DNA from: Candidatus Latescibacterota bacterium
GTDB lineage: Bacteria > Latescibacterota > UBA2968 > GCA-2709665
Direction of reading: 5' to 3'
Assembly: GCA_963662665.2 (NCBI GenBank)
Contig: CAXXJS010000010.1
Span: 64,001-128,000 of the forward strand
DNA length: 64,000 nt
Within the stretch, counting starts at the first letter, position 1. Each line of letters starts with the position of its first letter. Below the pieces are notes generated by a model. It saw only the letters and a program-made list of their open reading frames with translations, made no database searches and had not been told where the DNA came from. Position numbers and translations under genes: made by a program. Below are positions 1 through 64,000 of the stretch, one piece after another.

Positions 1-283
1 CTTCGGCAAAGGGTTTGTGCGCGTACGCCGGTACGATAAGCAGGATGATGTCCGGTGATTCAAGGGCTTCCCGGATATCGGTGGTGACGTGATGGATCCT
101 CGCCCGGCCTTGTCCGTCTGCGCCGAGAAGATGGATGATGCTGTCGTCCGCAACAGGATCCAGAGACGCCTTGAATTCGGGAATCTCGTAGAGGGTGATC
201 TCAAATCCCTTCAGGCTAAGATTGGCAGCCACGGCAAAAGCCGTGTTTCCGCCGCCGAGAACAGTTACGGATTTCAAGGACAT
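1..283 (-). CDS. NAD/NADP opine (octopine/nopaline) dehydrogenase family protein, 5' part (runs off the window edge)
   Basis: Not in the ORF track. Manual translation from the ATG at 283 gives MSLKSVTVLGGGNTAFAVAANLSLKGFEITLYE...DIILLIVPAYAHKPFAE, a Rossmann GxGxxA start plus the VPAyaH motif typical of opine dehydrogenases. Confidence 0.75.
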   Translation of the reverse strand, partial: MSLKSVTVLGGGNTAFAVAANLSLKGFEITLYEIPEFKASLDPVADDSIIHLLGADGQGRARIHHVTTDIREALESPDIILLIVPAYAHKPFAE

Positions 284-565
284 TGTGTAAGCCCCGTATG
301 TGGACAAGTGCGATAGTTAAATGACTTTGTCGTTGATTCGCATCCGGCCTCGAAAGCCAACCTGCAGTACCTTATGAGGCACGAATATACAGTCGCCGGC
401 GGTGCCGGACAAGACCCGATTCATTCAGATCCGGTGATGATCGCAACTGACAGGCCAACCGTTTCATCCGCCATATTGAAATTCGTGACGAGATTCCCTG
501 AAGGCCGGCCTGTCCCGGCGGGATGGTGAATTCCTGTCCGTCCATTCAACGCGAGGAGGAGAACA

Positions 566-1075
566 TTGCCCTACGAAGACCACAAAAAGCAGGCACAGGG
601 TACCGTCACGTGCGCTGTGCTCACCATCAGTGACACGCGCACGGAAGCCGAAGACAAGAGTGGCGGGATAATCAGGGACCTGCTCGAATCCGGTGGTCAC
701 ACGACGGGATTTTACCAGGTTGTCCCGGACGACCCCGCCCGCATCCGCGACCTGGTCATTCAGATTACTGACAGAGGCGATTGCCAGGCGATTCTGACCA
801 GCGGCGGCACGGGCATCGCCGCCCGGGATACGACCTACGAAGCCGTAGTCGATCTGCTCGAAAAGCGGTTGGACGGCTTCGGCGAACTCTTCCGCTTTTT
901 AAGCTGGGATGACATCGGCTCCGGCGCCATGCTCTCTCGCGCCGTCGCCGGCGTCTACCGCGACACGATGATTTTCTGCATGCCCGGTTCCTCCGGCGCC
1001 GTACGCCTCGCGATGGAGAAACTGGTGGTTCCCGAACTCTCGCACCTGGTCTGGGAGATCTGGCGCCAGAAATAA
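566..1075 (+). CDS. moaB: Molybdenum cofactor biosynthesis protein B (MoaB/MogA family)
   Basis: Motifs VLTISDTR, DKSG, TSGGTGIAARDTT, GFGELFR, AMLSRA and MPGS. TTG start with a strong GAGGAGG RBS. Confidence 0.9.
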   Translation: MPYEDHKKQAQGTVTCAVLTISDTRTEAEDKSGGIIRDLLESGGHTTGFYQVVPDDPARIRDLVIQITDRGDCQAILTSGGTGIAARDTTYEAVVDLLEKRLDGFGELFRFLSWDDIGSGAMLSRAVAGVYRDTMIFCMPGSSGAVRLAMEKLVVPELSHLVWEIWRQK

Positions 1076-1280
1076 CGTTCCGTCACCCGGAGAGCCGGGA
1101 GCCCGGACTCACGCTGCCGGTGTTTTCCCCAGGCATACGAATTCCGGAGGTGACTGTGCGACTTTGCGCGTTCAGGACCGCTTCCAGGCAGCCCCCGGGC
1201 AAACATCCCTATCTCTGATCTGAGAGACGGCGTCGGGACGTGTCCTCCTATCACGCTTCACTCTTCATAAACGGGATCCC

Positions 1281-2624
1281 ATGCTTACACGCGCTATCCA
1301 TGTACTTGTGCTGCTCGCCTTCGTCGCCTGCGCGCGATTCGGCCGAACCCACGACGCCGAATTTACCAGTCATCACAACGCGTCATACGATACGGCCGCC
1401 CACGATGCGCGTCCCTCTCCCGTTCCGGATCGCATTGTACTCACGTGGGCCGGCGATCCGTCGAATTCGCAGGCGGTCACCTGGCGAACCGATGCAACCG
1501 ACTCGGCAGCCGTCGTGGAAATCGCCCCCGCCACGGCATCTCCGCGGTTCATGCTCAATGCCCGAGAGATTTCGGCGCGCACAAAGTCCGTCACGACGGA
1601 AAACGGCGCCTCATTTTATCATTCCGCAGTCATTGACGGCCTCAAGCCCGGCACCCTTTACGCTTACCGCGTAGGGAACGACAAGATGTGGAGCGAATGG
1701 TTTCATTTCCGGACGGCCAGGGATGGACCCGCACCGTTTTCCTTCATCTATCTGGGCGACGCCCAGAACAACATCCTCTCGCTCTGGTCCCGTACCGTCC
1801 GTGCCGCGTATGCGGACGCGCCGCACGCAAGTTTCATTCTGCACGCCGGGGACCTGGTCAACCGCGCCAACAGCGACGGTGAGTGGGGTGAATGGTTCCG
1901 GGCCGGTGGCTTTCTCCATGCAACCATCAACGCCGTTCCCACTCCGGGCAACCATGAATACGCCAAAGACCAGCAGGGGGTGCGTCGCCTTTCCCGCCTC
2001 TGGCGCCCGCAATTCACGCTGCCACAAAACGGCCCAGATGGTCTGGAAGAGACCGTATATTATATAGACTACCAGGGCGCCCGCATCATCTCCCTCAATT
2101 CCAACGAAAAACGCGGCGACCAGGAACCCTGGCTGGAAACCGTCCTGCGGGAAAATCCGAACCGCTGGACGCTTGTCACCTTCCACCATCCAGTCTACGC
2201 CACGGGAGAAGGCAGGGACAACAAGACGTTGCGTGATCTGTGGAAGCCGTTGTTCGACAGATACCGGGTAGACCTCGTCCTGCAGGGACACGACCACACC
2301 TACGGCCGCGGTTCCAATCTCCCCACGGGCGCCATCGCCCGTGACGACGGAGACGGCACCGTCTACGTCGTCTCCGTGAGTGGTCCCAAACAGTACAGAC
2401 TTACGTCAAAACGGTGGTGGCGCCGCGCCGCCGAGAACACCCAGCTCTACCAGACCATTGCGGTAAACGGGGACACACTCCGGTACGAAGCCCGAACGGC
2501 CACGTCCGAACTCTACGATGCATTCGACCTGATCAAACAAAACGACGGTCCCAACATGCTCGTAGACCGCGTCCCGGACACCCCTGCACGCACGCACCTG
2601 AACACCATCGGCGGGCGGGATTAG
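1281..2624 (+). CDS. Secreted purple acid phosphatase-like metallophosphoesterase with N-terminal FN3-like domain
   Basis: Signal peptide; motifs GDAQ, HAGDLV, GNHE, FHHP and GHDH; GLKPGTLYAYRVG FN3 motif. Confidence 0.85.
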   Translation: MLTRAIHVLVLLAFVACARFGRTHDAEFTSHHNASYDTAAHDARPSPVPDRIVLTWAGDPSNSQAVTWRTDATDSAAVVEIAPATASPRFMLNAREISARTKSVTTENGASFYHSAVIDGLKPGTLYAYRVGNDKMWSEWFHFRTARDGPAPFSFIYLGDAQNNILSLWSRTVRAAYADAPHASFILHAGDLVNRANSDGEWGEWFRAGGFLHATINAVPTPGNHEYAKDQQGVRRLSRLWRPQFTLPQNGPDGLEETVYYIDYQGARIISLNSNEKRGDQEPWLETVLRENPNRWTLVTFHHPVYATGEGRDNKTLRDLWKPLFDRYRVDLVLQGHDHTYGRGSNLPTGAIARDDGDGTVYVVSVSGPKQYRLTSKRWWRRAAENTQLYQTIAVNGDTLRYEARTATSELYDAFDLIKQNDGPNMLVDRVPDTPARTHLNTIGGRD

Positions 2625-2643
2625 CCTGGAGCCGGGAGGGACA

Positions 2644-3597
2644 ATGCCAAGGGTGGGGCTGATCGCACATCCTGATTTTTCGCAGCACGATACCGGCCCG
2701 GGTCACCCCGAACGACCCGAGCGGCTCCACGCAATCCGGAAACGGCTGGACGAAACCGATCTCCGGGGCCGGCTCCTCGACGTTGCGCCGAGGATACTCG
2801 AAGCCGACTGGCTGGAGAAGGTCCACACGGCGCGGCATATCGCAGAGGTGCAACGCCGGTGTGAACGGAACGTGCGGCTGATGGACGCAGGTGACACCTT
2901 TATTTGCCCCGCGTCCTTCAACGTTGGCCGTCTCGCGGCAGGGGCCGCCTGCGAGGCAGTCGACGTCGTTATGAATGACCGTGCAGACGCGGTATTCTGC
3001 GCCACGCGTCCACCCGGCCACCACGCCGAACGCGACCGCGCGATGGGCTTCTGTCTGTTCAACAACGCGGCCGTCGCCGCACGATACATCCAGTCAGACC
3101 ATCGACTGGAACGAATCCTCATTGTCGACTGGGACGTACATCACGGAAACGGCACGCAGAACATCTTCGAAGAAGACCCCACGGTCTTCTATTTCAGTAC
3201 CCATCAGTATCCCCATTATCCGTGGTTCAGCGGCAGCAGCGGCGAGACGGGAGTCGGCGCCGGAAAAGGAACGAATCTGAACGCGCCCATGCCTGCCGGG
3301 GCGGGCAACGAACAGTACCTTCGCGCATTCGACGAACTTCTGGCCCCCGCAATGGAACGATTCCACCCGGAATTCGTCATCGTCTCCGCCGGATTCGACG
3401 CGCACGTTGACGACCCCCTGTCCGGCACCCGGGTCACCGAAGCCGGATTCGCGGAAATGACGCGCCGCGTCCGGAGAATCGCCAAGGCCTACGCCAACGA
3501 TCGTTTGATCTCGGTTCTGGAGGGCGGCTACGACCTCAACGGCCTCGCCCGTTGCGTCGAGTATCATGTAGGCGCCTTATTGGAAGACTTGGCGTAA
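2644..3597 (+). CDS. Zn-dependent histone deacetylase family protein (AcuC/APAH-like)
   Basis: HPERPERL, RPPGHHA, GFCLFNN, DWDVHHGNGTQ, SAGFD and LEGGY motifs. Confidence 0.92.
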   Translation: MPRVGLIAHPDFSQHDTGPGHPERPERLHAIRKRLDETDLRGRLLDVAPRILEADWLEKVHTARHIAEVQRRCERNVRLMDAGDTFICPASFNVGRLAAGAACEAVDVVMNDRADAVFCATRPPGHHAERDRAMGFCLFNNAAVAARYIQSDHRLERILIVDWDVHHGNGTQNIFEEDPTVFYFSTHQYPHYPWFSGSSGETGVGAGKGTNLNAPMPAGAGNEQYLRAFDELLAPAMERFHPEFVIVSAGFDAHVDDPLSGTRVTEAGFAEMTRRVRRIAKAYANDRLISVLEGGYDLNGLARCVEYHVGALLEDLA

Positions 3598-3718
3598 ACT
3601 GCCGCGGTCCCAACTCCGGTCGGTGGAACCTTTAACTCAATTCAGTCGTCTACTACCTCAACTGCCAGCGTTTCGGCCGTCACCGGCCGTTCGCGTCGAA
3701 ACCGTCTATGGAGGTTCA

Positions 3719-4588
3719 GTGAGCACAAGCGATCCCGTTGTTGCATTCCAGGGAGAAATGGGCGCCTTCAGCGAAATGGCGGCCCGCAGTTATTTCTGCG
3801 AAAATGTCCACGTGGTCCCTCAGCGCGATTTCGATGGCCTGTTCAACGCGGTTTCCAGCGGCGTATGCACGCACGGCATGGTCCCCATTGAGAATTCCCT
3901 CATGGGTAGCATTCACGAAAACTACGATTTGCTCCTCCGGCAGGAACTATGCATCACAGGCGAAATCAAGATGCGTATCGTTCACAATCTAATTGTCAAT
4001 CCGGGCGTGAGGATGGAAGACGTCAGGCAGATCTACTCACAGGCGCCTGCCCTGGCGCAATGTACCGAGTTCTTTCGATCCAACGAAGGCGTCGAAGCCG
4101 TGGTTGCCCACGACACGGCCGGGGCCGTCAAGCAGATCAAGGAAGAGAACGCAAGAGATGCAGCGGCCCTTGCCAGCGCACAGGCGGCCATCGACTACGA
4201 TCTGGAAATCCTTCACGAAGGGCTTGAGAACGATCATCGCAATTACACCCGCTTTCTGGTCGTTGCCCCGGAACCGGCTGAACCCGTCGAACCCGCGAAA
4301 ACAACCGTCGTGTATGCCCTGGATCACATCCCCGGAGCCCTCTTCAAGAGCCTGGGTGTCTTTGCCATGCGTGATATCAATCTGCTCAAAATTGAATCTC
4401 GCCCCTTGAGCGGACGTCCCTGGGAATATGTCTTCTACCTCGACTTTGAAGGCCACCTGTCGAGCGAAAGCAGCCGACAGGCTGTAGAGCACCTCGAACA
4501 AATGGCCAGCTTCCTCAAAATTCTCGGCTCCTACACGCAGGGCAAGACTGTTGAAGGCAGTTTGCGGGAGAAGAGGGTGGCGCCATGA
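3719..4588 (+). CDS. pheA: Prephenate dehydratase (monofunctional PDT-ACT)
   Basis: AFQGEMGAFSE, VPIENS, NYTRF, and ACT motifs IESRP and YVFYLD. GTG start at 3719 follows GGAGG. No chorismate mutase domain. Confidence 0.9.
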   Translation: MSTSDPVVAFQGEMGAFSEMAARSYFCENVHVVPQRDFDGLFNAVSSGVCTHGMVPIENSLMGSIHENYDLLLRQELCITGEIKMRIVHNLIVNPGVRMEDVRQIYSQAPALAQCTEFFRSNEGVEAVVAHDTAGAVKQIKEENARDAAALASAQAAIDYDLEILHEGLENDHRNYTRFLVVAPEPAEPVEPAKTTVVYALDHIPGALFKSLGVFAMRDINLLKIESRPLSGRPWEYVFYLDFEGHLSSESSRQAVEHLEQMASFLKILGSYTQGKTVEGSLREKRVAP

Positions 4589-5754
4589 ACCTGGCAGGCA
4601 GGATGGCGCAGCTTGGGACGGAATCCGCGTTCGAAGTCCTCGTCAAGGCGCGAAACCTCGAAGCCCGGGGCAGGGACGTGGTCCACCTCGAAATCGGCGA
4701 ACCCGATTTCGATACGCCGGCCCATATTGTGGATGCCGCCCAACAGGCGCTCACTGCGGGATATACGCACTACGGCCCTCCGGTGGGCCTGCCGGAACTC
4801 CGCGAAGCCATCGCGCGCGATGTCTCCGGGTTCCGGGGGATTTCAGTCGATCCGGATCAGGTTGTGGTCACCCCCGGCGCCAAACCCATTATGTTCTATG
4901 CCATCCTGGCCCTCGCGCAGCCAGGCGACGAGGTCATCTATCCCGATCCCGGATTTCCAATCTACGAGTCGGTAATCAGATTTGCCGGCGCCCGGCCGGT
5001 GCCAATTGCGCTAAGAGAGGAACGGGCCTTCAGTCTGGACGTGAATGAACTTGCGGATCTGATCACGGAGCGCACGCGACTTCTCATCATCAATTCTCCT
5101 CAGAATCCCACCAGTGGCATCATTCCTCGGGGCGACCTCCAGGCGATTGCGGAAATTGTCGTCGACAGGGGAATCCCGGTCCTTGCCGACGAGATCTATT
5201 CCCGGATCCTTTACGACGGCGAATTCCACAGCATCGCCGTCTACGAGGGCATGCAGGACCAGACCATTATCCTGGACGGCTTCTCCAAGACGTACGCGAT
5301 GACGGGATGGCGCATCGGTTACGGGGTGATGCCGCGAAGTCTGGTGGATAAGTTCGGACTCCTGATGGTCAACAGCAATTCCTGCACCGCCTCGTTCACC
5401 CAGCGCGCCGCCCTGGCCGCCCTTCAGGGCCCGCAGGATGACGTCCACGCGATGGTGGCTGAATTCAGACGCCGGCGGGACGTCTTTGTCGCGGGCCTCC
5501 GCGATATTCCCGGCATTCGCTGCCCGCTCCCCGGCGGCGCATTCTACCTCTTTCCGAATATTGCAGGCCTGGGTCACTCGTCCCAGGAATTCGCCGATTA
5601 CCTCCTCAATGAAGGGAACGTCGCGGCGCTGTCAGGCAATGGCTTTGGCGCCCTCGGCGAAGGACACATTCGCTTCTCCTACGCCAATTCGGTTGAGAAT
5701 ATACGCAAGGCGCTGGACCGCATTGCAGATTGCGCGCGAAAAATACGGGAATAA
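4585..5754 (+). CDS. PLP-dependent class I/II (aspartate/aromatic) aminotransferase
   Basis: IGEPDF, NSPQNP, DEIY and GFSKTYAMTGWRIGY motifs. ATGA overlap with pheA. Confidence 0.9.
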   Translation: MNLAGRMAQLGTESAFEVLVKARNLEARGRDVVHLEIGEPDFDTPAHIVDAAQQALTAGYTHYGPPVGLPELREAIARDVSGFRGISVDPDQVVVTPGAKPIMFYAILALAQPGDEVIYPDPGFPIYESVIRFAGARPVPIALREERAFSLDVNELADLITERTRLLIINSPQNPTSGIIPRGDLQAIAEIVVDRGIPVLADEIYSRILYDGEFHSIAVYEGMQDQTIILDGFSKTYAMTGWRIGYGVMPRSLVDKFGLLMVNSNSCTASFTQRAALAALQGPQDDVHAMVAEFRRRRDVFVAGLRDIPGIRCPLPGGAFYLFPNIAGLGHSSQEFADYLLNEGNVAALSGNGFGALGEGHIRFSYANSVENIRKALDRIADCARKIRE

Positions 5755-5770
5755 CGCCTCGTATGCGGCG

Positions 5771-5817
5771 CACAGACAGCCCCGGCGACGTAAAGTTGCC
5801 GGGGCTGTCTGTGTTTT
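5771..5817 (+). terminator. Intrinsic terminator between convergent genes
   Basis: Perfect 16-bp stem CACAGACAGCCCCGGC / GCCGGGGCTGTCTGTG followed by TTTT. Confidence 0.8.
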
Positions 5818-5889
5818 CAGAACTGACGAGAATCCACGTCTGCATTTCGCAAATGAACGAAACACCTCGCGGTCCTGCATTCCCGAAAT

Positions 5890-8004
5890 CTACCACATCA
5901 CTCTGAACGACGTTGCCGCACTCACCTCCTGCCGGCTGTTCAAATCCAGAACGTTCACGCGGAATTCCCTGGGCCCGGGGAACATCTCCAGGTTCAACAC
6001 CTGGTAAATCGGCTCCCACGCCTGCGATCCCTTGTGGGTGTAGGAAACCGCCGTGGTCCACTCGGGCGCCGTCGCCGCCTCGTCTTCGCTTACCTTTCGG
6101 ATCTGGTACGTGACCTGATATTTGGTAGACCCGAACCGATCTTTCTGCAAATTGTAGATTTCATAGTAAAAATACGCCTGCGCACCCTGCTGATACTGTT
6201 TGAGCGGATTGGGCAGGATGAGGTATCGATCGCGCCCGTAGGGCGCCTGCTCCCTTTCGACAATTCGCCGCGCGAGCAGCATATCGCTTACGCTCAGCGA
6301 ATCGTATCCGAATGTTCCAACCTGCAACACGCTCCGAAACGTACCGATCGATTTTGTCTTCCTGTCTTCAGCCTCGGCCGCGATGAAATACTTCCCCGGC
6401 GCCAGCATCAGCTTCTCGCTGGCAAACAGATACCCTTCCCTGGTAGCCGCATATTGTACCCACGGCATCATTTCCAACCTGCCGACGTCCTTCCGCAGCG
6501 TATCCCAATTGGCGTCGAACAAAAACAGACCCTGGCGTATTTCCACGGCCTGCGCCCCGGTCCGGGCTTTTCTGTGTTGGACTTCCTCACCGGGAAGCGC
6601 GTAATATACCTCCACTCTGGCCGTGTCCCCGTCCCCGCGAAACCGGGCCATCTGGTACGGCGCGTCGTACCGTTCCCATTTATACGGATCCTTATAATAC
6701 TCGGGTACCTTCGTTGTCATCGCATCGAAATCCACCGGTCGGTTCCCCAACCATCCCACCCGATAACGCCAGTTATCCCGCCCATCGGTATTTGCAAACA
6801 GCAGACGAAACCCGCCGTAGTCCCACATCTCCAGACGGGGGCGGTCTTTATAGGGCATGGATCCCTGCTGGTTCAGCCAGTACAGATGATCCTGGTACCA
6901 CACCGGCTCATCCAGACCCGTATCGATTTCGGGCGGTCGGACGCTCCTCGCCTCCGGACGTCCATACCGGATATACGCCTGTCCCTTGTCCGTCGTCCAG
7001 CCCGAGATTCCCCGTTCCGGATCTCCGAAACGAAGGTTGGCATACGCTACCCGTCCACAATGTTCCATCAGGCGCTCGTTAACCGGTGTCAGGAACAACG
7101 GGTCCCTCCCCGTCCAGAATGCGCGCAACGCGTCTTCATCCGGCAGGTCTTCGCCCGCCTCCATCGTCTTTTTTCCCACCAGCATGAAAACGGACATCAT
7201 GAATTGCTGTTGACGCGGCAACATCCGGCGCAACCCGTTCACGTAGGCCGGATAGGCGCGCTTGAGTTCGTCCTGCGCCTGGTACGCCAACCCCAGGAAG
7301 AAATGAGCGTCCGGATCGTTGGGGTGACGTTTCAGGAATTCCTCGAATAACAACGCCATCTTATCAGGCATCCGCGCTTCGTAATACACCAGACCCAGCA
7401 GAAGCAGCGACGGTCTGTGGTCCGGATCGACGTTCAGCGCTCTGGTTAGATATCCGATCGCCTGATCGCGGTCTTGCTCCCCGAATCTTTCCAGACTGAA
7501 CGATCTCATGCGTCGATTGCCTAAATCGTCGTACTGATAATCGATCCGCTCGCCTTCAAGGTAGCGCGACATCTGCCAGGCCGCATACCGGCCGGCCAGA
7601 TACAGGGCGCCAACGTGGTTCGGGTTAATATCGATGGCTTTTCTGGCATTCTTATAAGCGTGGCCCCGCCTGCCAAGGGCCCAAAGCACTCTCGCGTACT
7701 CGATACGGAAATCCATGTTCGTTTTGTCTTTCCGCATTGCCCGCTGCAACCAGGTGGAGGCCTGCCTGGGCGTACCCGGCGTACTCTCGTCGCTGTAAAG
7801 CCGCGCGAGTTCGTACATTGCCCATCCCGTATCGTCGGACCGGATCGCTTCCCGGATAATCTTTTCACGTTTCCGGTATTCGACCGTGCTGTCCGATGCC
7901 GCCGCAAGGAGCGAATCCACCCCCGTCGAAACCGCTCTGGCGGCTTCGACGGGCGCCGCGCAGACCAGAATGGCGCCCGCGATCACAAAAGCCAATGTCC
8001 GCAT
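5890..8004 (-). CDS. GWxTD domain protein with N-terminal TPRs (secreted)
   Basis: Signal peptide MRTLAFVIAGA after GGAGG; TPR-like repeats; FWTGRDP...NE...H..RV.YA and GWTTDKGQAYIRYGRP motifs. Confidence 0.85.
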   Translation of the reverse strand: MRTLAFVIAGAILVCAAPVEAARAVSTGVDSLLAAASDSTVEYRKREKIIREAIRSDDTGWAMYELARLYSDESTPGTPRQASTWLQRAMRKDKTNMDFRIEYARVLWALGRRGHAYKNARKAIDINPNHVGALYLAGRYAAWQMSRYLEGERIDYQYDDLGNRRMRSFSLERFGEQDRDQAIGYLTRALNVDPDHRPSLLLLGLVYYEARMPDKMALLFEEFLKRHPNDPDAHFFLGLAYQAQDELKRAYPAYVNGLRRMLPRQQQFMMSVFMLVGKKTMEAGEDLPDEDALRAFWTGRDPLFLTPVNERLMEHCGRVAYANLRFGDPERGISGWTTDKGQAYIRYGRPEARSVRPPEIDTGLDEPVWYQDHLYWLNQQGSMPYKDRPRLEMWDYGGFRLLFANTDGRDNWRYRVGWLGNRPVDFDAMTTKVPEYYKDPYKWERYDAPYQMARFRGDGDTARVEVYYALPGEEVQHRKARTGAQAVEIRQGLFLFDANWDTLRKDVGRLEMMPWVQYAATREGYLFASEKLMLAPGKYFIAAEAEDRKTKSIGTFRSVLQVGTFGYDSLSVSDMLLARRIVEREQAPYGRDRYLILPNPLKQYQQGAQAYFYYEIYNLQKDRFGSTKYQVTYQIRKVSEDEAATAPEWTTAVSYTHKGSQAWEPIYQVLNLEMFPGPREFRVNVLDLNSRQEVSAATSFRVMW

Positions 8005-8064
8005 ATTCCCTCCTGAAGGTGGCTCACAACGTCGCACTAACTTAACAACGCCATAATTGGCAGT

Positions 8065-8093
8065 TTGACAAAGGAAAAAATGGCCGGTATCAT
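8065..8093 (+). promoter_or_regulatory. Putative sigma-70 promoter of the catabolic cluster
   Basis: TTGACA-17 bp-TATCAT. Confidence 0.55.
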
Positions 8094-8272
8094 GTATACG
8101 AACGATCCGTATAAAAGTTCTCCGTCAATCCCGCCGGACCGGCGTTTCAACTGGCGAAAACGCCAGAAATGAATTGTGTTTACGCGACCTGCGATTAATG
8201 ACGCACAATCCGGGGCGGAGACGCACACCGGCTGCAACGTCCCAACACAAAGCGCTATTCCCGGAGATTTCC

Positions 8273-9343
8273 ATGTCCAACCCGTACGGCGAGCGGCCTG
8301 ACGTCATCCGCCGCTGGATCAACGATCGCCAGCGCCTGCTTCGAAATGAATCCGAGGAATTCCTTCGGAATGAAGTCCTCAACTACGGGCCGAGGCAGGC
8401 CGCGCAATGGAGCCGGGACTACAGTTCGGTTGAAGCCTTCGAACGTTCAGTCGCGGACAATCGCCGCCGCTGGAACGAAACGATCGGCGTCTTTGAGCCG
8501 GACGGCACCCGGCTGGAACCGGTACTGGAACCATGGTACGAAGACGACAGGTTTACCGCGTGGTGGCTTACCATCGGGTTGTTGGGCAATCTGAGGGGTC
8601 GCGGAATACTCGCGCTTCCCAAGGGCAGGGACGATCCCGCCCCGCTCGTCATTGCCCAGCACGGGATCGGATCATCGCCCGAAAAGGCGTTCGGCCTGGA
8701 CGACTCGGGCGATCTGTACAAATCCTACGGCCGTCGCCTGGCGGAAGCGGGTTTTGCCGTTATCGCTCCCATGAATATTTCGGGCGGCCCTCCCCGAGCC
8801 AGGCAGGAACGCCTCTGCAAACTCCTGGGCAAAACCCTCTGGGGCCTCGAAATCTTCCGTACCCAACGCCTTCTGGACTACCTGGAGACCCGCCCTGAAA
8901 TCGACGTCGCACGCACGGCCATGTATGGCATCAGCCTCGGCGGCGCCTACACCATGTTCACAACACCGGTGGAACCCCGGATCAAGGCCGCCGTGGTTTG
9001 CGCCTGGTTCAACCACAGGCGCAATAAAATGGCCGTGGACGACCCCCGGTACAGCTGTTTCCTATCCGTCAACGAAGAGCACGTATGGATTCCCGGCTGG
9101 CTGAACGCGTTCACCGACGGCGACCTGGTTTCACTCATCTGTCCCCGTCCGCTGCTGGTAGAGCAGGGCAAAGCCGACGGCATCGCGTGGTGGCCGATGA
9201 TGCTGGAGGAGTATCGCATGGCCTGCGAACACTACGCCAGGCTCGGTTTGTCCGATCGTATCGAAATCGACCTTCACGAAGGCGGCCACGAGATACGGCT
9301 CGATAAGAGCCTTCGATTTCTCGAGAAATGGTTGACGCCGTAA
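8273..9343 (+). CDS. Alpha/beta hydrolase (dienelactone hydrolase/acetylxylan esterase-like)
   Basis: HG motif, nucleophile GISLGG, LICPRPLLVEQG and C-terminal GGHE. Confidence 0.75.
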   Translation: MSNPYGERPDVIRRWINDRQRLLRNESEEFLRNEVLNYGPRQAAQWSRDYSSVEAFERSVADNRRRWNETIGVFEPDGTRLEPVLEPWYEDDRFTAWWLTIGLLGNLRGRGILALPKGRDDPAPLVIAQHGIGSSPEKAFGLDDSGDLYKSYGRRLAEAGFAVIAPMNISGGPPRARQERLCKLLGKTLWGLEIFRTQRLLDYLETRPEIDVARTAMYGISLGGAYTMFTTPVEPRIKAAVVCAWFNHRRNKMAVDDPRYSCFLSVNEEHVWIPGWLNAFTDGDLVSLICPRPLLVEQGKADGIAWWPMMLEEYRMACEHYARLGLSDRIEIDLHEGGHEIRLDKSLRFLEKWLTP

Positions 9344-9432
9344 CCGGTTACCATTGGCCTGCCGGATCTCCTTCCGACAGTTGACGGCTGAACCCGATGT
9401 ATCAAGTTACAATACACAAAAAGGAAATTGAC

Positions 9433-10440
9433 ATGGTTAAACTCGGTGTCTTCGGATGCGCGGGCATTGCAACCCATCAACTGAATTCCGTCCGGGACGA
9501 CAATCGCTTTCAGGTCGTCGCCGGGGCGGACGTCCGTCCGGAACAGCTCGACCTTTTCCGGGAAAAATTCGAAATGGAGCACGGGTACGCCGATTACCGG
9601 GTCCTGCTCGCCGAAGCCGACGTCGAGGCCGTGATGATCTGCACGCCCACGTTCCTCCATCCGGAAATGGCAATTGCCTCCGCGGAAGCCGGCAAACATA
9701 TCTTCTGCCAGAAACCCATGGCGATGAGCTCGTACGACTGTTACCGCATGATCCAGGCCTGCCGTGGAAATAATGTCAATCTCCAGATCGGTTTCGTACG
9801 GCGTTTCGACAGTGACTGGGGCACGGTAAAAAAGGTCGTCGAATCCGGCCGGCTGGGCAGCCCGGTGCTCTGGCGTCAGGTCGCCGGTGGATCGCCCCCA
9901 GGCAGCCCGTTCTTCATGGACCGCTATCAGGGCGGCGGTCCGATGATCGACGGAATGGTCCACAACTACGACTTTGCGGTCCACTGTTTCGGCGAACCGG
10001 TGGAAGTCAAGTCCATGCCCATGAAAATTCACCACACGTCCTCGGCCTGGGATACGGGTACCGTCCTCGTCCGCTTTGAAAGGGGCGACGCCATTATGTG
10101 TTCATGGACCTGGGGGCTGCCGTCCGGCGTGCGTTCCGGAGGGGGTACGGACATTGTCGGTCCCAACGGCGTACTCATGTTTCCCGGCAACTACGATCCA
10201 AAGAAGGTCGAAGGCAAGTACGACGCCGACACGCAGGGCGCCTATCTCCTTTCCCTGGCTGACGGCGAAGAGGAAGTCATCACCTTTGAAAAGAAAAACA
10301 TGTTCCGGGATGAGTTGCTGCATTTCGCCGACTGGGTTCAAAGTGGAACCGATCCCCTCGTTACCGGTGAAGACGGGCTGTGCGCCACCCGGATTGCCGA
10401 ACTCGCGCTTAACGGCGGCGGTCTGGTTCAGCCGGCGTAG
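9433..10440 (+). CDS. Gfo/Idh/MocA family oxidoreductase
   Basis: GCAGIA Rossmann start, CTPTFLH, CQKPMA, GFVRRF and GGGPMIDGMVHNYD. Confidence 0.88.
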   Translation: MVKLGVFGCAGIATHQLNSVRDDNRFQVVAGADVRPEQLDLFREKFEMEHGYADYRVLLAEADVEAVMICTPTFLHPEMAIASAEAGKHIFCQKPMAMSSYDCYRMIQACRGNNVNLQIGFVRRFDSDWGTVKKVVESGRLGSPVLWRQVAGGSPPGSPFFMDRYQGGGPMIDGMVHNYDFAVHCFGEPVEVKSMPMKIHHTSSAWDTGTVLVRFERGDAIMCSWTWGLPSGVRSGGGTDIVGPNGVLMFPGNYDPKKVEGKYDADTQGAYLLSLADGEEEVITFEKKNMFRDELLHFADWVQSGTDPLVTGEDGLCATRIAELALNGGGLVQPA

Positions 10441-10543
10441 CGCGTGCAGCGGAAATGCCCGCAGGATTCGAATAAACGGTGAGATATAAGCGGGTCATAC
10501 CGGTATCAACTGATTTCAGGAACCCCTCCGGCACGAGATATTC

Positions 10544-10645
10544 ATGACCCTGTTACGCATCGCCCTGGCGCAGACGCGCCAAACAGCGGATCGGGAAGAC
10601 AACCGCCGCGCGCGAGATGAACGACTCCCAATCAGGGTCATTGCA
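10544..10645 (+). pseudogene. Possible N-terminal stub of a carbon-nitrogen hydrolase (nitrilase) gene, in frame ahead of the next CDS
   Basis: MTLLRIALAQTRQTADREDNRRA resembles the (R/K)IALAQ...D...N start of CN hydrolases and precedes the signal peptide of the downstream gene. Confidence 0.35.
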
Positions 10646-12691
10646 ATGACCACTCGAACCATCCTGATGCTGGCCGTGCTTATTGGCGCGGCGCCGACCC
10701 TGTACGCACAGGAGAACGAATCCCCTCCCAACGTCGACTTCAATGGCGACGAAGCCGTCGACTTCCAGGATTTCATCCTGTTCGCGAAGGCCTTCGGCAC
10801 GAATCAGACCCTCTTCGACCTGGACAATGACGGGATTGTGGGCTTCAGGGATTTCCTGTTCTTCGCCCGGTGGTTCGGAGTGACCGGGGCGCCCATTCCT
10901 CAGATCCGTGATATCGGAATCCCTGTGCGATCGGTGAACTGGGTTCGCCTACATCCGGGCCGAAATAGTGAGGACCGCCCACGTGTGTACGTGACCATGG
11001 GGCAGCAGGCCGACAATCTGTTCGTCCTGCAAGTTGACCCCGAAACCGGCGACTTTCACCAGTTCGTCTCCCCGGTTCCCCGCTCCAATTACCCTACCGC
11101 CACCCTGATGAGCCGTTCGGGCCGCCTCTACATCGGGTCCGCGTACGCCGGCCACCTCCTCTGCTTCGATCCCAAGCTGAACGCCCTTCTCGACCTGGGC
11201 GCCATCAACCCTGGGGCCGCCACCTTCCCGTGCCAAATTGACGAAGATCAGAACGGCCGTATCTGGATTGGCAGCTATCCCGGTGCCGACCTTACCGTCT
11301 ACGACCCTGAGACCGGCGAGTTCACGCGCTATGGCCGAATGTCCAACCTTGACAAATACAATTATCCCCTTGCCACCCCGGATGGAAAAATCGCTTGCCG
11401 CATCTGGCCGACACGGCCGCACGTCGTCGTCTTCGATCCCGCCACAAGGGAAAGTTATCTGGTCGGTCCGATTACGTTCAAGGGACAGGGCACGGTAAGA
11501 CTGGAGAGAAGGCGGGACGGCAATCTCTACGTCATCACTTCGAACTACGGCGATTTCTTGATTTCAGGTAACGAGGGGATTCCCGTCACGAGTCTGCCCG
11601 GGCACATACCCCGCCCCGCCCTGCCAGATGGAAGTTCGTTTTTTTTTGCTGACGGTAAGGAACTGAATTATCGCACACTGAGCATCCGCAGCCGCACAGG
11701 CCGCGTCAGATCGTTCGAACTGGACTACAGTGCCAGCGGCAGCGACATTTTCTATGTACACACCGGTCCGGAAGGTCTCATATACGGTTCAAGCTTGCTG
11801 CCGTTGCATCTATTCAGATTCAACCCCGTATCCGGTGAATTGGTCGACCTCGGAAAATGCTCAAGCTCAGGGGGCGAAGCCTACTCCATGGCCAACCTGC
11901 ACGGAAAACTCTATATCTCTTCCTATCCTGCCGCTCGCATTTCCGTCTACGATCCTTCACTACCGTACCAATTCGGCACAGGCCCCGCCGACAATCCCCG
12001 CGAACTGGGCCGGCTGGACGACATCTCCTATCGCCCCCGTTCCACACTCGCGGGCCCGATGGGCAGGGTCTGGATCGCGTCCGTACCCGACTACGGCCGG
12101 TGGGGCGGCCCCCTGGCCTACTACGATCCGGGGACCAGTGAAAGAAAGTCCTACAAACGCATCGCAGGGGACGCGAGTTGCTATACCCTGGCCCATCTGG
12201 AATCGCAGAAACTCATCGCCGTGGGCACAACGATTCGCGGCGGCAGCGGGACGGATCCCAAAGTCAACGTAGCCACACTGTTCCTGTGGGACTACCACGC
12301 CGAAGAAAAAGTCTGGGAGGGAACGATCGAAGGACGAAGCTCACCCGTAACCGTCTTCAATGCGTTGCTCGCAAGCCCCGACGGCCTGCTCTATGGCACG
12401 GCCCGCGGCGGCGGCATCGATGAACTCTTCGTGTTCAATCCCGAATCCCGCGCCTTCATCCACCGCGCTCCTCTGCCCGCCGGTCGTGCTCTGGATCTGG
12501 GCCTGCAGAACGGACCCGACGGCAAGATCTACGGTTTTACCTCGGCTCTCGTCTACAGTCTCGACCCTGCCACGCGTCAGGTCGAGGAGGTCCTCAGCGT
12601 GGATGGCGGCATCCGAATCGCGGGGCCGATTCTGGGCAAGGAGATTTACTTTGCGACTGGCGCGGTGCTCAGGTCGGCCACAATATTCTAA
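10646..12691 (+). CDS. Secreted protein: paired EF-hand/dockerin-like tag plus beta-propeller repeats
   Basis: Signal peptide MTTRTILMLAVLIGAAPTLYAQ; DFNGDEAVDFQDF and DLDNDGIVGFRDF loops; repeated GxlYxG and YDPxTg blades. Confidence 0.75.
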   Translation: MTTRTILMLAVLIGAAPTLYAQENESPPNVDFNGDEAVDFQDFILFAKAFGTNQTLFDLDNDGIVGFRDFLFFARWFGVTGAPIPQIRDIGIPVRSVNWVRLHPGRNSEDRPRVYVTMGQQADNLFVLQVDPETGDFHQFVSPVPRSNYPTATLMSRSGRLYIGSAYAGHLLCFDPKLNALLDLGAINPGAATFPCQIDEDQNGRIWIGSYPGADLTVYDPETGEFTRYGRMSNLDKYNYPLATPDGKIACRIWPTRPHVVVFDPATRESYLVGPITFKGQGTVRLERRRDGNLYVITSNYGDFLISGNEGIPVTSLPGHIPRPALPDGSSFFFADGKELNYRTLSIRSRTGRVRSFELDYSASGSDIFYVHTGPEGLIYGSSLLPLHLFRFNPVSGELVDLGKCSSSGGEAYSMANLHGKLYISSYPAARISVYDPSLPYQFGTGPADNPRELGRLDDISYRPRSTLAGPMGRVWIASVPDYGRWGGPLAYYDPGTSERKSYKRIAGDASCYTLAHLESQKLIAVGTTIRGGSGTDPKVNVATLFLWDYHAEEKVWEGTIEGRSSPVTVFNALLASPDGLLYGTARGGGIDELFVFNPESRAFIHRAPLPAGRALDLGLQNGPDGKIYGFTSALVYSLDPATRQVEEVLSVDGGIRIAGPILGKEIYFATGAVLRSATIF

Positions 12692-12879
12692 CGTGGACGG
12701 ACCCGCCAATCCCCTTTCAACTCCGGAGCGGGTGAGTTTTTCGGGTTGCATGTCCGCCGGTCAGAAGATATCGTAGGTTATTCAGGTTCGTAAACGAGGC
12801 TTTAGACCTTACAGCAAGACTTCAACGCAAAATGCGTAGGTGTATATTCATGCTGTTTGCATACAGTATGGTGTTGGAA

Positions 12880-13033
12880 TCCCCCCACCACCGTCGCCGG
12901 CCCTTCGACAAGCTCAGGGGACGGCTCTGCTTCTGCGACTCCCCCTCAAGGGGGGAGTAATTGGTCCATCAAGCCGGCGCGCGCGTTACCTGACACCTAT
13001 TTGGTTGCGTCTGAGCAAAGCGAAGCAGCGCCA
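12880..13033. repeat. Cluster of nested REP-like palindromic elements
   Basis: CCCTTCGACAAGCTCAGG unit inside a CCGTCGCC...GGGGACGG hairpin, an ACTCCCCC-TCAA-GGGGGAGT palindrome, and a TTTGGTTGCG...GCGCCAG unit. Confidence 0.55.
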
Positions 13034-13074
13034 GATCTCTCAACAAGATATCCCACTTCAGCCTGGTATAACGA

Positions 13075-14139
13075 ATGGCCGCATCCGAACGTAGAAAACT
13101 CCGTATCGCCTTTATCGGCGCGGGAGGCATCGCCGGCGCCCACATGCGTTGTTTCGCCGGGATGGATGACGTGGAAATGGTCGCCATGGCAGACGTCTCC
13201 GAGACGGCCCTCGAAGGACGTTCGAAAGAGTACGGCATTGCCAATTGCTTTACGGACTACGGGACCATGCTGAGCAAAGTCAGGCCCGATGCCGTAAGCG
13301 TCTGCACGCCTAACGGCCTCCACGCTCCGGCCGCCATCGCTTCGCTCTCGGCGGGCGCTCACGTCATTGTCGAAAAACCTCTGGCCATGAATGCCCGTGA
13401 AGGGACGGCCATGCTCGACGCTGCAAGGAAACACCGGCGAAAACTCGTCATCGGCTTTCAGCACCGATTCGACCCGAAGACCCAGTTCATCAAGAAGACC
13501 GTGGACAGCGGCCGGATGGGGAGAATACTGTTCGGCCGCGTACAGGCCCTCCGCAGGCGCGGCATTCCCAACTGGGGAGTGTTCGGAAGGAAAGAACTCC
13601 AGGGCGGCGGTCCGCTTGTGGACATCGGCGTACACGTGCTGGAAGCCGTCCATTACATCATGGGCTCGCCCAGACCGGTGGCCGCCAGCGGAAACGTCTT
13701 TACGTACCTCGGAAATAAAAAATCGGAAACGGCTTGCAGATGGCCGGACTGGGACTATGAGACCCACACCGTCGAAGACCTTGCGGTGGGCCAAATCCGA
13801 TTCGAAGACGGCGCCGTCATTCACGTTGAATCCAGCTTTGCCGCCCACATAAAGGCCGACGTATGGAACTTTGAGCTTATGGGCGAAGAAGGCGGCGCCA
13901 CCTGGGATCCCCTAACGATCGCGCGGGATGACAACGGATACATGGTAAACACCCAACCGGGCTGGTTGCCCGAATCCGAATTCGGTTCCACGTTCGGCGC
14001 CAAACTCCGCAATTTCGTCGACCACGTCCTTTATGACAAACCAACGCTCGCTCCGGCCGAACATGGCCTGATGGTACAGCAGATGATGGACGGCATTTAC
14101 GAATCCGCCGAAAAAGGACGTGAAGTCAGAATCGAATGA
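13075..14139 (+). CDS. Gfo/Idh/MocA family oxidoreductase
   Basis: IGAGGIA, CTPNGLH, EKPLA, GFQHRF and GGGPLVDIGVHVL. Confidence 0.9.
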   Translation: MAASERRKLRIAFIGAGGIAGAHMRCFAGMDDVEMVAMADVSETALEGRSKEYGIANCFTDYGTMLSKVRPDAVSVCTPNGLHAPAAIASLSAGAHVIVEKPLAMNAREGTAMLDAARKHRRKLVIGFQHRFDPKTQFIKKTVDSGRMGRILFGRVQALRRRGIPNWGVFGRKELQGGGPLVDIGVHVLEAVHYIMGSPRPVAASGNVFTYLGNKKSETACRWPDWDYETHTVEDLAVGQIRFEDGAVIHVESSFAAHIKADVWNFELMGEEGGATWDPLTIARDDNGYMVNTQPGWLPESEFGSTFGAKLRNFVDHVLYDKPTLAPAEHGLMVQQMMDGIYESAEKGREVRIE

Positions 14140-14211
14140 TCCAGCGCACGGGTGTGCGTTTAACACGCTGTTTCCAGGTTGGGAAAAAACCTCTTACCCT
14201 TGCAGAACGAC

Positions 14212-15633
14212 ATGGAAAAAACGGCCGCTACCGAAGACCTCGCGGCTGCTTCGCGTCACCTCTGGCAGAATTACTTCCAGGGCGAGCAGCCCGATAAACC
14301 CCCGATGACGATTACCCATGGCGACGGTCTGTACATTTACGACGCTGAGGGCAACGAATATCTGGATACCTTTGCCTCCCTGCTTACGACCCTTTGCGGA
14401 CACGGTCGGTCGGAAATCATCGACGCGGTGAACGAACAAATGGGAAAACTGGCTTACTTCCCCGGCAGCCAGGACTACGTGATCGAGCCGGCAGCCAGGC
14501 TGGCGGAGAAACTGGCCGAGATCGCCCCCGGCGACCTTTCCGTCTCATTCCTCGTCAACGACGGCTCCGAAGCCAATGAAGCTGCCATGAAACTGGCGCG
14601 CAGCTATTACTGGGCCAAAGGCGAAAAGAACCGATACAAGGTCCTTTTCCGAAGGGGATCCTATCACGGCGCCACCCTCGGCGCGCTTTCCGCCACCGGT
14701 CTGGCCGGCACTCGCGAGCCCTACGAACCGCTGTTGCCCGGGTTCACCCACGTCATGCCGGCGAACTGTTCTCGCTGTGAGCTCGGCCTGGATCCGGAAA
14801 CCTGTGCGCTGGCCTGCCTCAAGAATCTGGCATCCGTTCTGGAATGGGAGGGCCCCAAATCCGTCGCCGCTGTCATCATGGACCCCATCCCCGGATCAAA
14901 CACGGGCTTTCCCCTTCCCCCCGACGGATATCTGCAGGGCGTGCGCGATCTCTGCGACCGGCACGGCGTCCTGCTCATTTTCGATGAAATCCAGACCGGA
15001 TTCGGCCGCACGGGGAAGATGTTCGCCTGCGAGAACTGGAACGTTACGCCGGACATCATGACCGTCGCCAAGGGGTTCTCAGGCGGCTATCTTCCCATCG
15101 GCGCCGCTATTGCAACGGAGGAGATCGCGGAGGCTATTCGAAAGGCCGGTACGGGATTCCGGCACATCCACACCTTTTCCGGCCACGCCGCCGCCTGCGC
15201 CGCTGCACTCGCCCATATCGAAATCATCCGGAACGAGAACCTCGTGCAACGCGCCGGCGACCTGGGTGTCCATTTCAAGAGAAGACTGGACGAACTCTAC
15301 CGGTATCCCCTGGTGGGAAATGTTCGCGGCCTCGGCACGCTCTGGGCCGTGGAACTCGTGGCAAACCGGGAAACCAGAGCGCCGCTGGACCCTCCCGGAA
15401 AAGCAGGCAGCTTTATATCCGATTTCTGCCGCAAATCCGGTATGATCCTGCGCAACAACGCCGACACCCTCGTTCTTGCTCCAGCCCTCGTCATGACCGT
15501 AGCGCAGGCGGACCGGATGTTCGACCTGCTGCATAGCGCCATTGATGCGGCAATGCGTCATTGCAAACAGGATGAAGACCGCCTCGAGTGGGTCGATGAA
15601 GCGGCGTCCGGACCTGCACCGGGCCCCGGTTGA
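14212..15633 (+). CDS. Class III PLP aminotransferase (omega-amine/BioA-like)
   Basis: GSEANEAAMKLA, SYHG, FDEIQTGFGRTG, PDIMTVAKG and HTFSGH. Confidence 0.88.
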   Translation: MEKTAATEDLAAASRHLWQNYFQGEQPDKPPMTITHGDGLYIYDAEGNEYLDTFASLLTTLCGHGRSEIIDAVNEQMGKLAYFPGSQDYVIEPAARLAEKLAEIAPGDLSVSFLVNDGSEANEAAMKLARSYYWAKGEKNRYKVLFRRGSYHGATLGALSATGLAGTREPYEPLLPGFTHVMPANCSRCELGLDPETCALACLKNLASVLEWEGPKSVAAVIMDPIPGSNTGFPLPPDGYLQGVRDLCDRHGVLLIFDEIQTGFGRTGKMFACENWNVTPDIMTVAKGFSGGYLPIGAAIATEEIAEAIRKAGTGFRHIHTFSGHAAACAAALAHIEIIRNENLVQRAGDLGVHFKRRLDELYRYPLVGNVRGLGTLWAVELVANRETRAPLDPPGKAGSFISDFCRKSGMILRNNADTLVLAPALVMTVAQADRMFDLLHSAIDAAMRHCKQDEDRLEWVDEAASGPAPGPG

Positions 15634-15669
15634 CGCCGTGATCTTCTTGCAACCAGGAAAGACAGACCA

Positions 15670-16668
15670 ATGATGCCCGATAGAGAAACATGCCTCGAGA
15701 TGCTCCGTCGGATGTACCGCATCCGCGCTTTCGAGGAGCAGGTGAGAGCCCATTACGACTATACCAGCTATCTTCGCGACAATCCGGAAGGCGACGGGGT
15801 CATCTCCGGTGCGGCCCACCTGGCCATCGGCCAGGAAGGCGCCGAGGTCGGTGTCTGCACCGCCCTCGAACCGGAAGACTTCGTGGCCAGCACACACCGG
15901 GGTCACGGCCACGCCATCGCCAAAGGCGCGGATCTCAAACCGATGATGGCCGAGCTGATGGGGCGCAGACACGGGTACAGCGGCGGATGCGGCGGCTCCA
16001 TGCACATCTTCAGTTCCCAACTCGGACTGATTGGAGGGAACGGGATCGTGGGCGCTCAGATCCCCATTGCCACCGGCGCCGCCTTTTCCGCCAAATACCG
16101 CGCCACCCGGCAGGTGGCAGTCGCTTTTTTCAGTGAGGGGGCAGCCAATCAGGGCGCATTCCACGAAGCCCTGAACATGGCGGCGCTTTGGAATCTCCCG
16201 GCGGTCTACGTCTGCGAAAACAACCTCTACGCAGCCACCACCCCCGCAACCATCACACTATCGCCTCCCGACGTCGCCGTCAAGGCCGCCGCGTATGACA
16301 TGCCCGGCATCATCGTCGATGGCCAGGACATCCTCGAGGTGTACAGGGTCGCTTCCGAGGCGGTTGCCAGAGCGCGCGCCGGAAACGGACCTACGCTCGT
16401 CGAATGCAAGACGTATCGCTTTGTGAGCCACGCGGGCGGCGGCAAAGGCGACCACAACAACCCGGAGGAATTGGAGACCTGGAAGAGGAAGGACCCGATC
16501 GCCCTCTTCGAACGCAAGCTCTTCGACGCCGGACGTCTCACGGACAGGCAGAAACAGACAATCATCTCCGAAGCCGAAGCTGCCGCCCGCGAGGCGGTCG
16601 ACTACGGCAAACAATCGCCCTACCCTGAATTCGACGATATGCCCGTCACCCCGGGAGTACCCCTGTAG
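15670..16668 (+). CDS. TPP-dependent 2-oxoacid/acetoin dehydrogenase E1 alpha subunit
   Basis: HLAIGQE, STHRGHGH, GGSMH, CENNLY and TYRF..H. The TPP motif reads SEGAANQG. Confidence 0.88.
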   Translation: MMPDRETCLEMLRRMYRIRAFEEQVRAHYDYTSYLRDNPEGDGVISGAAHLAIGQEGAEVGVCTALEPEDFVASTHRGHGHAIAKGADLKPMMAELMGRRHGYSGGCGGSMHIFSSQLGLIGGNGIVGAQIPIATGAAFSAKYRATRQVAVAFFSEGAANQGAFHEALNMAALWNLPAVYVCENNLYAATTPATITLSPPDVAVKAAAYDMPGIIVDGQDILEVYRVASEAVARARAGNGPTLVECKTYRFVSHAGGGKGDHNNPEELETWKRKDPIALFERKLFDAGRLTDRQKQTIISEAEAAAREAVDYGKQSPYPEFDDMPVTPGVPL

Positions 16669-17630
16669 TGTCCCGCGTTACGTACGCCCAGGCCATTAAT
16701 GACGCCATCCGGGAAGAAATCGCCCGCGACGAGCGCGTCTTCACCCTCGGCGAGGATATCGGTCCGGTTCGCGATCCTGATAGCCTCTGGGACCAGTTTC
16801 GCGAACGCCGCACGTGGCAGACGCCCATATCCGAGTCGGGCTTCGTTGGATTGGCGGTCGGCGCCGCCATGACCGGCCTGCGTCCTGTCGCCGTCATCAT
16901 GTACTGTGACTTCGTCACCGTCTGCATGGACCCCATAGTCAACCAGGCCGCCAAGATCCACCTGATGTCCGGGGGCAACGTCAACGTCCCGCTGGTGATC
17001 CGGACGCCAGGCGGCGCCGGCACGAGAGAGGCCGGGCACCACAGCCAGAGCCTCGAGGGCTGGTTCGTCCATACCCCGGGACTGAAGGTGGTTATGCCGG
17101 CCACCGCCGCCGACGCCAAGGGCCTGATGAAGTCCTGCATCCGCGATGACGGCCCGGTTGTATTCATCCAGCACCGGCTGCTGGGTGACATCGAGCAGGC
17201 CGTGCCTGAAGACGATAACGTCGTCCCTTTGGGTACGGCCGACGTGAAACGCGAGGGCGGCGACGTTACCGTTGTCGCCGTCTCCTACGCTTTGCAGAAG
17301 GCGCTTCAGGCGGCTGAAGCCCTGGACGGGGAGATCGGCGTCGAAGTCATAGATCCCCGTACACTGGTACCTCTTGACGTGGAAACCATCCTTCGTTCGG
17401 TCAGGAAAACAGGTCGCCTCCTGGTCGTGCACGAATCGCCCGCGCGCGGCGGCATTGGCGCCGAAATCGTCCGCCAGATCGCCGAACGGGGCTTTAATCA
17501 CCTTCGCAGACCCCCTCGCGTCCTCGGCGGCCTGAATACGCCCATGCCCTACAGCGCCCCGCTCGAAGACGCCTGCCTGCCCCAGACCGGGGACATCGTC
17601 GTCGCCATCAGAAACTGCGTTAGCGCCTAA
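16668..17630 (+). CDS. 2-oxoacid/acetoin dehydrogenase E1 beta subunit
   Basis: GEDIG, TPISESG, HSQSLE, PGLKVV and EVIDPRTLVPLD; overlaps the alpha stop codon. Confidence 0.88.
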   Translation: MSRVTYAQAINDAIREEIARDERVFTLGEDIGPVRDPDSLWDQFRERRTWQTPISESGFVGLAVGAAMTGLRPVAVIMYCDFVTVCMDPIVNQAAKIHLMSGGNVNVPLVIRTPGGAGTREAGHHSQSLEGWFVHTPGLKVVMPATAADAKGLMKSCIRDDGPVVFIQHRLLGDIEQAVPEDDNVVPLGTADVKREGGDVTVVAVSYALQKALQAAEALDGEIGVEVIDPRTLVPLDVETILRSVRKTGRLLVVHESPARGGIGAEIVRQIAERGFNHLRRPPRVLGGLNTPMPYSAPLEDACLPQTGDIVVAIRNCVSA

Positions 17631-17633
17631 CCT

Positions 17634-17671
17634 GTTATCCTGAGGAAGCCGCCCGCGCCGACGAAGGATCT
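17634..17671. repeat. REP-like element of the GT(C/T)ATCCTGAG...GAAGGATCT type
   Basis: GTTATCCTGAGGAAGCC...CCGACGAAGGATCT immediately after the E1 beta stop. Confidence 0.45.
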
Positions 17672-17837
17672 ACTGCGGCATGGGATCAACCACGAGCATC
17701 GCCGAGTCGGTCCGAATTAGAATGCAGCACAACCGTTCCTGCCTGGACTCCGCTTAGTGTTGCAGGTCTACCAATCACCATCACCTAGACGCGTCTGTCA
17801 TTCCCTCGACGTTCCGACGGAAGAGGTGCTACTCGGC

Positions 17838-18074
17838 TCACCGACGCCGCCCTCTTACTCTGCGTCTCCCGTCTGTGATGAGGGTAACGACTTCCCGAGT
17901 GGAGATATCCACCTGGACCGACGGAACGTCCAGCGGCGACGTGGCGGGGCGTTCCGGCACCAGGGCATAGGCCCTGCCGTCCTTTCTGCGTATCAGGACC
18001 TTGCCGGTAGACTCGGCTTTGTCAAGCACTGTTGAGAGGTTCTGCCTCGCTTCCAAGTAGGTATATACGTCCAT
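17838..18074 (-). CDS. Phd/YefM family antitoxin
   Basis: MDVYTYLEARQNLSTVLDKAESTGKVLIRRKDG is a classic Phd N-terminus; GGAGG RBS. Confidence 0.85.
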   Translation of the reverse strand: MDVYTYLEARQNLSTVLDKAESTGKVLIRRKDGRAYALVPERPATSPLDVPSVQVDISTREVVTLITDGRRRVRGRRR

Positions 18075-18075
18075 C

Positions 18076-18160
18076 CTACACCTCCAGAACAACGGTGTTG
18101 ACAGCGAGTGTGTCGGCGGCCCGGCTGAGGGTTCGATCCGGATGGGGACGGTGCCATAGG
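18076..18160 (-). pseudogene. C-terminal remnant of a PIN/VapC toxin gene
   Basis: Manual translation ...PDRTLSRAADTLAVNTVVLEV* resembles PIN-domain C-termini (xLDxxLxxAAxxxGxxVLEV) and stops 1 bp before the antitoxin ATG. Confidence 0.5.
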
Positions 18161-18225
18161 ATTCGGGGACTTCCTGATCTTTGCGGCCGCCTTCGGCACG
18201 TAACGGTCATCCAGTCGATCCTCAA

Positions 18226-19761
18226 TCACTTCTCATCGGCCACCGATCCTTTTCCATAATTCGCTTGCAAAGCCCGTTCCATAGCGTCGATTTCCTCATC
18301 GGCGAGAAGGCCAAAATGGCTGGCTCGTTTTCGTGCGGAGAGGCGGCCGTTGTTCCGGATACAGAGACGGATGAAGAGATCGATCTGTCGATCCGGCATA
18401 TCGACGATGTTCTGGATGGATTGTTTGGTCGCATCGAAGTTTTGCAGAAAGGACAGCTCTTCGGAGAGCTCGGTATCGATCGTCTGTTCAATAAATCGAA
18501 AAAGCTCCTCCGCCTGGGGGGTCATGTCGATATAGCGATACCAGGTCGCCGTCTCGTTTTCCACAGCCAGTCGCCCGTCCTGGTCGATGGTATATTCTAC
18601 CAGAGGCATGAGATTCCGTGAAAACGCATTCAGTGACGCGTCATAATCAGCCGGATTCTTCAACATGAACGCCGAAATGGGAAACATGACGCTTTCGGGC
18701 GTAAAGCCTCGACGCGCAAGAATATTGTGAATCAAGAAGCGGTGGATTCGACCGTTTCCGTCCTCGAAGGGGTGAAGAAAGACGAACCCGTAAGCGATGG
18801 CGGCGGCCTGAATCACAGGCGAAACGTTGCCGGATTCCATGCGGCCGTGGGCGGTCATCAGGCCTTCCATCAGGCTGGTCAGATCATCGGGCTTCGGCGC
18901 TACGAAGTGGATTTGCTCCCGCTGCCAGGCGACGCTTTGACCGACGTAATTCTGAGTCATTCGATAATCGGTATCGCGGAACCTGGGGTCGACGATGCGG
19001 TTCTGTAACTCGACCAGCCGCGGCTTTCGACAAAAGTCCTCCTGCTCGGCCAATTGGAGCAGAGCCACAAAGCGTTCGGTTCGCGACGAGGTCGGATTGA
19101 TCCGCTCGATTTCAAATGAGGATTTCGTTTCCCTGGTATACAGGTAACTCAGCGCGCGCTTCAACAGTTGAGGAGGGTAGCGAGACACCACCTCGCGGCA
19201 TCTCGTGTACAACCGGTCCATTTCCGCGTCACGAAGGGTGTCTGTACGACGCATTGTCGGGCAGAATCGTGGTTCACCGGGCAGATTGTCATTGATCCGT
19301 TGACGCCGGACCGGCCGAGCCGGCTCGACTGTAAAATAGGCATCCGGGTCAAGCAGGGCGATGTAGTTTCCGCTCCTCAGATCGTCCAGCGGGAGTGTCC
19401 TTCCGGTCAGGAATTCATACAGAAACCACAATCGTCTGGCATACTTGCCAGTCGGTTTGGAGCGGATGTAGTCGAGGAGATTGGCCTCCGATGTGACTTC
19501 GAACAACGCGGCAAGAATCGCGAGATTCGTGCCGTCGTACTTGAGAGCGAATCTCAGTTGGTCGCCAAGGTCGCTTCCGGGCCAATAGCTGGGTGGATAT
19601 ACTTCCCTGACAGTGTCTCCCAGGTAATCAATCCTTCGGGTTCCACTTGTGGCCACCAGGGACGTGTGCCAATTCGGAACGACGTCGAGACCGTACTGCT
19701 CTATCAGCGCGGCATACCCCGCGAGTTTGTATTTCGTTCTGATTTGATCTTGTTCAATCAT
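18226..19761 (-). CDS. Fic family protein (AMPylase), long form
   Basis: Canonical HPFEDGNGRIHR motif; upstream SSFEIE resembles the alpha-inh motif. Confidence 0.9.
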   Translation of the reverse strand: MIEQDQIRTKYKLAGYAALIEQYGLDVVPNWHTSLVATSGTRRIDYLGDTVREVYPPSYWPGSDLGDQLRFALKYDGTNLAILAALFEVTSEANLLDYIRSKPTGKYARRLWFLYEFLTGRTLPLDDLRSGNYIALLDPDAYFTVEPARPVRRQRINDNLPGEPRFCPTMRRTDTLRDAEMDRLYTRCREVVSRYPPQLLKRALSYLYTRETKSSFEIERINPTSSRTERFVALLQLAEQEDFCRKPRLVELQNRIVDPRFRDTDYRMTQNYVGQSVAWQREQIHFVAPKPDDLTSLMEGLMTAHGRMESGNVSPVIQAAAIAYGFVFLHPFEDGNGRIHRFLIHNILARRGFTPESVMFPISAFMLKNPADYDASLNAFSRNLMPLVEYTIDQDGRLAVENETATWYRYIDMTPQAEELFRFIEQTIDTELSEELSFLQNFDATKQSIQNIVDMPDRQIDLFIRLCIRNNGRLSARKRASHFGLLADEEIDAMERALQANYGKGSVADEK

Positions 19762-19794
19762 TGCTCACCCTGGAATAAACGTTACCCGATGAGA

Positions 19795-19822
19795 ATTATA
19801 GTTATATTTCGACAAATTGCAA
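19795..19822 (-). promoter_or_regulatory. Putative sigma-70 promoter of the fic gene
   Basis: TTGCAA-16 bp-TATAAT on the minus strand, about 35 bp upstream of the ATG. Confidence 0.5.
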
Positions 19823-20065
19823 GAAAAACAGTTTTGTAGTCCCTCTCATCGAATTGGTTTGACAGGAAACCCTGGAACGACCCGGCACGAAGACATGGGT
19901 ATGCAGGACACCGTTGTTGGAACACGACTGACTCTACGATGACGGGGTGCGTATCGGGCCGGGAGCCCGCCCGATCACACGAAAAATCCCCCCGAACCGG
20001 TCCGGCGAAGCTGCCATAGGATCACCAGCCGTGGAACCTGCAAGAAAGGATGGGGATTTTGCAAT

Positions 20066-22285
20066 ATGAAACGAGCATGTTTCCTGGTCGCAATTGCCGC
20101 GGGTTGTCTCTGGGCTTCCGGGTTCAAGGGGTACGCATTGCAATCCGGTCCCTTCCCCGACTTTGACGGAGACGGGGTCGTGGGGTTCTCGGACTTTCTG
20201 CAATTCGCCGGCAGATTCGGTTCAAGCCTTGACGAGGAGACGTTTGACGAGCGGTTCGATCTGGATGGCGACGGCTTGATCGGCTTTCCGGATTTTCTGA
20301 TCTTCGCCGGCAACTTTGGAAAAGCATCTCCTTACGCTGGCGATGAGAACGACGTGAACATACCCGATGCCAACCTGCGTGCCGTGATTGCGGACAGCCT
20401 GGGCAAGGCGCGCGATGTGCCTATCACCCGGACCGAGATGGCGACTCTGACTGAACTCAGGGCGCATGATGCAGATATCAAAGATCTGACCGGGCTTCAG
20501 TTCGCCACCAATCTGGAATTCATATGGTTTACAAACAACGGATTCTCCGATATATCTCCGCTTTGTGATTTGACCAACCTGAACGACCTGATCCTCTTTG
20601 GCAACGCAATTGCCGATCTCTCCCCTGTTTCGGGCTTAGTCAATCTTACAGGGCTGAATCTAAATGACAATCGTGTTTCAGATCTCTCCCCATTGGCCAA
20701 CTTGAAGGAACTGATGCATTTGTGGCTTTTGAACAACAAGATCACTGATATGTCCCCACTATCAGGCCTTACGGGCCTGGCCGGATTGGAAGTTGGCGGT
20801 ACAGCCCTTACTGACCTTTCCGTTATAGCCGGATTGATCAATCTGACAGAACTCGGGCTTTCCAATAATAATATCTCCGACATATCCACGGTATCCGGCC
20901 TGATCAATCTCACGTACCTGGATCTCAGTGACAACTGTGTTTCGGATCTCTCGGCGCTGACCGGACTGACCAATCTCACGTACCTGAATCTCAACGGCAA
21001 CAGAATCACGGACTTCTCGCCATTGACAGCAGGTGCGGGAATGGGTAGCGGCGACCAGGTGGACGCGAGGAATAATCCGTCAAGTGCGGAATCGATCATT
21101 ACGCACCTGCCCGCGCTTCAGACCAGAGGCGTTGACGTCCAATTCGACGTCGAACCCGAATTGGTCTGTGTTCCAATTATTCCAGGGAATCTCTCCGTGG
21201 ACGCGGGAAGTTCTCACACGTTACAGACCAATCATCTGTACGTCGATCACGAGCGGATAAGATCCGGAGTCCGGCGTGGGGGTATCGGAGCCGTGGCGTA
21301 TGCCGATTTCAACGGCGACAGTTACGTGGATGTCTTTTTCGCTCCCGGCGATGGCTGGCAGCGCGACCCGATTCCTGCTGAACTGTACATGAATAACGGC
21401 ACGGGGTGTTTCACGTTGGACGCCAGTTTCCTGGGTGCGAACCCGCCTGGTCGGTTGGCGCCGAGAAAGGCACTTCCAGGTGACTTCAACGGTGATGGCC
21501 GGATGGATGTCTTCGTATTGGATCACGGATACGACAAGCCGCCGTTTCCGGGCGCGGCGCCGTATGTGATTCTTTCCTCCGGAGACGGATTCGTGCTGGG
21601 TAAAGGGCTGGAGAGTTTCGTCGGTTTTCAACACGGCGGGGCTTCGGCCGACGTCGACTCCGACGGTGACCTCGACATATTCGTCACCCACTTGAATGCC
21701 ACTGACGGGCCGTTTTTCCTTATGAATGACGGCAGTGGCTCATTTGTTCCGGATACGGATCGGGTAGAAGGACTTGCCCATAAGGCGCTGTTTACTGCTG
21801 AGATTGTTGATGTCGACGGTGACGGTTTCCTTGATCTCCTTGCCGCCGGTCACGAGTACGATCCCCCACAGGATTTACAGACGCAGATCTTGTGGGGTGA
21901 CGCCGACGGTGTCTACAGCACGGACAGGGCGACGTCGCTTCCGGGTGTAGTCGGCCGCGGCATCGTCGTGGACATCGACGTGAGCGACACCGACGGGGAC
22001 GGTGACAAGGACATCGTCATAAACCGCACCGGCGACGAGCGTACCGCCGTGTACAAAGGTTACTATGTGCAGCTGGTCGAGCAGGTCGGCGAGCGCCGGT
22101 TCGAGGACAATACGGAGGAGTTGCTTCATCAGAATGCAGACGAACAGGCAGATTGGATCGTCTGGATCCGCATGTGCGATTGCGACGCCGACGGAGACGT
22201 GGATATCGTGGTCGACGATGCCGCCAGAAAGCTCATCTGGAAGAACGACGGGACCGGCGCGTTTCACCGGCGCCAAGCAATGTGA
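20066..22285 (+). CDS. Secreted protein: EF-hand/dockerin-like tag, internalin-like LRRs and FG-GAP/VCBS propeller
   Basis: Signal peptide; DFDGDGVVGFSDF and DLDGDGLIGFPDF; IPDANLR cap; about 9 22-aa LRRs (LxxLxLxxNxIsDLspL); several DFNGDG/DVDGDG repeats. Confidence 0.85.
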   Translation: MKRACFLVAIAAGCLWASGFKGYALQSGPFPDFDGDGVVGFSDFLQFAGRFGSSLDEETFDERFDLDGDGLIGFPDFLIFAGNFGKASPYAGDENDVNIPDANLRAVIADSLGKARDVPITRTEMATLTELRAHDADIKDLTGLQFATNLEFIWFTNNGFSDISPLCDLTNLNDLILFGNAIADLSPVSGLVNLTGLNLNDNRVSDLSPLANLKELMHLWLLNNKITDMSPLSGLTGLAGLEVGGTALTDLSVIAGLINLTELGLSNNNISDISTVSGLINLTYLDLSDNCVSDLSALTGLTNLTYLNLNGNRITDFSPLTAGAGMGSGDQVDARNNPSSAESIITHLPALQTRGVDVQFDVEPELVCVPIIPGNLSVDAGSSHTLQTNHLYVDHERIRSGVRRGGIGAVAYADFNGDSYVDVFFAPGDGWQRDPIPAELYMNNGTGCFTLDASFLGANPPGRLAPRKALPGDFNGDGRMDVFVLDHGYDKPPFPGAAPYVILSSGDGFVLGKGLESFVGFQHGGASADVDSDGDLDIFVTHLNATDGPFFLMNDGSGSFVPDTDRVEGLAHKALFTAEIVDVDGDGFLDLLAAGHEYDPPQDLQTQILWGDADGVYSTDRATSLPGVVGRGIVVDIDVSDTDGDGDKDIVINRTGDERTAVYKGYYVQLVEQVGERRFEDNTEELLHQNADEQADWIVWIRMCDCDADGDVDIVVDDAARKLIWKNDGTGAFHRRQAM

Positions 22286-22333
22286 GCACGTGCCGTCGTC
22301 CTGTCGCGAACAGTTGATGCGTTCAGGCGGTGC

Positions 22334-22440
22334 CCTGCTTGTGCTGAGCCTGTCGAAGCAAGCTTGCTTGCATTGAGTTTGTCGAAGTGTCGTAGCGCCG
22401 GCGCCTGCCTGCGCCAAGCGGAGCGCGGCAGGCAGGAAGG
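22334..22440. repeat. REP-like cluster: two reversed CTTCGACA(G/A)(G/A)CTCA units plus a CCTGCCTGC...GCAGGCAGG hairpin
   Basis: TGAGCCTGTCGAAG and TGAGTTTGTCGAAG are reverse complements of the unit at about 12902. Confidence 0.55.
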
Positions 22441-22675
22441 CTGATGCGGTGGGGGTTTCGATTTCACTGGCCTTTAGCGGTCGAAAACCCAGGATCGCCA
22501 TTCCCAGGCGTTTCCTATATGCCGATCATGGATGGCCTGATTGGGGCGATCCGTGACATCGATCAGATCTTCAGTACCCTTGAAGGTGGCTTATTTGTGT
22601 TCACTTTCGAACCTGAGGTGCTGTAGCGCGAATTCATTGAGCGGGAATTGAGAGAAATCGACTTCGACCGATCGC

Positions 22676-23083
22676 TTACATTATCCGGGACCGTATCCGA
22701 TCCTCAGCCCATCTGACGACAGATTCGGCGATTTCCATCGCCTCCAGGTAGTGCTGTTCTGAGATGGGCTGCTCCATACCCGGATAGCGTGCAGCTGTCG
22801 CATAGGGCGTAAGCCTCCCTGCCCGGTGGATTTCGTCGGGCACATGTTGGCCCGTTGATGCCAGTACGGTCAATAGTTGGTCGAGATCATGCACGTACGG
22901 AAATGCAATTTCGCACGCGATCAATACGGCCTTGATGGCTTTCTCCGCCGCCTGTTGAGCATCGAAACACAGATCTTCAAGATAGGCGCCGGGAATTCGG
23001 TTTCTTGCTCGAACCAGATTGCTTCTTGCACGGTTCAACCATTCCCGAGGGTCGTCCGGTGGGAAGCGTTCAGGCGGCTTCAT
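22676..23083 (-). CDS. HEPN domain protein (MNT-HEPN toxin-antitoxin module)
   Basis: WLNRARSNL, CFDAQQAAEKAIKA, HDL and ARYP motifs; overlaps the MNT gene. Confidence 0.88.
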   Translation of the reverse strand: MKPPERFPPDDPREWLNRARSNLVRARNRIPGAYLEDLCFDAQQAAEKAIKAVLIACEIAFPYVHDLDQLLTVLASTGQHVPDEIHRAGRLTPYATAARYPGMEQPISEQHYLEAMEIAESVVRWAEDRIRSRIM

Positions 23084-23384
23084 ATATGACCCTTCCCTCC
23101 TGAAGTGCGGGCTTGATCACCAGCGCGTGACAGTCCTTGTAACGTTCCACCTGCGCCGGGGTGACCACGATCGCGTCCACTCCTACGCCAACCCCGCGCA
23201 GGTTGCCGTAGATGTCTCCAATAACAGTCCATGGATCGCTGTTGTCCTTTACGACGAGTAAGTCAATGTCGCTATGGCGGTTCAGGTCTCCCCTCGCGGC
23301 GGATCCGAAGAGAATTATCTTCTCAGGATGAGCGACTTCTACAATGCGCCGTATTATTTCGTCCAGAGTTGACTCGTCCAACAT
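23070..23384 (-). CDS. Minimal nucleotidyltransferase (MNT)
   Basis: ILFGSAARG...SDIDLLVV motif; 104 aa. Confidence 0.9.
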   Translation of the reverse strand: MLDESTLDEIIRRIVEVAHPEKIILFGSAARGDLNRHSDIDLLVVKDNSDPWTVIGDIYGNLRGVGVGVDAIVVTPAQVERYKDCHALVIKPALQEGRVIYEAA

Positions 23385-23593
23385 GGTACTGCCTTTCGTT
23401 TTATGGGCGCGTCATGTGTAACTATTGGCCAGCTTCCCTATCGATTTTATGGGGTCTATGGCATGTTTGAAGATAATATCGTAATTTGTGCGCGGATAGC
23501 AAAACAAAGCTTTTTAAGGACCCGCATGGCTATCTCGTTTCGTAACGATGTATCATCCGAAAGGTCCATTTCGCCGTCGGGATGAACGCCTGA

Positions 23594-23690
23594 CAGTCCG
23601 TTGATATTGTCGCTCTGCAGGCGAGGCAGGACGCCTGTCTGCGTACGTACGCACAGACAGACAGCCCGGATGGACTTTTCCAACGGGCTG
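23594..23690. mobile_element. MITE-like element, copy 1
   Basis: Imperfect terminal IRs CAGTCCGTTG / CAACGGGCTG, an internal CTGTCTGCGTACGTACGCACAGACAG palindrome, and homology to 28982-29089 in inverted orientation. Confidence 0.7.
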
Positions 23691-24075
23691 CAATGGTCGA
23701 CGCTTTACCCGGATTCGGATAGGTCGGCTCAAATTCCTTATGCCAGCAGGTACCAATACGGAGACAGGACAACACACCTCTACTGTGCACCGTCCTGTCG
23801 TTTCATTTCAGGCCAAGGGCATTCAGGGAATGGATCTCAGGGTTGTTTCCGATCCAACAACCGACCGAACGCCCCCGGATCGGACACCTGAATCGCGGCG
23901 CCCGGCGCCGGGACGCACGTAGATGACGCTTGAAACATCGGCACGCCGTGTTGTTCAATGGCGCGCCCGATATAGCCGGCCATGCGCCGCGTTCAACACA
24001 TCAGCCCATGAATCACAAACGATCCGCGGCTTGATTATTGTTGCAAGCTTTTTCCGAATAAACCCGTAAACCGAC

Positions 24076-24103
24076 TTGCGTTTTCTGTAAATCAAGGTAC
24101 AAT
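24076..24103 (+). promoter_or_regulatory. Putative sigma-70 promoter of the antiporter gene
   Basis: TTGCGT-16 bp-TACAAT. Confidence 0.4.
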
Positions 24104-24179
24104 AGTGATACAGAACAGAGAGGAAGCCGTCCAGGATCCTCCGAGTCGTTCCCTCTACATCTTTCATCCGGAGAATAAG

Positions 24180-25916
24180 ATGAGCCCTGGTATCCGCAAG
24201 TTTGTCGTCTTCGCCATCGCCCTGGTCGTATCCTGGATCGTCGGCATCAACGTCGCCCCCACCTGGACGGTCGAGCAGATCGCCCTCGACGCTCACAGCG
24301 ACAGGGAAGGAAAGCTCTACTACGTATACCAGGGAGAGCCTGCCTATTTCGACGCCGTACCCATCCAGGAAGCGCTGCTTAACCCCGAGAGAATCGAAGG
24401 CTCGCGCGAGGCCCCGTCAGTTGAGAAGGAGTTCGTCTCCGTGGTCAGGATGGAGGAGGGGGAGCCGCGGACCTTCTACTACCAGCTGCTCGCCAAGCGC
24501 CACTGGGGCTTCTGGTCCCTGCTTCCCGCGGTGGTCGCCGTACTACTGTGCTGGCTCACAAAGGAGCCGGTCACCTCCCTCCTCGGCGGCATTGTGTCCG
24601 GAGCCCTGGTACTGAGCCGCTACGACTTCACCGGCGACGTGCTGGTCCCCTCGCTGGCCACGACCAGCTCCGCCGGCGTTCTGCTTCTCTACCTGTGGTT
24701 GCTGGGCGGGCTGATGGGGATCTGGTCGCGGACGGGCGCCGCGCAGGCGTTCGCCGAGTTGATGACCGTGCGCTTCGTGCGCGGCCCGAGAAGCGCCAAG
24801 CTCGTATCCTGGATGCTCGGCGTCATCTTCTTCCAGGGAGGCACGGTCAGCACCGTGCTGGTCGGAACCACGGTCAAGCCAATCGCCGACAACGAAAAGG
24901 TCAGCCACGAAGAGCTCGCCTACATCGTGGACTCGACCGCCTCGCCGATCGCTTCCCAGCTCGCTTTCAACGCCTGGCCCGGGTACGTCCAGGCCTTCAT
25001 CTTCGTCTCCGGGGTGGGCTTCCTCGCCACCGAGACGGACCGCATCGCCTTTTTCTTCCAGAGCGTGCCGTTCTGCTTCTACGCGATCTTCGCCGTGCTC
25101 GGTACCTTTCTCCTCAGCATCGAGAGGCCCCTGTTCCTCGGTAAGCGGCTCGGGGCGGCGATGGAACGCTCCCGCGCGACCGGCCAACTCGACGCCGACG
25201 GAGCGAACCCCCTGAGCGCGAAGGAACTGCAGGGAAGCAACGTTCCCAAGGGTTACACCCCGCACGTGATAGAGTTCTTCCTGCCCCTGATTTCCCTCAT
25301 TGGCATCGCCGTCGGCACCTTCATCGTCAGCGGCTCCCCCAACGTGCAGTGGGCCTTCGGCACGGCCCTGCTGCTCGCCGCGGGGATGGCCCTGATCAAG
25401 GGGATGTCGCTCAAGGATCTCGTGGCGGGATTCCACGACGGCCTCAAGGGGGTGGTGCTCGGCTCCGTCATTCTCCTGCTCGCCATCACCATCGGAGGGA
25501 TAAACAAGGAGACGGGGGGCGGCATCTTTCTGGTCGAGCAACTCGGGGAAGCGATTCCCTTCTTCCTGCTACCCGTGCTGCTGCAAATCATGACCATGGT
25601 CATCGCCTTCTCCACGGGGACGAGCTGGGGAACCTACGCGGTGGCCTTCCCGCTGGCCATGCCGTTGGCCTGGGCGGTGGCCGGGGCTCACGGTCTTTCC
25701 CATCCCGAGCTGTTCATGACCCTCTGCTTCGCCGCGGTCATGGACGGCAGCGTGTACGGCGACCAGTGCTCGCCGATCTCCGACACCACCGTACTCAGCT
25801 CGATGTGCACCGGCTGCGACCTGATGGACCACGTCAAGACGCAGATACCCCAGGCGTCCATCGCGGCCTGCCTGGCGGCGGTCTGCTGGACCGTCCTCGC
25901 CTACTTCACCGCCTGA
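24180..25916 (+). CDS. Na+/H+ antiporter NhaC family (IT superfamily) membrane transporter
   Basis: Many TM helices; ELAYIVDSTASP, FSTGTSWGT, GDQCSPISDTTVLSS and DHVKTQ motifs. Confidence 0.85.
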   Translation: MSPGIRKFVVFAIALVVSWIVGINVAPTWTVEQIALDAHSDREGKLYYVYQGEPAYFDAVPIQEALLNPERIEGSREAPSVEKEFVSVVRMEEGEPRTFYYQLLAKRHWGFWSLLPAVVAVLLCWLTKEPVTSLLGGIVSGALVLSRYDFTGDVLVPSLATTSSAGVLLLYLWLLGGLMGIWSRTGAAQAFAELMTVRFVRGPRSAKLVSWMLGVIFFQGGTVSTVLVGTTVKPIADNEKVSHEELAYIVDSTASPIASQLAFNAWPGYVQAFIFVSGVGFLATETDRIAFFFQSVPFCFYAIFAVLGTFLLSIERPLFLGKRLGAAMERSRATGQLDADGANPLSAKELQGSNVPKGYTPHVIEFFLPLISLIGIAVGTFIVSGSPNVQWAFGTALLLAAGMALIKGMSLKDLVAGFHDGLKGVVLGSVILLLAITIGGINKETGGGIFLVEQLGEAIPFFLLPVLLQIMTMVIAFSTGTSWGTYAVAFPLAMPLAWAVAGAHGLSHPELFMTLCFAAVMDGSVYGDQCSPISDTTVLSSMCTGCDLMDHVKTQIPQASIAACLAAVCWTVLAYFTA

Positions 25917-25954
25917 GAGGAAGTGGGCGCGGCAGGCGGACAGGCGGGCGCAGG

Positions 25955-28912
25955 CTATTCACCTGTCCGTGCGTTTCTTTTGGCAACTGTTGAACGCCCT
26001 GGCCGCTTTTTCAGGACATTCCGCGTATATCTGCATTTGGGCCAGTTCGAACAACCGATAAACCGTCCATATTTTCCACGCTTCTCGTGCAGCCATCCAA
26101 AGCACGTCGGACATCCCTCAACGGCCTTCCGGCAGTCGCGGCAACGGTAGTCGCCATCAACCTTCGCCAGTAATCCGGTCCCGCAATGGGGACACCCGGG
26201 CTGTCGATACTCGCAGTACGGCCAGAGCGAACAGCCGTAGAATATCCCCCTGTCCTGAGCGTTACCTCTTTGCTGCAGCCGTCCGTGGATGCATTCCGGA
26301 CATGGTACATCCCGTTCCGGCTGCTCTCCATGAACCTCAACGTCATAACCCTCCTTCATCAACTCCTCGACGAAGGCCGAAGGCGCTCCTCTATCGACAA
26401 CGAGATAGACGCCGCGCCTGGCGCGGGTGACCGCGACGTAGAACAGGCGGCGCTCCTCGGCGTTTGGATAGGCTTCCGGCGCAGCCAGAACGAGATCCAG
26501 TAGCGGGTCGTCAACGATTCCGGTGGGGAAGCCGTACTTTCCGGAGCACAGGTCGAGCACCACCACATAGTCGGCCTCAAGGCCTTTTGAGCCGTGTACA
26601 GTCATGAAAGAGAGCCGAAAATTGGAATGTGCTCGCGCCAAAACGCCTAAATTCTGAGGCCTGGTGTGCTTGTACCGGCCCAGCAGCAGAACCGTGGAGC
26701 GCTCGTCGTCCTCTGCAGAATGAGCGGCAATTGCGTTTAACGCCTCCGCGAGTGGATCGGGACACGTTTCCGGGGCGACCATTACGTGCACGCATGGTTC
26801 GTCTGCATTGAAGATGGACGAAACACGCTTTCGGATCTGTGCGGGGTTGCTGAGCACGAATCGGCTTGCGAGATCGGCGATACGATCCGTGCATCTGAAC
26901 GTTGTTTCCAGGTTGACGCGTTCGCTCTCGCCAAAGCGCGCCGTGAACTCTCGCATGATGGCGATGTCCGAACCCGCAAATCGGTAGATGGCCTGCCAAT
27001 CGTCGCCAACCGCAAACAGCTGTGTGGTGTTCGATGTGTCCAGCAACGCCTTCAGCAGTCGCGCTCTCCCGGCCGAAATATCCTGAAACTCATCGACGAG
27101 TATGTAGCCAAACCGGTTGTGGTAACGCCCACGCTTCACGTGTTCCGTCGCGTTGGTGATCATGTCGTGGAAATCGATTTGCCGCAGACGTGCGAGCGAT
27201 TTCTGGTAACGCTCATATACTGGAACGAATACGGTCAGAAAGGCCTCCGCCCGAAGACGGTTTTGATCCCTGGCAGCGCGACGGGCCACGTCGTCTGCCG
27301 ACAGTTGCGCACCCTTGTAGTGATGGAGGAACGTCGCAACCAGACGCGTGAAAGGATCGATTCGGCCTTGCTTTTCGAGGACGGAGAAGGTGTCCTGAGA
27401 CGGGATCGGAGACAGCGTTACGCCATGGAGGGCCAATTTTTCCGCCAGATTCCCGGTCAGTCTGCCCGCTGCTTTTTCGTGACTGTAGGTCTCCACGAGT
27501 ATCGTGCCATGTGTCGCATGCAGCCGTCTTTTCCAGTCCAATGACCTGAGATATTCGTCGCGGTCGATAAAGGGGGGGGTATTATTCGATTCCGAGAGTG
27601 CAAGGTGTTCAATGTATATCCCCGCATCGGGGAGGGTGAAGTCGGGCCGGTATTGCCTCTTGTCCGGCGTGGCGGTTTCATGTTTGTAGTCCCTTTCGTA
27701 CTCATACGGCACACCGTTGAGGTAGAGGAAGTTGGCTATCTCGCATTCTTCGAAACTCTTGAGCTTCTCGCCCTGCAGGGACCGGACCTCGTTGTCCCGG
27801 AGATAAGTCCAATAGGCTCCCTGAGTCTGGAATTCGAACTCGCTTCGGTACGGAGCAAAATGCCCGGCGAACCATCTGAGCATAACGCTGGAGAACCTGG
27901 GATCGGCGACGAGATCGCCAACGATGCCCTTCAGCAGGTCGAACAGGGCTTGATCATCTACCGCAGCCCTGGCTACGGCCGGGCGTCTGCGTTCCACTTC
28001 GCTGATGATCGACATGCCCAGACTGTGGAACGTTCGAACCGTGAGTTCGGCGCCCAATTGAACCCCAAGGCGTTTCCGGACCCTTTCCTTCATTTCTTCC
28101 TGGGCATCTTTGGCAAATGCGAGCAGAAGCAGTTCCGACGGGCGGCGGTAACCCTTCTGAATAAGCCAGCCCGCCTTGGCAACGATGACCGACGTCTTTC
28201 CACTTCCGGCGGCTGCAACGATCAGGTTGCGGTCTTCATCCACGACAACTGCTCTCCGCTGCTCGTCCGTGAGCGGCCTCGCCTCGACCCTGTCGAAGAA
28301 TTCCCCGGATCGCACCAGTTCGTTGGCCACAAAGGTGTCGCAAGCCCTCGCCCGACAACGTTCGGAATCAACCGAAAAGTCCTGAATCGCTTTCAGCATT
28401 CGGATTTCTGCGACGTCGCATAGCTGTTCGGGACACTGAGATGGGAACCGGGCGACCACGTCTTTGGCATTGTGATCGATTGGGAAAAAGACAGTACGCG
28501 ACACGTACCGCGGCGGGTCAGTAAACTGCGCCAGGCGGTCGTAGACGGATTGAATCTTTCCGGCATGGGTATCCAGGGCGCATCGCCACCAGTCGAGTCT
28601 CGCTCGCATAAGCGCGTCGCCGACCAACTGCGCGTCCGGCTTAGACAGTCCGGATACCGTCACATTGCCGGAGGCGAAACGTACCTGCAATCCTCCCCAG
28701 AACCACCCGTTTGCCACCTCCGCGGTCTCGATTTCCCGAAAGGGGATAACCATCGACCGGGACGGGAGTTCGAGGATCAATGTTTCACTGTTCAACGTGA
28801 CCGCTCCGGCCTGTGCAGGACGAAGGAACGAGAACACGAAGGTGGCCAGACCGGATCGTCCGGCGCAAATAGCTCCCCTGGGGTCCGAATGACGACAATG
28901 CTCACGGGCCAT
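25955..28912 (-). CDS. helD: DNA helicase IV-like UvrD helicase with nuclease-like insert and C-terminal topoisomerase-type Zn ribbons
   Basis: AAAGSGKT, ILVDEFQD, VGDDWQAIYRF, HGSKGLEAD and EERRLFYVAVTRA; N-terminal GWFWGGL; C-terminal CxxC / FxGCSxWPxC repeats. Start is uncertain because the track's 5' extension runs through a MITE. Confidence 0.82.
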   Translation of the reverse strand: MAREHCRHSDPRGAICAGRSGLATFVFSFLRPAQAGAVTLNSETLILELPSRSMVIPFREIETAEVANGWFWGGLQVRFASGNVTVSGLSKPDAQLVGDALMRARLDWWRCALDTHAGKIQSVYDRLAQFTDPPRYVSRTVFFPIDHNAKDVVARFPSQCPEQLCDVAEIRMLKAIQDFSVDSERCRARACDTFVANELVRSGEFFDRVEARPLTDEQRRAVVVDEDRNLIVAAAGSGKTSVIVAKAGWLIQKGYRRPSELLLLAFAKDAQEEMKERVRKRLGVQLGAELTVRTFHSLGMSIISEVERRRPAVARAAVDDQALFDLLKGIVGDLVADPRFSSVMLRWFAGHFAPYRSEFEFQTQGAYWTYLRDNEVRSLQGEKLKSFEECEIANFLYLNGVPYEYERDYKHETATPDKRQYRPDFTLPDAGIYIEHLALSESNNTPPFIDRDEYLRSLDWKRRLHATHGTILVETYSHEKAAGRLTGNLAEKLALHGVTLSPIPSQDTFSVLEKQGRIDPFTRLVATFLHHYKGAQLSADDVARRAARDQNRLRAEAFLTVFVPVYERYQKSLARLRQIDFHDMITNATEHVKRGRYHNRFGYILVDEFQDISAGRARLLKALLDTSNTTQLFAVGDDWQAIYRFAGSDIAIMREFTARFGESERVNLETTFRCTDRIADLASRFVLSNPAQIRKRVSSIFNADEPCVHVMVAPETCPDPLAEALNAIAAHSAEDDERSTVLLLGRYKHTRPQNLGVLARAHSNFRLSFMTVHGSKGLEADYVVVLDLCSGKYGFPTGIVDDPLLDLVLAAPEAYPNAEERRLFYVAVTRARRGVYLVVDRGAPSAFVEELMKEGYDVEVHGEQPERDVPCPECIHGRLQQRGNAQDRGIFYGCSLWPYCEYRQPGCPHCGTGLLAKVDGDYRCRDCRKAVEGCPTCFGWLHEKRGKYGRFIGCSNWPKCRYTRNVLKKRPGRSTVAKRNARTGE

Positions 28913-28981
28913 GGCTGTTTTCCCCACATGCGAAGGACATTCGTTGACACGGCACACTTGAAATGCAGCCCGGTAGCCAAT

Positions 28982-29089
28982 CAGCACGTTGAAAAAGTCC
29001 ATCCGGGCTGCCTGCCTGTGCGTACGCACGCAGACAGGCGCCCGGCCCTTGTGGCCGAACACCTGCGTTGCGACTTTTCCAACGGACTG
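28982..29089. mobile_element. MITE-like element, copy 2
   Basis: Terminal IRs CAGCACGTTGAAAAAGTC / GACTTTTCCAACGGACTG and an internal CCTGCCTGTGCGTACGCACGCAGACAGG palindrome. Confidence 0.72.
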
Positions 29090-29509
29090 GTGTCCTTTTT
29101 TCAAGCTGGGCTTTTTTATCCTGCAAACCGTATGCCAGGCTGGTCGAATATAGACTGCAAAACCAGTCGTGCAGGCGGTCGCTGCCCGGGCGCGGGGTTC
29201 CGCCTCATCGGCTGCCCCGACCGGCAGAAGCTGTGTGAGATGACGCCTCCAATTCCGCCTTTGTTTTTCGTTGACACGCTCCCGCTATACCGCTTTCTTT
29301 CGCCTTCCTGTACGAGGCATCTGCGTCCGGACTCACGAATGTTCTCGTTGCTTCCCAATGTCTCGTAACCGATGCCTGTCTCTGTTAAAAAATTGTGCTT
29401 TCCTCACACGCGGTTCTGTCTTGAACAGGCGCAGACCAGCACCCGATTGACCGTTCATGCGTGTACCGCCGTCCTTTGAGACGTTTTTTTGCAAGCGAAA
29501 GGCCAGCCA

Positions 29510-30310
29510 ATGGAAACCGTACGTGACAGGCTCTGGATCTTCACCTGTGTGGCCGGTTCGGACAATGACTCCATTACGTCCGCCGGGTACACACAGGGGT
29601 CACGGATGACGCCCGCCGAAGGTGCGTTATTCCTGGACGTCCCCAACCTCCATATGATCCGGTGGCGCGGCCTGCCTGCACACCCGTACGATCAGTTTGC
29701 CGTTACCTTTTCCTCGCTGAAACAGGTCACCTGGTCCATTGTGGGCAGCGGCGGGCAGGTGCAAGGGGATGAACTGCAACGCGTACTGGATCTCGCCGAT
29801 ACGCATCCCAACATCACAGGCGTCTATCTGGATGACTTCATGCGAAAGAACGGCAAAGGGGCCCTCAGTGTGGACGATCTCGCCAACATCCGTCCGCGAC
29901 TGAACGTTGCCGACAGACGGCTGGACCTCTGGGTGGTCCTGTACATCAAGCAACTCCACCTGCCCGTTGCCCCGTACCTCGAACACTGCGACGTGGTCAA
30001 TCTCTGGACCTGGAACTCCAACGATCTGAAGGACCTCGAGCGAAACCTGGACCGTCTCGAAGCGATCAATCCCGGCGGCCGGGTTTCTCTGGGGTGCTAT
30101 CTCTGGGACTTCCACAACAGGCGCTCAGTCTCCATTCCACAGATGGAACACCAGTGCGAACTGGGTCTCCGGTGGCTGAGGGAAGGCCGAATCGAAAGCA
30201 TCGTCTTTCTCGCCAATACCACCTGCGACATCGGCATCGATTCTGCCCCGTGGGCGCAGGCGTGGATCAGGGAGGTCGCCGATATTCCGCTTGACGCTGT
30301 TAACGGGTGA
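29510..30310 (+). CDS. Hypothetical protein (possible TIM-barrel/glycoside hydrolase-like)
   Basis: Plausible ORF with RBS; MTPAEGA, ITGVYLDDF and LWVVLY alternating beta/alpha pattern. Confidence 0.6.
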   Translation: METVRDRLWIFTCVAGSDNDSITSAGYTQGSRMTPAEGALFLDVPNLHMIRWRGLPAHPYDQFAVTFSSLKQVTWSIVGSGGQVQGDELQRVLDLADTHPNITGVYLDDFMRKNGKGALSVDDLANIRPRLNVADRRLDLWVVLYIKQLHLPVAPYLEHCDVVNLWTWNSNDLKDLERNLDRLEAINPGGRVSLGCYLWDFHNRRSVSIPQMEHQCELGLRWLREGRIESIVFLANTTCDIGIDSAPWAQAWIREVADIPLDAVNG

Positions 30311-30315
30311 ACCGG

Positions 30316-30357
30316 GCACAAAGGGCAATAGCCACAAAAAGCACAAAAGGCACAGAG
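30316..30357. repeat. Short degenerate GCACAAAAG tandem repeat
   Basis: GCACAAAGG...CCACAAAAA GCACAAAAG GCACAGAG in an intergenic gap. Confidence 0.4.
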
Positions 30358-30437
30358 TGGGTAAAGCAGTGCGGCAACGACCGCAATCGGGTCTGAAATT
30401 TTGCGGCTATGCAAGGATACGTGAGGAGACGACCAAT

Positions 30438-31706
30438 ATGGAGAACCGGGAAAGGATCGGAAACAACCTCGACAAGAGCACCTACATACGGAGCGACGGC
30501 CTTCACGCGTTTTACGCTTCAGGACAGACGTATATGGGCGCGACCGGCGAACGCATCGTTGAAACGGTGACCTCAGAATGCCTCCAGTGGGTGACCCACG
30601 ACGACGGACGCACAACGCTGGATGCCTGTTACGACGGCACCTGGGTGAGGGTGTCGGACGACAACGGATCGCAATGGATGGAATTGGGACCGAGGGTAAG
30701 GTTCGACGTCGGGATCGCGGACGAGCAGTTGATGCCGGCGGGATTCAGCCTGGATAGGAAAAACGACACCCTGGTGCGGTTCTACCGGGGGCAGAAGGCC
30801 GATAAGACTTGCTACGGATACATCAACCAGGGCGCCTACCGGGCGTATTACAGCGTTTCCGGAGACCAGGGAGCAACCTGGAGCGATCCTGAGCAGATCA
30901 TCTCCCGGGGGGACGGTTTCGACGCGAACCGCTGGGGTCCGGGCTTCGAGTACGGCGTGCGGGGCGGGATCCTCAATGGGAACCACTGCGTTTGGCTGAA
31001 GGACGGGTCCGTGCTGGCGCCCTTCACGGAGTACGAACGACTGGACGGCACGAGACCCTGGTACTTCCGGGTGGTCTGCGCACGCGGATACTGGAAGGAC
31101 GACATGAGCGGGCTTGAATGGGAGTTTGGGGACTTTATCGAGGTACCGTTTGAGAAATCCGGCATCGGATGCTGCGAGCCCTCGATCACCGCGTTGGAAT
31201 CGGGTGCGCTGTTCGTCACCATGAGATGTCAGGGGAACGAGGCCCAGGGCTTCTATTCCATACCCTATACCGCCGTTTCGGAGGATGGCGGAATGAGCTG
31301 GACACAGCCGGAGCCTCTGACCTATGATGACGGCACGAACGTATGGACGCCCGCCTCATGTACAGCCTTTTATGATTCCTCAATAAACGGTAAAACCTAC
31401 TGGATTGCCAATATTCTGGACGGCCCCGTCTACGGGCAGATTCCTCGATATCCGCTGAATATTTCCGAATTCGACACGGTCAATGCGTGTATCTTAAGGA
31501 ACTCGGTCCGGCTCATTCAGGACAGGCCCGCCGATGCACACGAGAACGTGAGATATACCAACTTCGGGTGGTACGAAGACAGACGTACCGGTCAACTGAT
31601 CATTACGTTGCCGGAGCAGTATCGCCGCATGGGTTGGGACGACATGGAAAAGCCGGAGGACTTCGCGGCCGATTGCGTGAAATACACGGTGGATATGGAC
31701 GGGTAG
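30438..31706 (+). CDS. Sialidase/BNR (Asp-box) beta-propeller glycoside hydrolase-like protein
   Basis: Asp boxes SDDNGSQW, SGDQGATW and SEDGGMSW; CEPSI..L..G.LFVTMR; GAGGAG RBS. Confidence 0.75.
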   Translation: MENRERIGNNLDKSTYIRSDGLHAFYASGQTYMGATGERIVETVTSECLQWVTHDDGRTTLDACYDGTWVRVSDDNGSQWMELGPRVRFDVGIADEQLMPAGFSLDRKNDTLVRFYRGQKADKTCYGYINQGAYRAYYSVSGDQGATWSDPEQIISRGDGFDANRWGPGFEYGVRGGILNGNHCVWLKDGSVLAPFTEYERLDGTRPWYFRVVCARGYWKDDMSGLEWEFGDFIEVPFEKSGIGCCEPSITALESGALFVTMRCQGNEAQGFYSIPYTAVSEDGGMSWTQPEPLTYDDGTNVWTPASCTAFYDSSINGKTYWIANILDGPVYGQIPRYPLNISEFDTVNACILRNSVRLIQDRPADAHENVRYTNFGWYEDRRTGQLIITLPEQYRRMGWDDMEKPEDFAADCVKYTVDMDG

Positions 31707-31785
31707 ACGCGATCCAGTCGTTCCGACAAGCAAAACGCAGGCGCACCATACCCCTTTGACGTAGCAGTTCTAAGACAACGCGAAA

Positions 31786-33477
31786 TCATCCCCCGTACCT
31801 GGAGATGAGGTCCACAGCGGCCTCATCTCCTTTTTTCTGCGCCCAGGCGAGTGGCGTGGCCCACGCGGCGCCGGCCAGCGTGGGATCGGCGCCGCGTTCA
31901 AGATAGAGACGGGCCAGATCGTACTTGCCCCATCTGACCGCCCAGCCAAGCGGTGTGGACTGAAGGAGTTCGTCGATCACGTTAAGGTCGGCGCCGTGGT
32001 CGAGGAGGATGGTGGCAAAGGCAGTCCGTTCGGGCTCGGTCATAATCGGCTCTCCCCAGACAACGCCGCAGGCCGCCAGGTGATGCGCGAGCCGGTACCC
32101 GAAACGCCCCACGAGATTGGGGCTGACGCCGTGGTCCAGGATCATGCGGAAGATTTCGGGATACACCGTGCGGTCGAAATCGCGGAATTTGCGGTTGGGG
32201 TTGGTCCGCCAAAGGCGCAACGGCTGCTCCAGCAGGCTGAACCAGCGGCCGTCATCGGGTTCCCAATCGAGTTGCCGGAGGCACATCCCCACAATATTCG
32301 GGTCGCCGCCGCACCCGGCCGCCCAGAGCATCTTCTCCGCGAGCGAAGGGTCGTTGTGGAGGGCAACGGCAGCGGCCGACGTCTCGGCTTCGAGTCCGGC
32401 AGTGGTGTGATCCAGGATCCCGCCGTATCGAAACAGCAGTCCCTTCATCCGGTCGTCGCGGTTGTTGTACGCCGCGCCCACGGGATTGGCGCTGGCATAG
32501 ATGCTGGCATTCGGATCCGCGCCGTTTTCGAGCAGGAGTTCGGCGATTTCATACCGGGAATTGCCCGCCGCATTGGACAGGGGCCCACCCCACGAATACG
32601 GCCTGGATTCGTAGTGGTGCAACTGATGCCGGTCGTCCGGGTGCAGACCCAGGTCGAGCAGCAGGCGTACCATGTCGATATCGTCGTTCTGGACGGCGAT
32701 CTGCAGAAGCCCGTCCCGCTCGCTGTCGTTGGACTGAAAGCGTTCGGGATGTTCCTTCGCGAACGCGCGAACGAAGTCGAAATCGCCAAGTGCGACCGCG
32801 GACTCGATCGACTGCTCGCATCCCGCCTGCAGAAGGATGCCCGTGCAGATCAGACACCCTTCGTTGAGCGGCCTGTTGCGACCGCGCACATTAAGGACCG
32901 CGCCGTCCAGGGGCGATTGGCCCTCGGGCGTGAGATGGGTGATATCGGCGCCCCGATCGAGCAGTTCGCGGACCAGCCGGTAACGGCCGTGCGACGCGGC
33001 CGCGTGAATCACGCTGCCGCCATTTCGATGACACGCATCCAGCAGTTCGGGCTGACGGTCCAGGATGTTGAGCGCGGCCTGCTCCCGCCCCTCCCGGACG
33101 GCCTCGAACAGCGCATCGTTCTCGTCGGTGATGGTGATATTCTTGCACGCGGCCAGCTTGCGCTTTTCGTCCTCCGCCCTGATCACGTGGACGATGTCGT
33201 CCAGGCCGCGTTCTCTCGCCATCGTAAACGCGCCGGTGGCGTCGCGGTGGGGATAGATGCCCGAGTTGTGGTCTGCACCGGCTTCCATGAGAACGCGAAC
33301 CGCATCGGCGTGCCGGTTCATCACCGCGTAGTGAATCGCGCGGTGTTCGTTGTTTTCAGCCATGTGTACGTTCACCAGATCGGGCTGCTCGTCAAGTATC
33401 TGCCTGATCCGCGAGACGTCGCCGCTGCCTGCCGCCTTACATAGATCCGCGACCCTGTAAGTTCCGTTGCCGGCCAT
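31786..33477 (-). CDS. Ankyrin repeat protein
   Basis: Repeated ankyrin motifs (AIHYA, LLDRGAD, LLENGADPN, TPLGWA, TPLAWA). Confidence 0.9.
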   Translation of the reverse strand: MAGNGTYRVADLCKAAGSGDVSRIRQILDEQPDLVNVHMAENNEHRAIHYAVMNRHADAVRVLMEAGADHNSGIYPHRDATGAFTMARERGLDDIVHVIRAEDEKRKLAACKNITITDENDALFEAVREGREQAALNILDRQPELLDACHRNGGSVIHAAASHGRYRLVRELLDRGADITHLTPEGQSPLDGAVLNVRGRNRPLNEGCLICTGILLQAGCEQSIESAVALGDFDFVRAFAKEHPERFQSNDSERDGLLQIAVQNDDIDMVRLLLDLGLHPDDRHQLHHYESRPYSWGGPLSNAAGNSRYEIAELLLENGADPNASIYASANPVGAAYNNRDDRMKGLLFRYGGILDHTTAGLEAETSAAAVALHNDPSLAEKMLWAAGCGGDPNIVGMCLRQLDWEPDDGRWFSLLEQPLRLWRTNPNRKFRDFDRTVYPEIFRMILDHGVSPNLVGRFGYRLAHHLAACGVVWGEPIMTEPERTAFATILLDHGADLNVIDELLQSTPLGWAVRWGKYDLARLYLERGADPTLAGAAWATPLAWAQKKGDEAAVDLISRYGG

Positions 33478-33587
33478 TTCTGTTCCTTTCCGGGTTGCCC
33501 GTCATCCAATTTCGCCAGCGAAGCCTTCGCCGCCTGCGAAACACCTGAATTCGAACTGCAGAAACCGCAAGCCCCACCGAAAACAGC

Positions 33588-34145
33588 TCAAAGACCGTAC
33601 TCGAAGGTGAGTTCGCTCTTCACATCCGTTTTCTCGACACTCCCTTTGATATCCTCCATCATCTCCAGCCACCTGTGTTCCCTGAAATTCTCAAAGTCAA
33701 GGACGAATCCGGGTAGCGCTCTGCTCTCGATCCGGCCGGCCGGCTCCTGCCCCAGGACCTCGAACTTCCCGCCTCGAAGCTGGTACCACGTTGCCGGTTT
33801 GCCGTTCTCCACGAATAACGCCTCCTGGACGCCGGAAGCTTCGTAAACCTGGCGCTTCTTGCCCAGATCCGTAAATCCATGCTTGGATTCGATTTCAAGC
33901 ACGAAATTGGGCGGCCCCTCGTAGACCTGGTGATCGTGGTTCTTCTTGCAGATTTGTCGGGGACCGTTTCTTCGCACGATCACGCCTACGTTCGGATAAA
34001 CCATAACATCCGTCTTACCGGCATAGCTGAGCCGTACCGGTGGGAAGAGGACCACGTCCATACCTGTAGCAATCATCCGGTAGTAATTGATCACGGTAAG
34101 CACGTCCGTATGATATCGCGACACGTTCGCATCGGGTATCCACAT
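33588..34145 (-). CDS. Uma2 family PD-(D/E)XK endonuclease-like protein
   Basis: GPPNFVLEI...DLGKKRQVYEASGVQE and SRALPGF Uma2 hallmarks. The 5' end may be frameshifted. Confidence 0.75.
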   Translation of the reverse strand: MWIPDANVSRYHTDVLTVINYYRMIATGMDVVLFPPVRLSYAGKTDVMVYPNVGVIVRRNGPRQICKKNHDHQVYEGPPNFVLEIESKHGFTDLGKKRQVYEASGVQEALFVENGKPATWYQLRGGKFEVLGQEPAGRIESRALPGFVLDFENFREHRWLEMMEDIKGSVEKTDVKSELTFEYGL

Positions 34146-34226
34146 GACTATCCTCCCTCCACGTCAATTCCGTTCGTAGTCATCCGGGTTCCTTTCTCAA
34201 TAAGCTCTCTATCCGGCTGGACGTTC

Positions 34227-36632
34227 TTATTCGTGGCGCAGAGCCTCGATGGGATTGGCGCTGGAGGCTCTATAGCACTGGAATCCGACAACCAGTAACG
34301 TGGCGAGAACAGATCCCAGTGCAGTGAAAGCAAAGGGAAAAAGGCCCATGTTTGCGCGATAGGCGAAATCCTGCAGCCATTCCTGCATGAGGACATAGGC
34401 AAACGGCCAGGCGATGAGATTGGCGATAAGCACCAGTTTTGTGAATTCGGCGCCCAACAGGACCGCGATTTCGCCGATGGATGCTCCGAAGACTTTGCGA
34501 ATGCCGATCTCTTTCCGGCGGCGTTCGCTCGTGTAGGCGGCAAGGCCAAGCAGGCCAATTGATGCGATGAGAAACGAGACTCCGAATCCAACCGCAAATA
34601 TGCGTTGGAAGCGCAGATATTTTCCGTAATTCACCTCCAGCCGGTCATCGAGAAACGCATACATGATTGGACGAACCGGGATAAAGGTCTTCCAGATTTC
34701 TTCGAGGCCCTGCATGGTTTCGCCGGCGTTTCCGGCGGCGAGCCGCAAGTTGACCACACGAAATGAACGTGGGCGCAAAACGAAGGCATTGGCGCGAAGT
34801 CTCTCGGTCAGCCGGCGCATGTGAAAGTCCTCTACAACGCCGATGATCCAGCCTTCATTATCGAGAAGCTTGAACGGTTTACCAACGGGATTCTCAAGTC
34901 CGAGTTTCTCCACCGCTGTTTCGTTGAGAATATATGCACTTTCAAAATCACTCCTGATGTCAGCGGAAAAATTGCGCCCCGCAACGAGATCAACCCCGAT
35001 CATGGGAAATAGATCCTCGTCAATGGCGTATTGCCGGATCTCGAAAGCAGCGCCCGATGGATCCAGGACCATTTTCCTTCTGCTTGTCCAGCCTTCGCCC
35101 GGAAGGCTGGCGGATGCGGTGGCAGCGAGCACGTCGGGGTGTTTGAGAAAGCGCTGTTTCACTTCGTTGTAAGTATTTCTCAGCGACCCGTCCACGTCAA
35201 AGATGCGGAGCGCGAGGATGTTCTCTTTCTTGAAACCAAGGTCTTTCTGCAGGACGTAGTCCAGTTGTACAAAGGCGACAAGGGCGACAAAAACAAGAAA
35301 GATGGAGATCGTAAACTGCAAAATCACGAGAACCCTGCGGGGGAATGATCCGCCGGATCCCGAGGCGGTTTGACTGTGCAACGCGGCAATGGGGGAAAAC
35401 CGGCTGAGGAGAAAGGCTGGATACATGCCGGAGAACAGACCGACCAGAACCGTTGCAGCCAGGAGTACAATCGCCATGTCCGGCTCTAGAAATATAGAGA
35501 GTGTACCCGTTTGTCCCACGATTTGTTGCCAGTAAGGCCGGGTTATGCCCGTGAGGATGAGGCACAAGGGCAGTGCGAGAAGGGTGAGCAAAACAGACTC
35601 GAGGAGGAATTGGAATGCCAATTGCCGTTGTCCCGCGCCAACGACCTTTCGCATACCCACTTCCTTGGCCCTCAGGGCCGCCCGCGCGGTAGAGAGATTG
35701 ACAAAGTTGATACAGGCGACGAACAAGACGAGCATGCCGATGGCTGCGAGGGCGCGAACCGCTTTGAGATCGCCGGCGCCAATGCCGGTACCCGGACCGC
35801 CGATGCCTTCGGGAAAATCTTCACGGCCATAGAGACGCGTACGCAAGAGTGATTGCAGGCGATGGCTGGTTGTGTTTTCCGGGTTTTCTTCGGGTATGAC
35901 CAGCGCACGCAATTTCTGCTCGGCTCGTTCCGGGTCCGCATCCTTGCGCAGACGGACAAAGGTTTGCACCCACCGAAATGAGGTGCGGAGTTCCCAGTCG
36001 GACCAGGCGCCCCGGACGCTTGCCGGCAGGGTTGCGGTTACAAAGTGGGGATTAAAATGCGTGTTTCGAGGCTGCTCGTCTAAAATTCCAGTAACAATGT
36101 AATCGCCCCACTGACCTTTGAGCACTTTGCCCATGGGGTCTACCCCGTTCGGGAAGAATTCGGCAACGGCTTCTTGCGAAATGACCACGCCGCCGGGGTG
36201 TGTGAGAGCCTTGTGGAGATCGCCGCGCGCTAAATTGATCCCCCAGAATACGAGATAGTTGGGATCGGCGTACCAGAAGGAACGGCGTTGCGCAAACTGG
36301 CGATATTGCACCCACCGATGGCCGGGACGGATGCGGTTGGCAGATTCAATTTCGGCAATGGATTCGATCATTCTCGGGGTGAGCGCACCGTGAGAATCGA
36401 TCTGATAATCCATTTTGTAGGGGGTGGTCAATTGCCGCAATACCCGATAGGTGCGATCGGCCCCGGGGCGGAACGTGTCGAAGCTGGTTTCGTGGGCAAC
36501 GTAGAGCCACGTGAGGAGCATGCACGTGAGACCGACGCTCAGGCCGAGGAGATTGGCCAGAATATACCATCGCTGGCGGATAATTTGCCGGACGGCGACT
36601 TTGAGAAAGTTGTATAGGATGGTTGAACTCAA
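34227..36632 (-). CDS. ABC transporter permease (MacB/FtsX-like, duplicated domain)
   Basis: ACINFVNLSTARAALRAKEVGMRKVVGA, RRKEIGIRKVFGAS and ANPIEALRHE. Confidence 0.9.
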   Translation of the reverse strand: MSSTILYNFLKVAVRQIIRQRWYILANLLGLSVGLTCMLLTWLYVAHETSFDTFRPGADRTYRVLRQLTTPYKMDYQIDSHGALTPRMIESIAEIESANRIRPGHRWVQYRQFAQRRSFWYADPNYLVFWGINLARGDLHKALTHPGGVVISQEAVAEFFPNGVDPMGKVLKGQWGDYIVTGILDEQPRNTHFNPHFVTATLPASVRGAWSDWELRTSFRWVQTFVRLRKDADPERAEQKLRALVIPEENPENTTSHRLQSLLRTRLYGREDFPEGIGGPGTGIGAGDLKAVRALAAIGMLVLFVACINFVNLSTARAALRAKEVGMRKVVGAGQRQLAFQFLLESVLLTLLALPLCLILTGITRPYWQQIVGQTGTLSIFLEPDMAIVLLAATVLVGLFSGMYPAFLLSRFSPIAALHSQTASGSGGSFPRRVLVILQFTISIFLVFVALVAFVQLDYVLQKDLGFKKENILALRIFDVDGSLRNTYNEVKQRFLKHPDVLAATASASLPGEGWTSRRKMVLDPSGAAFEIRQYAIDEDLFPMIGVDLVAGRNFSADIRSDFESAYILNETAVEKLGLENPVGKPFKLLDNEGWIIGVVEDFHMRRLTERLRANAFVLRPRSFRVVNLRLAAGNAGETMQGLEEIWKTFIPVRPIMYAFLDDRLEVNYGKYLRFQRIFAVGFGVSFLIASIGLLGLAAYTSERRRKEIGIRKVFGASIGEIAVLLGAEFTKLVLIANLIAWPFAYVLMQEWLQDFAYRANMGLFPFAFTALGSVLATLLVVGFQCYRASSANPIEALRHE

Positions 36633-36706
36633 TGTTGGGCGTTGAGGACCCGTTTAACGACAAGATACGGAGTGACGGTGTGGTATCCCGCGGGGGCTGG
36701 TGACAT
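36629..36706 (-). pseudogene. 25-aa N-terminal stub of a VOC/PhnB glyoxalase-family gene
   Basis: AAGGAGG RBS, then MSPAPAGYHTVTPYLVVKRVLNAQH*. GYHTVTPYL is the VOC/PhnB N-terminal signature. The stop overlaps the permease TTG start. Confidence 0.6.
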
Positions 36707-36725
36707 GGTTCGCCTCCTTGTGCAT

Positions 36726-37514
36726 CTATGCATCCCAAACGTAGACTTTCTTGTGATAGACGGTCTCAAATCCATTGCGTTCGAGGTTGCCCAGAGATGT
36801 CTTCAGCACCTCCAGGGTCTCGCTACAGGCCACCCGGCATCCCAGTTCCGCGGCGCGATTCAGACGGGCTCTGATCAGCGCATTCTGGCCGCCCTTTCCT
36901 CTGTACGCCTCCGCGGTGCCGGCCCATCCGAGATAGGCGAAATCGCCATGGTGGACGAGTATCGCGGCGCTGACGGGCGTACCGCCGTCATATGCCACGA
37001 AGCGGTCGAATCCCTCACGATCGACACACTGGAAGAAAAACGAACATGGCCACGGCTCGAATATGCGTAGAATTGCATCCTTCCGGTTTTCGACCTCATG
37101 TCCGGAAACCCGGCGCACGGCCAGGTGGGTCGGGAACGGGGCCACGCTTTCGACGGGACGAATCAGCGTGGGATACGTGGTTCCTTTAAATGGTTTGAGA
37201 CCGCTGTCCCCCAGCCACACGATGATTTCCTCTTCCTGGGGGTTCGGACTCATCCAGAAGAAGAACCGTTGGACCTCCGACGCCTCGAATACGTTCAGTA
37301 TTTCCAATAAATCGGCCCTGGAAACCTTCCTCCCGCATCCGAAAAAATACACGCCGTTTCGATTTGCCGATGGAAAAGGCGATGCGGCGGACGTAGGATC
37401 CAGTGTGACGATGGCGCCTTCAATTGGTACCTGGATCTTCGAACCTGACGGAACGCAGTCGAGTTCCTTCTCCCTGATCGCCATCAATCGCCGCGCAACT
37501 TCATCCGGTCTCAT
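36726..37514 (-). CDS. GNAT family N-acetyltransferase
   Basis: [21 protein letters not shown] acetyl-CoA motif A; S..NLERNGF. Confidence 0.8.
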
Positions 37515-37529
37515 GTCGGTGGGCGAAAC

Positions 37530-40403
<2,874 letters not shown>

Positions 40404-40447
40404 TGATCCAATCAGGAATACGAGGGAACGAAAGAACGGGATTACCC

Positions 40448-40519
40448 CTTTCCGTCTTCTCGTCTTCTCGCCTTTCCGTCTTCTCGTCTTCTCGCCTCTT
40501 CGTCTTCTCGTCTTCTCGT
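40448..40519. repeat. Octamer tandem repeat (9 x 8 bp, organised as 3 x 24 bp)
   Basis: CTTTCCGT CTTCTCGT CTTCTCGC twice, then CTCTTCGT CTTCTCGT CTTCTCGT, between the NTase stop and the uvrA start. Confidence 0.85.
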
Positions 40520-41458
40520 CTACAGGAGTTCGACGCTGTCACCATCATAATAGTAGGCGGGTTCTTCAACTTCAATCCTGCTCTTCTCGGTCAGGTGGAC
40601 CGGACTCGACAGTTTCTGGATGATTTCCTGCCGGACAAGCCATTCACAGGCTGCCTCGAGGCCGCCGCCCTGGATCTTCTTTTGAAAATAGTCGCTGATT
40701 TCCGAAAATTTGCGCACTTCGGACGATTCCGCGAGGTAGTCCAGAAGAGGACGAAACAGGTCGCAGGTCTTTTTCTCAAGATAGTCGTTGACCAGATCGA
40801 GTACGCGTTTGACGGAGTCGCGAGTCTTGACCTGACTGACGAAATCCGTGTAGATAGCATTGAATAACTGCGGATTGTATTTGAGCGCCTGATGGACCAC
40901 CTCCCGGCCGGGCGCTTCGTTGTGCATGAGCACCTGGATCGATGCCAGTTCTCTGACGACCTGCATGAGCCACCAGAAGCTGTATTCGAAGTCTTTTTTC
41001 AGGTAAAAGTACTTCTCGGCTTTATTGAGCGACGGTATCAGGAAGGAAGCGTATCTCATCAGTTGAAATGCGCGGTCTCGCGTTCCAATGCGATCGAAGG
41101 CATGGTACCACTTCGCCACGGACTCGTCTCTTGTAAAGAGAAGGGTGCTATTCGAAAACGTAAAATCCAGCCATCCGCCGGCGAGGTCGCCCTCGATGCG
41201 GCGTTTGAAAACGCTGCGGGAAACCCGTTGCGCCTGGATATTGACGTCGTCTTCACAGAGTGTGACGTGTCCTTCTTTCACGCCATCCTGCATGATGATC
41301 CACAGGTCGATGTCCGAGTTCACCCAGACTTCGTCGTAGGACAGACTGCCGAACAGAATGGCAGCGAGTACCCACCGGTCATTCTCGAGCTTCGCGACCA
41401 GAGACGACAGCGCACTCCGGTAACGATTCTCGACAGATTCGCGTTCGGCGACGGGCAT
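40520..41458 (-). CDS. Pol-beta superfamily nucleotidyltransferase with C-terminal helical domain
   Basis: ILFGSLSYD...SDIDL motif; GGAG RBS before MPVAERES. Confidence 0.75.
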
Positions 41459-41583
41459 GGATTCTCCACGTTTCGTATTAGTGAGGGGCAGAAGTCCATG
41501 TATAATCAGGTTCGAATCAGGTGTCAAGGTCAATTCCCTGAATTCGCCGTTCTCCCGTCGGATGCTTTCCGGCTTCCGTTCTC

Positions 41584-41612
41584 TTGACGAAACCGAACGT
41601 TTCCGGTATATT
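41584..41612 (+). promoter_or_regulatory. Putative sigma-70 promoter of the uORF-lipoprotein-TBDR unit
   Basis: TTGACG-17 bp-TATATT, about 50 bp upstream of ATG 41661. Confidence 0.55.
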
Positions 41613-41660
41613 TATAGGTGTAACCAGCTTTGGACTTGTACTCTCCCGGAGACGGTAGGG

Positions 41661-41939
41661 ATGTTTTCTTCCTCCAGACAGATTCATCCTCTTTTTTTGT
41701 TCGCTCTGGCGATATTCGCGGCCTACCTCGCGATATTTTTGCTCACCGCGTACCCCGAACACGACCACGACCAACAACAATGTACTGTCTGCGCCTGGTT
41801 GAATAGCTTGAGCGTCGTTTTGCCGGCAGTACTGGCGGTTCAATTCTGCTTTCTGCACTTCCGTCAATTGTTCTCCTCGCGCCGCGTACTTCGCACTTCC
41901 TTCCTTCTTCCCGACGGACGCGCACCTCCCGTGTCCTGA
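41661..41939 (+). CDS. DUF2946/CruR-like leader peptide (TM helix, His cluster, CxxC, C-terminal RAPP arrest motif)
   Basis: 92 aa: hydrophobic segment, EHDHDQQQCTVC, second hydrophobic stretch, and ...DGRAPPVS*. Lies upstream of a TonB receptor locus. Confidence 0.8.
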   Translation: MFSSSRQIHPLFLFALAIFAAYLAIFLLTAYPEHDHDQQQCTVCAWLNSLSVVLPAVLAVQFCFLHFRQLFSSRRVLRTSFLLPDGRAPPVS

Positions 41940-42246
41940 TCCATCCTCCCGTGTCGTCAAGACACGCCTTTCGACGTTTCAAAATATATTCCAACTTAAG
42001 TAACTCCGGCTCGGGCCTTTGCCCGAATCTGCACATGCGGGAACCCGGGATTATCCTGCGTTCGGGTGGACGTTAGTCCGCCGACCGGCATTGTGCCATC
42101 CCCGCCTCTCTCCGGAGGTCGTCCGCCGCCTGAGGCATCGGCCTGTCGCCAGTATGTCGACAGATACGAATCATGCCAACCAGGGAGGGCGGACGTCCAC
42201 GCGAGGTTCGCGACAGAATGAAATACTGGCATATAGGAGAACATTG

Positions 42247-43497
42247 ATGTTCAGCACGCTGAAAATGCAACAATCCCCTCTGTTAATCGCAGCGGCGGCG
42301 GTAGCGGTAATCCTGGCCGGTTGCGGAAAAGACGACCCCATTACGCCACAGGAAGAACATTACGAAGCCGAAGGCCTCGTCCTCCTCGACTCCGGCCAGC
42401 GGTTCTTCCGATATTTCCAGGGCAGGATAGACTCGGGCGACGGCCGGGCGGAAGCCCTGGAAGTCACTCACGGCGAAGTCACCGGCAAGTGGAGCATCCG
42501 CTTCCTGGACAGGGACGGAAACGAAATGGCCCCGCCCACCGGCGAGGGCTTCACGTTCACGTGGGAAATTGCGGACAAGTCAATTGTGGAAGTCGTCCAG
42601 GACGCGGCGGAAGCGGGCCAATTCGTCTTCGCCCTGCGCGGCCTCGAAGATGGCGAAACCACCATCAGGCTTCAGATTTCGCACGAAGGGCACGTGGACT
42701 TTACCACGCTGCCAATCCCGGTGCACGTGGTAGGAGAGTTTGAGGCCGAAGGGATTGTTATCATCGAGTCCGGCGTTCGATTCTTCCGTTATTTCCAGGG
42801 CGAGATCGACTCAAACGAAGGTCGGGTATCGGAACTCTCGGCCCCAATCGGCCTGACGCCCCACTGGCGCATCGCGTTTCTGGATGAACACGGCGAAGAA
42901 ATAGATCCCCCGGACGATCCCGAATTCTCGTTCGCCTGGATCATTGCCGACTCCGACATCCTCGAAGTCCACCAGGACGAGGGCGACGAGGGTTCGTTCG
43001 ACTTCCACCTGCGCGGCTTGCAGGAGGGCGAAACCACCATTGTATTTGGAGTCAGACACGAAGGTCACATCGACTACCGCACCCTACCCATTCCCGTACA
43101 CGTGGAGTCACAGGAGGGCCAGCACGGCGAACCCGTGGGCGTGCGGCTTAAGGAAGAAGACAGCGGCGAAGTGCTGGTGGAGGCGCCCGTGGCGGGCGAA
43201 GGCACAGCCAGCGATGCGCTGTCGGTAGCCGTTGGCGATACAACCGACCACATCGCCACGTTCTTCTTTGATGAACACGACGTGGAATTCCAGCCGGAAG
43301 CACCCGACGAGACGCTGGGTATTGCGGTGGGCGACACCTCGTTGCTCGCCATCGATCCGCCTGTCGCGCCCGAATACTGGGCCTTCAGACTCATCGGCAA
43401 AAAGGCCGGCACGACCACCATAACCCTTTCCACTCTCCACGACGGTGAGGCGGAAGACACGTTCGCGCCAATTTCGGTGGAGATCACCGCACCGTAG
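42247..43497 (+). CDS. Lipoprotein with three tandem ~126-aa beta-rich repeats carrying HEGH motifs (putative metal binding)
   Basis: AGGAGA RBS; lipobox LAGC; repeats EAEG...FFRYFQG...GETTI...HEGH.D...PIPVHV, 378 nt apart; very acidic. Confidence 0.75.
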   Translation: MFSTLKMQQSPLLIAAAAVAVILAGCGKDDPITPQEEHYEAEGLVLLDSGQRFFRYFQGRIDSGDGRAEALEVTHGEVTGKWSIRFLDRDGNEMAPPTGEGFTFTWEIADKSIVEVVQDAAEAGQFVFALRGLEDGETTIRLQISHEGHVDFTTLPIPVHVVGEFEAEGIVIIESGVRFFRYFQGEIDSNEGRVSELSAPIGLTPHWRIAFLDEHGEEIDPPDDPEFSFAWIIADSDILEVHQDEGDEGSFDFHLRGLQEGETTIVFGVRHEGHIDYRTLPIPVHVESQEGQHGEPVGVRLKEEDSGEVLVEAPVAGEGTASDALSVAVGDTTDHIATFFFDEHDVEFQPEAPDETLGIAVGDTSLLAIDPPVAPEYWAFRLIGKKAGTTTITLSTLHDGEAEDTFAPISVEITAP

Positions 43498-43562
43498 CAG
43501 GAAGCGCGGCGGGAGGGTGGTTCTTGCCCTCCCGCCGGCTGCAACGCGGGAGTACAATCCAG

Positions 43563-45839
43563 ATGGCTGATTTACACAGGATAAATCGTCTGCACCCGGG
43601 TGGCGGCTCCAGCTACCGTTCCACCATCCGGCTGCACTTTATCCGGGCGGCGCTCGCGTTGCTGTCCGTGGCGTGTCTTGCGGGTATCAGCTCGGCAACT
43701 CAGGCCGTGTTGATCGAAGGGTACGTCTTCGACAGCGAAACCGGACTGCCCGTCGGGAACGTGAACGTCCGGCCCGCAGATCATGCCGCAGTCGCGTCTA
43801 CGGACGAAAAAGGCCGGTTCGTGCTTCACCTGTCTCCTAGTGACTATCGGCTGTTACTTACGCACGTCGGCTATGAGGAAACGCGCCACGAACTGAACAT
43901 CTCGGGTGCGAAGCATCCCGTTGTCTATCTGGAACTGGCGCGACTGGATCTCAAGCTGGACCCCCTGGACGTTGTGGCCAAACGCGCTGAAACCCGGTTT
44001 GAAGAACTGCATGAAGCCACCCGTGTGCTTTCGGGCGACGAACTCAGGAAGAAATACAGCATCACATTGGCCGAGACCATGAAGAACGAACTCGGCGTTG
44101 CCATCCAGAGCATGGGTCCGGCGCCGGCCCGACCCGTTATCCGTGGGCTCAGCGGCGACCGTGTACAGATCAACGTCGACGGCATTCAGTCACAGGACCT
44201 CTCCGCAACATCGGCCGATCATGCGGTAACCGTCGAGACCTTCAACGCGGAACGCCTGGAAATCATCCGCGGGCCCCGCACGCTCCTGCACACGTCCACG
44301 GCCGGCGGCGGCGTCATCAACGTCGTCAAGCACAAGATCCCCGAAACCCGGCCGGAGCGCTTGTTCGGAAGCGTGGGCGCCTACGGGGAAACGGCGAACC
44401 GTGGTTATTTCTCATCCGCCGCCCTTACAGCGCCCGTGGGGCCGCTCGCGTTGCATGCCGAGTCAACCTACCGGGATACCAGGGACATCCAGACCCCGGT
44501 CGGCCGGCTTGCCAATACGCCCATCAACACCCACACATATACCTTGGGCATGTCCTACGCGGGCGACCGGGGATACGTTGGCGCTTCTTTCGATCAGTTC
44601 AACACTCAGTACGGCATTCCGGGCGGATTCATCGGCGCGCACCCAAACGGCGCGGACCTCGATATCATCCGTCGGGTTTTCGACGGGAAGGCAGTATACA
44701 GGCCCGACAGCCAGATCATCGACAGAGTGGAGGCGGGATTCACAAAAGCCTATTACTATCATCTCGAGTTCGAATCCAGCGGCAGAATCGGATCCGAGTT
44801 CCTTTTTCATGACTACAGCGGCGACCTCAAACTCTACCTGAACACGGGAAACAAGGAGCAAAACACCGTTCTCACAACCGGCTTTGAACACCGCAATCTC
44901 AAGCTGGGCGCTTATGTCTTCACCCCGCCCACTAGAAAGCAGAACGTCAACCTCGGGTTGTATCATGAAACAGCCTATCGCAATATCGAACTGCAGGCCG
45001 CGGCCCGGTACACCTATGCGACCTTCGACCCGCGCCTCCAGGCGAACTCCAACAAGATCCTGGACGTAGATCGCACCTTCCATACATGGTCCGCGGCATT
45101 CAGCCCGCTCGTGCCCATCACGGACCAGCTTACAGCGGGCTTCAGCCTCAGCCGCTCCCAGCGCGCGCCTACCATCGAGGAACTCTATAACGAGGGCCCG
45201 CACCTTGCCGCTTACACCTTTGAGAAGGGCAACGTCGAACTCAATACCGAACGCAGTTTCGGCGCGGAGGCATTCATTCACTACCTGCAGCCGGGGTTCG
45301 ACCTGGTCTTCACGGGATTCTGGAACGAATTCGACGACTACATCGCGCCACGAAATACCGGAGAAATCAACTTTGCTCAACTACTTCCCATCTACGCCGC
45401 GGAGGGTATAGACGCGAGAATGATGGGCGTGGAAACCCACCTGAAATGGCGTCCGAACGCGCGACTGGAACTGGAGATGAATCTGAGTCACGTGCGCGGC
45501 GAAAACCGGGACGACCGAATGCCCCTGCCCGAAATGCCGCCGCTCAAGTTCGTCGGGAGCGCAACCTACAGGCACTCCTGGCTTACCGGGGGAGGAACCA
45601 TGGAGTGGGCCACGGGACAGAAACGCGTGGATACCTACGAAGACCCCACCGCCGGTTATTCCGTCTTCGGCGTTTACATTCAACGCGATATCCTTGCAAA
45701 TCGGGCCCGCCACAGCATTATTCTTTCCCTGGAGAATCTATTCGACACGGAATACCGCAACCACCTGTCGCGCATCCGATCGGTAATGCCCGAAACGGGA
45801 AGGAGTCTGAAGTTGAATTACAAGATGTATTTCTTTTAG
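43563..45839 (+). CDS. TonB-dependent receptor (ZnuD-like) with N-terminal carboxypeptidase-regulatory-like domain
   Basis: Plug motifs RPVIRGLSGDRV, DHAV and EIIRGP..L; RAPTIEELY..GPH; ENLFD..Y.NHLS; C-terminal Phe. Confidence 0.88.
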   Translation: MADLHRINRLHPGGGSSYRSTIRLHFIRAALALLSVACLAGISSATQAVLIEGYVFDSETGLPVGNVNVRPADHAAVASTDEKGRFVLHLSPSDYRLLLTHVGYEETRHELNISGAKHPVVYLELARLDLKLDPLDVVAKRAETRFEELHEATRVLSGDELRKKYSITLAETMKNELGVAIQSMGPAPARPVIRGLSGDRVQINVDGIQSQDLSATSADHAVTVETFNAERLEIIRGPRTLLHTSTAGGGVINVVKHKIPETRPERLFGSVGAYGETANRGYFSSAALTAPVGPLALHAESTYRDTRDIQTPVGRLANTPINTHTYTLGMSYAGDRGYVGASFDQFNTQYGIPGGFIGAHPNGADLDIIRRVFDGKAVYRPDSQIIDRVEAGFTKAYYYHLEFESSGRIGSEFLFHDYSGDLKLYLNTGNKEQNTVLTTGFEHRNLKLGAYVFTPPTRKQNVNLGLYHETAYRNIELQAAARYTYATFDPRLQANSNKILDVDRTFHTWSAAFSPLVPITDQLTAGFSLSRSQRAPTIEELYNEGPHLAAYTFEKGNVELNTERSFGAEAFIHYLQPGFDLVFTGFWNEFDDYIAPRNTGEINFAQLLPIYAAEGIDARMMGVETHLKWRPNARLELEMNLSHVRGENRDDRMPLPEMPPLKFVGSATYRHSWLTGGGTMEWATGQKRVDTYEDPTAGYSVFGVYIQRDILANRARHSIILSLENLFDTEYRNHLSRIRSVMPETGRSLKLNYKMYFF

Positions 45840-45881
45840 TTTCCACCCGGAGTCGACGTCGAGGCGCCACCACTCCCTACC

Positions 45882-46628
45882 TCAATTCTCCCCCAACATC
45901 GCCCGCCGCATCACGCGTTCCACAATGCGTGGAAACCAGGTACCCAGAATAGCCGCCGTACGGTTTCCGAAACCTGGGACTACCAGACGTTTTCTCTTCC
46001 GGATGCCCCGAAGGATGGCCTCCGCCAGGTCTTCCGGCGCCATGCGTTTTTCCTCGCACGAGTTGTCAGGGCTGTACCGGCGGGCGTGGCCGGTTCGCGT
46101 GGGACCCGGAAAGACCGTCATGACGTGTATTCCGCGCGGGGCGAGCGCGACCGAAAGACTTCGCGCGTACGACGCCAGCCCGCTCTTTGTGGCCGCGTAC
46201 GTCGCGGCCCCCGGATAACTTACGTAGTGGGATAGTGAGGATACGAAAACGAGGGATCCGCCAGGGACAATGCGGCTGGCCTTCAGCAACTTCGCCGTTA
46301 ACGCCATGGGCGCGTAGAGATTAACGGCAATCACGCACTCCTGCAATGCCAGGCTCACTTCCGGAAAACGTCCGACGGCGTTGATGCCCGCGTTGTGAAT
46401 CAGCACGTCGATCCCATCCATATGTACCAATTGTTCGTGAACCCGCGCGATGCCCGCATCGGTACCCAGGTCTGCAACGACAAACCGCGCATTCAGTTCC
46501 CGCTCGAGATTGGCCGCACCCCCGGCATCCACGTCCACGCCGGTCACGGAATACCCTGAACGAACAAACCTTCGGGCGAGCGCCTCGCCAATACCATTGG
46601 CCGCGCCGGTAATGACCGCGTGTTTCAT
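45882..46628 (-). CDS. SDR family oxidoreductase
   Basis: ITGAANGIG, HNAG, YAATK and PGPTRT; ATGA-coupled to the upstream SDR. Confidence 0.88.
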   Translation of the reverse strand: MKHAVITGAANGIGEALARRFVRSGYSVTGVDVDAGGAANLERELNARFVVADLGTDAGIARVHEQLVHMDGIDVLIHNAGINAVGRFPEVSLALQECVIAVNLYAPMALTAKLLKASRIVPGGSLVFVSSLSHYVSYPGAATYAATKSGLASYARSLSVALAPRGIHVMTVFPGPTRTGHARRYSPDNSCEEKRMAPEDLAEAILRGIRKRKRLVVPGFGNRTAAILGTWFPRIVERVMRRAMLGEN

Positions 46629-47368
46629 CGCGCCCGCCATCGCATCAGGGCTTCGATTACCCGATCGCAATAACGCCCGCAGAAGCGCAAGCCCTTGTTT
46701 CCCGGACCGATTGTCATGACAGATCGTCGCCCGTGGATCGCTCGCGCGATCCTCCCGGCGACCCGGGCCGCCGGGGGGAATGCTCTCGACTCCTCGTTGG
46801 TCCATCCCGCCTTTCGATGAATGCCCGTTTGCGTCGCTCCCGGGTGTATGACCTGGACGTTCACGTCGCCCTCAACGCGCAGATTACGCCCGAGAACATC
46901 CAGCGCCTCCTTGGTCGCCGCGTACACGGCGAAATCCGGACACGGAAACGCGTGAGCGATGGACCCAATTAGCACGTGTTTACCGTTCCTATTGTTCACG
47001 TACGGTATCAGCGCGTGCGTCAGGCGCAGCGGCGCCAGGAGATTGACGGCGACGATCTCTCGAATGTTTGCAACGTCCTGATCGGCCACGGGACCATAAT
47101 GTCCCGTGGCCGCGTTCTGAATCGACAGGTCCAATGAATCTATCTTCCTCGATTTCAGAAAAGAACAGACTTTGCCGGCGCAATCCTCCTCCGACAGGTC
47201 CACCTCACAATAGTCTTCTTCGCTGTAGAGCTCGCATTCGAGCGAATCCATGGCGCGCCTGCCCACGAGCACCAGCCGATCTTCACGCGCACGATAGATT
47301 TCGGCGAGCGCCCGGCCAATTCCATCCGTTGCACCCGTGATCAATACGGTCTTTCTCTCCCGAGCCAT
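46625..47368 (-). CDS. SDR family oxidoreductase
   Basis: ITGATDGIG, QNAA, YAATK and HPGATQT. Confidence 0.88.
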   Translation of the reverse strand: MARERKTVLITGATDGIGRALAEIYRAREDRLVLVGRRAMDSLECELYSEEDYCEVDLSEEDCAGKVCSFLKSRKIDSLDLSIQNAATGHYGPVADQDVANIREIVAVNLLAPLRLTHALIPYVNNRNGKHVLIGSIAHAFPCPDFAVYAATKEALDVLGRNLRVEGDVNVQVIHPGATQTGIHRKAGWTNEESRAFPPAARVAGRIARAIHGRRSVMTIGPGNKGLRFCGRYCDRVIEALMRWRAR

Positions 47369-47737
47369 GACAGACACATCCTTCGTCGCGTCAGTACCTG
47401 ACACATACGCCAACCCGATGGGAACGTTCTGGCGGATACGCAAAGCACCGTATTGACCGTCCCATCCAGTGCTTGCTCTGCGACGGACCAGATCCTATCT
47501 TTCCTTGAGCCCTGGCTCACACAATGCCGGAACAGCAAATAGCGGCATGGGGAATCTCTAAACTCGATGGCTCGAATCGGTCATCGGAGGGACAATGCCA
47601 ATGTCGTTCACTTCGCCGGTCCTGACAACCCGACGTTCATTGCCGGCGAAAGTGATTTTGTCGATCGTGAGATTACGGCAAAAGGGCGCACCGAAAGCCA
47701 ACAAGTAAGGGTCGACTTGCAGTGACGAGACAAAACA

Positions 47738-48697
47738 ATGCATGATGCGCAGGTGTTGACCGAAGGCGTTACCGACGAGCGGGCCTGGCGGACGAACAGC
47801 ATCGATGATTCCGCAGCCTGGTACTACCCGTTGTCCGAGGATTTTCTCTCCAGCTCCAGGCGCATCATCGACGATGCGCGGGATAATCACCTGCCCATTA
47901 CGGATATTACCCGCCAGGGAGCTTCGTTCAATTGCGCCGGTGAATGCCTTCAACCGGTTCGTGACGCTCTCGGATCGGGGCGTGGATTTGCCATTGTCAA
48001 TCGCGTGCCGACTGAAGGATTTGCAATTGAAGAAGCGCTGTCGATGTACTGGCTGATTGGCCTAAACCTTGGTACGCCCGTGGAGCAGAATATCGAGGGA
48101 ACGCTGTTGTACGACGTCCGCGATACGGGCAAGAACGTGGCGCAAGGTGCGCGGTTTTCAGTGACCAATGCGGAGAGCACGTTTCACAACGACAATGCCT
48201 TCGGCGAACCGCTGCCCGACATTGTGGGACTGCTCTGCTTGCGTTCGGCGATATCCGGTGGAGAGAGTCAGCTTATCAGCGGCTACGCCCTCCACAATGA
48301 ACTTCTGGAAAATCACCCCGATGTCCTCGAAACCCTCTATAAGATGTTCTATTTTGATCGTCGAGGACAGTTCAAGGCCGGGGAGTCGCCGACGTCTCAA
48401 TTCCCGATCTTTCAGTGGCGCCGGTGTGAATTGAAGCTCCGATACCTGTACTATTACATCCAGGTGGGTCACAAGCGCGCCGGCAAACCGCTGACCGCCG
48501 AACGGAAAGCCGCACTGGAAGTTGTGGAAGCGTTGCTTCGTCGCCCGGATTTCAGAGTGGAGTTCAGTCTGCAACCCGGACAGATGCTATTTACGAACAA
48601 CCGCTGGATACTTCACAACCGCACCGCATTTGAGGACGATGCCGACCCTGCATGCCGGCGGCATTATGTGCGACTCTGGTTGCGGCGCCAGGGCTGA
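47738..48697 (+). CDS. TauD/TfdA family Fe(II)/2-oxoglutarate dioxygenase
   Basis: FHND (HxD), VGLLCLR.A..GGES, LHNRTAF and RHYVRLWL. Confidence 0.85.
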   Translation: MHDAQVLTEGVTDERAWRTNSIDDSAAWYYPLSEDFLSSSRRIIDDARDNHLPITDITRQGASFNCAGECLQPVRDALGSGRGFAIVNRVPTEGFAIEEALSMYWLIGLNLGTPVEQNIEGTLLYDVRDTGKNVAQGARFSVTNAESTFHNDNAFGEPLPDIVGLLCLRSAISGGESQLISGYALHNELLENHPDVLETLYKMFYFDRRGQFKAGESPTSQFPIFQWRRCELKLRYLYYYIQVGHKRAGKPLTAERKAALEVVEALLRRPDFRVEFSLQPGQMLFTNNRWILHNRTAFEDDADPACRRHYVRLWLRRQG

Positions 48698-48812
48698 AGG
48701 ATCGAATTCGCAAAGAATATCTCAGGCGAAGCCGGTGACCGGAAGTGACCATCCTGCAGGATCCTGACCCACTTCCCGCAAACGGTCGCTCATTTCTACC
48801 ACGTATTCACGG

Positions 48813-49268
48813 CTAATCCACAATCTCGTAAACGCCTGAATTATTCATGTTCTCGCGAGTCTCCACCCTGTAAACCCAGCAACGCCCGTCCGTCTCCTCG
48901 CGTATCATCCTGTCGGCATGATCAAACACGAATTTTGAGGAGGCCTCCATCCCCACGTTGGGTATCACGCGCAAGTCCACAATTCTCCTGCGGTGCATCT
49001 CCTCGAACAACTTCCGCTCCGGGTCGTTTTCGTTGATCAGCATCGTGTGGTCAAACATGTGGTCCAGCCAGGCCCTCAGCTCCTTGAGCTTGCCGAAATC
49101 CACCACAAAGTGATTCTCATCCAACTCGTCGCACGTAAAATGAAACGTAATGTCCCGGTTGTATCCGTGGATAAACTGACAGTGCCCGTCGTGATGCGCC
49201 TGCCGGTGTGAACATGGCAGATTATGAAATGTCTTGGTGGATGAAAACCGTCCTTTTCCGCTGGACAT
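48813..49268 (-). CDS. queD: 6-carboxytetrahydropterin synthase (QueD/PTPS family)
   Basis: CSHRQ, HCQFIHGY, VVDFG.LK, FDH and C-terminal E...NS. Confidence 0.82.
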   Translation of the reverse strand: MSSGKGRFSSTKTFHNLPCSHRQAHHDGHCQFIHGYNRDITFHFTCDELDENHFVVDFGKLKELRAWLDHMFDHTMLINENDPERKLFEEMHRRRIVDLRVIPNVGMEASSKFVFDHADRMIREETDGRCWVYRVETRENMNNSGVYEIVD

Positions 49269-49378
49269 AAGCCCTTCTCTCTTGCGTATCGATTCCTGGC
49301 TGGTGAGTAAGATAGAAAATACGGATCTCTTCATCTCTGTCAAGGCTACCGCATCCGAAAAATACAAGGAGCGCGCCG

Positions 49379-50215
49379 ATGATTATCGACACCCATACCC
49401 ATTTCTACGATCCCCAACGCCCCGAAGGGGTACCGTGGCCGCCGCCCGACAACGCCCTGCTCTATCGCCGCGTATTTCCTGAAGACTACAAAGCTGTGGC
49501 CGTTCCCGAAGGCGTTAACGGCACCGTGGTTGTGGAAGCCAGTGAATGGGTTGAAGACAACCGCTGGATTCTGGATCTGGCAGAAAAAGAGCCCTTCATC
49601 GTGGGCTTTGTAGGCAACCTAGACCCGGAATCGGACGCCTTTGAAAGCCATCTTATCGAACTTTCGGAAAACCCCCTCTTCCGCGGCATCCGGCTTCACA
49701 GGAACGAGGTCCATTCCGTCAGCGACTCGCTGCTTTCCAAACTCGAACTGCTTGCGCGGAACGATCTCTCCCTCGACCTCCTTGTCGACGTTGCGCAGCT
49801 TCACTCCGCGGTTCATATTGCCGCCCGGCTGCCGGAACTGCGTATCGTGCTCAACCACGTTATCCATGTACCCATCGACGGCAAGACGCCCGACCCCGAA
49901 TGGATCGACGGCCTGCACAACGTTTCGCAGCACCCGAACATCTACTGCAAGGTTTCCGGCCTTGTGGAAACCGCGCGAGAAAAACCGGCGCCACCCGAGT
50001 TGATCTATTACGCGCCGACCCTGGACCACCTTTGGGAAATCCTTGGCGTAAACCGCCTCATCTACGCCAGCAACTGGCCCGTGTGCGAACACGGCGCCGA
50101 TTATGCCACCGTACAGCGCATCCCTATGGAATACTTCGAGGCCATTGGAGAAGAAGCAGTCGAAAGGGTATTCTGGAAGAACGCGAAGGCTGCATACAAG
50201 TGGCCCGACCGCTAA
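49379..50215 (+). CDS. Amidohydrolase family protein (sugar lactonase-like)
   Basis: IIDTHTHF, VLNH, CKVSGL and ASNWPV. Confidence 0.82.
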   Translation: MIIDTHTHFYDPQRPEGVPWPPPDNALLYRRVFPEDYKAVAVPEGVNGTVVVEASEWVEDNRWILDLAEKEPFIVGFVGNLDPESDAFESHLIELSENPLFRGIRLHRNEVHSVSDSLLSKLELLARNDLSLDLLVDVAQLHSAVHIAARLPELRIVLNHVIHVPIDGKTPDPEWIDGLHNVSQHPNIYCKVSGLVETAREKPAPPELIYYAPTLDHLWEILGVNRLIYASNWPVCEHGADYATVQRIPMEYFEAIGEEAVERVFWKNAKAAYKWPDR

Positions 50216-50277
50216 AAGCCCGATGAGAACGCACCACCCGGAGACAGTTTCGTATCCGGCCGGATCGCGGACCAGGT

Positions 50278-50634
50278 TTATCTCTGCGGTGTGAGCATGG
50301 GCCCGAGCGGCCTGCCGCCAATCAGATGCATGTGCAGGTGGTAGACCTCCTGTCCCCCGTGGACCCGGCAATTCACGATCAACCGGTACCCGTCCTCGGC
50401 AAGGCCCTCCTCCTTTGCAAGCCGTGCAGCCACCGTAAATAACCGGCCGAGCGCGGCTTCATCTTCAGACGACACATCGCTGACGGTTGGAATCACGTAA
50501 TTGGGAACGATCAACATATGCGTTGGCGCCTGGGGATTGATATCTCGAAACGCCGTCACCAGTTCATCCTGGTACGTTATTTCCGATGGTATCTCTTTCC
50601 TGATTATCTTGCTGAAGATCGTTTCTTCCGCCAT
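50278..50634 (-). CDS. hinT: HIT family purine nucleoside phosphoramidase
   Basis: [22 protein letters not shown] and [14 protein letters not shown]. Confidence 0.9.
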
Positions 50635-50763
50635 GGATTCTCCTTTCGGCAATCATCCCTTTTTGCTATCTTCTCCAGCCGGCAGCGGTCCGGTATCAAA
50701 AAAACATACCGACATCTGCAAATCAAGCCAATCCTGATCCTGTCCGTGAGAGAACGCGAAAAC

Positions 50764-51027
50764 ATGCTTCACTCCATCGACCGCCTTATGGCCGCTTTAT
50801 CGATCGTCCTTCTGCGGATCTACCGGTTGCTGATCTCTCCTTTCTTGCAGGTCGTGTTCGGCTCCGTCAGCGGGTGCAGGTTTCACCCCACGTGCTCCCG
50901 GTACGCCCGCGATTGCTTTCGGCATCACCCATTTCTTATCGCTCTCTTTCTATCGTTCTCGCGAATTCTCAAATGTCATCCCTACCATTCCGGCGGATAT
51001 GATCCGGTCCCGCCACAACGTCGTTAG
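50764..51027 (+). CDS. yidD: Membrane protein insertion efficiency factor YidD
   Basis: IYRLLISP, CRFHPTCSRY and RILKCHP...GGYDPVP. Confidence 0.88.
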   Translation: MLHSIDRLMAALSIVLLRIYRLLISPFLQVVFGSVSGCRFHPTCSRYARDCFRHHPFLIALFLSFSRILKCHPYHSGGYDPVPPQRR

Positions 51028-51038
51028 ACCACACATCC

Positions 51039-51824
51039 ATGTTTGGAATCGCCCAGATCCATTGGAGTGCCGACCCCGAGATATTCCGTATCGGCCCCGT
51101 CGTCCTGCGCTGGTACAGCCTGTGCTTTCTGATCAGCTTCACCCTCGGCTACTTCATTATGCGCCGAATGTTCAGGTTCGAGGAAAAATCGACAAGGGAC
51201 CTGGACAGCCTGGTAAACCACATGGTGCTGGGCACCCTCATCGGCGCGCGCCTGGGACACTGTCTGTTTTACGACCCCGTATTCTACATCTCGAACCCGA
51301 TCGAAATCTTCAAAATCTGGCGAGGCGGCCTTGCCAGCCACGGCGCCGCCATCGGCATCTTTACCGCCCTCTATCTGTACGCCCGGAACCGGCCGGATCA
51401 GTCCTATCTCTGGATTCTCGACCGCGTTGTCGTTACGGTTGCCCTCGGCGGATGTTTCATCCGCATTGGAAACTTCTTCAATTCCGAAATCTATGGCACG
51501 CCTTCAGATCTGCCATGGGCCGTTGTCTTTTCACACGTCGATGCCGTTCCGAGGCATCCGGCGCAATTGTACGAGTCTCTCGCCTACGGACTGATCTTCC
51601 TCCTTCTCTATACCGTCTATTCAAGACTACGCGCCCGGACACCCTCCGGATTGCTTCTGGGCCTCTTCCTCGTTTCCGTGTTCGCGTTCCGGTTGGTTGT
51701 TGAATTCGTAAAAGTTCGTCAGGCCGCTTACGGCCACAGTCTACCCCTCAACGTGGGACAATGGCTCAGTATTCCGCTGATTGTAATCGGCATCATCCTG
51801 CTGGTAAACGCGTCGAGAAAATGA
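51039..51824 (+). CDS. lgt: Prolipoprotein diacylglyceryl transferase
   Basis: RWY, IGARLG, GGLASHG, RIGNFFNSEIYG and RHPAQLYE. Confidence 0.93.
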   Translation: MFGIAQIHWSADPEIFRIGPVVLRWYSLCFLISFTLGYFIMRRMFRFEEKSTRDLDSLVNHMVLGTLIGARLGHCLFYDPVFYISNPIEIFKIWRGGLASHGAAIGIFTALYLYARNRPDQSYLWILDRVVVTVALGGCFIRIGNFFNSEIYGTPSDLPWAVVFSHVDAVPRHPAQLYESLAYGLIFLLLYTVYSRLRARTPSGLLLGLFLVSVFAFRLVVEFVKVRQAAYGHSLPLNVGQWLSIPLIVIGIILLVNASRK

Positions 51825-51904
51825 GGGGCCCGCAGCTCAGAGGTCGATAGAAACCGATCGCCATAGACAGCGGCCCTCAGACGACAACAGAAAGGTGGAT
51901 TCCC

Positions 51905-52660
51905 ATGAACTCGTACACGACCATTGCCGGAACGCTGCAGAGATCCCTGGACCTTGTCCTGCCTCCAATTGCCGTCTGCATCTCGGACGACGTTCCCGAA
52001 GGCGTACCGGACTACGATGGACGGGCGCCTGCCGGTTGTCTGTTCTGGCAGGAGGCTGAGAAGGGCCCCTTTGCCACCCGCACGTCCCACCACGAACTTT
52101 GCGCCATCGGCGTCCACACGCACCATATGGCCGGACCGCCGGCCTCGTACGAAGCCGAACTTGGCGACGTTCTGAAAACGATGGCCGCCATGGACTACGT
52201 TCGCGAACAGGAGGTTATGGAGATCCCGGTGCTGGAGAAGGAAACAAAGCACGTGATTTACGCCCCGCTGGACGAAACCCCTCTTGAACCGACCGTGGTC
52301 CTCCTGTTCGCGCATTCACGGCAGAGCCTGATCATTACCGAAGCCGTCCAGCAGGTCGAACCGGCCGCGCCGCCCGCAATGGGCAGGCCCGCCTGCGCCG
52401 TGGTTCCGCAGTCCGTGAGAACCGGACGGGCCGCCCTCAGCCTGGGATGTTGCGGCGCGCGGGCCTACCTGGATACGCTCACGGACGACGTTGCCATATG
52501 GGCGTTGCCGGGCGACAAGGTAAGTGCGTACGCAAACCGCATCGATATTCTTGCCAGGGCCAACGCTGTCCTGGGTGAATTTCATTCCCTGCGGCGGAGA
52601 GACGTCGAAGCCGGACTTGAACCCACCGTTGCGGAGTCTCTCTCAAGGCTGGGAAACTGA
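51905..52660 (+). CDS. DUF169 family protein
   Basis: GCLFWQ, ELCAIG, YAPL, GRPAC and SLGCCGAR conserved Cys pattern. Confidence 0.7.
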   Translation: MNSYTTIAGTLQRSLDLVLPPIAVCISDDVPEGVPDYDGRAPAGCLFWQEAEKGPFATRTSHHELCAIGVHTHHMAGPPASYEAELGDVLKTMAAMDYVREQEVMEIPVLEKETKHVIYAPLDETPLEPTVVLLFAHSRQSLIITEAVQQVEPAAPPAMGRPACAVVPQSVRTGRAALSLGCCGARAYLDTLTDDVAIWALPGDKVSAYANRIDILARANAVLGEFHSLRRRDVEAGLEPTVAESLSRLGN

Positions 52661-52800
52661 CCCGGCGCCCGCAGCTTTGCTACGCGTGGGCCCGCCGCGC
52701 CCCCGGGCGGCCATCTTTCGCTTGAAACAGCACCGATCCATTGTATATTGTGGAAAAACCCTCGCTGGCAGGCCCACTTTCACGTCAAACGGAAACCGCG

Positions 52801-53517
52801 ATGCGTGCCACGGAAGAAACTCTGGACCTGCGTGAAAAAGGCAAATCGATCAATGGACAGGTTCAGGCCAGCAACAGGCGGCTGTTTATGCAGTTGCACG
52901 TCTTTGGCAACTGCAGGAGCACGGACGTTGTGGCCGCCGCTCTCCGCGAATCCCGTGTCGACGCCGTCCTGTACGTCGACCTGAACGATCCACACGGCAT
53001 TGCCATTCTCGTCATGTCCGAATATCCGGACACGTTCGTGGGGGAAATCCGCACATTACTTAACAGCCGGCCCTTCACCGGGCTTCTGCGCAATCCCGAC
53101 CTCACCATGGTAGGAAGAACCTACGCCCACGGATACGAACCCGATCTCGAGGAAACCCTGTTACGCAAACCACGCCGGAAGGTCCTCAACCCGGACTGGC
53201 CCTGGGCTGTCTGGTATCCTCTGCGACGCAAGCCCGGATTCGGTCTGTTATCGGGGGACGATCTTCGCGGAATTCTGGGAGAACACGCCAGAATCGGGCG
53301 CGCATATGCCGAAGCCGGATTTGCCCAGGACATCCGCCTGGCGTGTTACGGCATGGACAGGAACGACAACGACTTCGTCATCGGGCTGCTGGGGCCAGAG
53401 TTGCACCCGCTTTCACACGTCGTCCAGGAAATGCGGAAGACCCGGCAGACCGCGCAATACGTGCAATCCCTCGGGCCGTTTTTCGTTGGCAAAGCCATTT
53501 GGCAAACGCCATTATAA
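52801..53517 (+). CDS. Chlorite dismutase/coproheme decarboxylase (HemQ/ChdC) family heme protein
   Basis: VWYPLRRK, EHARIG, G.D..D.DFVIG, MRKT and PFFVG. Confidence 0.75.
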   Translation: MRATEETLDLREKGKSINGQVQASNRRLFMQLHVFGNCRSTDVVAAALRESRVDAVLYVDLNDPHGIAILVMSEYPDTFVGEIRTLLNSRPFTGLLRNPDLTMVGRTYAHGYEPDLEETLLRKPRRKVLNPDWPWAVWYPLRRKPGFGLLSGDDLRGILGEHARIGRAYAEAGFAQDIRLACYGMDRNDNDFVIGLLGPELHPLSHVVQEMRKTRQTAQYVQSLGPFFVGKAIWQTPL

Positions 53518-53566
53518 CACTGGCGAAAAGGCACAACGAGGTCGCTTCCACTCACGGCACGTCGAA

Positions 53567-54820
53567 ATGATCCTTAAAATCGAAGCCCTGCGGTACCGCT
53601 GTCTGCGATTCATCAGCCGGCCGCTTGACGCGTTTCACATTCTGGTTGGGCCGAACGCCAGCGGGAAAACCACCCTGCTGGATGCCATCGCGTTCCTCGG
53701 CGACCTCGTTTCGGTCGGCCTGGAGGAGGCCGTTGAAAAACGCACGGCCGACCTTCGCGATCTGGTCTGGCGACGGACGTTCGACCCGTTCGAACTGGCT
53801 ATCGAACTGAGCATTCCCGTTCAGAAAACCGACCTATTCGAAAACCGCGAATACAATCGATGCCGTTACGAAATCGCCATCGGACCGTCGGCCGAAACAG
53901 GAGAGACCTCCATTCTCGCCGAACGGGTTCTGCTTCTTCCCAACGTGCTCCAGGACAAGGTCGAGTGCGAACAGCAGACACTTTTCCCAATCGACCGCCC
54001 ATTGCCCGGCACGCTTGCCCTGCCCCGGGTCAGGGGCGCCAGAACCATTGTACACAAGGTCCACGGCAGTAACGATAATTTCTACTACGAAACCGGCGCC
54101 GGATGGGACCACTCATTCAAGCTGGGTCCAAGGCGGTCGGCTCTTGCCAATTTGCCGGAAGACGAAGGCAGATATCCCGTTGCCACCTGGCTGAAGGGGA
54201 TACTCAACGACGGAATCCAGCGCCTGGTCCTGAACAGCGCCGGGATGCGCCGTCCCAGCCCGCCCGGTCGACCCACCCGATTCAGGCCCGACGGTTCCAA
54301 TCTGCCCTGGGTTGTCTCCACCATGCATTCCAGCTCACCCGACCGATTCGCCGCCTGGATCCGCTGCCTGCAAACCGTCCTTCCCGACCTGAAAACCATT
54401 CGCACAATAGAACGTCCTGAGGACCGTCACTGCTATCTGGTTTTCCAGGATAGAAACGGTCTTGAAGCGCCATCCTGGACGATTTCAGACGGAACCCTTC
54501 GTCTTCTGGCCCTTACACTCCCTGCCTACCTGCCGGACTTCGGGGGCGCTTATCTCGTTGAAGAACCCGAAAACGGGATACACCCCCGGGCAGTAGAAAC
54601 GGTGTTTCGAGCGCTCTCATCCATAGAAAACGTCCAGGTCCTCTTAACCACACACTCTCCCGTAATTGTGGGCCTGGCGGAAGGCAGTGAGGTCATCTGT
54701 TTCTCCAGGACCGAAACCGGCGCCACCGATATGGTTCTCAGTACCGAAAATCCCGCGCTACGCGAATGGCAGGGCGAAGCAGATCTCGGTTCTCTGTTTG
54801 CCGACGGTGTTCTGGGTTAA
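53567..54820 (+). CDS. AAA_21/AbiEii-type ABC ATPase (resembles MADS Mad3-type ATPases)
   Basis: VGPNASGKT, ISDGTLR, LVEEPENGIHP and TTHSP. Confidence 0.8.
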   Translation: MILKIEALRYRCLRFISRPLDAFHILVGPNASGKTTLLDAIAFLGDLVSVGLEEAVEKRTADLRDLVWRRTFDPFELAIELSIPVQKTDLFENREYNRCRYEIAIGPSAETGETSILAERVLLLPNVLQDKVECEQQTLFPIDRPLPGTLALPRVRGARTIVHKVHGSNDNFYYETGAGWDHSFKLGPRRSALANLPEDEGRYPVATWLKGILNDGIQRLVLNSAGMRRPSPPGRPTRFRPDGSNLPWVVSTMHSSSPDRFAAWIRCLQTVLPDLKTIRTIERPEDRHCYLVFQDRNGLEAPSWTISDGTLRLLALTLPAYLPDFGGAYLVEEPENGIHPRAVETVFRALSSIENVQVLLTTHSPVIVGLAEGSEVICFSRTETGATDMVLSTENPALREWQGEADLGSLFADGVLG

Positions 54821-54967
54821 GACCGTGAGCTCCGGTGCTGCGCGGAAAACCGCGGGATGACGCGCCGATGACCCGACGGCCGGCCGGGCAGTTATCCCTA
54901 ATCGCCCGGGCTATTGTCTACCCGCTACACCCAGGTTGAATCCTGAAGAAATTCGAGGACAGTCCCG

Positions 54968-56137
54968 ATGGTTGAACTCGGCCTGAAATACGGATGCAAC
55001 CCACACCAGAAGCCCGCGAGAATATACAACAGGCACGGTACCCTGCCCTTCAGCGTGCTGAACGGCGCGCCTGGCTATATCAACCTGCTCGATGCGCTCA
55101 ATTCCTGGCAACTTGTAAAGGAACTGAGGCAGACGCTGACCGCACCCGCCGCCGCTTCCTTTAAACACGTCAGCCCCGCCGGAGCCGCGGTGGCGGTTCC
55201 CTTGAACGAAGACCTGAAGAAAGCCTATTTTGTCGAAGATCTTGATCTCTCTCCCCTGGCGACGGCGTACGCCCGGGCACGTGGCGCCGACCGCCTTTCT
55301 TCATATGGCGATTGGGCTGCCCTTAGCGACACGGTGGACGTCGCCACCGCCAGACTCCTGCACCGCGAGGTTTCCGACGGCGTGATCGCGCCAGGATATG
55401 AACCGGACGCCCTGGACATATTGAAGCGGAAAAAGGGAGGCGCCTACCCGGTTCTTCAAATCGATCCGGATTACAATCCCGTGGAAATGGAGCGCCGGGA
55501 GGTGTTCGGGCTTACCTTCGAGCAGCGATGCAACACCCGGGTCGCCGGTCCTGAGATCATGAAAAACACCGTTACTCGCAGACGGGACATCCCGCCGGAC
55601 AAAGCCCGCGATATGCTGGTGGCCACCATTACGCTCAAGTTCACACAGTCCAACTCCATATGCTTCGCATTGCAGGGCCAGGCCGTCGGCGTAGGCGCAG
55701 GCCAGCAAAACCGCCTTGCATGTACGGTTCTCGCTGCAAACAAAGCCGAAGCATGGTTTCTTCGCCAGCACCCGGCAGTTCTCGGTCTGAAGTTCAGAAA
55801 AGGCGCCAGGCGGCACGAAAAGATAAACGCCATCGAACTCTATCTCAATGGGGACATGACACCCGAAGAACTAAGCGCCTGGCGGTCTTCATTCCGCAAG
55901 GCGCCGCCCCCCTTCTGCGATACCGCGAGGAGGGAGTGGTTGCAGCGTCTCAAGGGCGTCATAATGGGCTCCGACGCGTATATTCCATTCCGCGACAATA
56001 TCGACCGCGCCGCTCGAACGGGTGTCGAATACGTTATCCAGACCGGTGGTTCCGTACAGGACGATGCCGTGACCGCCGCCGCGGATGAATACGGCATGGT
56101 TATGGTCAATACCGGCACCAGGCTCTTTCATCATTAG
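54968..56137 (+). CDS. purH: AICAR formyltransferase (monofunctional PurH-like, lacks the IMP cyclohydrolase domain)
   Basis: Begins at LKYGCNPHQ; SFKHVSPAGAA, KFTQSNS, GAGQQNR, SDAYIPFRD and RLFHH. Confidence 0.85.
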   Translation: MVELGLKYGCNPHQKPARIYNRHGTLPFSVLNGAPGYINLLDALNSWQLVKELRQTLTAPAAASFKHVSPAGAAVAVPLNEDLKKAYFVEDLDLSPLATAYARARGADRLSSYGDWAALSDTVDVATARLLHREVSDGVIAPGYEPDALDILKRKKGGAYPVLQIDPDYNPVEMERREVFGLTFEQRCNTRVAGPEIMKNTVTRRRDIPPDKARDMLVATITLKFTQSNSICFALQGQAVGVGAGQQNRLACTVLAANKAEAWFLRQHPAVLGLKFRKGARRHEKINAIELYLNGDMTPEELSAWRSSFRKAPPPFCDTARREWLQRLKGVIMGSDAYIPFRDNIDRAARTGVEYVIQTGGSVQDDAVTAAADEYGMVMVNTGTRLFHH

Positions 56138-56283
56138 TGTTCCTTACCGGAGATAAGTTGCCGGGCAGCCATTTTTCGTGTAAAACTGTTTTCTGTTTCC
56201 TGGCGCCGGACGGAAACAGGTCAAGCCGAAAACGACATCATCGTAATATCCTCAATCTGTCGCAATAAGCTACGATTTTTCCG

Positions 56284-56312
56284 TTGACGGCCGCGCGACC
56301 GGGCGTTATATT
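56284..56312 (+). promoter_or_regulatory. Putative sigma-70 promoter of the sigma factor gene
   Basis: TTGACG-17 bp-TATATT. Confidence 0.5.
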
Positions 56313-57085
56313 AACCGCTCGACGCAGTTGATTCAAACTAAATTGTAGGCGTCTGTTTCGTGGTCTCCTCGCGTCGAAAACCATCGACAGGCTTCCTGAT
56401 AAATGGACGGGTGTACCTGAAGCATACACCAATGTATATGGAGGTTTCCAGACATGCAATCCAGGGGTTTGGAAGGCGACACCAACATTTATCTGCGCGA
56501 TATCCGGAAATTCACACCGCTCAGCAAAGAAGACGAGGCCGGTGTGATCGCAGACGCTCAGAAGGGCAACCGTCGAGCCCTCGACCGTCTCATCACTGCG
56601 AACCTGCGATTTGTGGTCCGTATCGCGCGTGAGTATAGCGGACGGGGCTTACCCCTGTCCGACCTTATTGCCGAGGGCAACCTGGGTCTGATCCGGGCCA
56701 CGCGGACGTTCGATCTTGCTCGCGGGCACAAATTCATCACTTACGCGGTCTGGTGGATCCGGCAGGCCATACTGTCGGCTCTCAACCGGTACACCCACCC
56801 GGTGGTATTTCCGGTAAATCAGATTGACGACCTCGACGTAATCAACAGGACAAAGAACGCCCTTTCGCAATCGCTGGGCCGACTTCCTGATCTGGGCGAA
56901 CTCGTTGAGAAGACAGGCATGCCGCTAAGAAGGCTGCGCCGCGCTCTCGAAGCCAACCGGACGACCGTATCGCTCGACAGCCCCACTCACGACGGATCCT
57001 CTGGCGTATACGCGGATACGCTTCCGTCCCAGGACTCCCGACCGGACGAACAGTTCGAGGACGCCCGGATCAAAAAACTCCTTAA

Positions 57086-58783
57086 TCTGAATAATTCACA
57101 AAAAAGGTAGTTTCCTTACCCAAGTCATTGTATTATATTATGGTTACGCGAATAACCTGATAACAATGAACCGGGAGGAAACTACCGTGGCAGGTCAAGA
57201 TAAACAACAAAGGATGTCTTTCGCAAGTGTTTCTGGCAAACGGGTAGAAGCCGCCTTCGACGGGGGCATGCTGACCAGCGACACCGGGGCGATGCTGCTT
57301 CGAGAGGTGGAATCCAAAATCGGCATTTTGTGTCGGATCGTCGAGGCGATAACAGATCGTCGGCATCCAAGTTACGTGGATCACCCGTCGGTGGACCTGC
57401 TCCGTCAGCGTGTCTTTCAGATGGCGTGTGGGTATGAAGATGCGAACGACTGCAATACGTTGCGTAGCGACCCCGGCTTCAAGGCGGCCTGCGATCGGTT
57501 GCCGGTCACCGGTGCCAACCTGGCCAGTCAACCCACGATGAGTCGGTTCGAGAACCGGATCACCAGAGGTGATTTATATCGGATCGCGACGGCCTTTGCC
57601 GATGCGTTTATCGCCTCGTATAAGCACCCCCCCGAAGCCATCCTGTTGGATATCGATGACACGGAAGACAAGGTGTATGGATCCCAGCAGTTGTCGTTAT
57701 TCAATGCGTATTTCAAGGGCTATTGCTACCAACCCCTGCATATCTATGAAGGGCAAACCGGCAAGTTGATCACGACGGTCTTGCGTCCGGGCCGCCGACC
57801 CACGGGCAAAGAGATCGTGTCGATTCTCAAACGGGTGATCGCCTACCTGCGTCACGCATGGCCCGATGTCAAGATCCTGTTGCGTGGCGATTCACACTTT
57901 TCGTGTCCGGAAGTACACACGATGTGTGACGAAAACGATGTGTTTTTTATCCTCGGACAAAGCGGAAACGCGGTGCTGCTGCGGTTGGCACAGCCCTTGA
58001 TGGACCAGGCCAAAGCGCTGTATGCCGATGGGGGAAAACCTGTGCGCCTGTATCGCTGTTGGGACTATCAGGCCGGCAGCTGGTCTTCCCCACGCCGCAT
58101 CATCTGCAAGGCAGAAGTCAACCCGCAAGGTCACAATGTCCGATTCGTGGTCACCAACCTGAACGGCGCACAACCGTCATTCATCTACAAAACCGCTTAT
58201 TGCTCACGCGGCAGGATGGAAAACTTCATCAAGAATCACAAGACCTTTCTGCATTCCGATCGCACCTCTTGCCACACCTTCCATGCCAATCACTTCCGGC
58301 TCTTTCTCCACAGCGCCGCCTATGTGTTGGTACACGCCCTGGCCCATATCGGGTTGCGCGGCACCACGTGGACGAACGCCCAGTTTAATACGCTGCAAAA
58401 CCGCATCTTGAAAGTCGCCGGGCGCGTTTGTGAACTGAAAACCAAAATCACGTTCCATCTGCCAACGGCGTTTCCACTCAAACACCTCTATCGAACCATG
58501 CTCTACAATCTGGGAACCGCCATGCCATAACGTTTCCATCTGGACCAGGCCGCCTTCACGTCTTGATTGCTACCATCAAAAGCCATGGAGAAGTCTGTGC
58601 TCTTGGCAGTCACAGCAGGGTCATCCTGACGCCTCCACCCGACCCTGCTACAAAAACACACCCTGAAATCGCTTGAAAACGCCAGTTCCGCACAGCCAGC
58701 TTTCTCCTGCGTTCTTAGACTCACTCGAAAGCTGCTTCTGCTGCACGAATCTGCAATCCCTGACGATTCATGAATAGGTCAGG
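57086..58783 (+). mobile_element. IS1380 family insertion sequence, 1698 bp, TTAA target duplication
   Basis: Imperfect IRs TCTGAATAATTCAC / ATGAATAGGTCAGG; TTAA at 57082-57085 and 58784-58787. Confidence 0.9.
57166..58530 (+). CDS. IS1380 family DDE transposase
   Basis: FDGGMLTSDTG, GYEDANDC..LR.DP, LASQPTMSRFEN, LDIDDT, LRGDSHF and Y..RG.MENFIK. Confidence 0.95.
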   Translation: MNREETTVAGQDKQQRMSFASVSGKRVEAAFDGGMLTSDTGAMLLREVESKIGILCRIVEAITDRRHPSYVDHPSVDLLRQRVFQMACGYEDANDCNTLRSDPGFKAACDRLPVTGANLASQPTMSRFENRITRGDLYRIATAFADAFIASYKHPPEAILLDIDDTEDKVYGSQQLSLFNAYFKGYCYQPLHIYEGQTGKLITTVLRPGRRPTGKEIVSILKRVIAYLRHAWPDVKILLRGDSHFSCPEVHTMCDENDVFFILGQSGNAVLLRLAQPLMDQAKALYADGGKPVRLYRCWDYQAGSWSSPRRIICKAEVNPQGHNVRFVVTNLNGAQPSFIYKTAYCSRGRMENFIKNHKTFLHSDRTSCHTFHANHFRLFLHSAAYVLVHALAHIGLRGTTWTNAQFNTLQNRILKVAGRVCELKTKITFHLPTAFPLKHLYRTMLYNLGTAMP

Positions 58784-59003
58784 TTAAGGAATGCCTGAAT
58801 CGGCTGCCCCGGCGCGAAGCTCGAATCCTGAGTCTTTATTTCGGCCTGGACTCGGACAAGCCCGAGCCACTCGAACGGATTGGCAAACGCCTGCAGATCA
58901 GCAGGGAGAGGGTCCGGCAACTCAAAGACAGGGCGCTCAACAGGCTCCGACTCAATTTCGTACAGGAGAATTTGATTTCGTAGACAGAATGATGCACACC
59001 CAC

Positions 59004-59043
59004 AACAAAGCGGGCGGCCACTTGGGCCGCCCGCTTTGTTTGT
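59004..59043. terminator. Bidirectional intrinsic terminator
   Basis: AACAAAGCGGGCGGCC-5 nt loop-GGCCGCCCGCTTTGTT between convergent genes. Confidence 0.8.
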
Positions 59044-59079
59044 ATAGATATCACCGGCTTGCTGCCCGGAAATACCCGT

Positions 59080-60258
59080 TCATTTCTTGATCGTTTGCTG
59101 CTTCAACAACTGTATTTCCCGTTGGAGTCGGAGGAATTCCCGATACAGCGCCTGGTTGCCCTGCTGCATAGAAAGCTGCGACGAAACCGAAAATGCGTCA
59201 ATGCCGGCAGGTGGGAATTCACTGGATTCCACCGAGAGCTCGCCCACCTCAACGCGAGGAGTGTCCGGTTGTTCACCTCGTTTGACCTTCATTCGGACCT
59301 CGGTTCCCGGCGTTGTGGAAAGCACCAGGCTCTGTAAATGTTCGGCGCTTTCCACCTGCTGCTCCTGGAACGACATAATCAGATCGCCACGCACGATACC
59401 ACTCATCGCCGCAGGGCCGTTGGGCGCAATGCTATCTACGCGCACGCCGTGGTATTCGGGATCGTATTCTCCAGTAACCCCCAGCCATCCGTAGACTGTC
59501 TGTGAACCATTCAGGAGGCGCTGCGCAATTCGAATCGCACGGTTGATCGGCACCACGAATACGGTGGTAGGAATCTCCTGCACCATTCGGGCTCCCGGAG
59601 CCCCTTCCGGAAGAATACCGGACCACGGATCGGGCGGCAACGCCCAAACCAGGCCCAGAATCTCCCCGGAACTGCAGAATACCGGTGCGCCGCCAAAACT
59701 GAGGTCTACCGGTGCGGCAACATAAATAAGGTCCTGCGCACGGTCGACATTGTAAACATGACCGAACGACGGCTTCAGGTTTCCAAAGTTGTTGCCCAGG
59801 ATAAACGCAAAGTGGCCGATACGGACCCGATCGGAATTCCCGATTGCAATTGGCTGCAGGCCCTCGGCTTCAACGTGGATAACCGCAACTTCCGAAACCG
59901 GATCCGATGCCACGAAACGGGCCTGAAGTCGACGCCCCGTCCCCAGGGTCACCCAGATTTCCTCGGCGTCTTTTACGGCACGATGGACGGTAATGATCGT
60001 GCCTTTGGAATCCAGAACAAATCCGGTGCCGTGCATGTATCCCTTGCCGTACTGCAGCCCTTCCACCGCCCCCATCTGGGAATAGCTGGCATGAATTCGG
60101 ACGACCCCGGTCCGGTTCCTTTCCAGAATCTCTGCTCTCTCTTCTTCGATTCCCTTGAGCACGCTACCGGCGCGGCAATCTGTCGCACCTGAAACGGCCA
60201 ACAGTAACCCCATCACTATGGGTACCGTCCATAGGGATCTGCACCGTCGTGTTTTCAT
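59080..60258 (-). CDS. HtrA/DegP-like trypsin-PDZ protein with degenerate catalytic residues
   Basis: Signal peptide, GTGFV, IGNSD.VRIG and PDZ motifs (GWLGV, GPAA..GI..GD.I). The GNSGGP motif is replaced by SFGGAP. Confidence 0.8.
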   Translation of the reverse strand: MKTRRCRSLWTVPIVMGLLLAVSGATDCRAGSVLKGIEEERAEILERNRTGVVRIHASYSQMGAVEGLQYGKGYMHGTGFVLDSKGTIITVHRAVKDAEEIWVTLGTGRRLQARFVASDPVSEVAVIHVEAEGLQPIAIGNSDRVRIGHFAFILGNNFGNLKPSFGHVYNVDRAQDLIYVAAPVDLSFGGAPVFCSSGEILGLVWALPPDPWSGILPEGAPGARMVQEIPTTVFVVPINRAIRIAQRLLNGSQTVYGWLGVTGEYDPEYHGVRVDSIAPNGPAAMSGIVRGDLIMSFQEQQVESAEHLQSLVLSTTPGTEVRMKVKRGEQPDTPRVEVGELSVESSEFPPAGIDAFSVSSQLSMQQGNQALYREFLRLQREIQLLKQQTIKK

Positions 60259-60291
60259 TGTCAGTGTAGACTTTCTCTCCCTGAGGTTTCG

Positions 60292-60903
60292 CTAAAAGGA
60301 CACCCGACGTACGTTGGCCAGGTGCCTGCCCGGCCTCATACGCACGATTGACGCGGCTTTTGAGGCCTTTGCAGAATCCGCACGGCCGGCCTGATAACCC
60401 TTTTCTGAAGTGGTAATAGGTGCTTTCTGTGGCAACATCTTCAGCGCCCCGCGCCGGTCCGCTGCGGGAAACGGCGAAAACACGGGCGCAACCAACGTCA
60501 TCTGATGGACACGGTCCGTTGTGGCCCCTCGTGTCTCCGGCATTTCATCCAGTGCCGTGGTCATGCCGAGCGCCATCAGCACAACCGCCGCGGCCGATGC
60601 AAGCGCCCTCGGCACGGTTGGGAACAACAGGTCGGGCAGCCTGTTCCAGACCGAAGTTTTCCTGGCCGCCTCCATCATCAGCCGGCTCCGAAGCGCAAAG
60701 TCAAATCCGGCGGAAGGCCGCACACGCGACATCCGGGCCAGCCGCCGGGTCAGGTTCCTGACGCCTTCAAGGGAACTGGCGCAGATGGGGCATTCATCCA
60801 CGTGGAGATCCATCTGCGTCCGCTTTGCGCCTGCTACATCGCCTTCAATATAGGCCGATAATCGGGCCGCAAACTCGCCGCAAGTTATGTGACCCTCACT
60901 CAT
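60292..60903 (-). CDS. Zinc-finger (zf-HC2/ZAS) transmembrane anti-sigma factor
   Basis: C...LSAYIEG...HVDECPIC plus one TM helix; directly downstream of the ECF sigma. Confidence 0.85.
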   Translation of the reverse strand: MSEGHITCGEFAARLSAYIEGDVAGAKRTQMDLHVDECPICASSLEGVRNLTRRLARMSRVRPSAGFDFALRSRLMMEAARKTSVWNRLPDLLFPTVPRALASAAAVVLMALGMTTALDEMPETRGATTDRVHQMTLVAPVFSPFPAADRRGALKMLPQKAPITTSEKGYQAGRADSAKASKAASIVRMRPGRHLANVRRVSF

Positions 60904-60969
60904 GTAATTCCTCCAATGGTCCTGTGCGATTACGAATGTTCTTGCGGTTCGGCAGACGGCGTCACGCAG

Positions 60970-61575
60970 TCAGACCGCCAACCCCACGTCCCTTCCCTCA
61001 TTCTTCAGCTTCTGCTGCAATTTCAGGCGAGCCCTGTTCACGCGAGACTTGACCGTGCCCACCGGACACCGGCTGATTTCCGCAATCTCCTGATAGGACA
61101 TCCCCTCCACGTCCCGAAGCAGGATGACCTGCCGGTAGTTTTCCGACAACGACATGATGGCCCTATGAATCTGCACGTCCGCGATTGAAGATTCGGTGAT
61201 TCGATCGGGCCGGTAGGACTCGTCGGGCAATTCCATTCCCGTCTCGTTCTCGTCGTCCCGGTGAAGCGGAAACAGCCGCCAACGTTTTCGACGTCTCAAC
61301 TCGCTTTTTGCCAGGTTGCCTGCAATTGTAAACAACCATGTGGAGAAATTCGCTATCGCCCGATATTCGTTTCGCTTGCGATACGCCCTGAGAAAGGCCT
61401 CCTGAACAATATCCTCGGCTGTCTCCCGGTCTCCGACGAATCGAAAAACAAAGTTGTAGAGCCGTCCCCTGTAACGATTTACAATCTTTCCATACGCCTC
61501 GATATCGCCATTCGCAACATCCGTGAGAATATCAACATCCGAAACCGTTCCGTTATCCGTGTTTACCATGAGCAT
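60970..61575 (-). CDS. ECF RNA polymerase sigma factor (RpoE/SigW-like)
   Basis: AEDIVQEAF, FSTWLFTIA.N and SYQEIAEI..CPVGTVKSRVNRAR. Confidence 0.92.
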   Translation of the reverse strand: MLMVNTDNGTVSDVDILTDVANGDIEAYGKIVNRYRGRLYNFVFRFVGDRETAEDIVQEAFLRAYRKRNEYRAIANFSTWLFTIAGNLAKSELRRRKRWRLFPLHRDDENETGMELPDESYRPDRITESSIADVQIHRAIMSLSENYRQVILLRDVEGMSYQEIAEISRCPVGTVKSRVNRARLKLQQKLKNEGRDVGLAV

Positions 61576-61840
61576 CGACTTTCCCCCCTTTCGCCTGCAA
61601 CATCCTCGGGAATGGGGCATTCAGAACCCTCAACCCAGACGATCGTCGAACAATTATTAAACCCTCCGGCATGATAAAGGTTCCCGAAAAGCGAAAAATC
61701 AAGACGGGGAAAAAACACCGGCGGCAAATCTCGCCGGCAAGACCCGCCCGGGACCGGACTGGAAGAAAAACCGTTCAGACGACCGGAAAATCTCGGGAAA
61801 AAACAGCTGAATATCCAGGCTTTCGGGCCGGTTTCTCCGC

Positions 61841-61868
61841 TTGACATCGGCCCGGGATGTGGTATAAT
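61841..61868 (+). promoter_or_regulatory. Consensus sigma-70 promoter of acs
   Basis: TTGACA-16 bp-TATAAT with an extended -10 TG. Confidence 0.75.
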
Positions 61869-61959
61869 TATAGCCGTTCCATTCAGGAATTGCAAGACCT
61901 GTTTCACCGACTTCAAATCTGCCGTTCCAACCGTTTAAAACCGAAAGAAGGGGTCTTCA

Positions 61960-63960
61960 ATGGCGGCACATCCAGACCGGATTCTCGAACAGGGCGGACG
62001 ATATTTCCCGCCTCAAGATCTCACTGGCCGGGCCCATGTCGATAGTTTCGAAGAATACCAGAGGCGTTATCAGGAATCCATCAGGGACGTCGAGGCATTC
62101 TGGGCTGACGTGGCAGAGGAATTCCATTGGTTCAGAAAATGGGATAACGTACGCGCATACAACTATAACGTCGACCGGGGACCGGTCGACATCAGATGGT
62201 TTGAAGGTGCGAAGACCAGTATTGCCTACAATTGCCTCGACCGCCACCTGGAAACACGGGGAGATCAGGCTGCGATTATCTGGGAAGGCAACGAGCCGGG
62301 TGAAGACGGCAGGCTGACGTACCGGGAACTCCACCGGCAGGTCTGCAAATTCGCTAACGTGCTCAAATCTCGCGGCGTGAGAAAGGGAGACCGCGTTTCC
62401 ATATATATGCCAATGATCCCCGAACTGGCTATCGCGATGCTCGCATGCGCCAGGATCGGCGCCGTACACTCGATCGTTTTCGGCGGCTTTTCCGCGGATG
62501 CTCTTGCCGACCGCATTGTCGATTCCACATGCCAGGTGGTCGTTACAACCGACGGTATGTTTCGAGGCGACAGACCCATGGAGCGTAAGGCGTTCGCCGA
62601 CCACGCCATCGCCAATGCCGACGGACGGATGAGCGGCAAAACCGTAGATACTTGCATTGTCGTCCAACGCGTGGGCGAACACGCCGGTATTTCCTGCCCC
62701 ATGAAGGAGGGCAGAGACATCTGGTGGCACGAAGCCATGGAAACCGCCAGCCAGGATTGTCCGTGTGAAGAAATGGACGCGGAAGACCCGCTTTACATTC
62801 TGTATACTTCAGGGTCGACAGGCAAACCCAAGGGCGTGCAGCACAATGTAGGCGGATATATGGTATACACCGCCTACACCCACAAAAACATCTTCGACTA
62901 TCACGATGGCGACATTTATTTCTGCGCCGCCGATATCGGCTGGGTTACCGGACACTCTTATATCATCTACGGTCCATTGGCGAACGGCGCCACGTCGGTC
63001 ATGTTCGAAAGCACTCCCCTTTATCCCGATCCGGGAAGATACTGGCAGGTGATCGACAAATACGAAGTCAATCAGTTTTATACGGCGCCCACGGCGATCC
63101 GGGCGGTTGCCAAAGAGGGCGAAGCGTGGCCGGCCAAATACGACCTCTCCTCCCTGAATCTCCTGGGGACCGTCGGCGAGCCAATCAACCCGGAAGCCTG
63201 GCTCTGGTACCACAACAACGTGGGCCGGGGCCGGTGTCCAATTGTTGACACCTGGTGGCAAACCGAAACCGGCGGCATTCTCATTACCCCGCTCCCGGGG
63301 GCAACCGCCACGAAACCCGGTTCCGCAACCTTTCCCTTCTTCGGCATCAAACCGGTCGTACTCGACCCGGAATCGGGCAGTGAACTCGAGGGTAACGACG
63401 TCCGGGGCGTCCTCGCTATCGCGGAACCCTGGCCGGGGCAGATGCGCACCGTCTACGGCGACCACAAACGCTTCGAGGAAACTTACTTCCAACAATACAA
63501 GGGTTATTATTTCACCGGCGACGGCTGCCGCAGGGACGAAGACGGCTACTACTGGATTACCGGCCGGGTGGATGACGTCATCAACATATCCGGGCACCGA
63601 ATGGGTACGGCCGAGGTCGAATCCGCGCTGGTCTCCCACGAGGGCGTGGCTGAAGCGGCTGTGGTGGGTTTCCCCCACGAAATCAAGGGTCAGGGTATCT
63701 ATGCCTACGTAACCCTGAACGTCGGCGTCGAATACGTCGATGTTCTAAAGGACGAACTGAAGGCATGGGTCCGAAAGGAGATCGGTCCCATCGCCACGCC
63801 CGACGTGATCCATTGGGCGCCGGGATTGCCCAAAACCCGATCGGGAAAAATAATGCGCCGCATCCTGCGCAAAATTGCCGACGACGACACCAGTGATATG
63901 GGCGACACGTCCACGCTTGCAGAACCGGCGGTTGTGGATCAACTCCTGGAGAATCGGTAG
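61960..63960 (+). CDS. acs: Acetate--CoA ligase (acetyl-CoA synthetase)
   Basis: [35 protein letters not shown] and [11 protein letters not shown]. Confidence 0.96.
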
Positions 63961-64000
63961 GAAAATTGCTAATTCGCGCTCAGTCAAGAGGGAGCCATCC

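Follow-up and report, generated by a model that had tools for sequence, protein, structure and literature searches.

Part of the window, the 64,000-nucleotide stretch of DNA analysed here, is best explained as a three-gene operon, in which a short upstream open reading frame (uORF) is followed by a lipoprotein gene and the gene of a TonB-dependent receptor. Judged from its sequence, the first gene would be best explained as a leader with a regulatory role, of the CruR/CutF (DUF2946-like) type, and the leader mechanism as a whole, a metal-responsive arrest-peptide uORF controlling an uptake operon, is probable. The original prediction, which read the locus as a metal-sensing uptake system, finds support in silico, and the features it listed are all present at their positions: a promoter-like site, a 92-aa ORF with a TM helix, EHDHD, CTVC, a second hydrophobic stretch and a RAPPVS ending, a 307-nt spacer, a lipoprotein with HEGH repeats, and a TonB receptor. 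The locus contains:

41584..41612, forward strand: candidate sigma-70-like promoter (TTGACG 41584-41589, 17 nt, TATATT 41607-41612)
41589-41603, forward strand: dyad GAAAC-N5-GTTTC, between the -35 and -10 hexamers
41648..41651, forward strand: Shine-Dalgarno sequence (SD) of the uORF, GGAG, 9 nt 5' of the ATG
41661..41939, forward strand: uORF, 92 aa, CruR/DUF2946-like arrest-peptide candidate (ATG 41661, TGA stop 41937-41939)
uORF residues ~10-30 and ~46-66: hydrophobic segments, predicted TM1 and TM2
41760-41771, forward strand: HDHD, uORF residues 34-37, within EHDHD (residues 33-37)
41781-41792, forward strand: CTVC, uORF residues 41-44
41919-41930, forward strand: RAPP, uORF residues 87-90, followed by the peptide end VS and the stop
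41940..42246, forward strand: spacer, 307 nt
42247..43497, forward strand: lipoprotein gene, 416 aa, lipobox LAGC
43563..45839, forward strand: TonB-dependent receptor gene, 758 aa, with CarboxypepD_reg, Plug and barrel domains

RAPP and CxxC, which had been expected to be conserved in homologues of the uORF, are so: ten close homologues (61-92% identity) all retain HDHD, CxxC and RAPP, and across 43 aligned family members C41, R87, P89 and P90 are invariant, while H34, H36, C44, W46 and P84 are nearly invariant. With a looser pattern, 47 uORFs were found in the window and 40 related loci, every one of these loci from MAGs labelled Latescibacterota or Gemmatimonadota; 23 uORFs carry RAPP and 24 RSPP, and all 47 lie on the strand of the lipoprotein. 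After four regex artefacts had been read through, the gap from CxxC to the arginine was 42 or 43 residues in 46/47 uORFs (44 in the single CxxH variant) and the tail after R[AS]PP 2-3 residues in 45/47 (4 in L024, 7 in L019). For a chance test, the 690,052 bases of the 40 loci and the window were cut in six frames into 5,901 stop-to-stop segments of at least 60 aa. Only 47 of these finish with R[AS]PP and no more than four further residues; one is an unrelated chance match and 46 are family uORFs, in all of which C..[CH] stands 40-46 residues N-terminal to the arginine. Hence, the uORF exceeds chance expectation. Purifying selection acts on the peptide along its whole length, with a median dN/dS of 0.31 (maximum 0.72, 78 pairs) and 49/46/73 of 98 alignment columns variable at codon positions 1/2/3; because the sequences are closely related, counts and p-values on them describe non-independent events.

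The order of uORF, lipoprotein and receptor, for which a synteny check had been proposed, is conserved: the uORF lies 88-570 nt 5' of 42/46 lipoprotein genes (40 related loci and the window), and a receptor gene follows in 36/40 related loci. The uORF is always the first gene, with a spacer of at least 88 nt after it. In L012 the uORF is deleted and the receptor broken; the uORF-less locus is a decaying locus.

The expected family link to DUF2946 held in part. DUF2946 is the top Pfam match of the uORF, but at 16.5 bits it stays below the cut-off of 23.7; the match spans profile positions 55-117 of 117. The profile matches 8/15 relatives of the uORF at E<=1 and only 2/43 family members at E<=0.01. 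One sequence, P0063, both passes the Pfam cut-off (25.5 bits) and is matched by the uORF-family profile (E 2.6e-5, 1.84 billion proteins); the same profile search found no classical DUF2946 proteins. In addition, the window's CxxC-to-R gap of 42 residues does not fall within the 45 +/- 1-2 given in the literature for DUF2946. The uORF is accordingly placed, from motif architecture and the one bridging sequence P0063 only, in what appears to be a small, divergent CruR/DUF2946-like family.

The receptor, which may alternatively start at a TTG at 43524, was predicted to be ZnuD-like rather than of the copper type, and this agrees with the comparisons. Its best NCBIfam match is ZnuD (202 bits; TonB-copper 67 bits) and its best PDB match ZnuD (4rdr, E 4.5e-36), followed by OprC as the second-best solved relative (E 6e-12). 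Zinc-related neighbours are present in the related loci, not among the 41 annotated ORFs of the window itself: a ZigA cluster in 5 loci (representative at equivalog level, 623.5 bits vs a cut-off of 600), a CDF protein carrying ZT_dimer in 4 and a DUF3299-like cluster in 10. Other genes adjoining the cassettes encode an ABC ATPase, an FtsX/MacB permease and a His-rich lipoprotein. DUF3299 is reported as ZrgE of the Vibrio Zur-regulated zinc system ZrgABCDE (PMC9817125). ZnuD as the closest solved relative, together with the ZigA, Zrg-like and CDF neighbours, points to zinc over copper, and zinc is our tentative assignment for the metal sensed or transported.

That the same leader mechanism would instead sense and transport copper, as with CruR/BfrG and CutF/CutO, is unlikely. 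Both characterised DUF2946-family regulators, CruR and CutF, are copper-specific, CxxC is a recognised, classic Cu(I)-binding motif, and the OprC and TonB-copper matches fit with copper, but ZnuD scores far above either of them. No CopC, YcnI, PCuAC, Sco, PepSY_TM or multicopper oxidase was found among 25 neighbour-cluster representatives and the 41 window ORFs; the cassettes are adjoined instead by ZigA, CDF with ZT_dimer and the DUF3299/Zrg-like ABC set. DUF2946 genes also appear on a Caulobacter zinc-related list, one of them adjoining czrCBA (PMC4176598).

The lipoprotein contains HEGH twice, as predicted, within SHEGHVDF and RHEGHIDY. These belong to two repeats of ~125 aa, at residues ~36-162 and ~163-289, that both contain an HxGH-x-D motif; residues 290-416 make up a third domain, a beta-sandwich. 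The AF2 model is all-beta (pLDDT 84.9), and matches were confined to generic Ig-like tandem proteins. Most likely, the lipoprotein works with the receptor by capturing the metal or a metallophore.

In the proposed leader mechanism, the nascent 92-aa peptide would stall its own ribosome once RAPP is reached, the P site holding Pro89 and the A site Pro90. The H-x-H...CxxC site, 45 residues away from the peptidyl-transferase centre, would by then have reached the tunnel exit or lie just beyond it. If metal is scarce the arrest would persist, and the parked ribosome would mask a C-rich tract, keeping Rho off, as well as the uORF codons complementary to the lipoprotein initiation region, so that lipoprotein and receptor would be produced. 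Plentiful metal would be bound by the emerging His/Cys site and relieve the arrest, and expression would drop. Two possible couplings to downstream expression are visible, a rut-like tract and the complementarity of the uORF end to the next SD; these and neighbouring elements are:

41870..41949, forward strand: C-rich, G-poor tract (C 46%, G 17.5%) spanning the 3' end of the uORF and its stop codon
41925..41955, forward strand: two exact copies of CCTCCCGTGTC
41950..41966, forward strand: hairpin CGTGTC-GTCAA-GACACG, directly 3' of the uORF stop
42231..42259, forward strand: lipoprotein initiation region (SD GGAG 42236-42239, ATG 42247)

The C-G skew of the tract is reached by 0.05% of 12,784 80-nt windows (window, both strands), and across 42 cassettes the mean skew at -80..0 is +0.19 to +0.21 vs -0.007 in the background; the C-richness arises partly because the peptide codons are Ser, Pro, Leu and Arg. 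We regard the tract as a candidate Rho-utilisation site. The first copy of CCTCCCGTGTC (41925-41935) forms the Pro-Pro-Val-Ser codons of the candidate arrest site and the second (41945-41955) begins 6 nt past the uORF stop; both are retained in the clade consensus, copy 2 with one mismatch. The hairpin is seen in the MFE and centroid structures and predicted by RNAalifold, with 93% of cells paired in 12 sequences and two pairs changed on both sides. The 307-nt spacer gave no Rfam match and no promoter-like or terminator-like site on the forward strand.

The uORF end (41926-41949) and the lipoprotein initiation region have complementary sequences. In the RSPP clade, uORF end and SD form a 15-bp helix that is 91.3% paired, vs 37-51% in slid controls, and a change of the stop from TGA to TAA is matched by CA to TA in the SD arm. 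In the RAPP clade, the CUCC of the Pro-Pro codons pairs with GGAG in 10-12/12 sequences (RNAalifold), a helix derived from one of the same sequences used for testing. The duplex in the window amounts to -21.6 kcal/mol, equalled by 0.24% of 1,689 control windows, and in the footprint register to just -11.7 kcal/mol (z -0.87). An arrested-ribosome footprint lowers the median opening cost of the initiation region from 10.4 to 7.3 kcal/mol (mock footprint 9.7). This unmasking was not reproduced in the window (8.5 free vs 8.0 kcal/mol arrested), and over all 42 cassettes the unpaired probability of SD and AUG is flat under the footprint (0.29 to 0.30). The RSPP clade shows strong pairing that includes covariation; in the window itself the pairing is ambiguous.

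The 92-aa product might also be a working two-helix inner-membrane protein, such as a metal-binding partner or chaperone in the uptake route, with a non-regulatory RAPP. Two hydrophobic segments, an acidic His/Cys loop and a basic tail make a normal hairpin topology, and the selection on the whole peptide would suit such a protein. It is nevertheless very improbable, as RAPP and RSPP are reported among the most avoided tetrapeptides of bacterial proteomes (PMC12992588), the R, P and P are fixed together with their distances to the stop and CxxC, the uORF's final codons complement the SD of the following gene, the uORF invariably takes first place ahead of a spacer, and its loss goes with a decaying locus.

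The promoter-like site, as predicted, has 10/12 matches and is the sole forward-strand match within 41300-46100; in the leader alignment both hexamers are retained in 10/12 RAPP-clade leaders, and the block GGAGACGGTAGGGATG at the uORF SD is conserved. Essentially transcriptional control by a Zur/Fur-type repressor at the dyad, with little contribution from the uORF, would fit the dyad's place between the hexamers, the conserved promoter block and the Zur control of zinc uptake genes in other systems (PMC9817125), but it is highly improbable, since the dyad is only partly retained and imperfect in most relatives, no repressor gene lies nearby among the window ORFs, and the conserved arrest motif, fixed spacing and uORF-SD complementarity would be left unexplained. 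Transcriptional and uORF control may well coexist.

Among known systems, ZnuD, the zinc-piracy receptor of Neisseria, is Zur-regulated. The receptor here stays at 202 bits where the equivalog cut-off is 950; unlike ZnuD, it has a CarboxypepD_reg domain added at the N-terminus and a partner gene of its own, that of the lipoprotein. Vibrio ZrgABCDE combines an ABC ATPase with a permease and a DUF3299 protein (PMC9817125), and a like trio adjoins cassettes in related loci, headed in L034 and L035 by its own uORF of the CruR/DUF2946-like family; however, it is absent from the window, and ZrgA (DUF2796) and ZrgD were not identified. ApdA/ApdP and SecM (RAGP) share the C-terminal R-A-P-P and a small exported or membrane protein before the controlled gene (PMC10951233, PMC12992588). 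They monitor Sec/YidC activity, whereas in the uORF a His/Cys site is conserved and keeps a fixed distance, which suggests metal as the signal.

CutF, the DUF2946 leader of cutFOG in Rhodobacter capsulatus, is proposed to melt, on stalling, a stem shielding the next gene's ribosome-binding site (bioRxiv 10.1101/2025.02.05.636593), and the uORF end is likewise complementary to the next SD. Unlike the uORF, CutF has CXXXC and PPP motifs and depends on EF-P and secretion; it turns a detoxifying oxidase on at high copper, whereas the operon here would be on at low metal, and the helix arm here consists of the final codons of the uORF itself plus its stop codon.

CruR (Bp2923, DUF2946), leader of cruR-bfrG-bp2921 in Bordetella pertussis, had been named as the precedent, and its literature agrees: CXXC and RAPP are both required and the distance between them is important; Rho takes part, as does a C>G tract, and the intergenic regions are long (PMC9426467). 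Arrest was demonstrated in vitro, the P and A sites being occupied by the two Pro codons, and RSPP is partly arrest-competent (PMC12992588). Like CruR, the uORF heads an operon with a TonB-dependent transporter, keeps a fixed CXXC-RAPP distance and ends in a C>G tract before a long intergenic region. It differs in length (92 vs 145 aa), CXXC-RAPP gap (42-43 vs 45 residues), the H-x-H before CxxC, a second hydrophobic segment and a Pfam DUF2946 score under the cut-off. Its family occurs in Latescibacterota/Gemmatimonadota-labelled MAGs rather than Proteobacteria, half of it uses RSPP, the gene directly after the leader codes for a lipoprotein, the operon is without a PepSY_TM gene, and the gene context points to zinc. 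The architecture had been thought undescribed; since RAPP/RGPP uORFs 5' of TonB receptors are reported as widespread in Gram-negative bacteria (PMC12992588), its general form is already described, and the novelty here lies in a lipoprotein gene standing first among the regulated genes, in the RSPP variants and in the likely identity of the metal.

The elements named in the original prediction, namely a promoter, a short leader frame (uORF), a spacer, a lipoprotein gene and a receptor gene, are all found in the sequence, and they lie between two flanking genes.

Features of the operon and its flanks
40523-41533, strand opposite to the operon: nucleotidyltransferase-like gene, flanking
41584-41612, + strand: sigma-70-like site TTGACG-17-TATATT, score 10/12, the sole + strand match in 41300-46100
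41648-41651, + strand: Shine-Dalgarno (SD) sequence GGAG of the uORF, preceding the ATG at 41661
ATG 41661 to TGA 41937-41939, + strand: uORF, translated frame of 92 codons
307 nt from the uORF to the lipoprotein gene, + strand: spacer, no + strand promoter-like site inside
42247-43497, + strand: lipoprotein gene, with lipobox LAGC and two HEGH repeats
43563-45839, + strand: TonB-dependent receptor gene, with CarboxypepD_reg, Plug and barrel domains, all above Pfam cut-offs
45885-46805, strand opposite to the operon: short-chain dehydrogenase gene, flanking

As the flanking genes are on the other strand, the unit consists of the uORF, lipoprotein and receptor genes only. An Rfam scan of 41300-43700 at E<=1 detected neither a riboswitch nor a known leader, and a terminator-like site inside the uORF (41716-41733), one of 8 matches against 4.5 expected, was taken as a chance match. 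Between the -35 and -10 hexamers lies a dyad, GAAAC-CGAAC-GTTTC (41589-41603), which could be an operator for a metal-responsive repressor; in relatives it is only partly palindromic. Beyond the operon, 40447-40518 holds three copies of a 24-nt unit built from CGTCTTCT octamers (8.6 copies at 40453-40521, 95% matches), a repeat located in the gap that separates the uvrA start (40403) from the nucleotidyltransferase-like gene, which ends at 40523. A duplicated MacB_PCD/FtsX permease of 801 aa (34230-36632, - strand) is encoded 5 kb upstream of the operon, and TPR, LRR/FG-GAP and ankyrin-repeat proteins, a DDE transposase, a Fic-domain protein and a HEPN protein are also encoded in the window (5893-8037, 20066-22282, 31789-33477, 57166-58527, 18229-19761 and 22679-23083).

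The uORF peptide has hydrophobic segments at residues ~10-30 and ~46-66, and the acidic loop between them carries EHDHD (33-37) and CTVC (41-44). Its tail is basic and ends in LLPDGRAPPVS, with the candidate arrest motif RAPP at residues 87-90 of 92. Judged by hydropathy only, the position of R6 before the first hydrophobic segment and of the acidic loop after it points to an Nin-Cout orientation or an export signal.

A word-indexed search recovered 10 uORF homologues, 61-92% identical, all with HDHD, CxxC and RAPP. Related loci were then gathered with the lipoprotein rather than the uORF as bait, keeping one genome per species. This gave 40 loci (L numbers up to L040), all of them in MAGs that carry the label Candidatus Latescibacterota, Gemmatimonadota or uncultured bacterium. 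Their six-frame translations and those of the window were searched for [CH]xx[CH], 30-60 residues, R[AGS]PP, at most 10 residues and a stop. The pattern is fitted by 47 small frames, every one of them on the lipoprotein strand, and the arrest motif is RAPP in 23 and RSPP in 24; the window belongs to a RAPP clade, which is distinguished below from an RSPP clade. As background, 5,901 segments between two stops reach a length of 60 aa in the 690,052 bases. R[AS]PP followed by no more than four residues closes 47 of these, 46 of which are the uORFs and one of which is unrelated.

The conservation of RAPP and CxxC expected from the original prediction is borne out by an alignment of 43 family members, with half of the uORFs carrying RSPP: C41, R87, P89 and P90 are invariant, and H34, H36, C44, W46 and P84 are present in at least 90%. 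The gap between CxxC and the arginine is 42 residues (the RAPP clade including the window, with a small number of others) or 43 (the majority of RSPP forms) in 46 of the 47 uORFs; L024, the single CxxH variant, has a gap of 44. These gaps and tails were corrected by eye for a second CxxC in L017 (gap '23') and for a pattern running past the stop in L030, L033 and L036 (tails of 6-8). Among 13 RAPP-clade uORFs, dN/dS has a median of 0.31 and a maximum of 0.72 (78 pairs), and the variable columns at codon positions 1, 2 and 3 number 49, 46 and 73 of 98. Since dN/dS is low and third codon positions vary most, the uORF is under protein-level selection. It is evidently a real, conserved and translated gene.

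The predicted order of uORF, lipoprotein and receptor also recurs in the relatives. A uORF lies 88-570 nt upstream of 42 of the 46 lipoprotein genes (45 in the loci plus that of the window), and a receptor homologue follows downstream on the same strand in 36 of the 40 loci. The exceptions for the uORF are L014, which starts at a contig edge; L012 (7800-11400), where the uORF is deleted and the receptor split and truncated; L011 (7337-7912), where the first uORF is without RAPP (GRASRV...) and reads through; and L025, which is without a uORF and has the lipoprotein and receptor genes 3 kb apart. The copies in L012 and L011 are decaying. The receptor is missed in L007, L008 (contig end), L039 and L040. 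In the last two (7386-8483 and 6402-8390, respectively) the repeat domain of the lipoprotein ends large dockerin/EF-hand-like proteins with DxDGDG repeats, with neither uORF nor receptor.

Several genomes contain two tandem cassettes (uORF plus lipoprotein gene). L002 and L010 each have a second uORF, behind which come the same leader and the remnant of a lipoprotein start, with the receptor next, and in L017 two tandem uORFs, one ending in RAPPAS (6796-7146) and one in RSPPPVS (7431-7859), precede one lipoprotein gene. L034 (3923-6767) and L035 (4159-7063) have a further uORF (RSPPVV*) heading an operon of an ABC ATPase, an FtsX/MacB_PCD permease and a DUF3299-like protein; hence the leader family can also occur apart from the lipoprotein-receptor pair. 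In L026, L027, L030-L032, L034, L035 and L038, ~90-105 nt 5' of the uORF start, a perfect 12-bp palindrome, CGATTGCAATCG, precedes several of the RSPP-clade uORFs, and a TTGCAATAAGAT-N-TGATATTTTGCATATT block precedes others. These may be operator or terminator sites.

The receptor was assigned by its domains (PF07715, E 1.7e-14; PF00593, E 7.5e-22; CarbopepD_reg_2; all above cut-offs), which identify it as a TonB-dependent receptor. Its best named family is ZnuD (NCBIfam NF038289), with 202.1 bits against a curated equivalog cut-off of 950, followed by ~137 bits for haem-type receptor families and 67 bits for the OprC/NosA copper family (TIGR01778; curated cut-off 472); both curated scores are below their cut-offs. 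The closest solved structure is ZnuD (4rdr, E 4.5e-36), and the next is OprC (E 6e-12), matched over the C-terminal barrel only. The proposal of a ZnuD-like rather than a copper-type receptor agrees with both comparisons.

Among the annotated ORFs of the window, no metal genes occur near the operon. In the RSPP-clade loci, the cassettes are situated inside a conserved gene block.

Genes of the conserved block in RSPP-clade loci and downstream of the receptor
ZigA zinc-chaperone GTPase: cluster in 5 loci, scanned representative 623.5 bits against a cut-off of 600
ABC ATPase, then FtsX/MacB-type permease
DUF3299-like protein: cluster in 10 loci
Small membrane protein with CAIHC
Lipoprotein with AHDHGHDHGHEHHG
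uORF, lipoprotein and receptor
Chlorite-dismutase/HemQ-like protein of ~240 aa: L033:10853-11620 and 12 other loci, on the receptor's strand, downstream, Pfam E 4.8e-13
CDF transporter with ZT_dimer domain: 4 loci

The chlorite-dismutase-like gene stands directly after the receptor in most mapped loci, and NCBIfam HemQ models match it weakly. According to PMC9817125, Vibrio has a Zur-regulated zinc system, ZrgABCDE, whose ZrgE component is DUF3299 and adjoins the permease and ATPase of that system. The His-x-His and CxxC of the uORF loop form a plausible Zn(II) site, and zinc is overall our first choice of metal, if a tentative one. Copper, the metal of the known precedents, ranks second; none of the copper partners of DUF2946 operons (CopC, YcnI, PCuAC, Sco, PepSY_TM) was found among the annotated neighbours. 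Nickel or cobalt is possible.

The lipoprotein has the N terminus ...AVILAGC/GKDD, in which C26 is invariant in 15 homologues and present in at least 90% of 39, as expected for a lipobox. It is modular, a repeat of ~125 aa occurring in one, two, three or more copies, and each repeat conserves a His at its start, FxFHLRG and HxxHxD. The AlphaFold2 model shows three all-beta domains (pLDDT 84.9). The protein bears the precomputed label PF26181, and our comparison with Pfam and NCBIfam gave no family above cut-off. Foldseek of the model against the PDB gave generic tandem Ig-like matches only (TM-scores 0.17-0.31), a profile search of PDB sequences nothing below E 0.069, and a search of the ESM Atlas unnamed clusters only. 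Complex prediction for receptor residues 150-758 and lipoprotein residues 36-416 returned a score of 0.00 and no verdict, which counts neither way for binding. From the conserved residues and the gene order alone, we infer that the lipoprotein may be a metal-capturing partner of the receptor.

Arrest-dependent control of downstream expression is likely, and two couplings between the uORF and the lipoprotein gene were considered. One would be of the Rho type. The 80 nt at 41870-41949 contain 46% C and 17.5% G, and only 0.05% of 12,784 such windows from both strands of the 64 kb are as skewed. The skew recurs in all cassettes, with means of +0.19 to +0.21 over the last 80 nt of the uORF and +0.14 over the next 40 nt, against a background of -0.007 in the loci. 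According to PMC9426467, the Rho-dependent terminator of Bordetella cruR has its rut site within a C>G stretch of cruR. The C-rich tract at the 3' end of the uORF resembles this rut region, and Ser, Pro, Leu and Arg codons contribute to its C-richness here.

The other coupling would be unmasking of the SD of the next gene, as in arrest leaders of the SecM, MifM and CutF type, where mRNA pairing within reach of the stalled ribosome's footprint conceals that SD. In the RSPP clade, GTAGTCTCCTGAATA, which spans Val-Val-Ser, the stop codon and the three bases after it, is complementary to TATTCAGGAGACTAT, the SD with its flanking bases. Across 20 sequences 91.3% of the cells of this 15-bp helix are paired, against 37-51% with the partner slid by 1-3 columns. 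In L029 the stop is TAA instead of TGA, matched by TTTAGGAG replacing TTCAGGAG, one compensatory stop-codon change. For the RAPP clade, RNAalifold predicts pairing between CUCC in the Pro-Pro codons and the SD's GGAG (10-12 of 12 sequences), and also between GUGU and ACAC. The MFE fold of the window has a second register, in which GUGU, CUGA (Val-Ser-stop) and the post-stop CAUCCUCC pair with GGAG, GAUG, UCAG and GCAC of the initiation region; it is 88.6% paired against 20-42% when slid (12 sequences), and was derived from one of those same sequences. With one frame of reference (~1,000-1,700 control windows per locus), the duplex z is below -2 in 23 of 42 cassettes, and the window's duplex is -21.6 kcal/mol, with 0.24% of controls as good. 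With the other frame of reference 28 of 42 cassettes pass, and the window has -11.7 kcal/mol and z -0.87. No SD complementarity was seen for the uORFs heading the ABC operons of L034 and L035, where the best duplex has -10.3 kcal/mol.

An arrested ribosome was simulated by keeping the mRNA unpaired from -12 to +15 nt about the first Pro codon. SD and AUG became no more likely to be unpaired under this footprint (0.29 to 0.30), and the measure was replaced by the opening energy of the initiation region. The median opening energy decreases from 10.4 to 7.3 kcal/mol under the arrested footprint and to 9.7 kcal/mol under a mock footprint in mid-spacer, and opening becomes easier by 3 kcal/mol or more in 17 of 42 cassettes, compared with 2 of 42 under the mock. 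It is mainly the RSPP clade that shows the effect (drop of 3-8 kcal/mol); the window itself shows none (8.5 to 8.0 kcal/mol), and here SD unmasking is no more plausible than a Rho-type coupling.

Within the window an exact 11-nt direct repeat, CCTCCCGTGTC, covers the Pro-Pro-Val-Ser codons of the arrest site (41925-41935) and recurs at 41945-41955, starting 6 nt after the stop. It is kept in the clade consensus with one mismatch, and no tested explanation accounts for it. CGTGTC of copy 2 and GACACG at 41961-41966 make up a conserved hairpin, which is 93% paired and has both sides altered in two of its pairs. This local hairpin would tie up copy 2, copy 1 would hold the SD, and the arrested ribosome would remove copy 1. 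We infer such a switch as a possibility; the window's own energetics do not demonstrate it. An inverted repeat (I3) that links the -35 region to the post-stop hairpin was discarded, lying partly outside the predicted transcript.

The relation of the uORF to DUF2946 (PF11162) was evaluated by profile searches. As suspected in the original prediction, DUF2946 is the top Pfam match of the window's peptide, but its 16.5 bits fall short of the gathering cut-off of 23.7. The match (E 0.015) covers profile positions 55-117 of 117, that is, the C-terminal half to the last position. Among the relatives, 8 of 15 match at E<=1 and 2 of 43 at E<=0.01. An exhaustive search of 1.84 billion representative proteins with the family profile gave six matches, among them no classical DUF2946 protein. 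Four are small relatives, and two (P0061 and P0062), long repetitive proteins matched over short stretches only, were taken as spurious. One of the small relatives, P0063, scores 25.5 bits with DUF2946 and is matched by the family profile at E 2.6e-5. Because it satisfies both profiles, P0063 acts as a bridge, without the uORF family passing directly; as a query it recovers only itself and is a singleton. We therefore treat the uORF family as a putative divergent branch with DUF2946 architecture, which by the curated test is not a member.

The uORF shares with CruR-type leaders an N-terminal hydrophobic segment, a CXXC (CTVC, 41-44), RAPP near the C terminus, the position as first gene of an operon and a long intergenic distance. 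PMC9426467 describes for Bordetella CruR that copper control needs the CXXC, that downstream expression needs RAPP, that the CXXC-RAPP spacing of 45 residues, within one or two, is also required, and that a long intergenic region lies 3' of cruR. The spacing of the uORF family is as tightly fixed as that of CruR/DUF2946 and 2-3 residues shorter. In vitro, CruR arrests at RAPP while the P and A sites hold the two Pro codons, as shown in PMC12992588, which also describes RSPP as partly arrest-permissive and strongly avoided in proteomes. Across Gram-negative bacteria, the same paper finds TonB receptor genes preceded by RAPP/RGPP uORFs; hence the general arrangement of uORF and TonB receptor, part of an architecture that had been predicted to be undescribed, is already known. 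[quoted passage not shown]

A literature search found no paper joining the RAPP motif with zinc, and for CruR with zinc it gave irrelevant word-start matches only, among the matches listed. To our knowledge, the only demonstrated cases in which a nascent peptide senses a metal post-transcriptionally concern copper and come from Proteobacteria (CruR, CutF). Taken as a whole, the locus might represent the first zinc-responsive nascent-chain sensor, a joint reading that we regard as rather doubtful. It would be a short two-helix branch of CruR/CutF, so far found only in MAGs labelled Latescibacterota or Gemmatimonadota, in which a His2-Cys2 loop reads zinc on leaving the ribosome, with RAPP and RSPP as natural arrest sites. 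Its own last codons and stop would form a helix hiding the ribosome-binding site of the next gene, and it would control an undescribed outer-membrane zinc capture pair, the Ig-repeat His-rich lipoprotein and the ZnuD-like receptor, and in some genomes also a Zrg-like ABC importer.

If this is true, a divergent branch with a different likely metal and phylum would indicate that the sensing principle is general and tunable. The mRNA switch would be unusually legible, since it is the stop region of the uORF itself that pairs with the following SD. The fixed ruler of 42-43 residues from metal site to arrest site would provide a handle on a question raised in the arrest-peptide literature, namely how ligand binding at the tunnel exit becomes arrest release at the peptidyl-transferase centre. 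An uncharacterised family of Ig-repeat lipoproteins paired with TonB receptors would also gain its first functional context. Judged by motif, spacing and gene order, the locus is, as it appears, a genuine and conserved arrest-peptide leader of the CruR/CutF kind in a new lineage; new in comparison with CruR and CutF are, probably, the metal, together with the natural RSPP series and the unusually explicit mRNA pairing.
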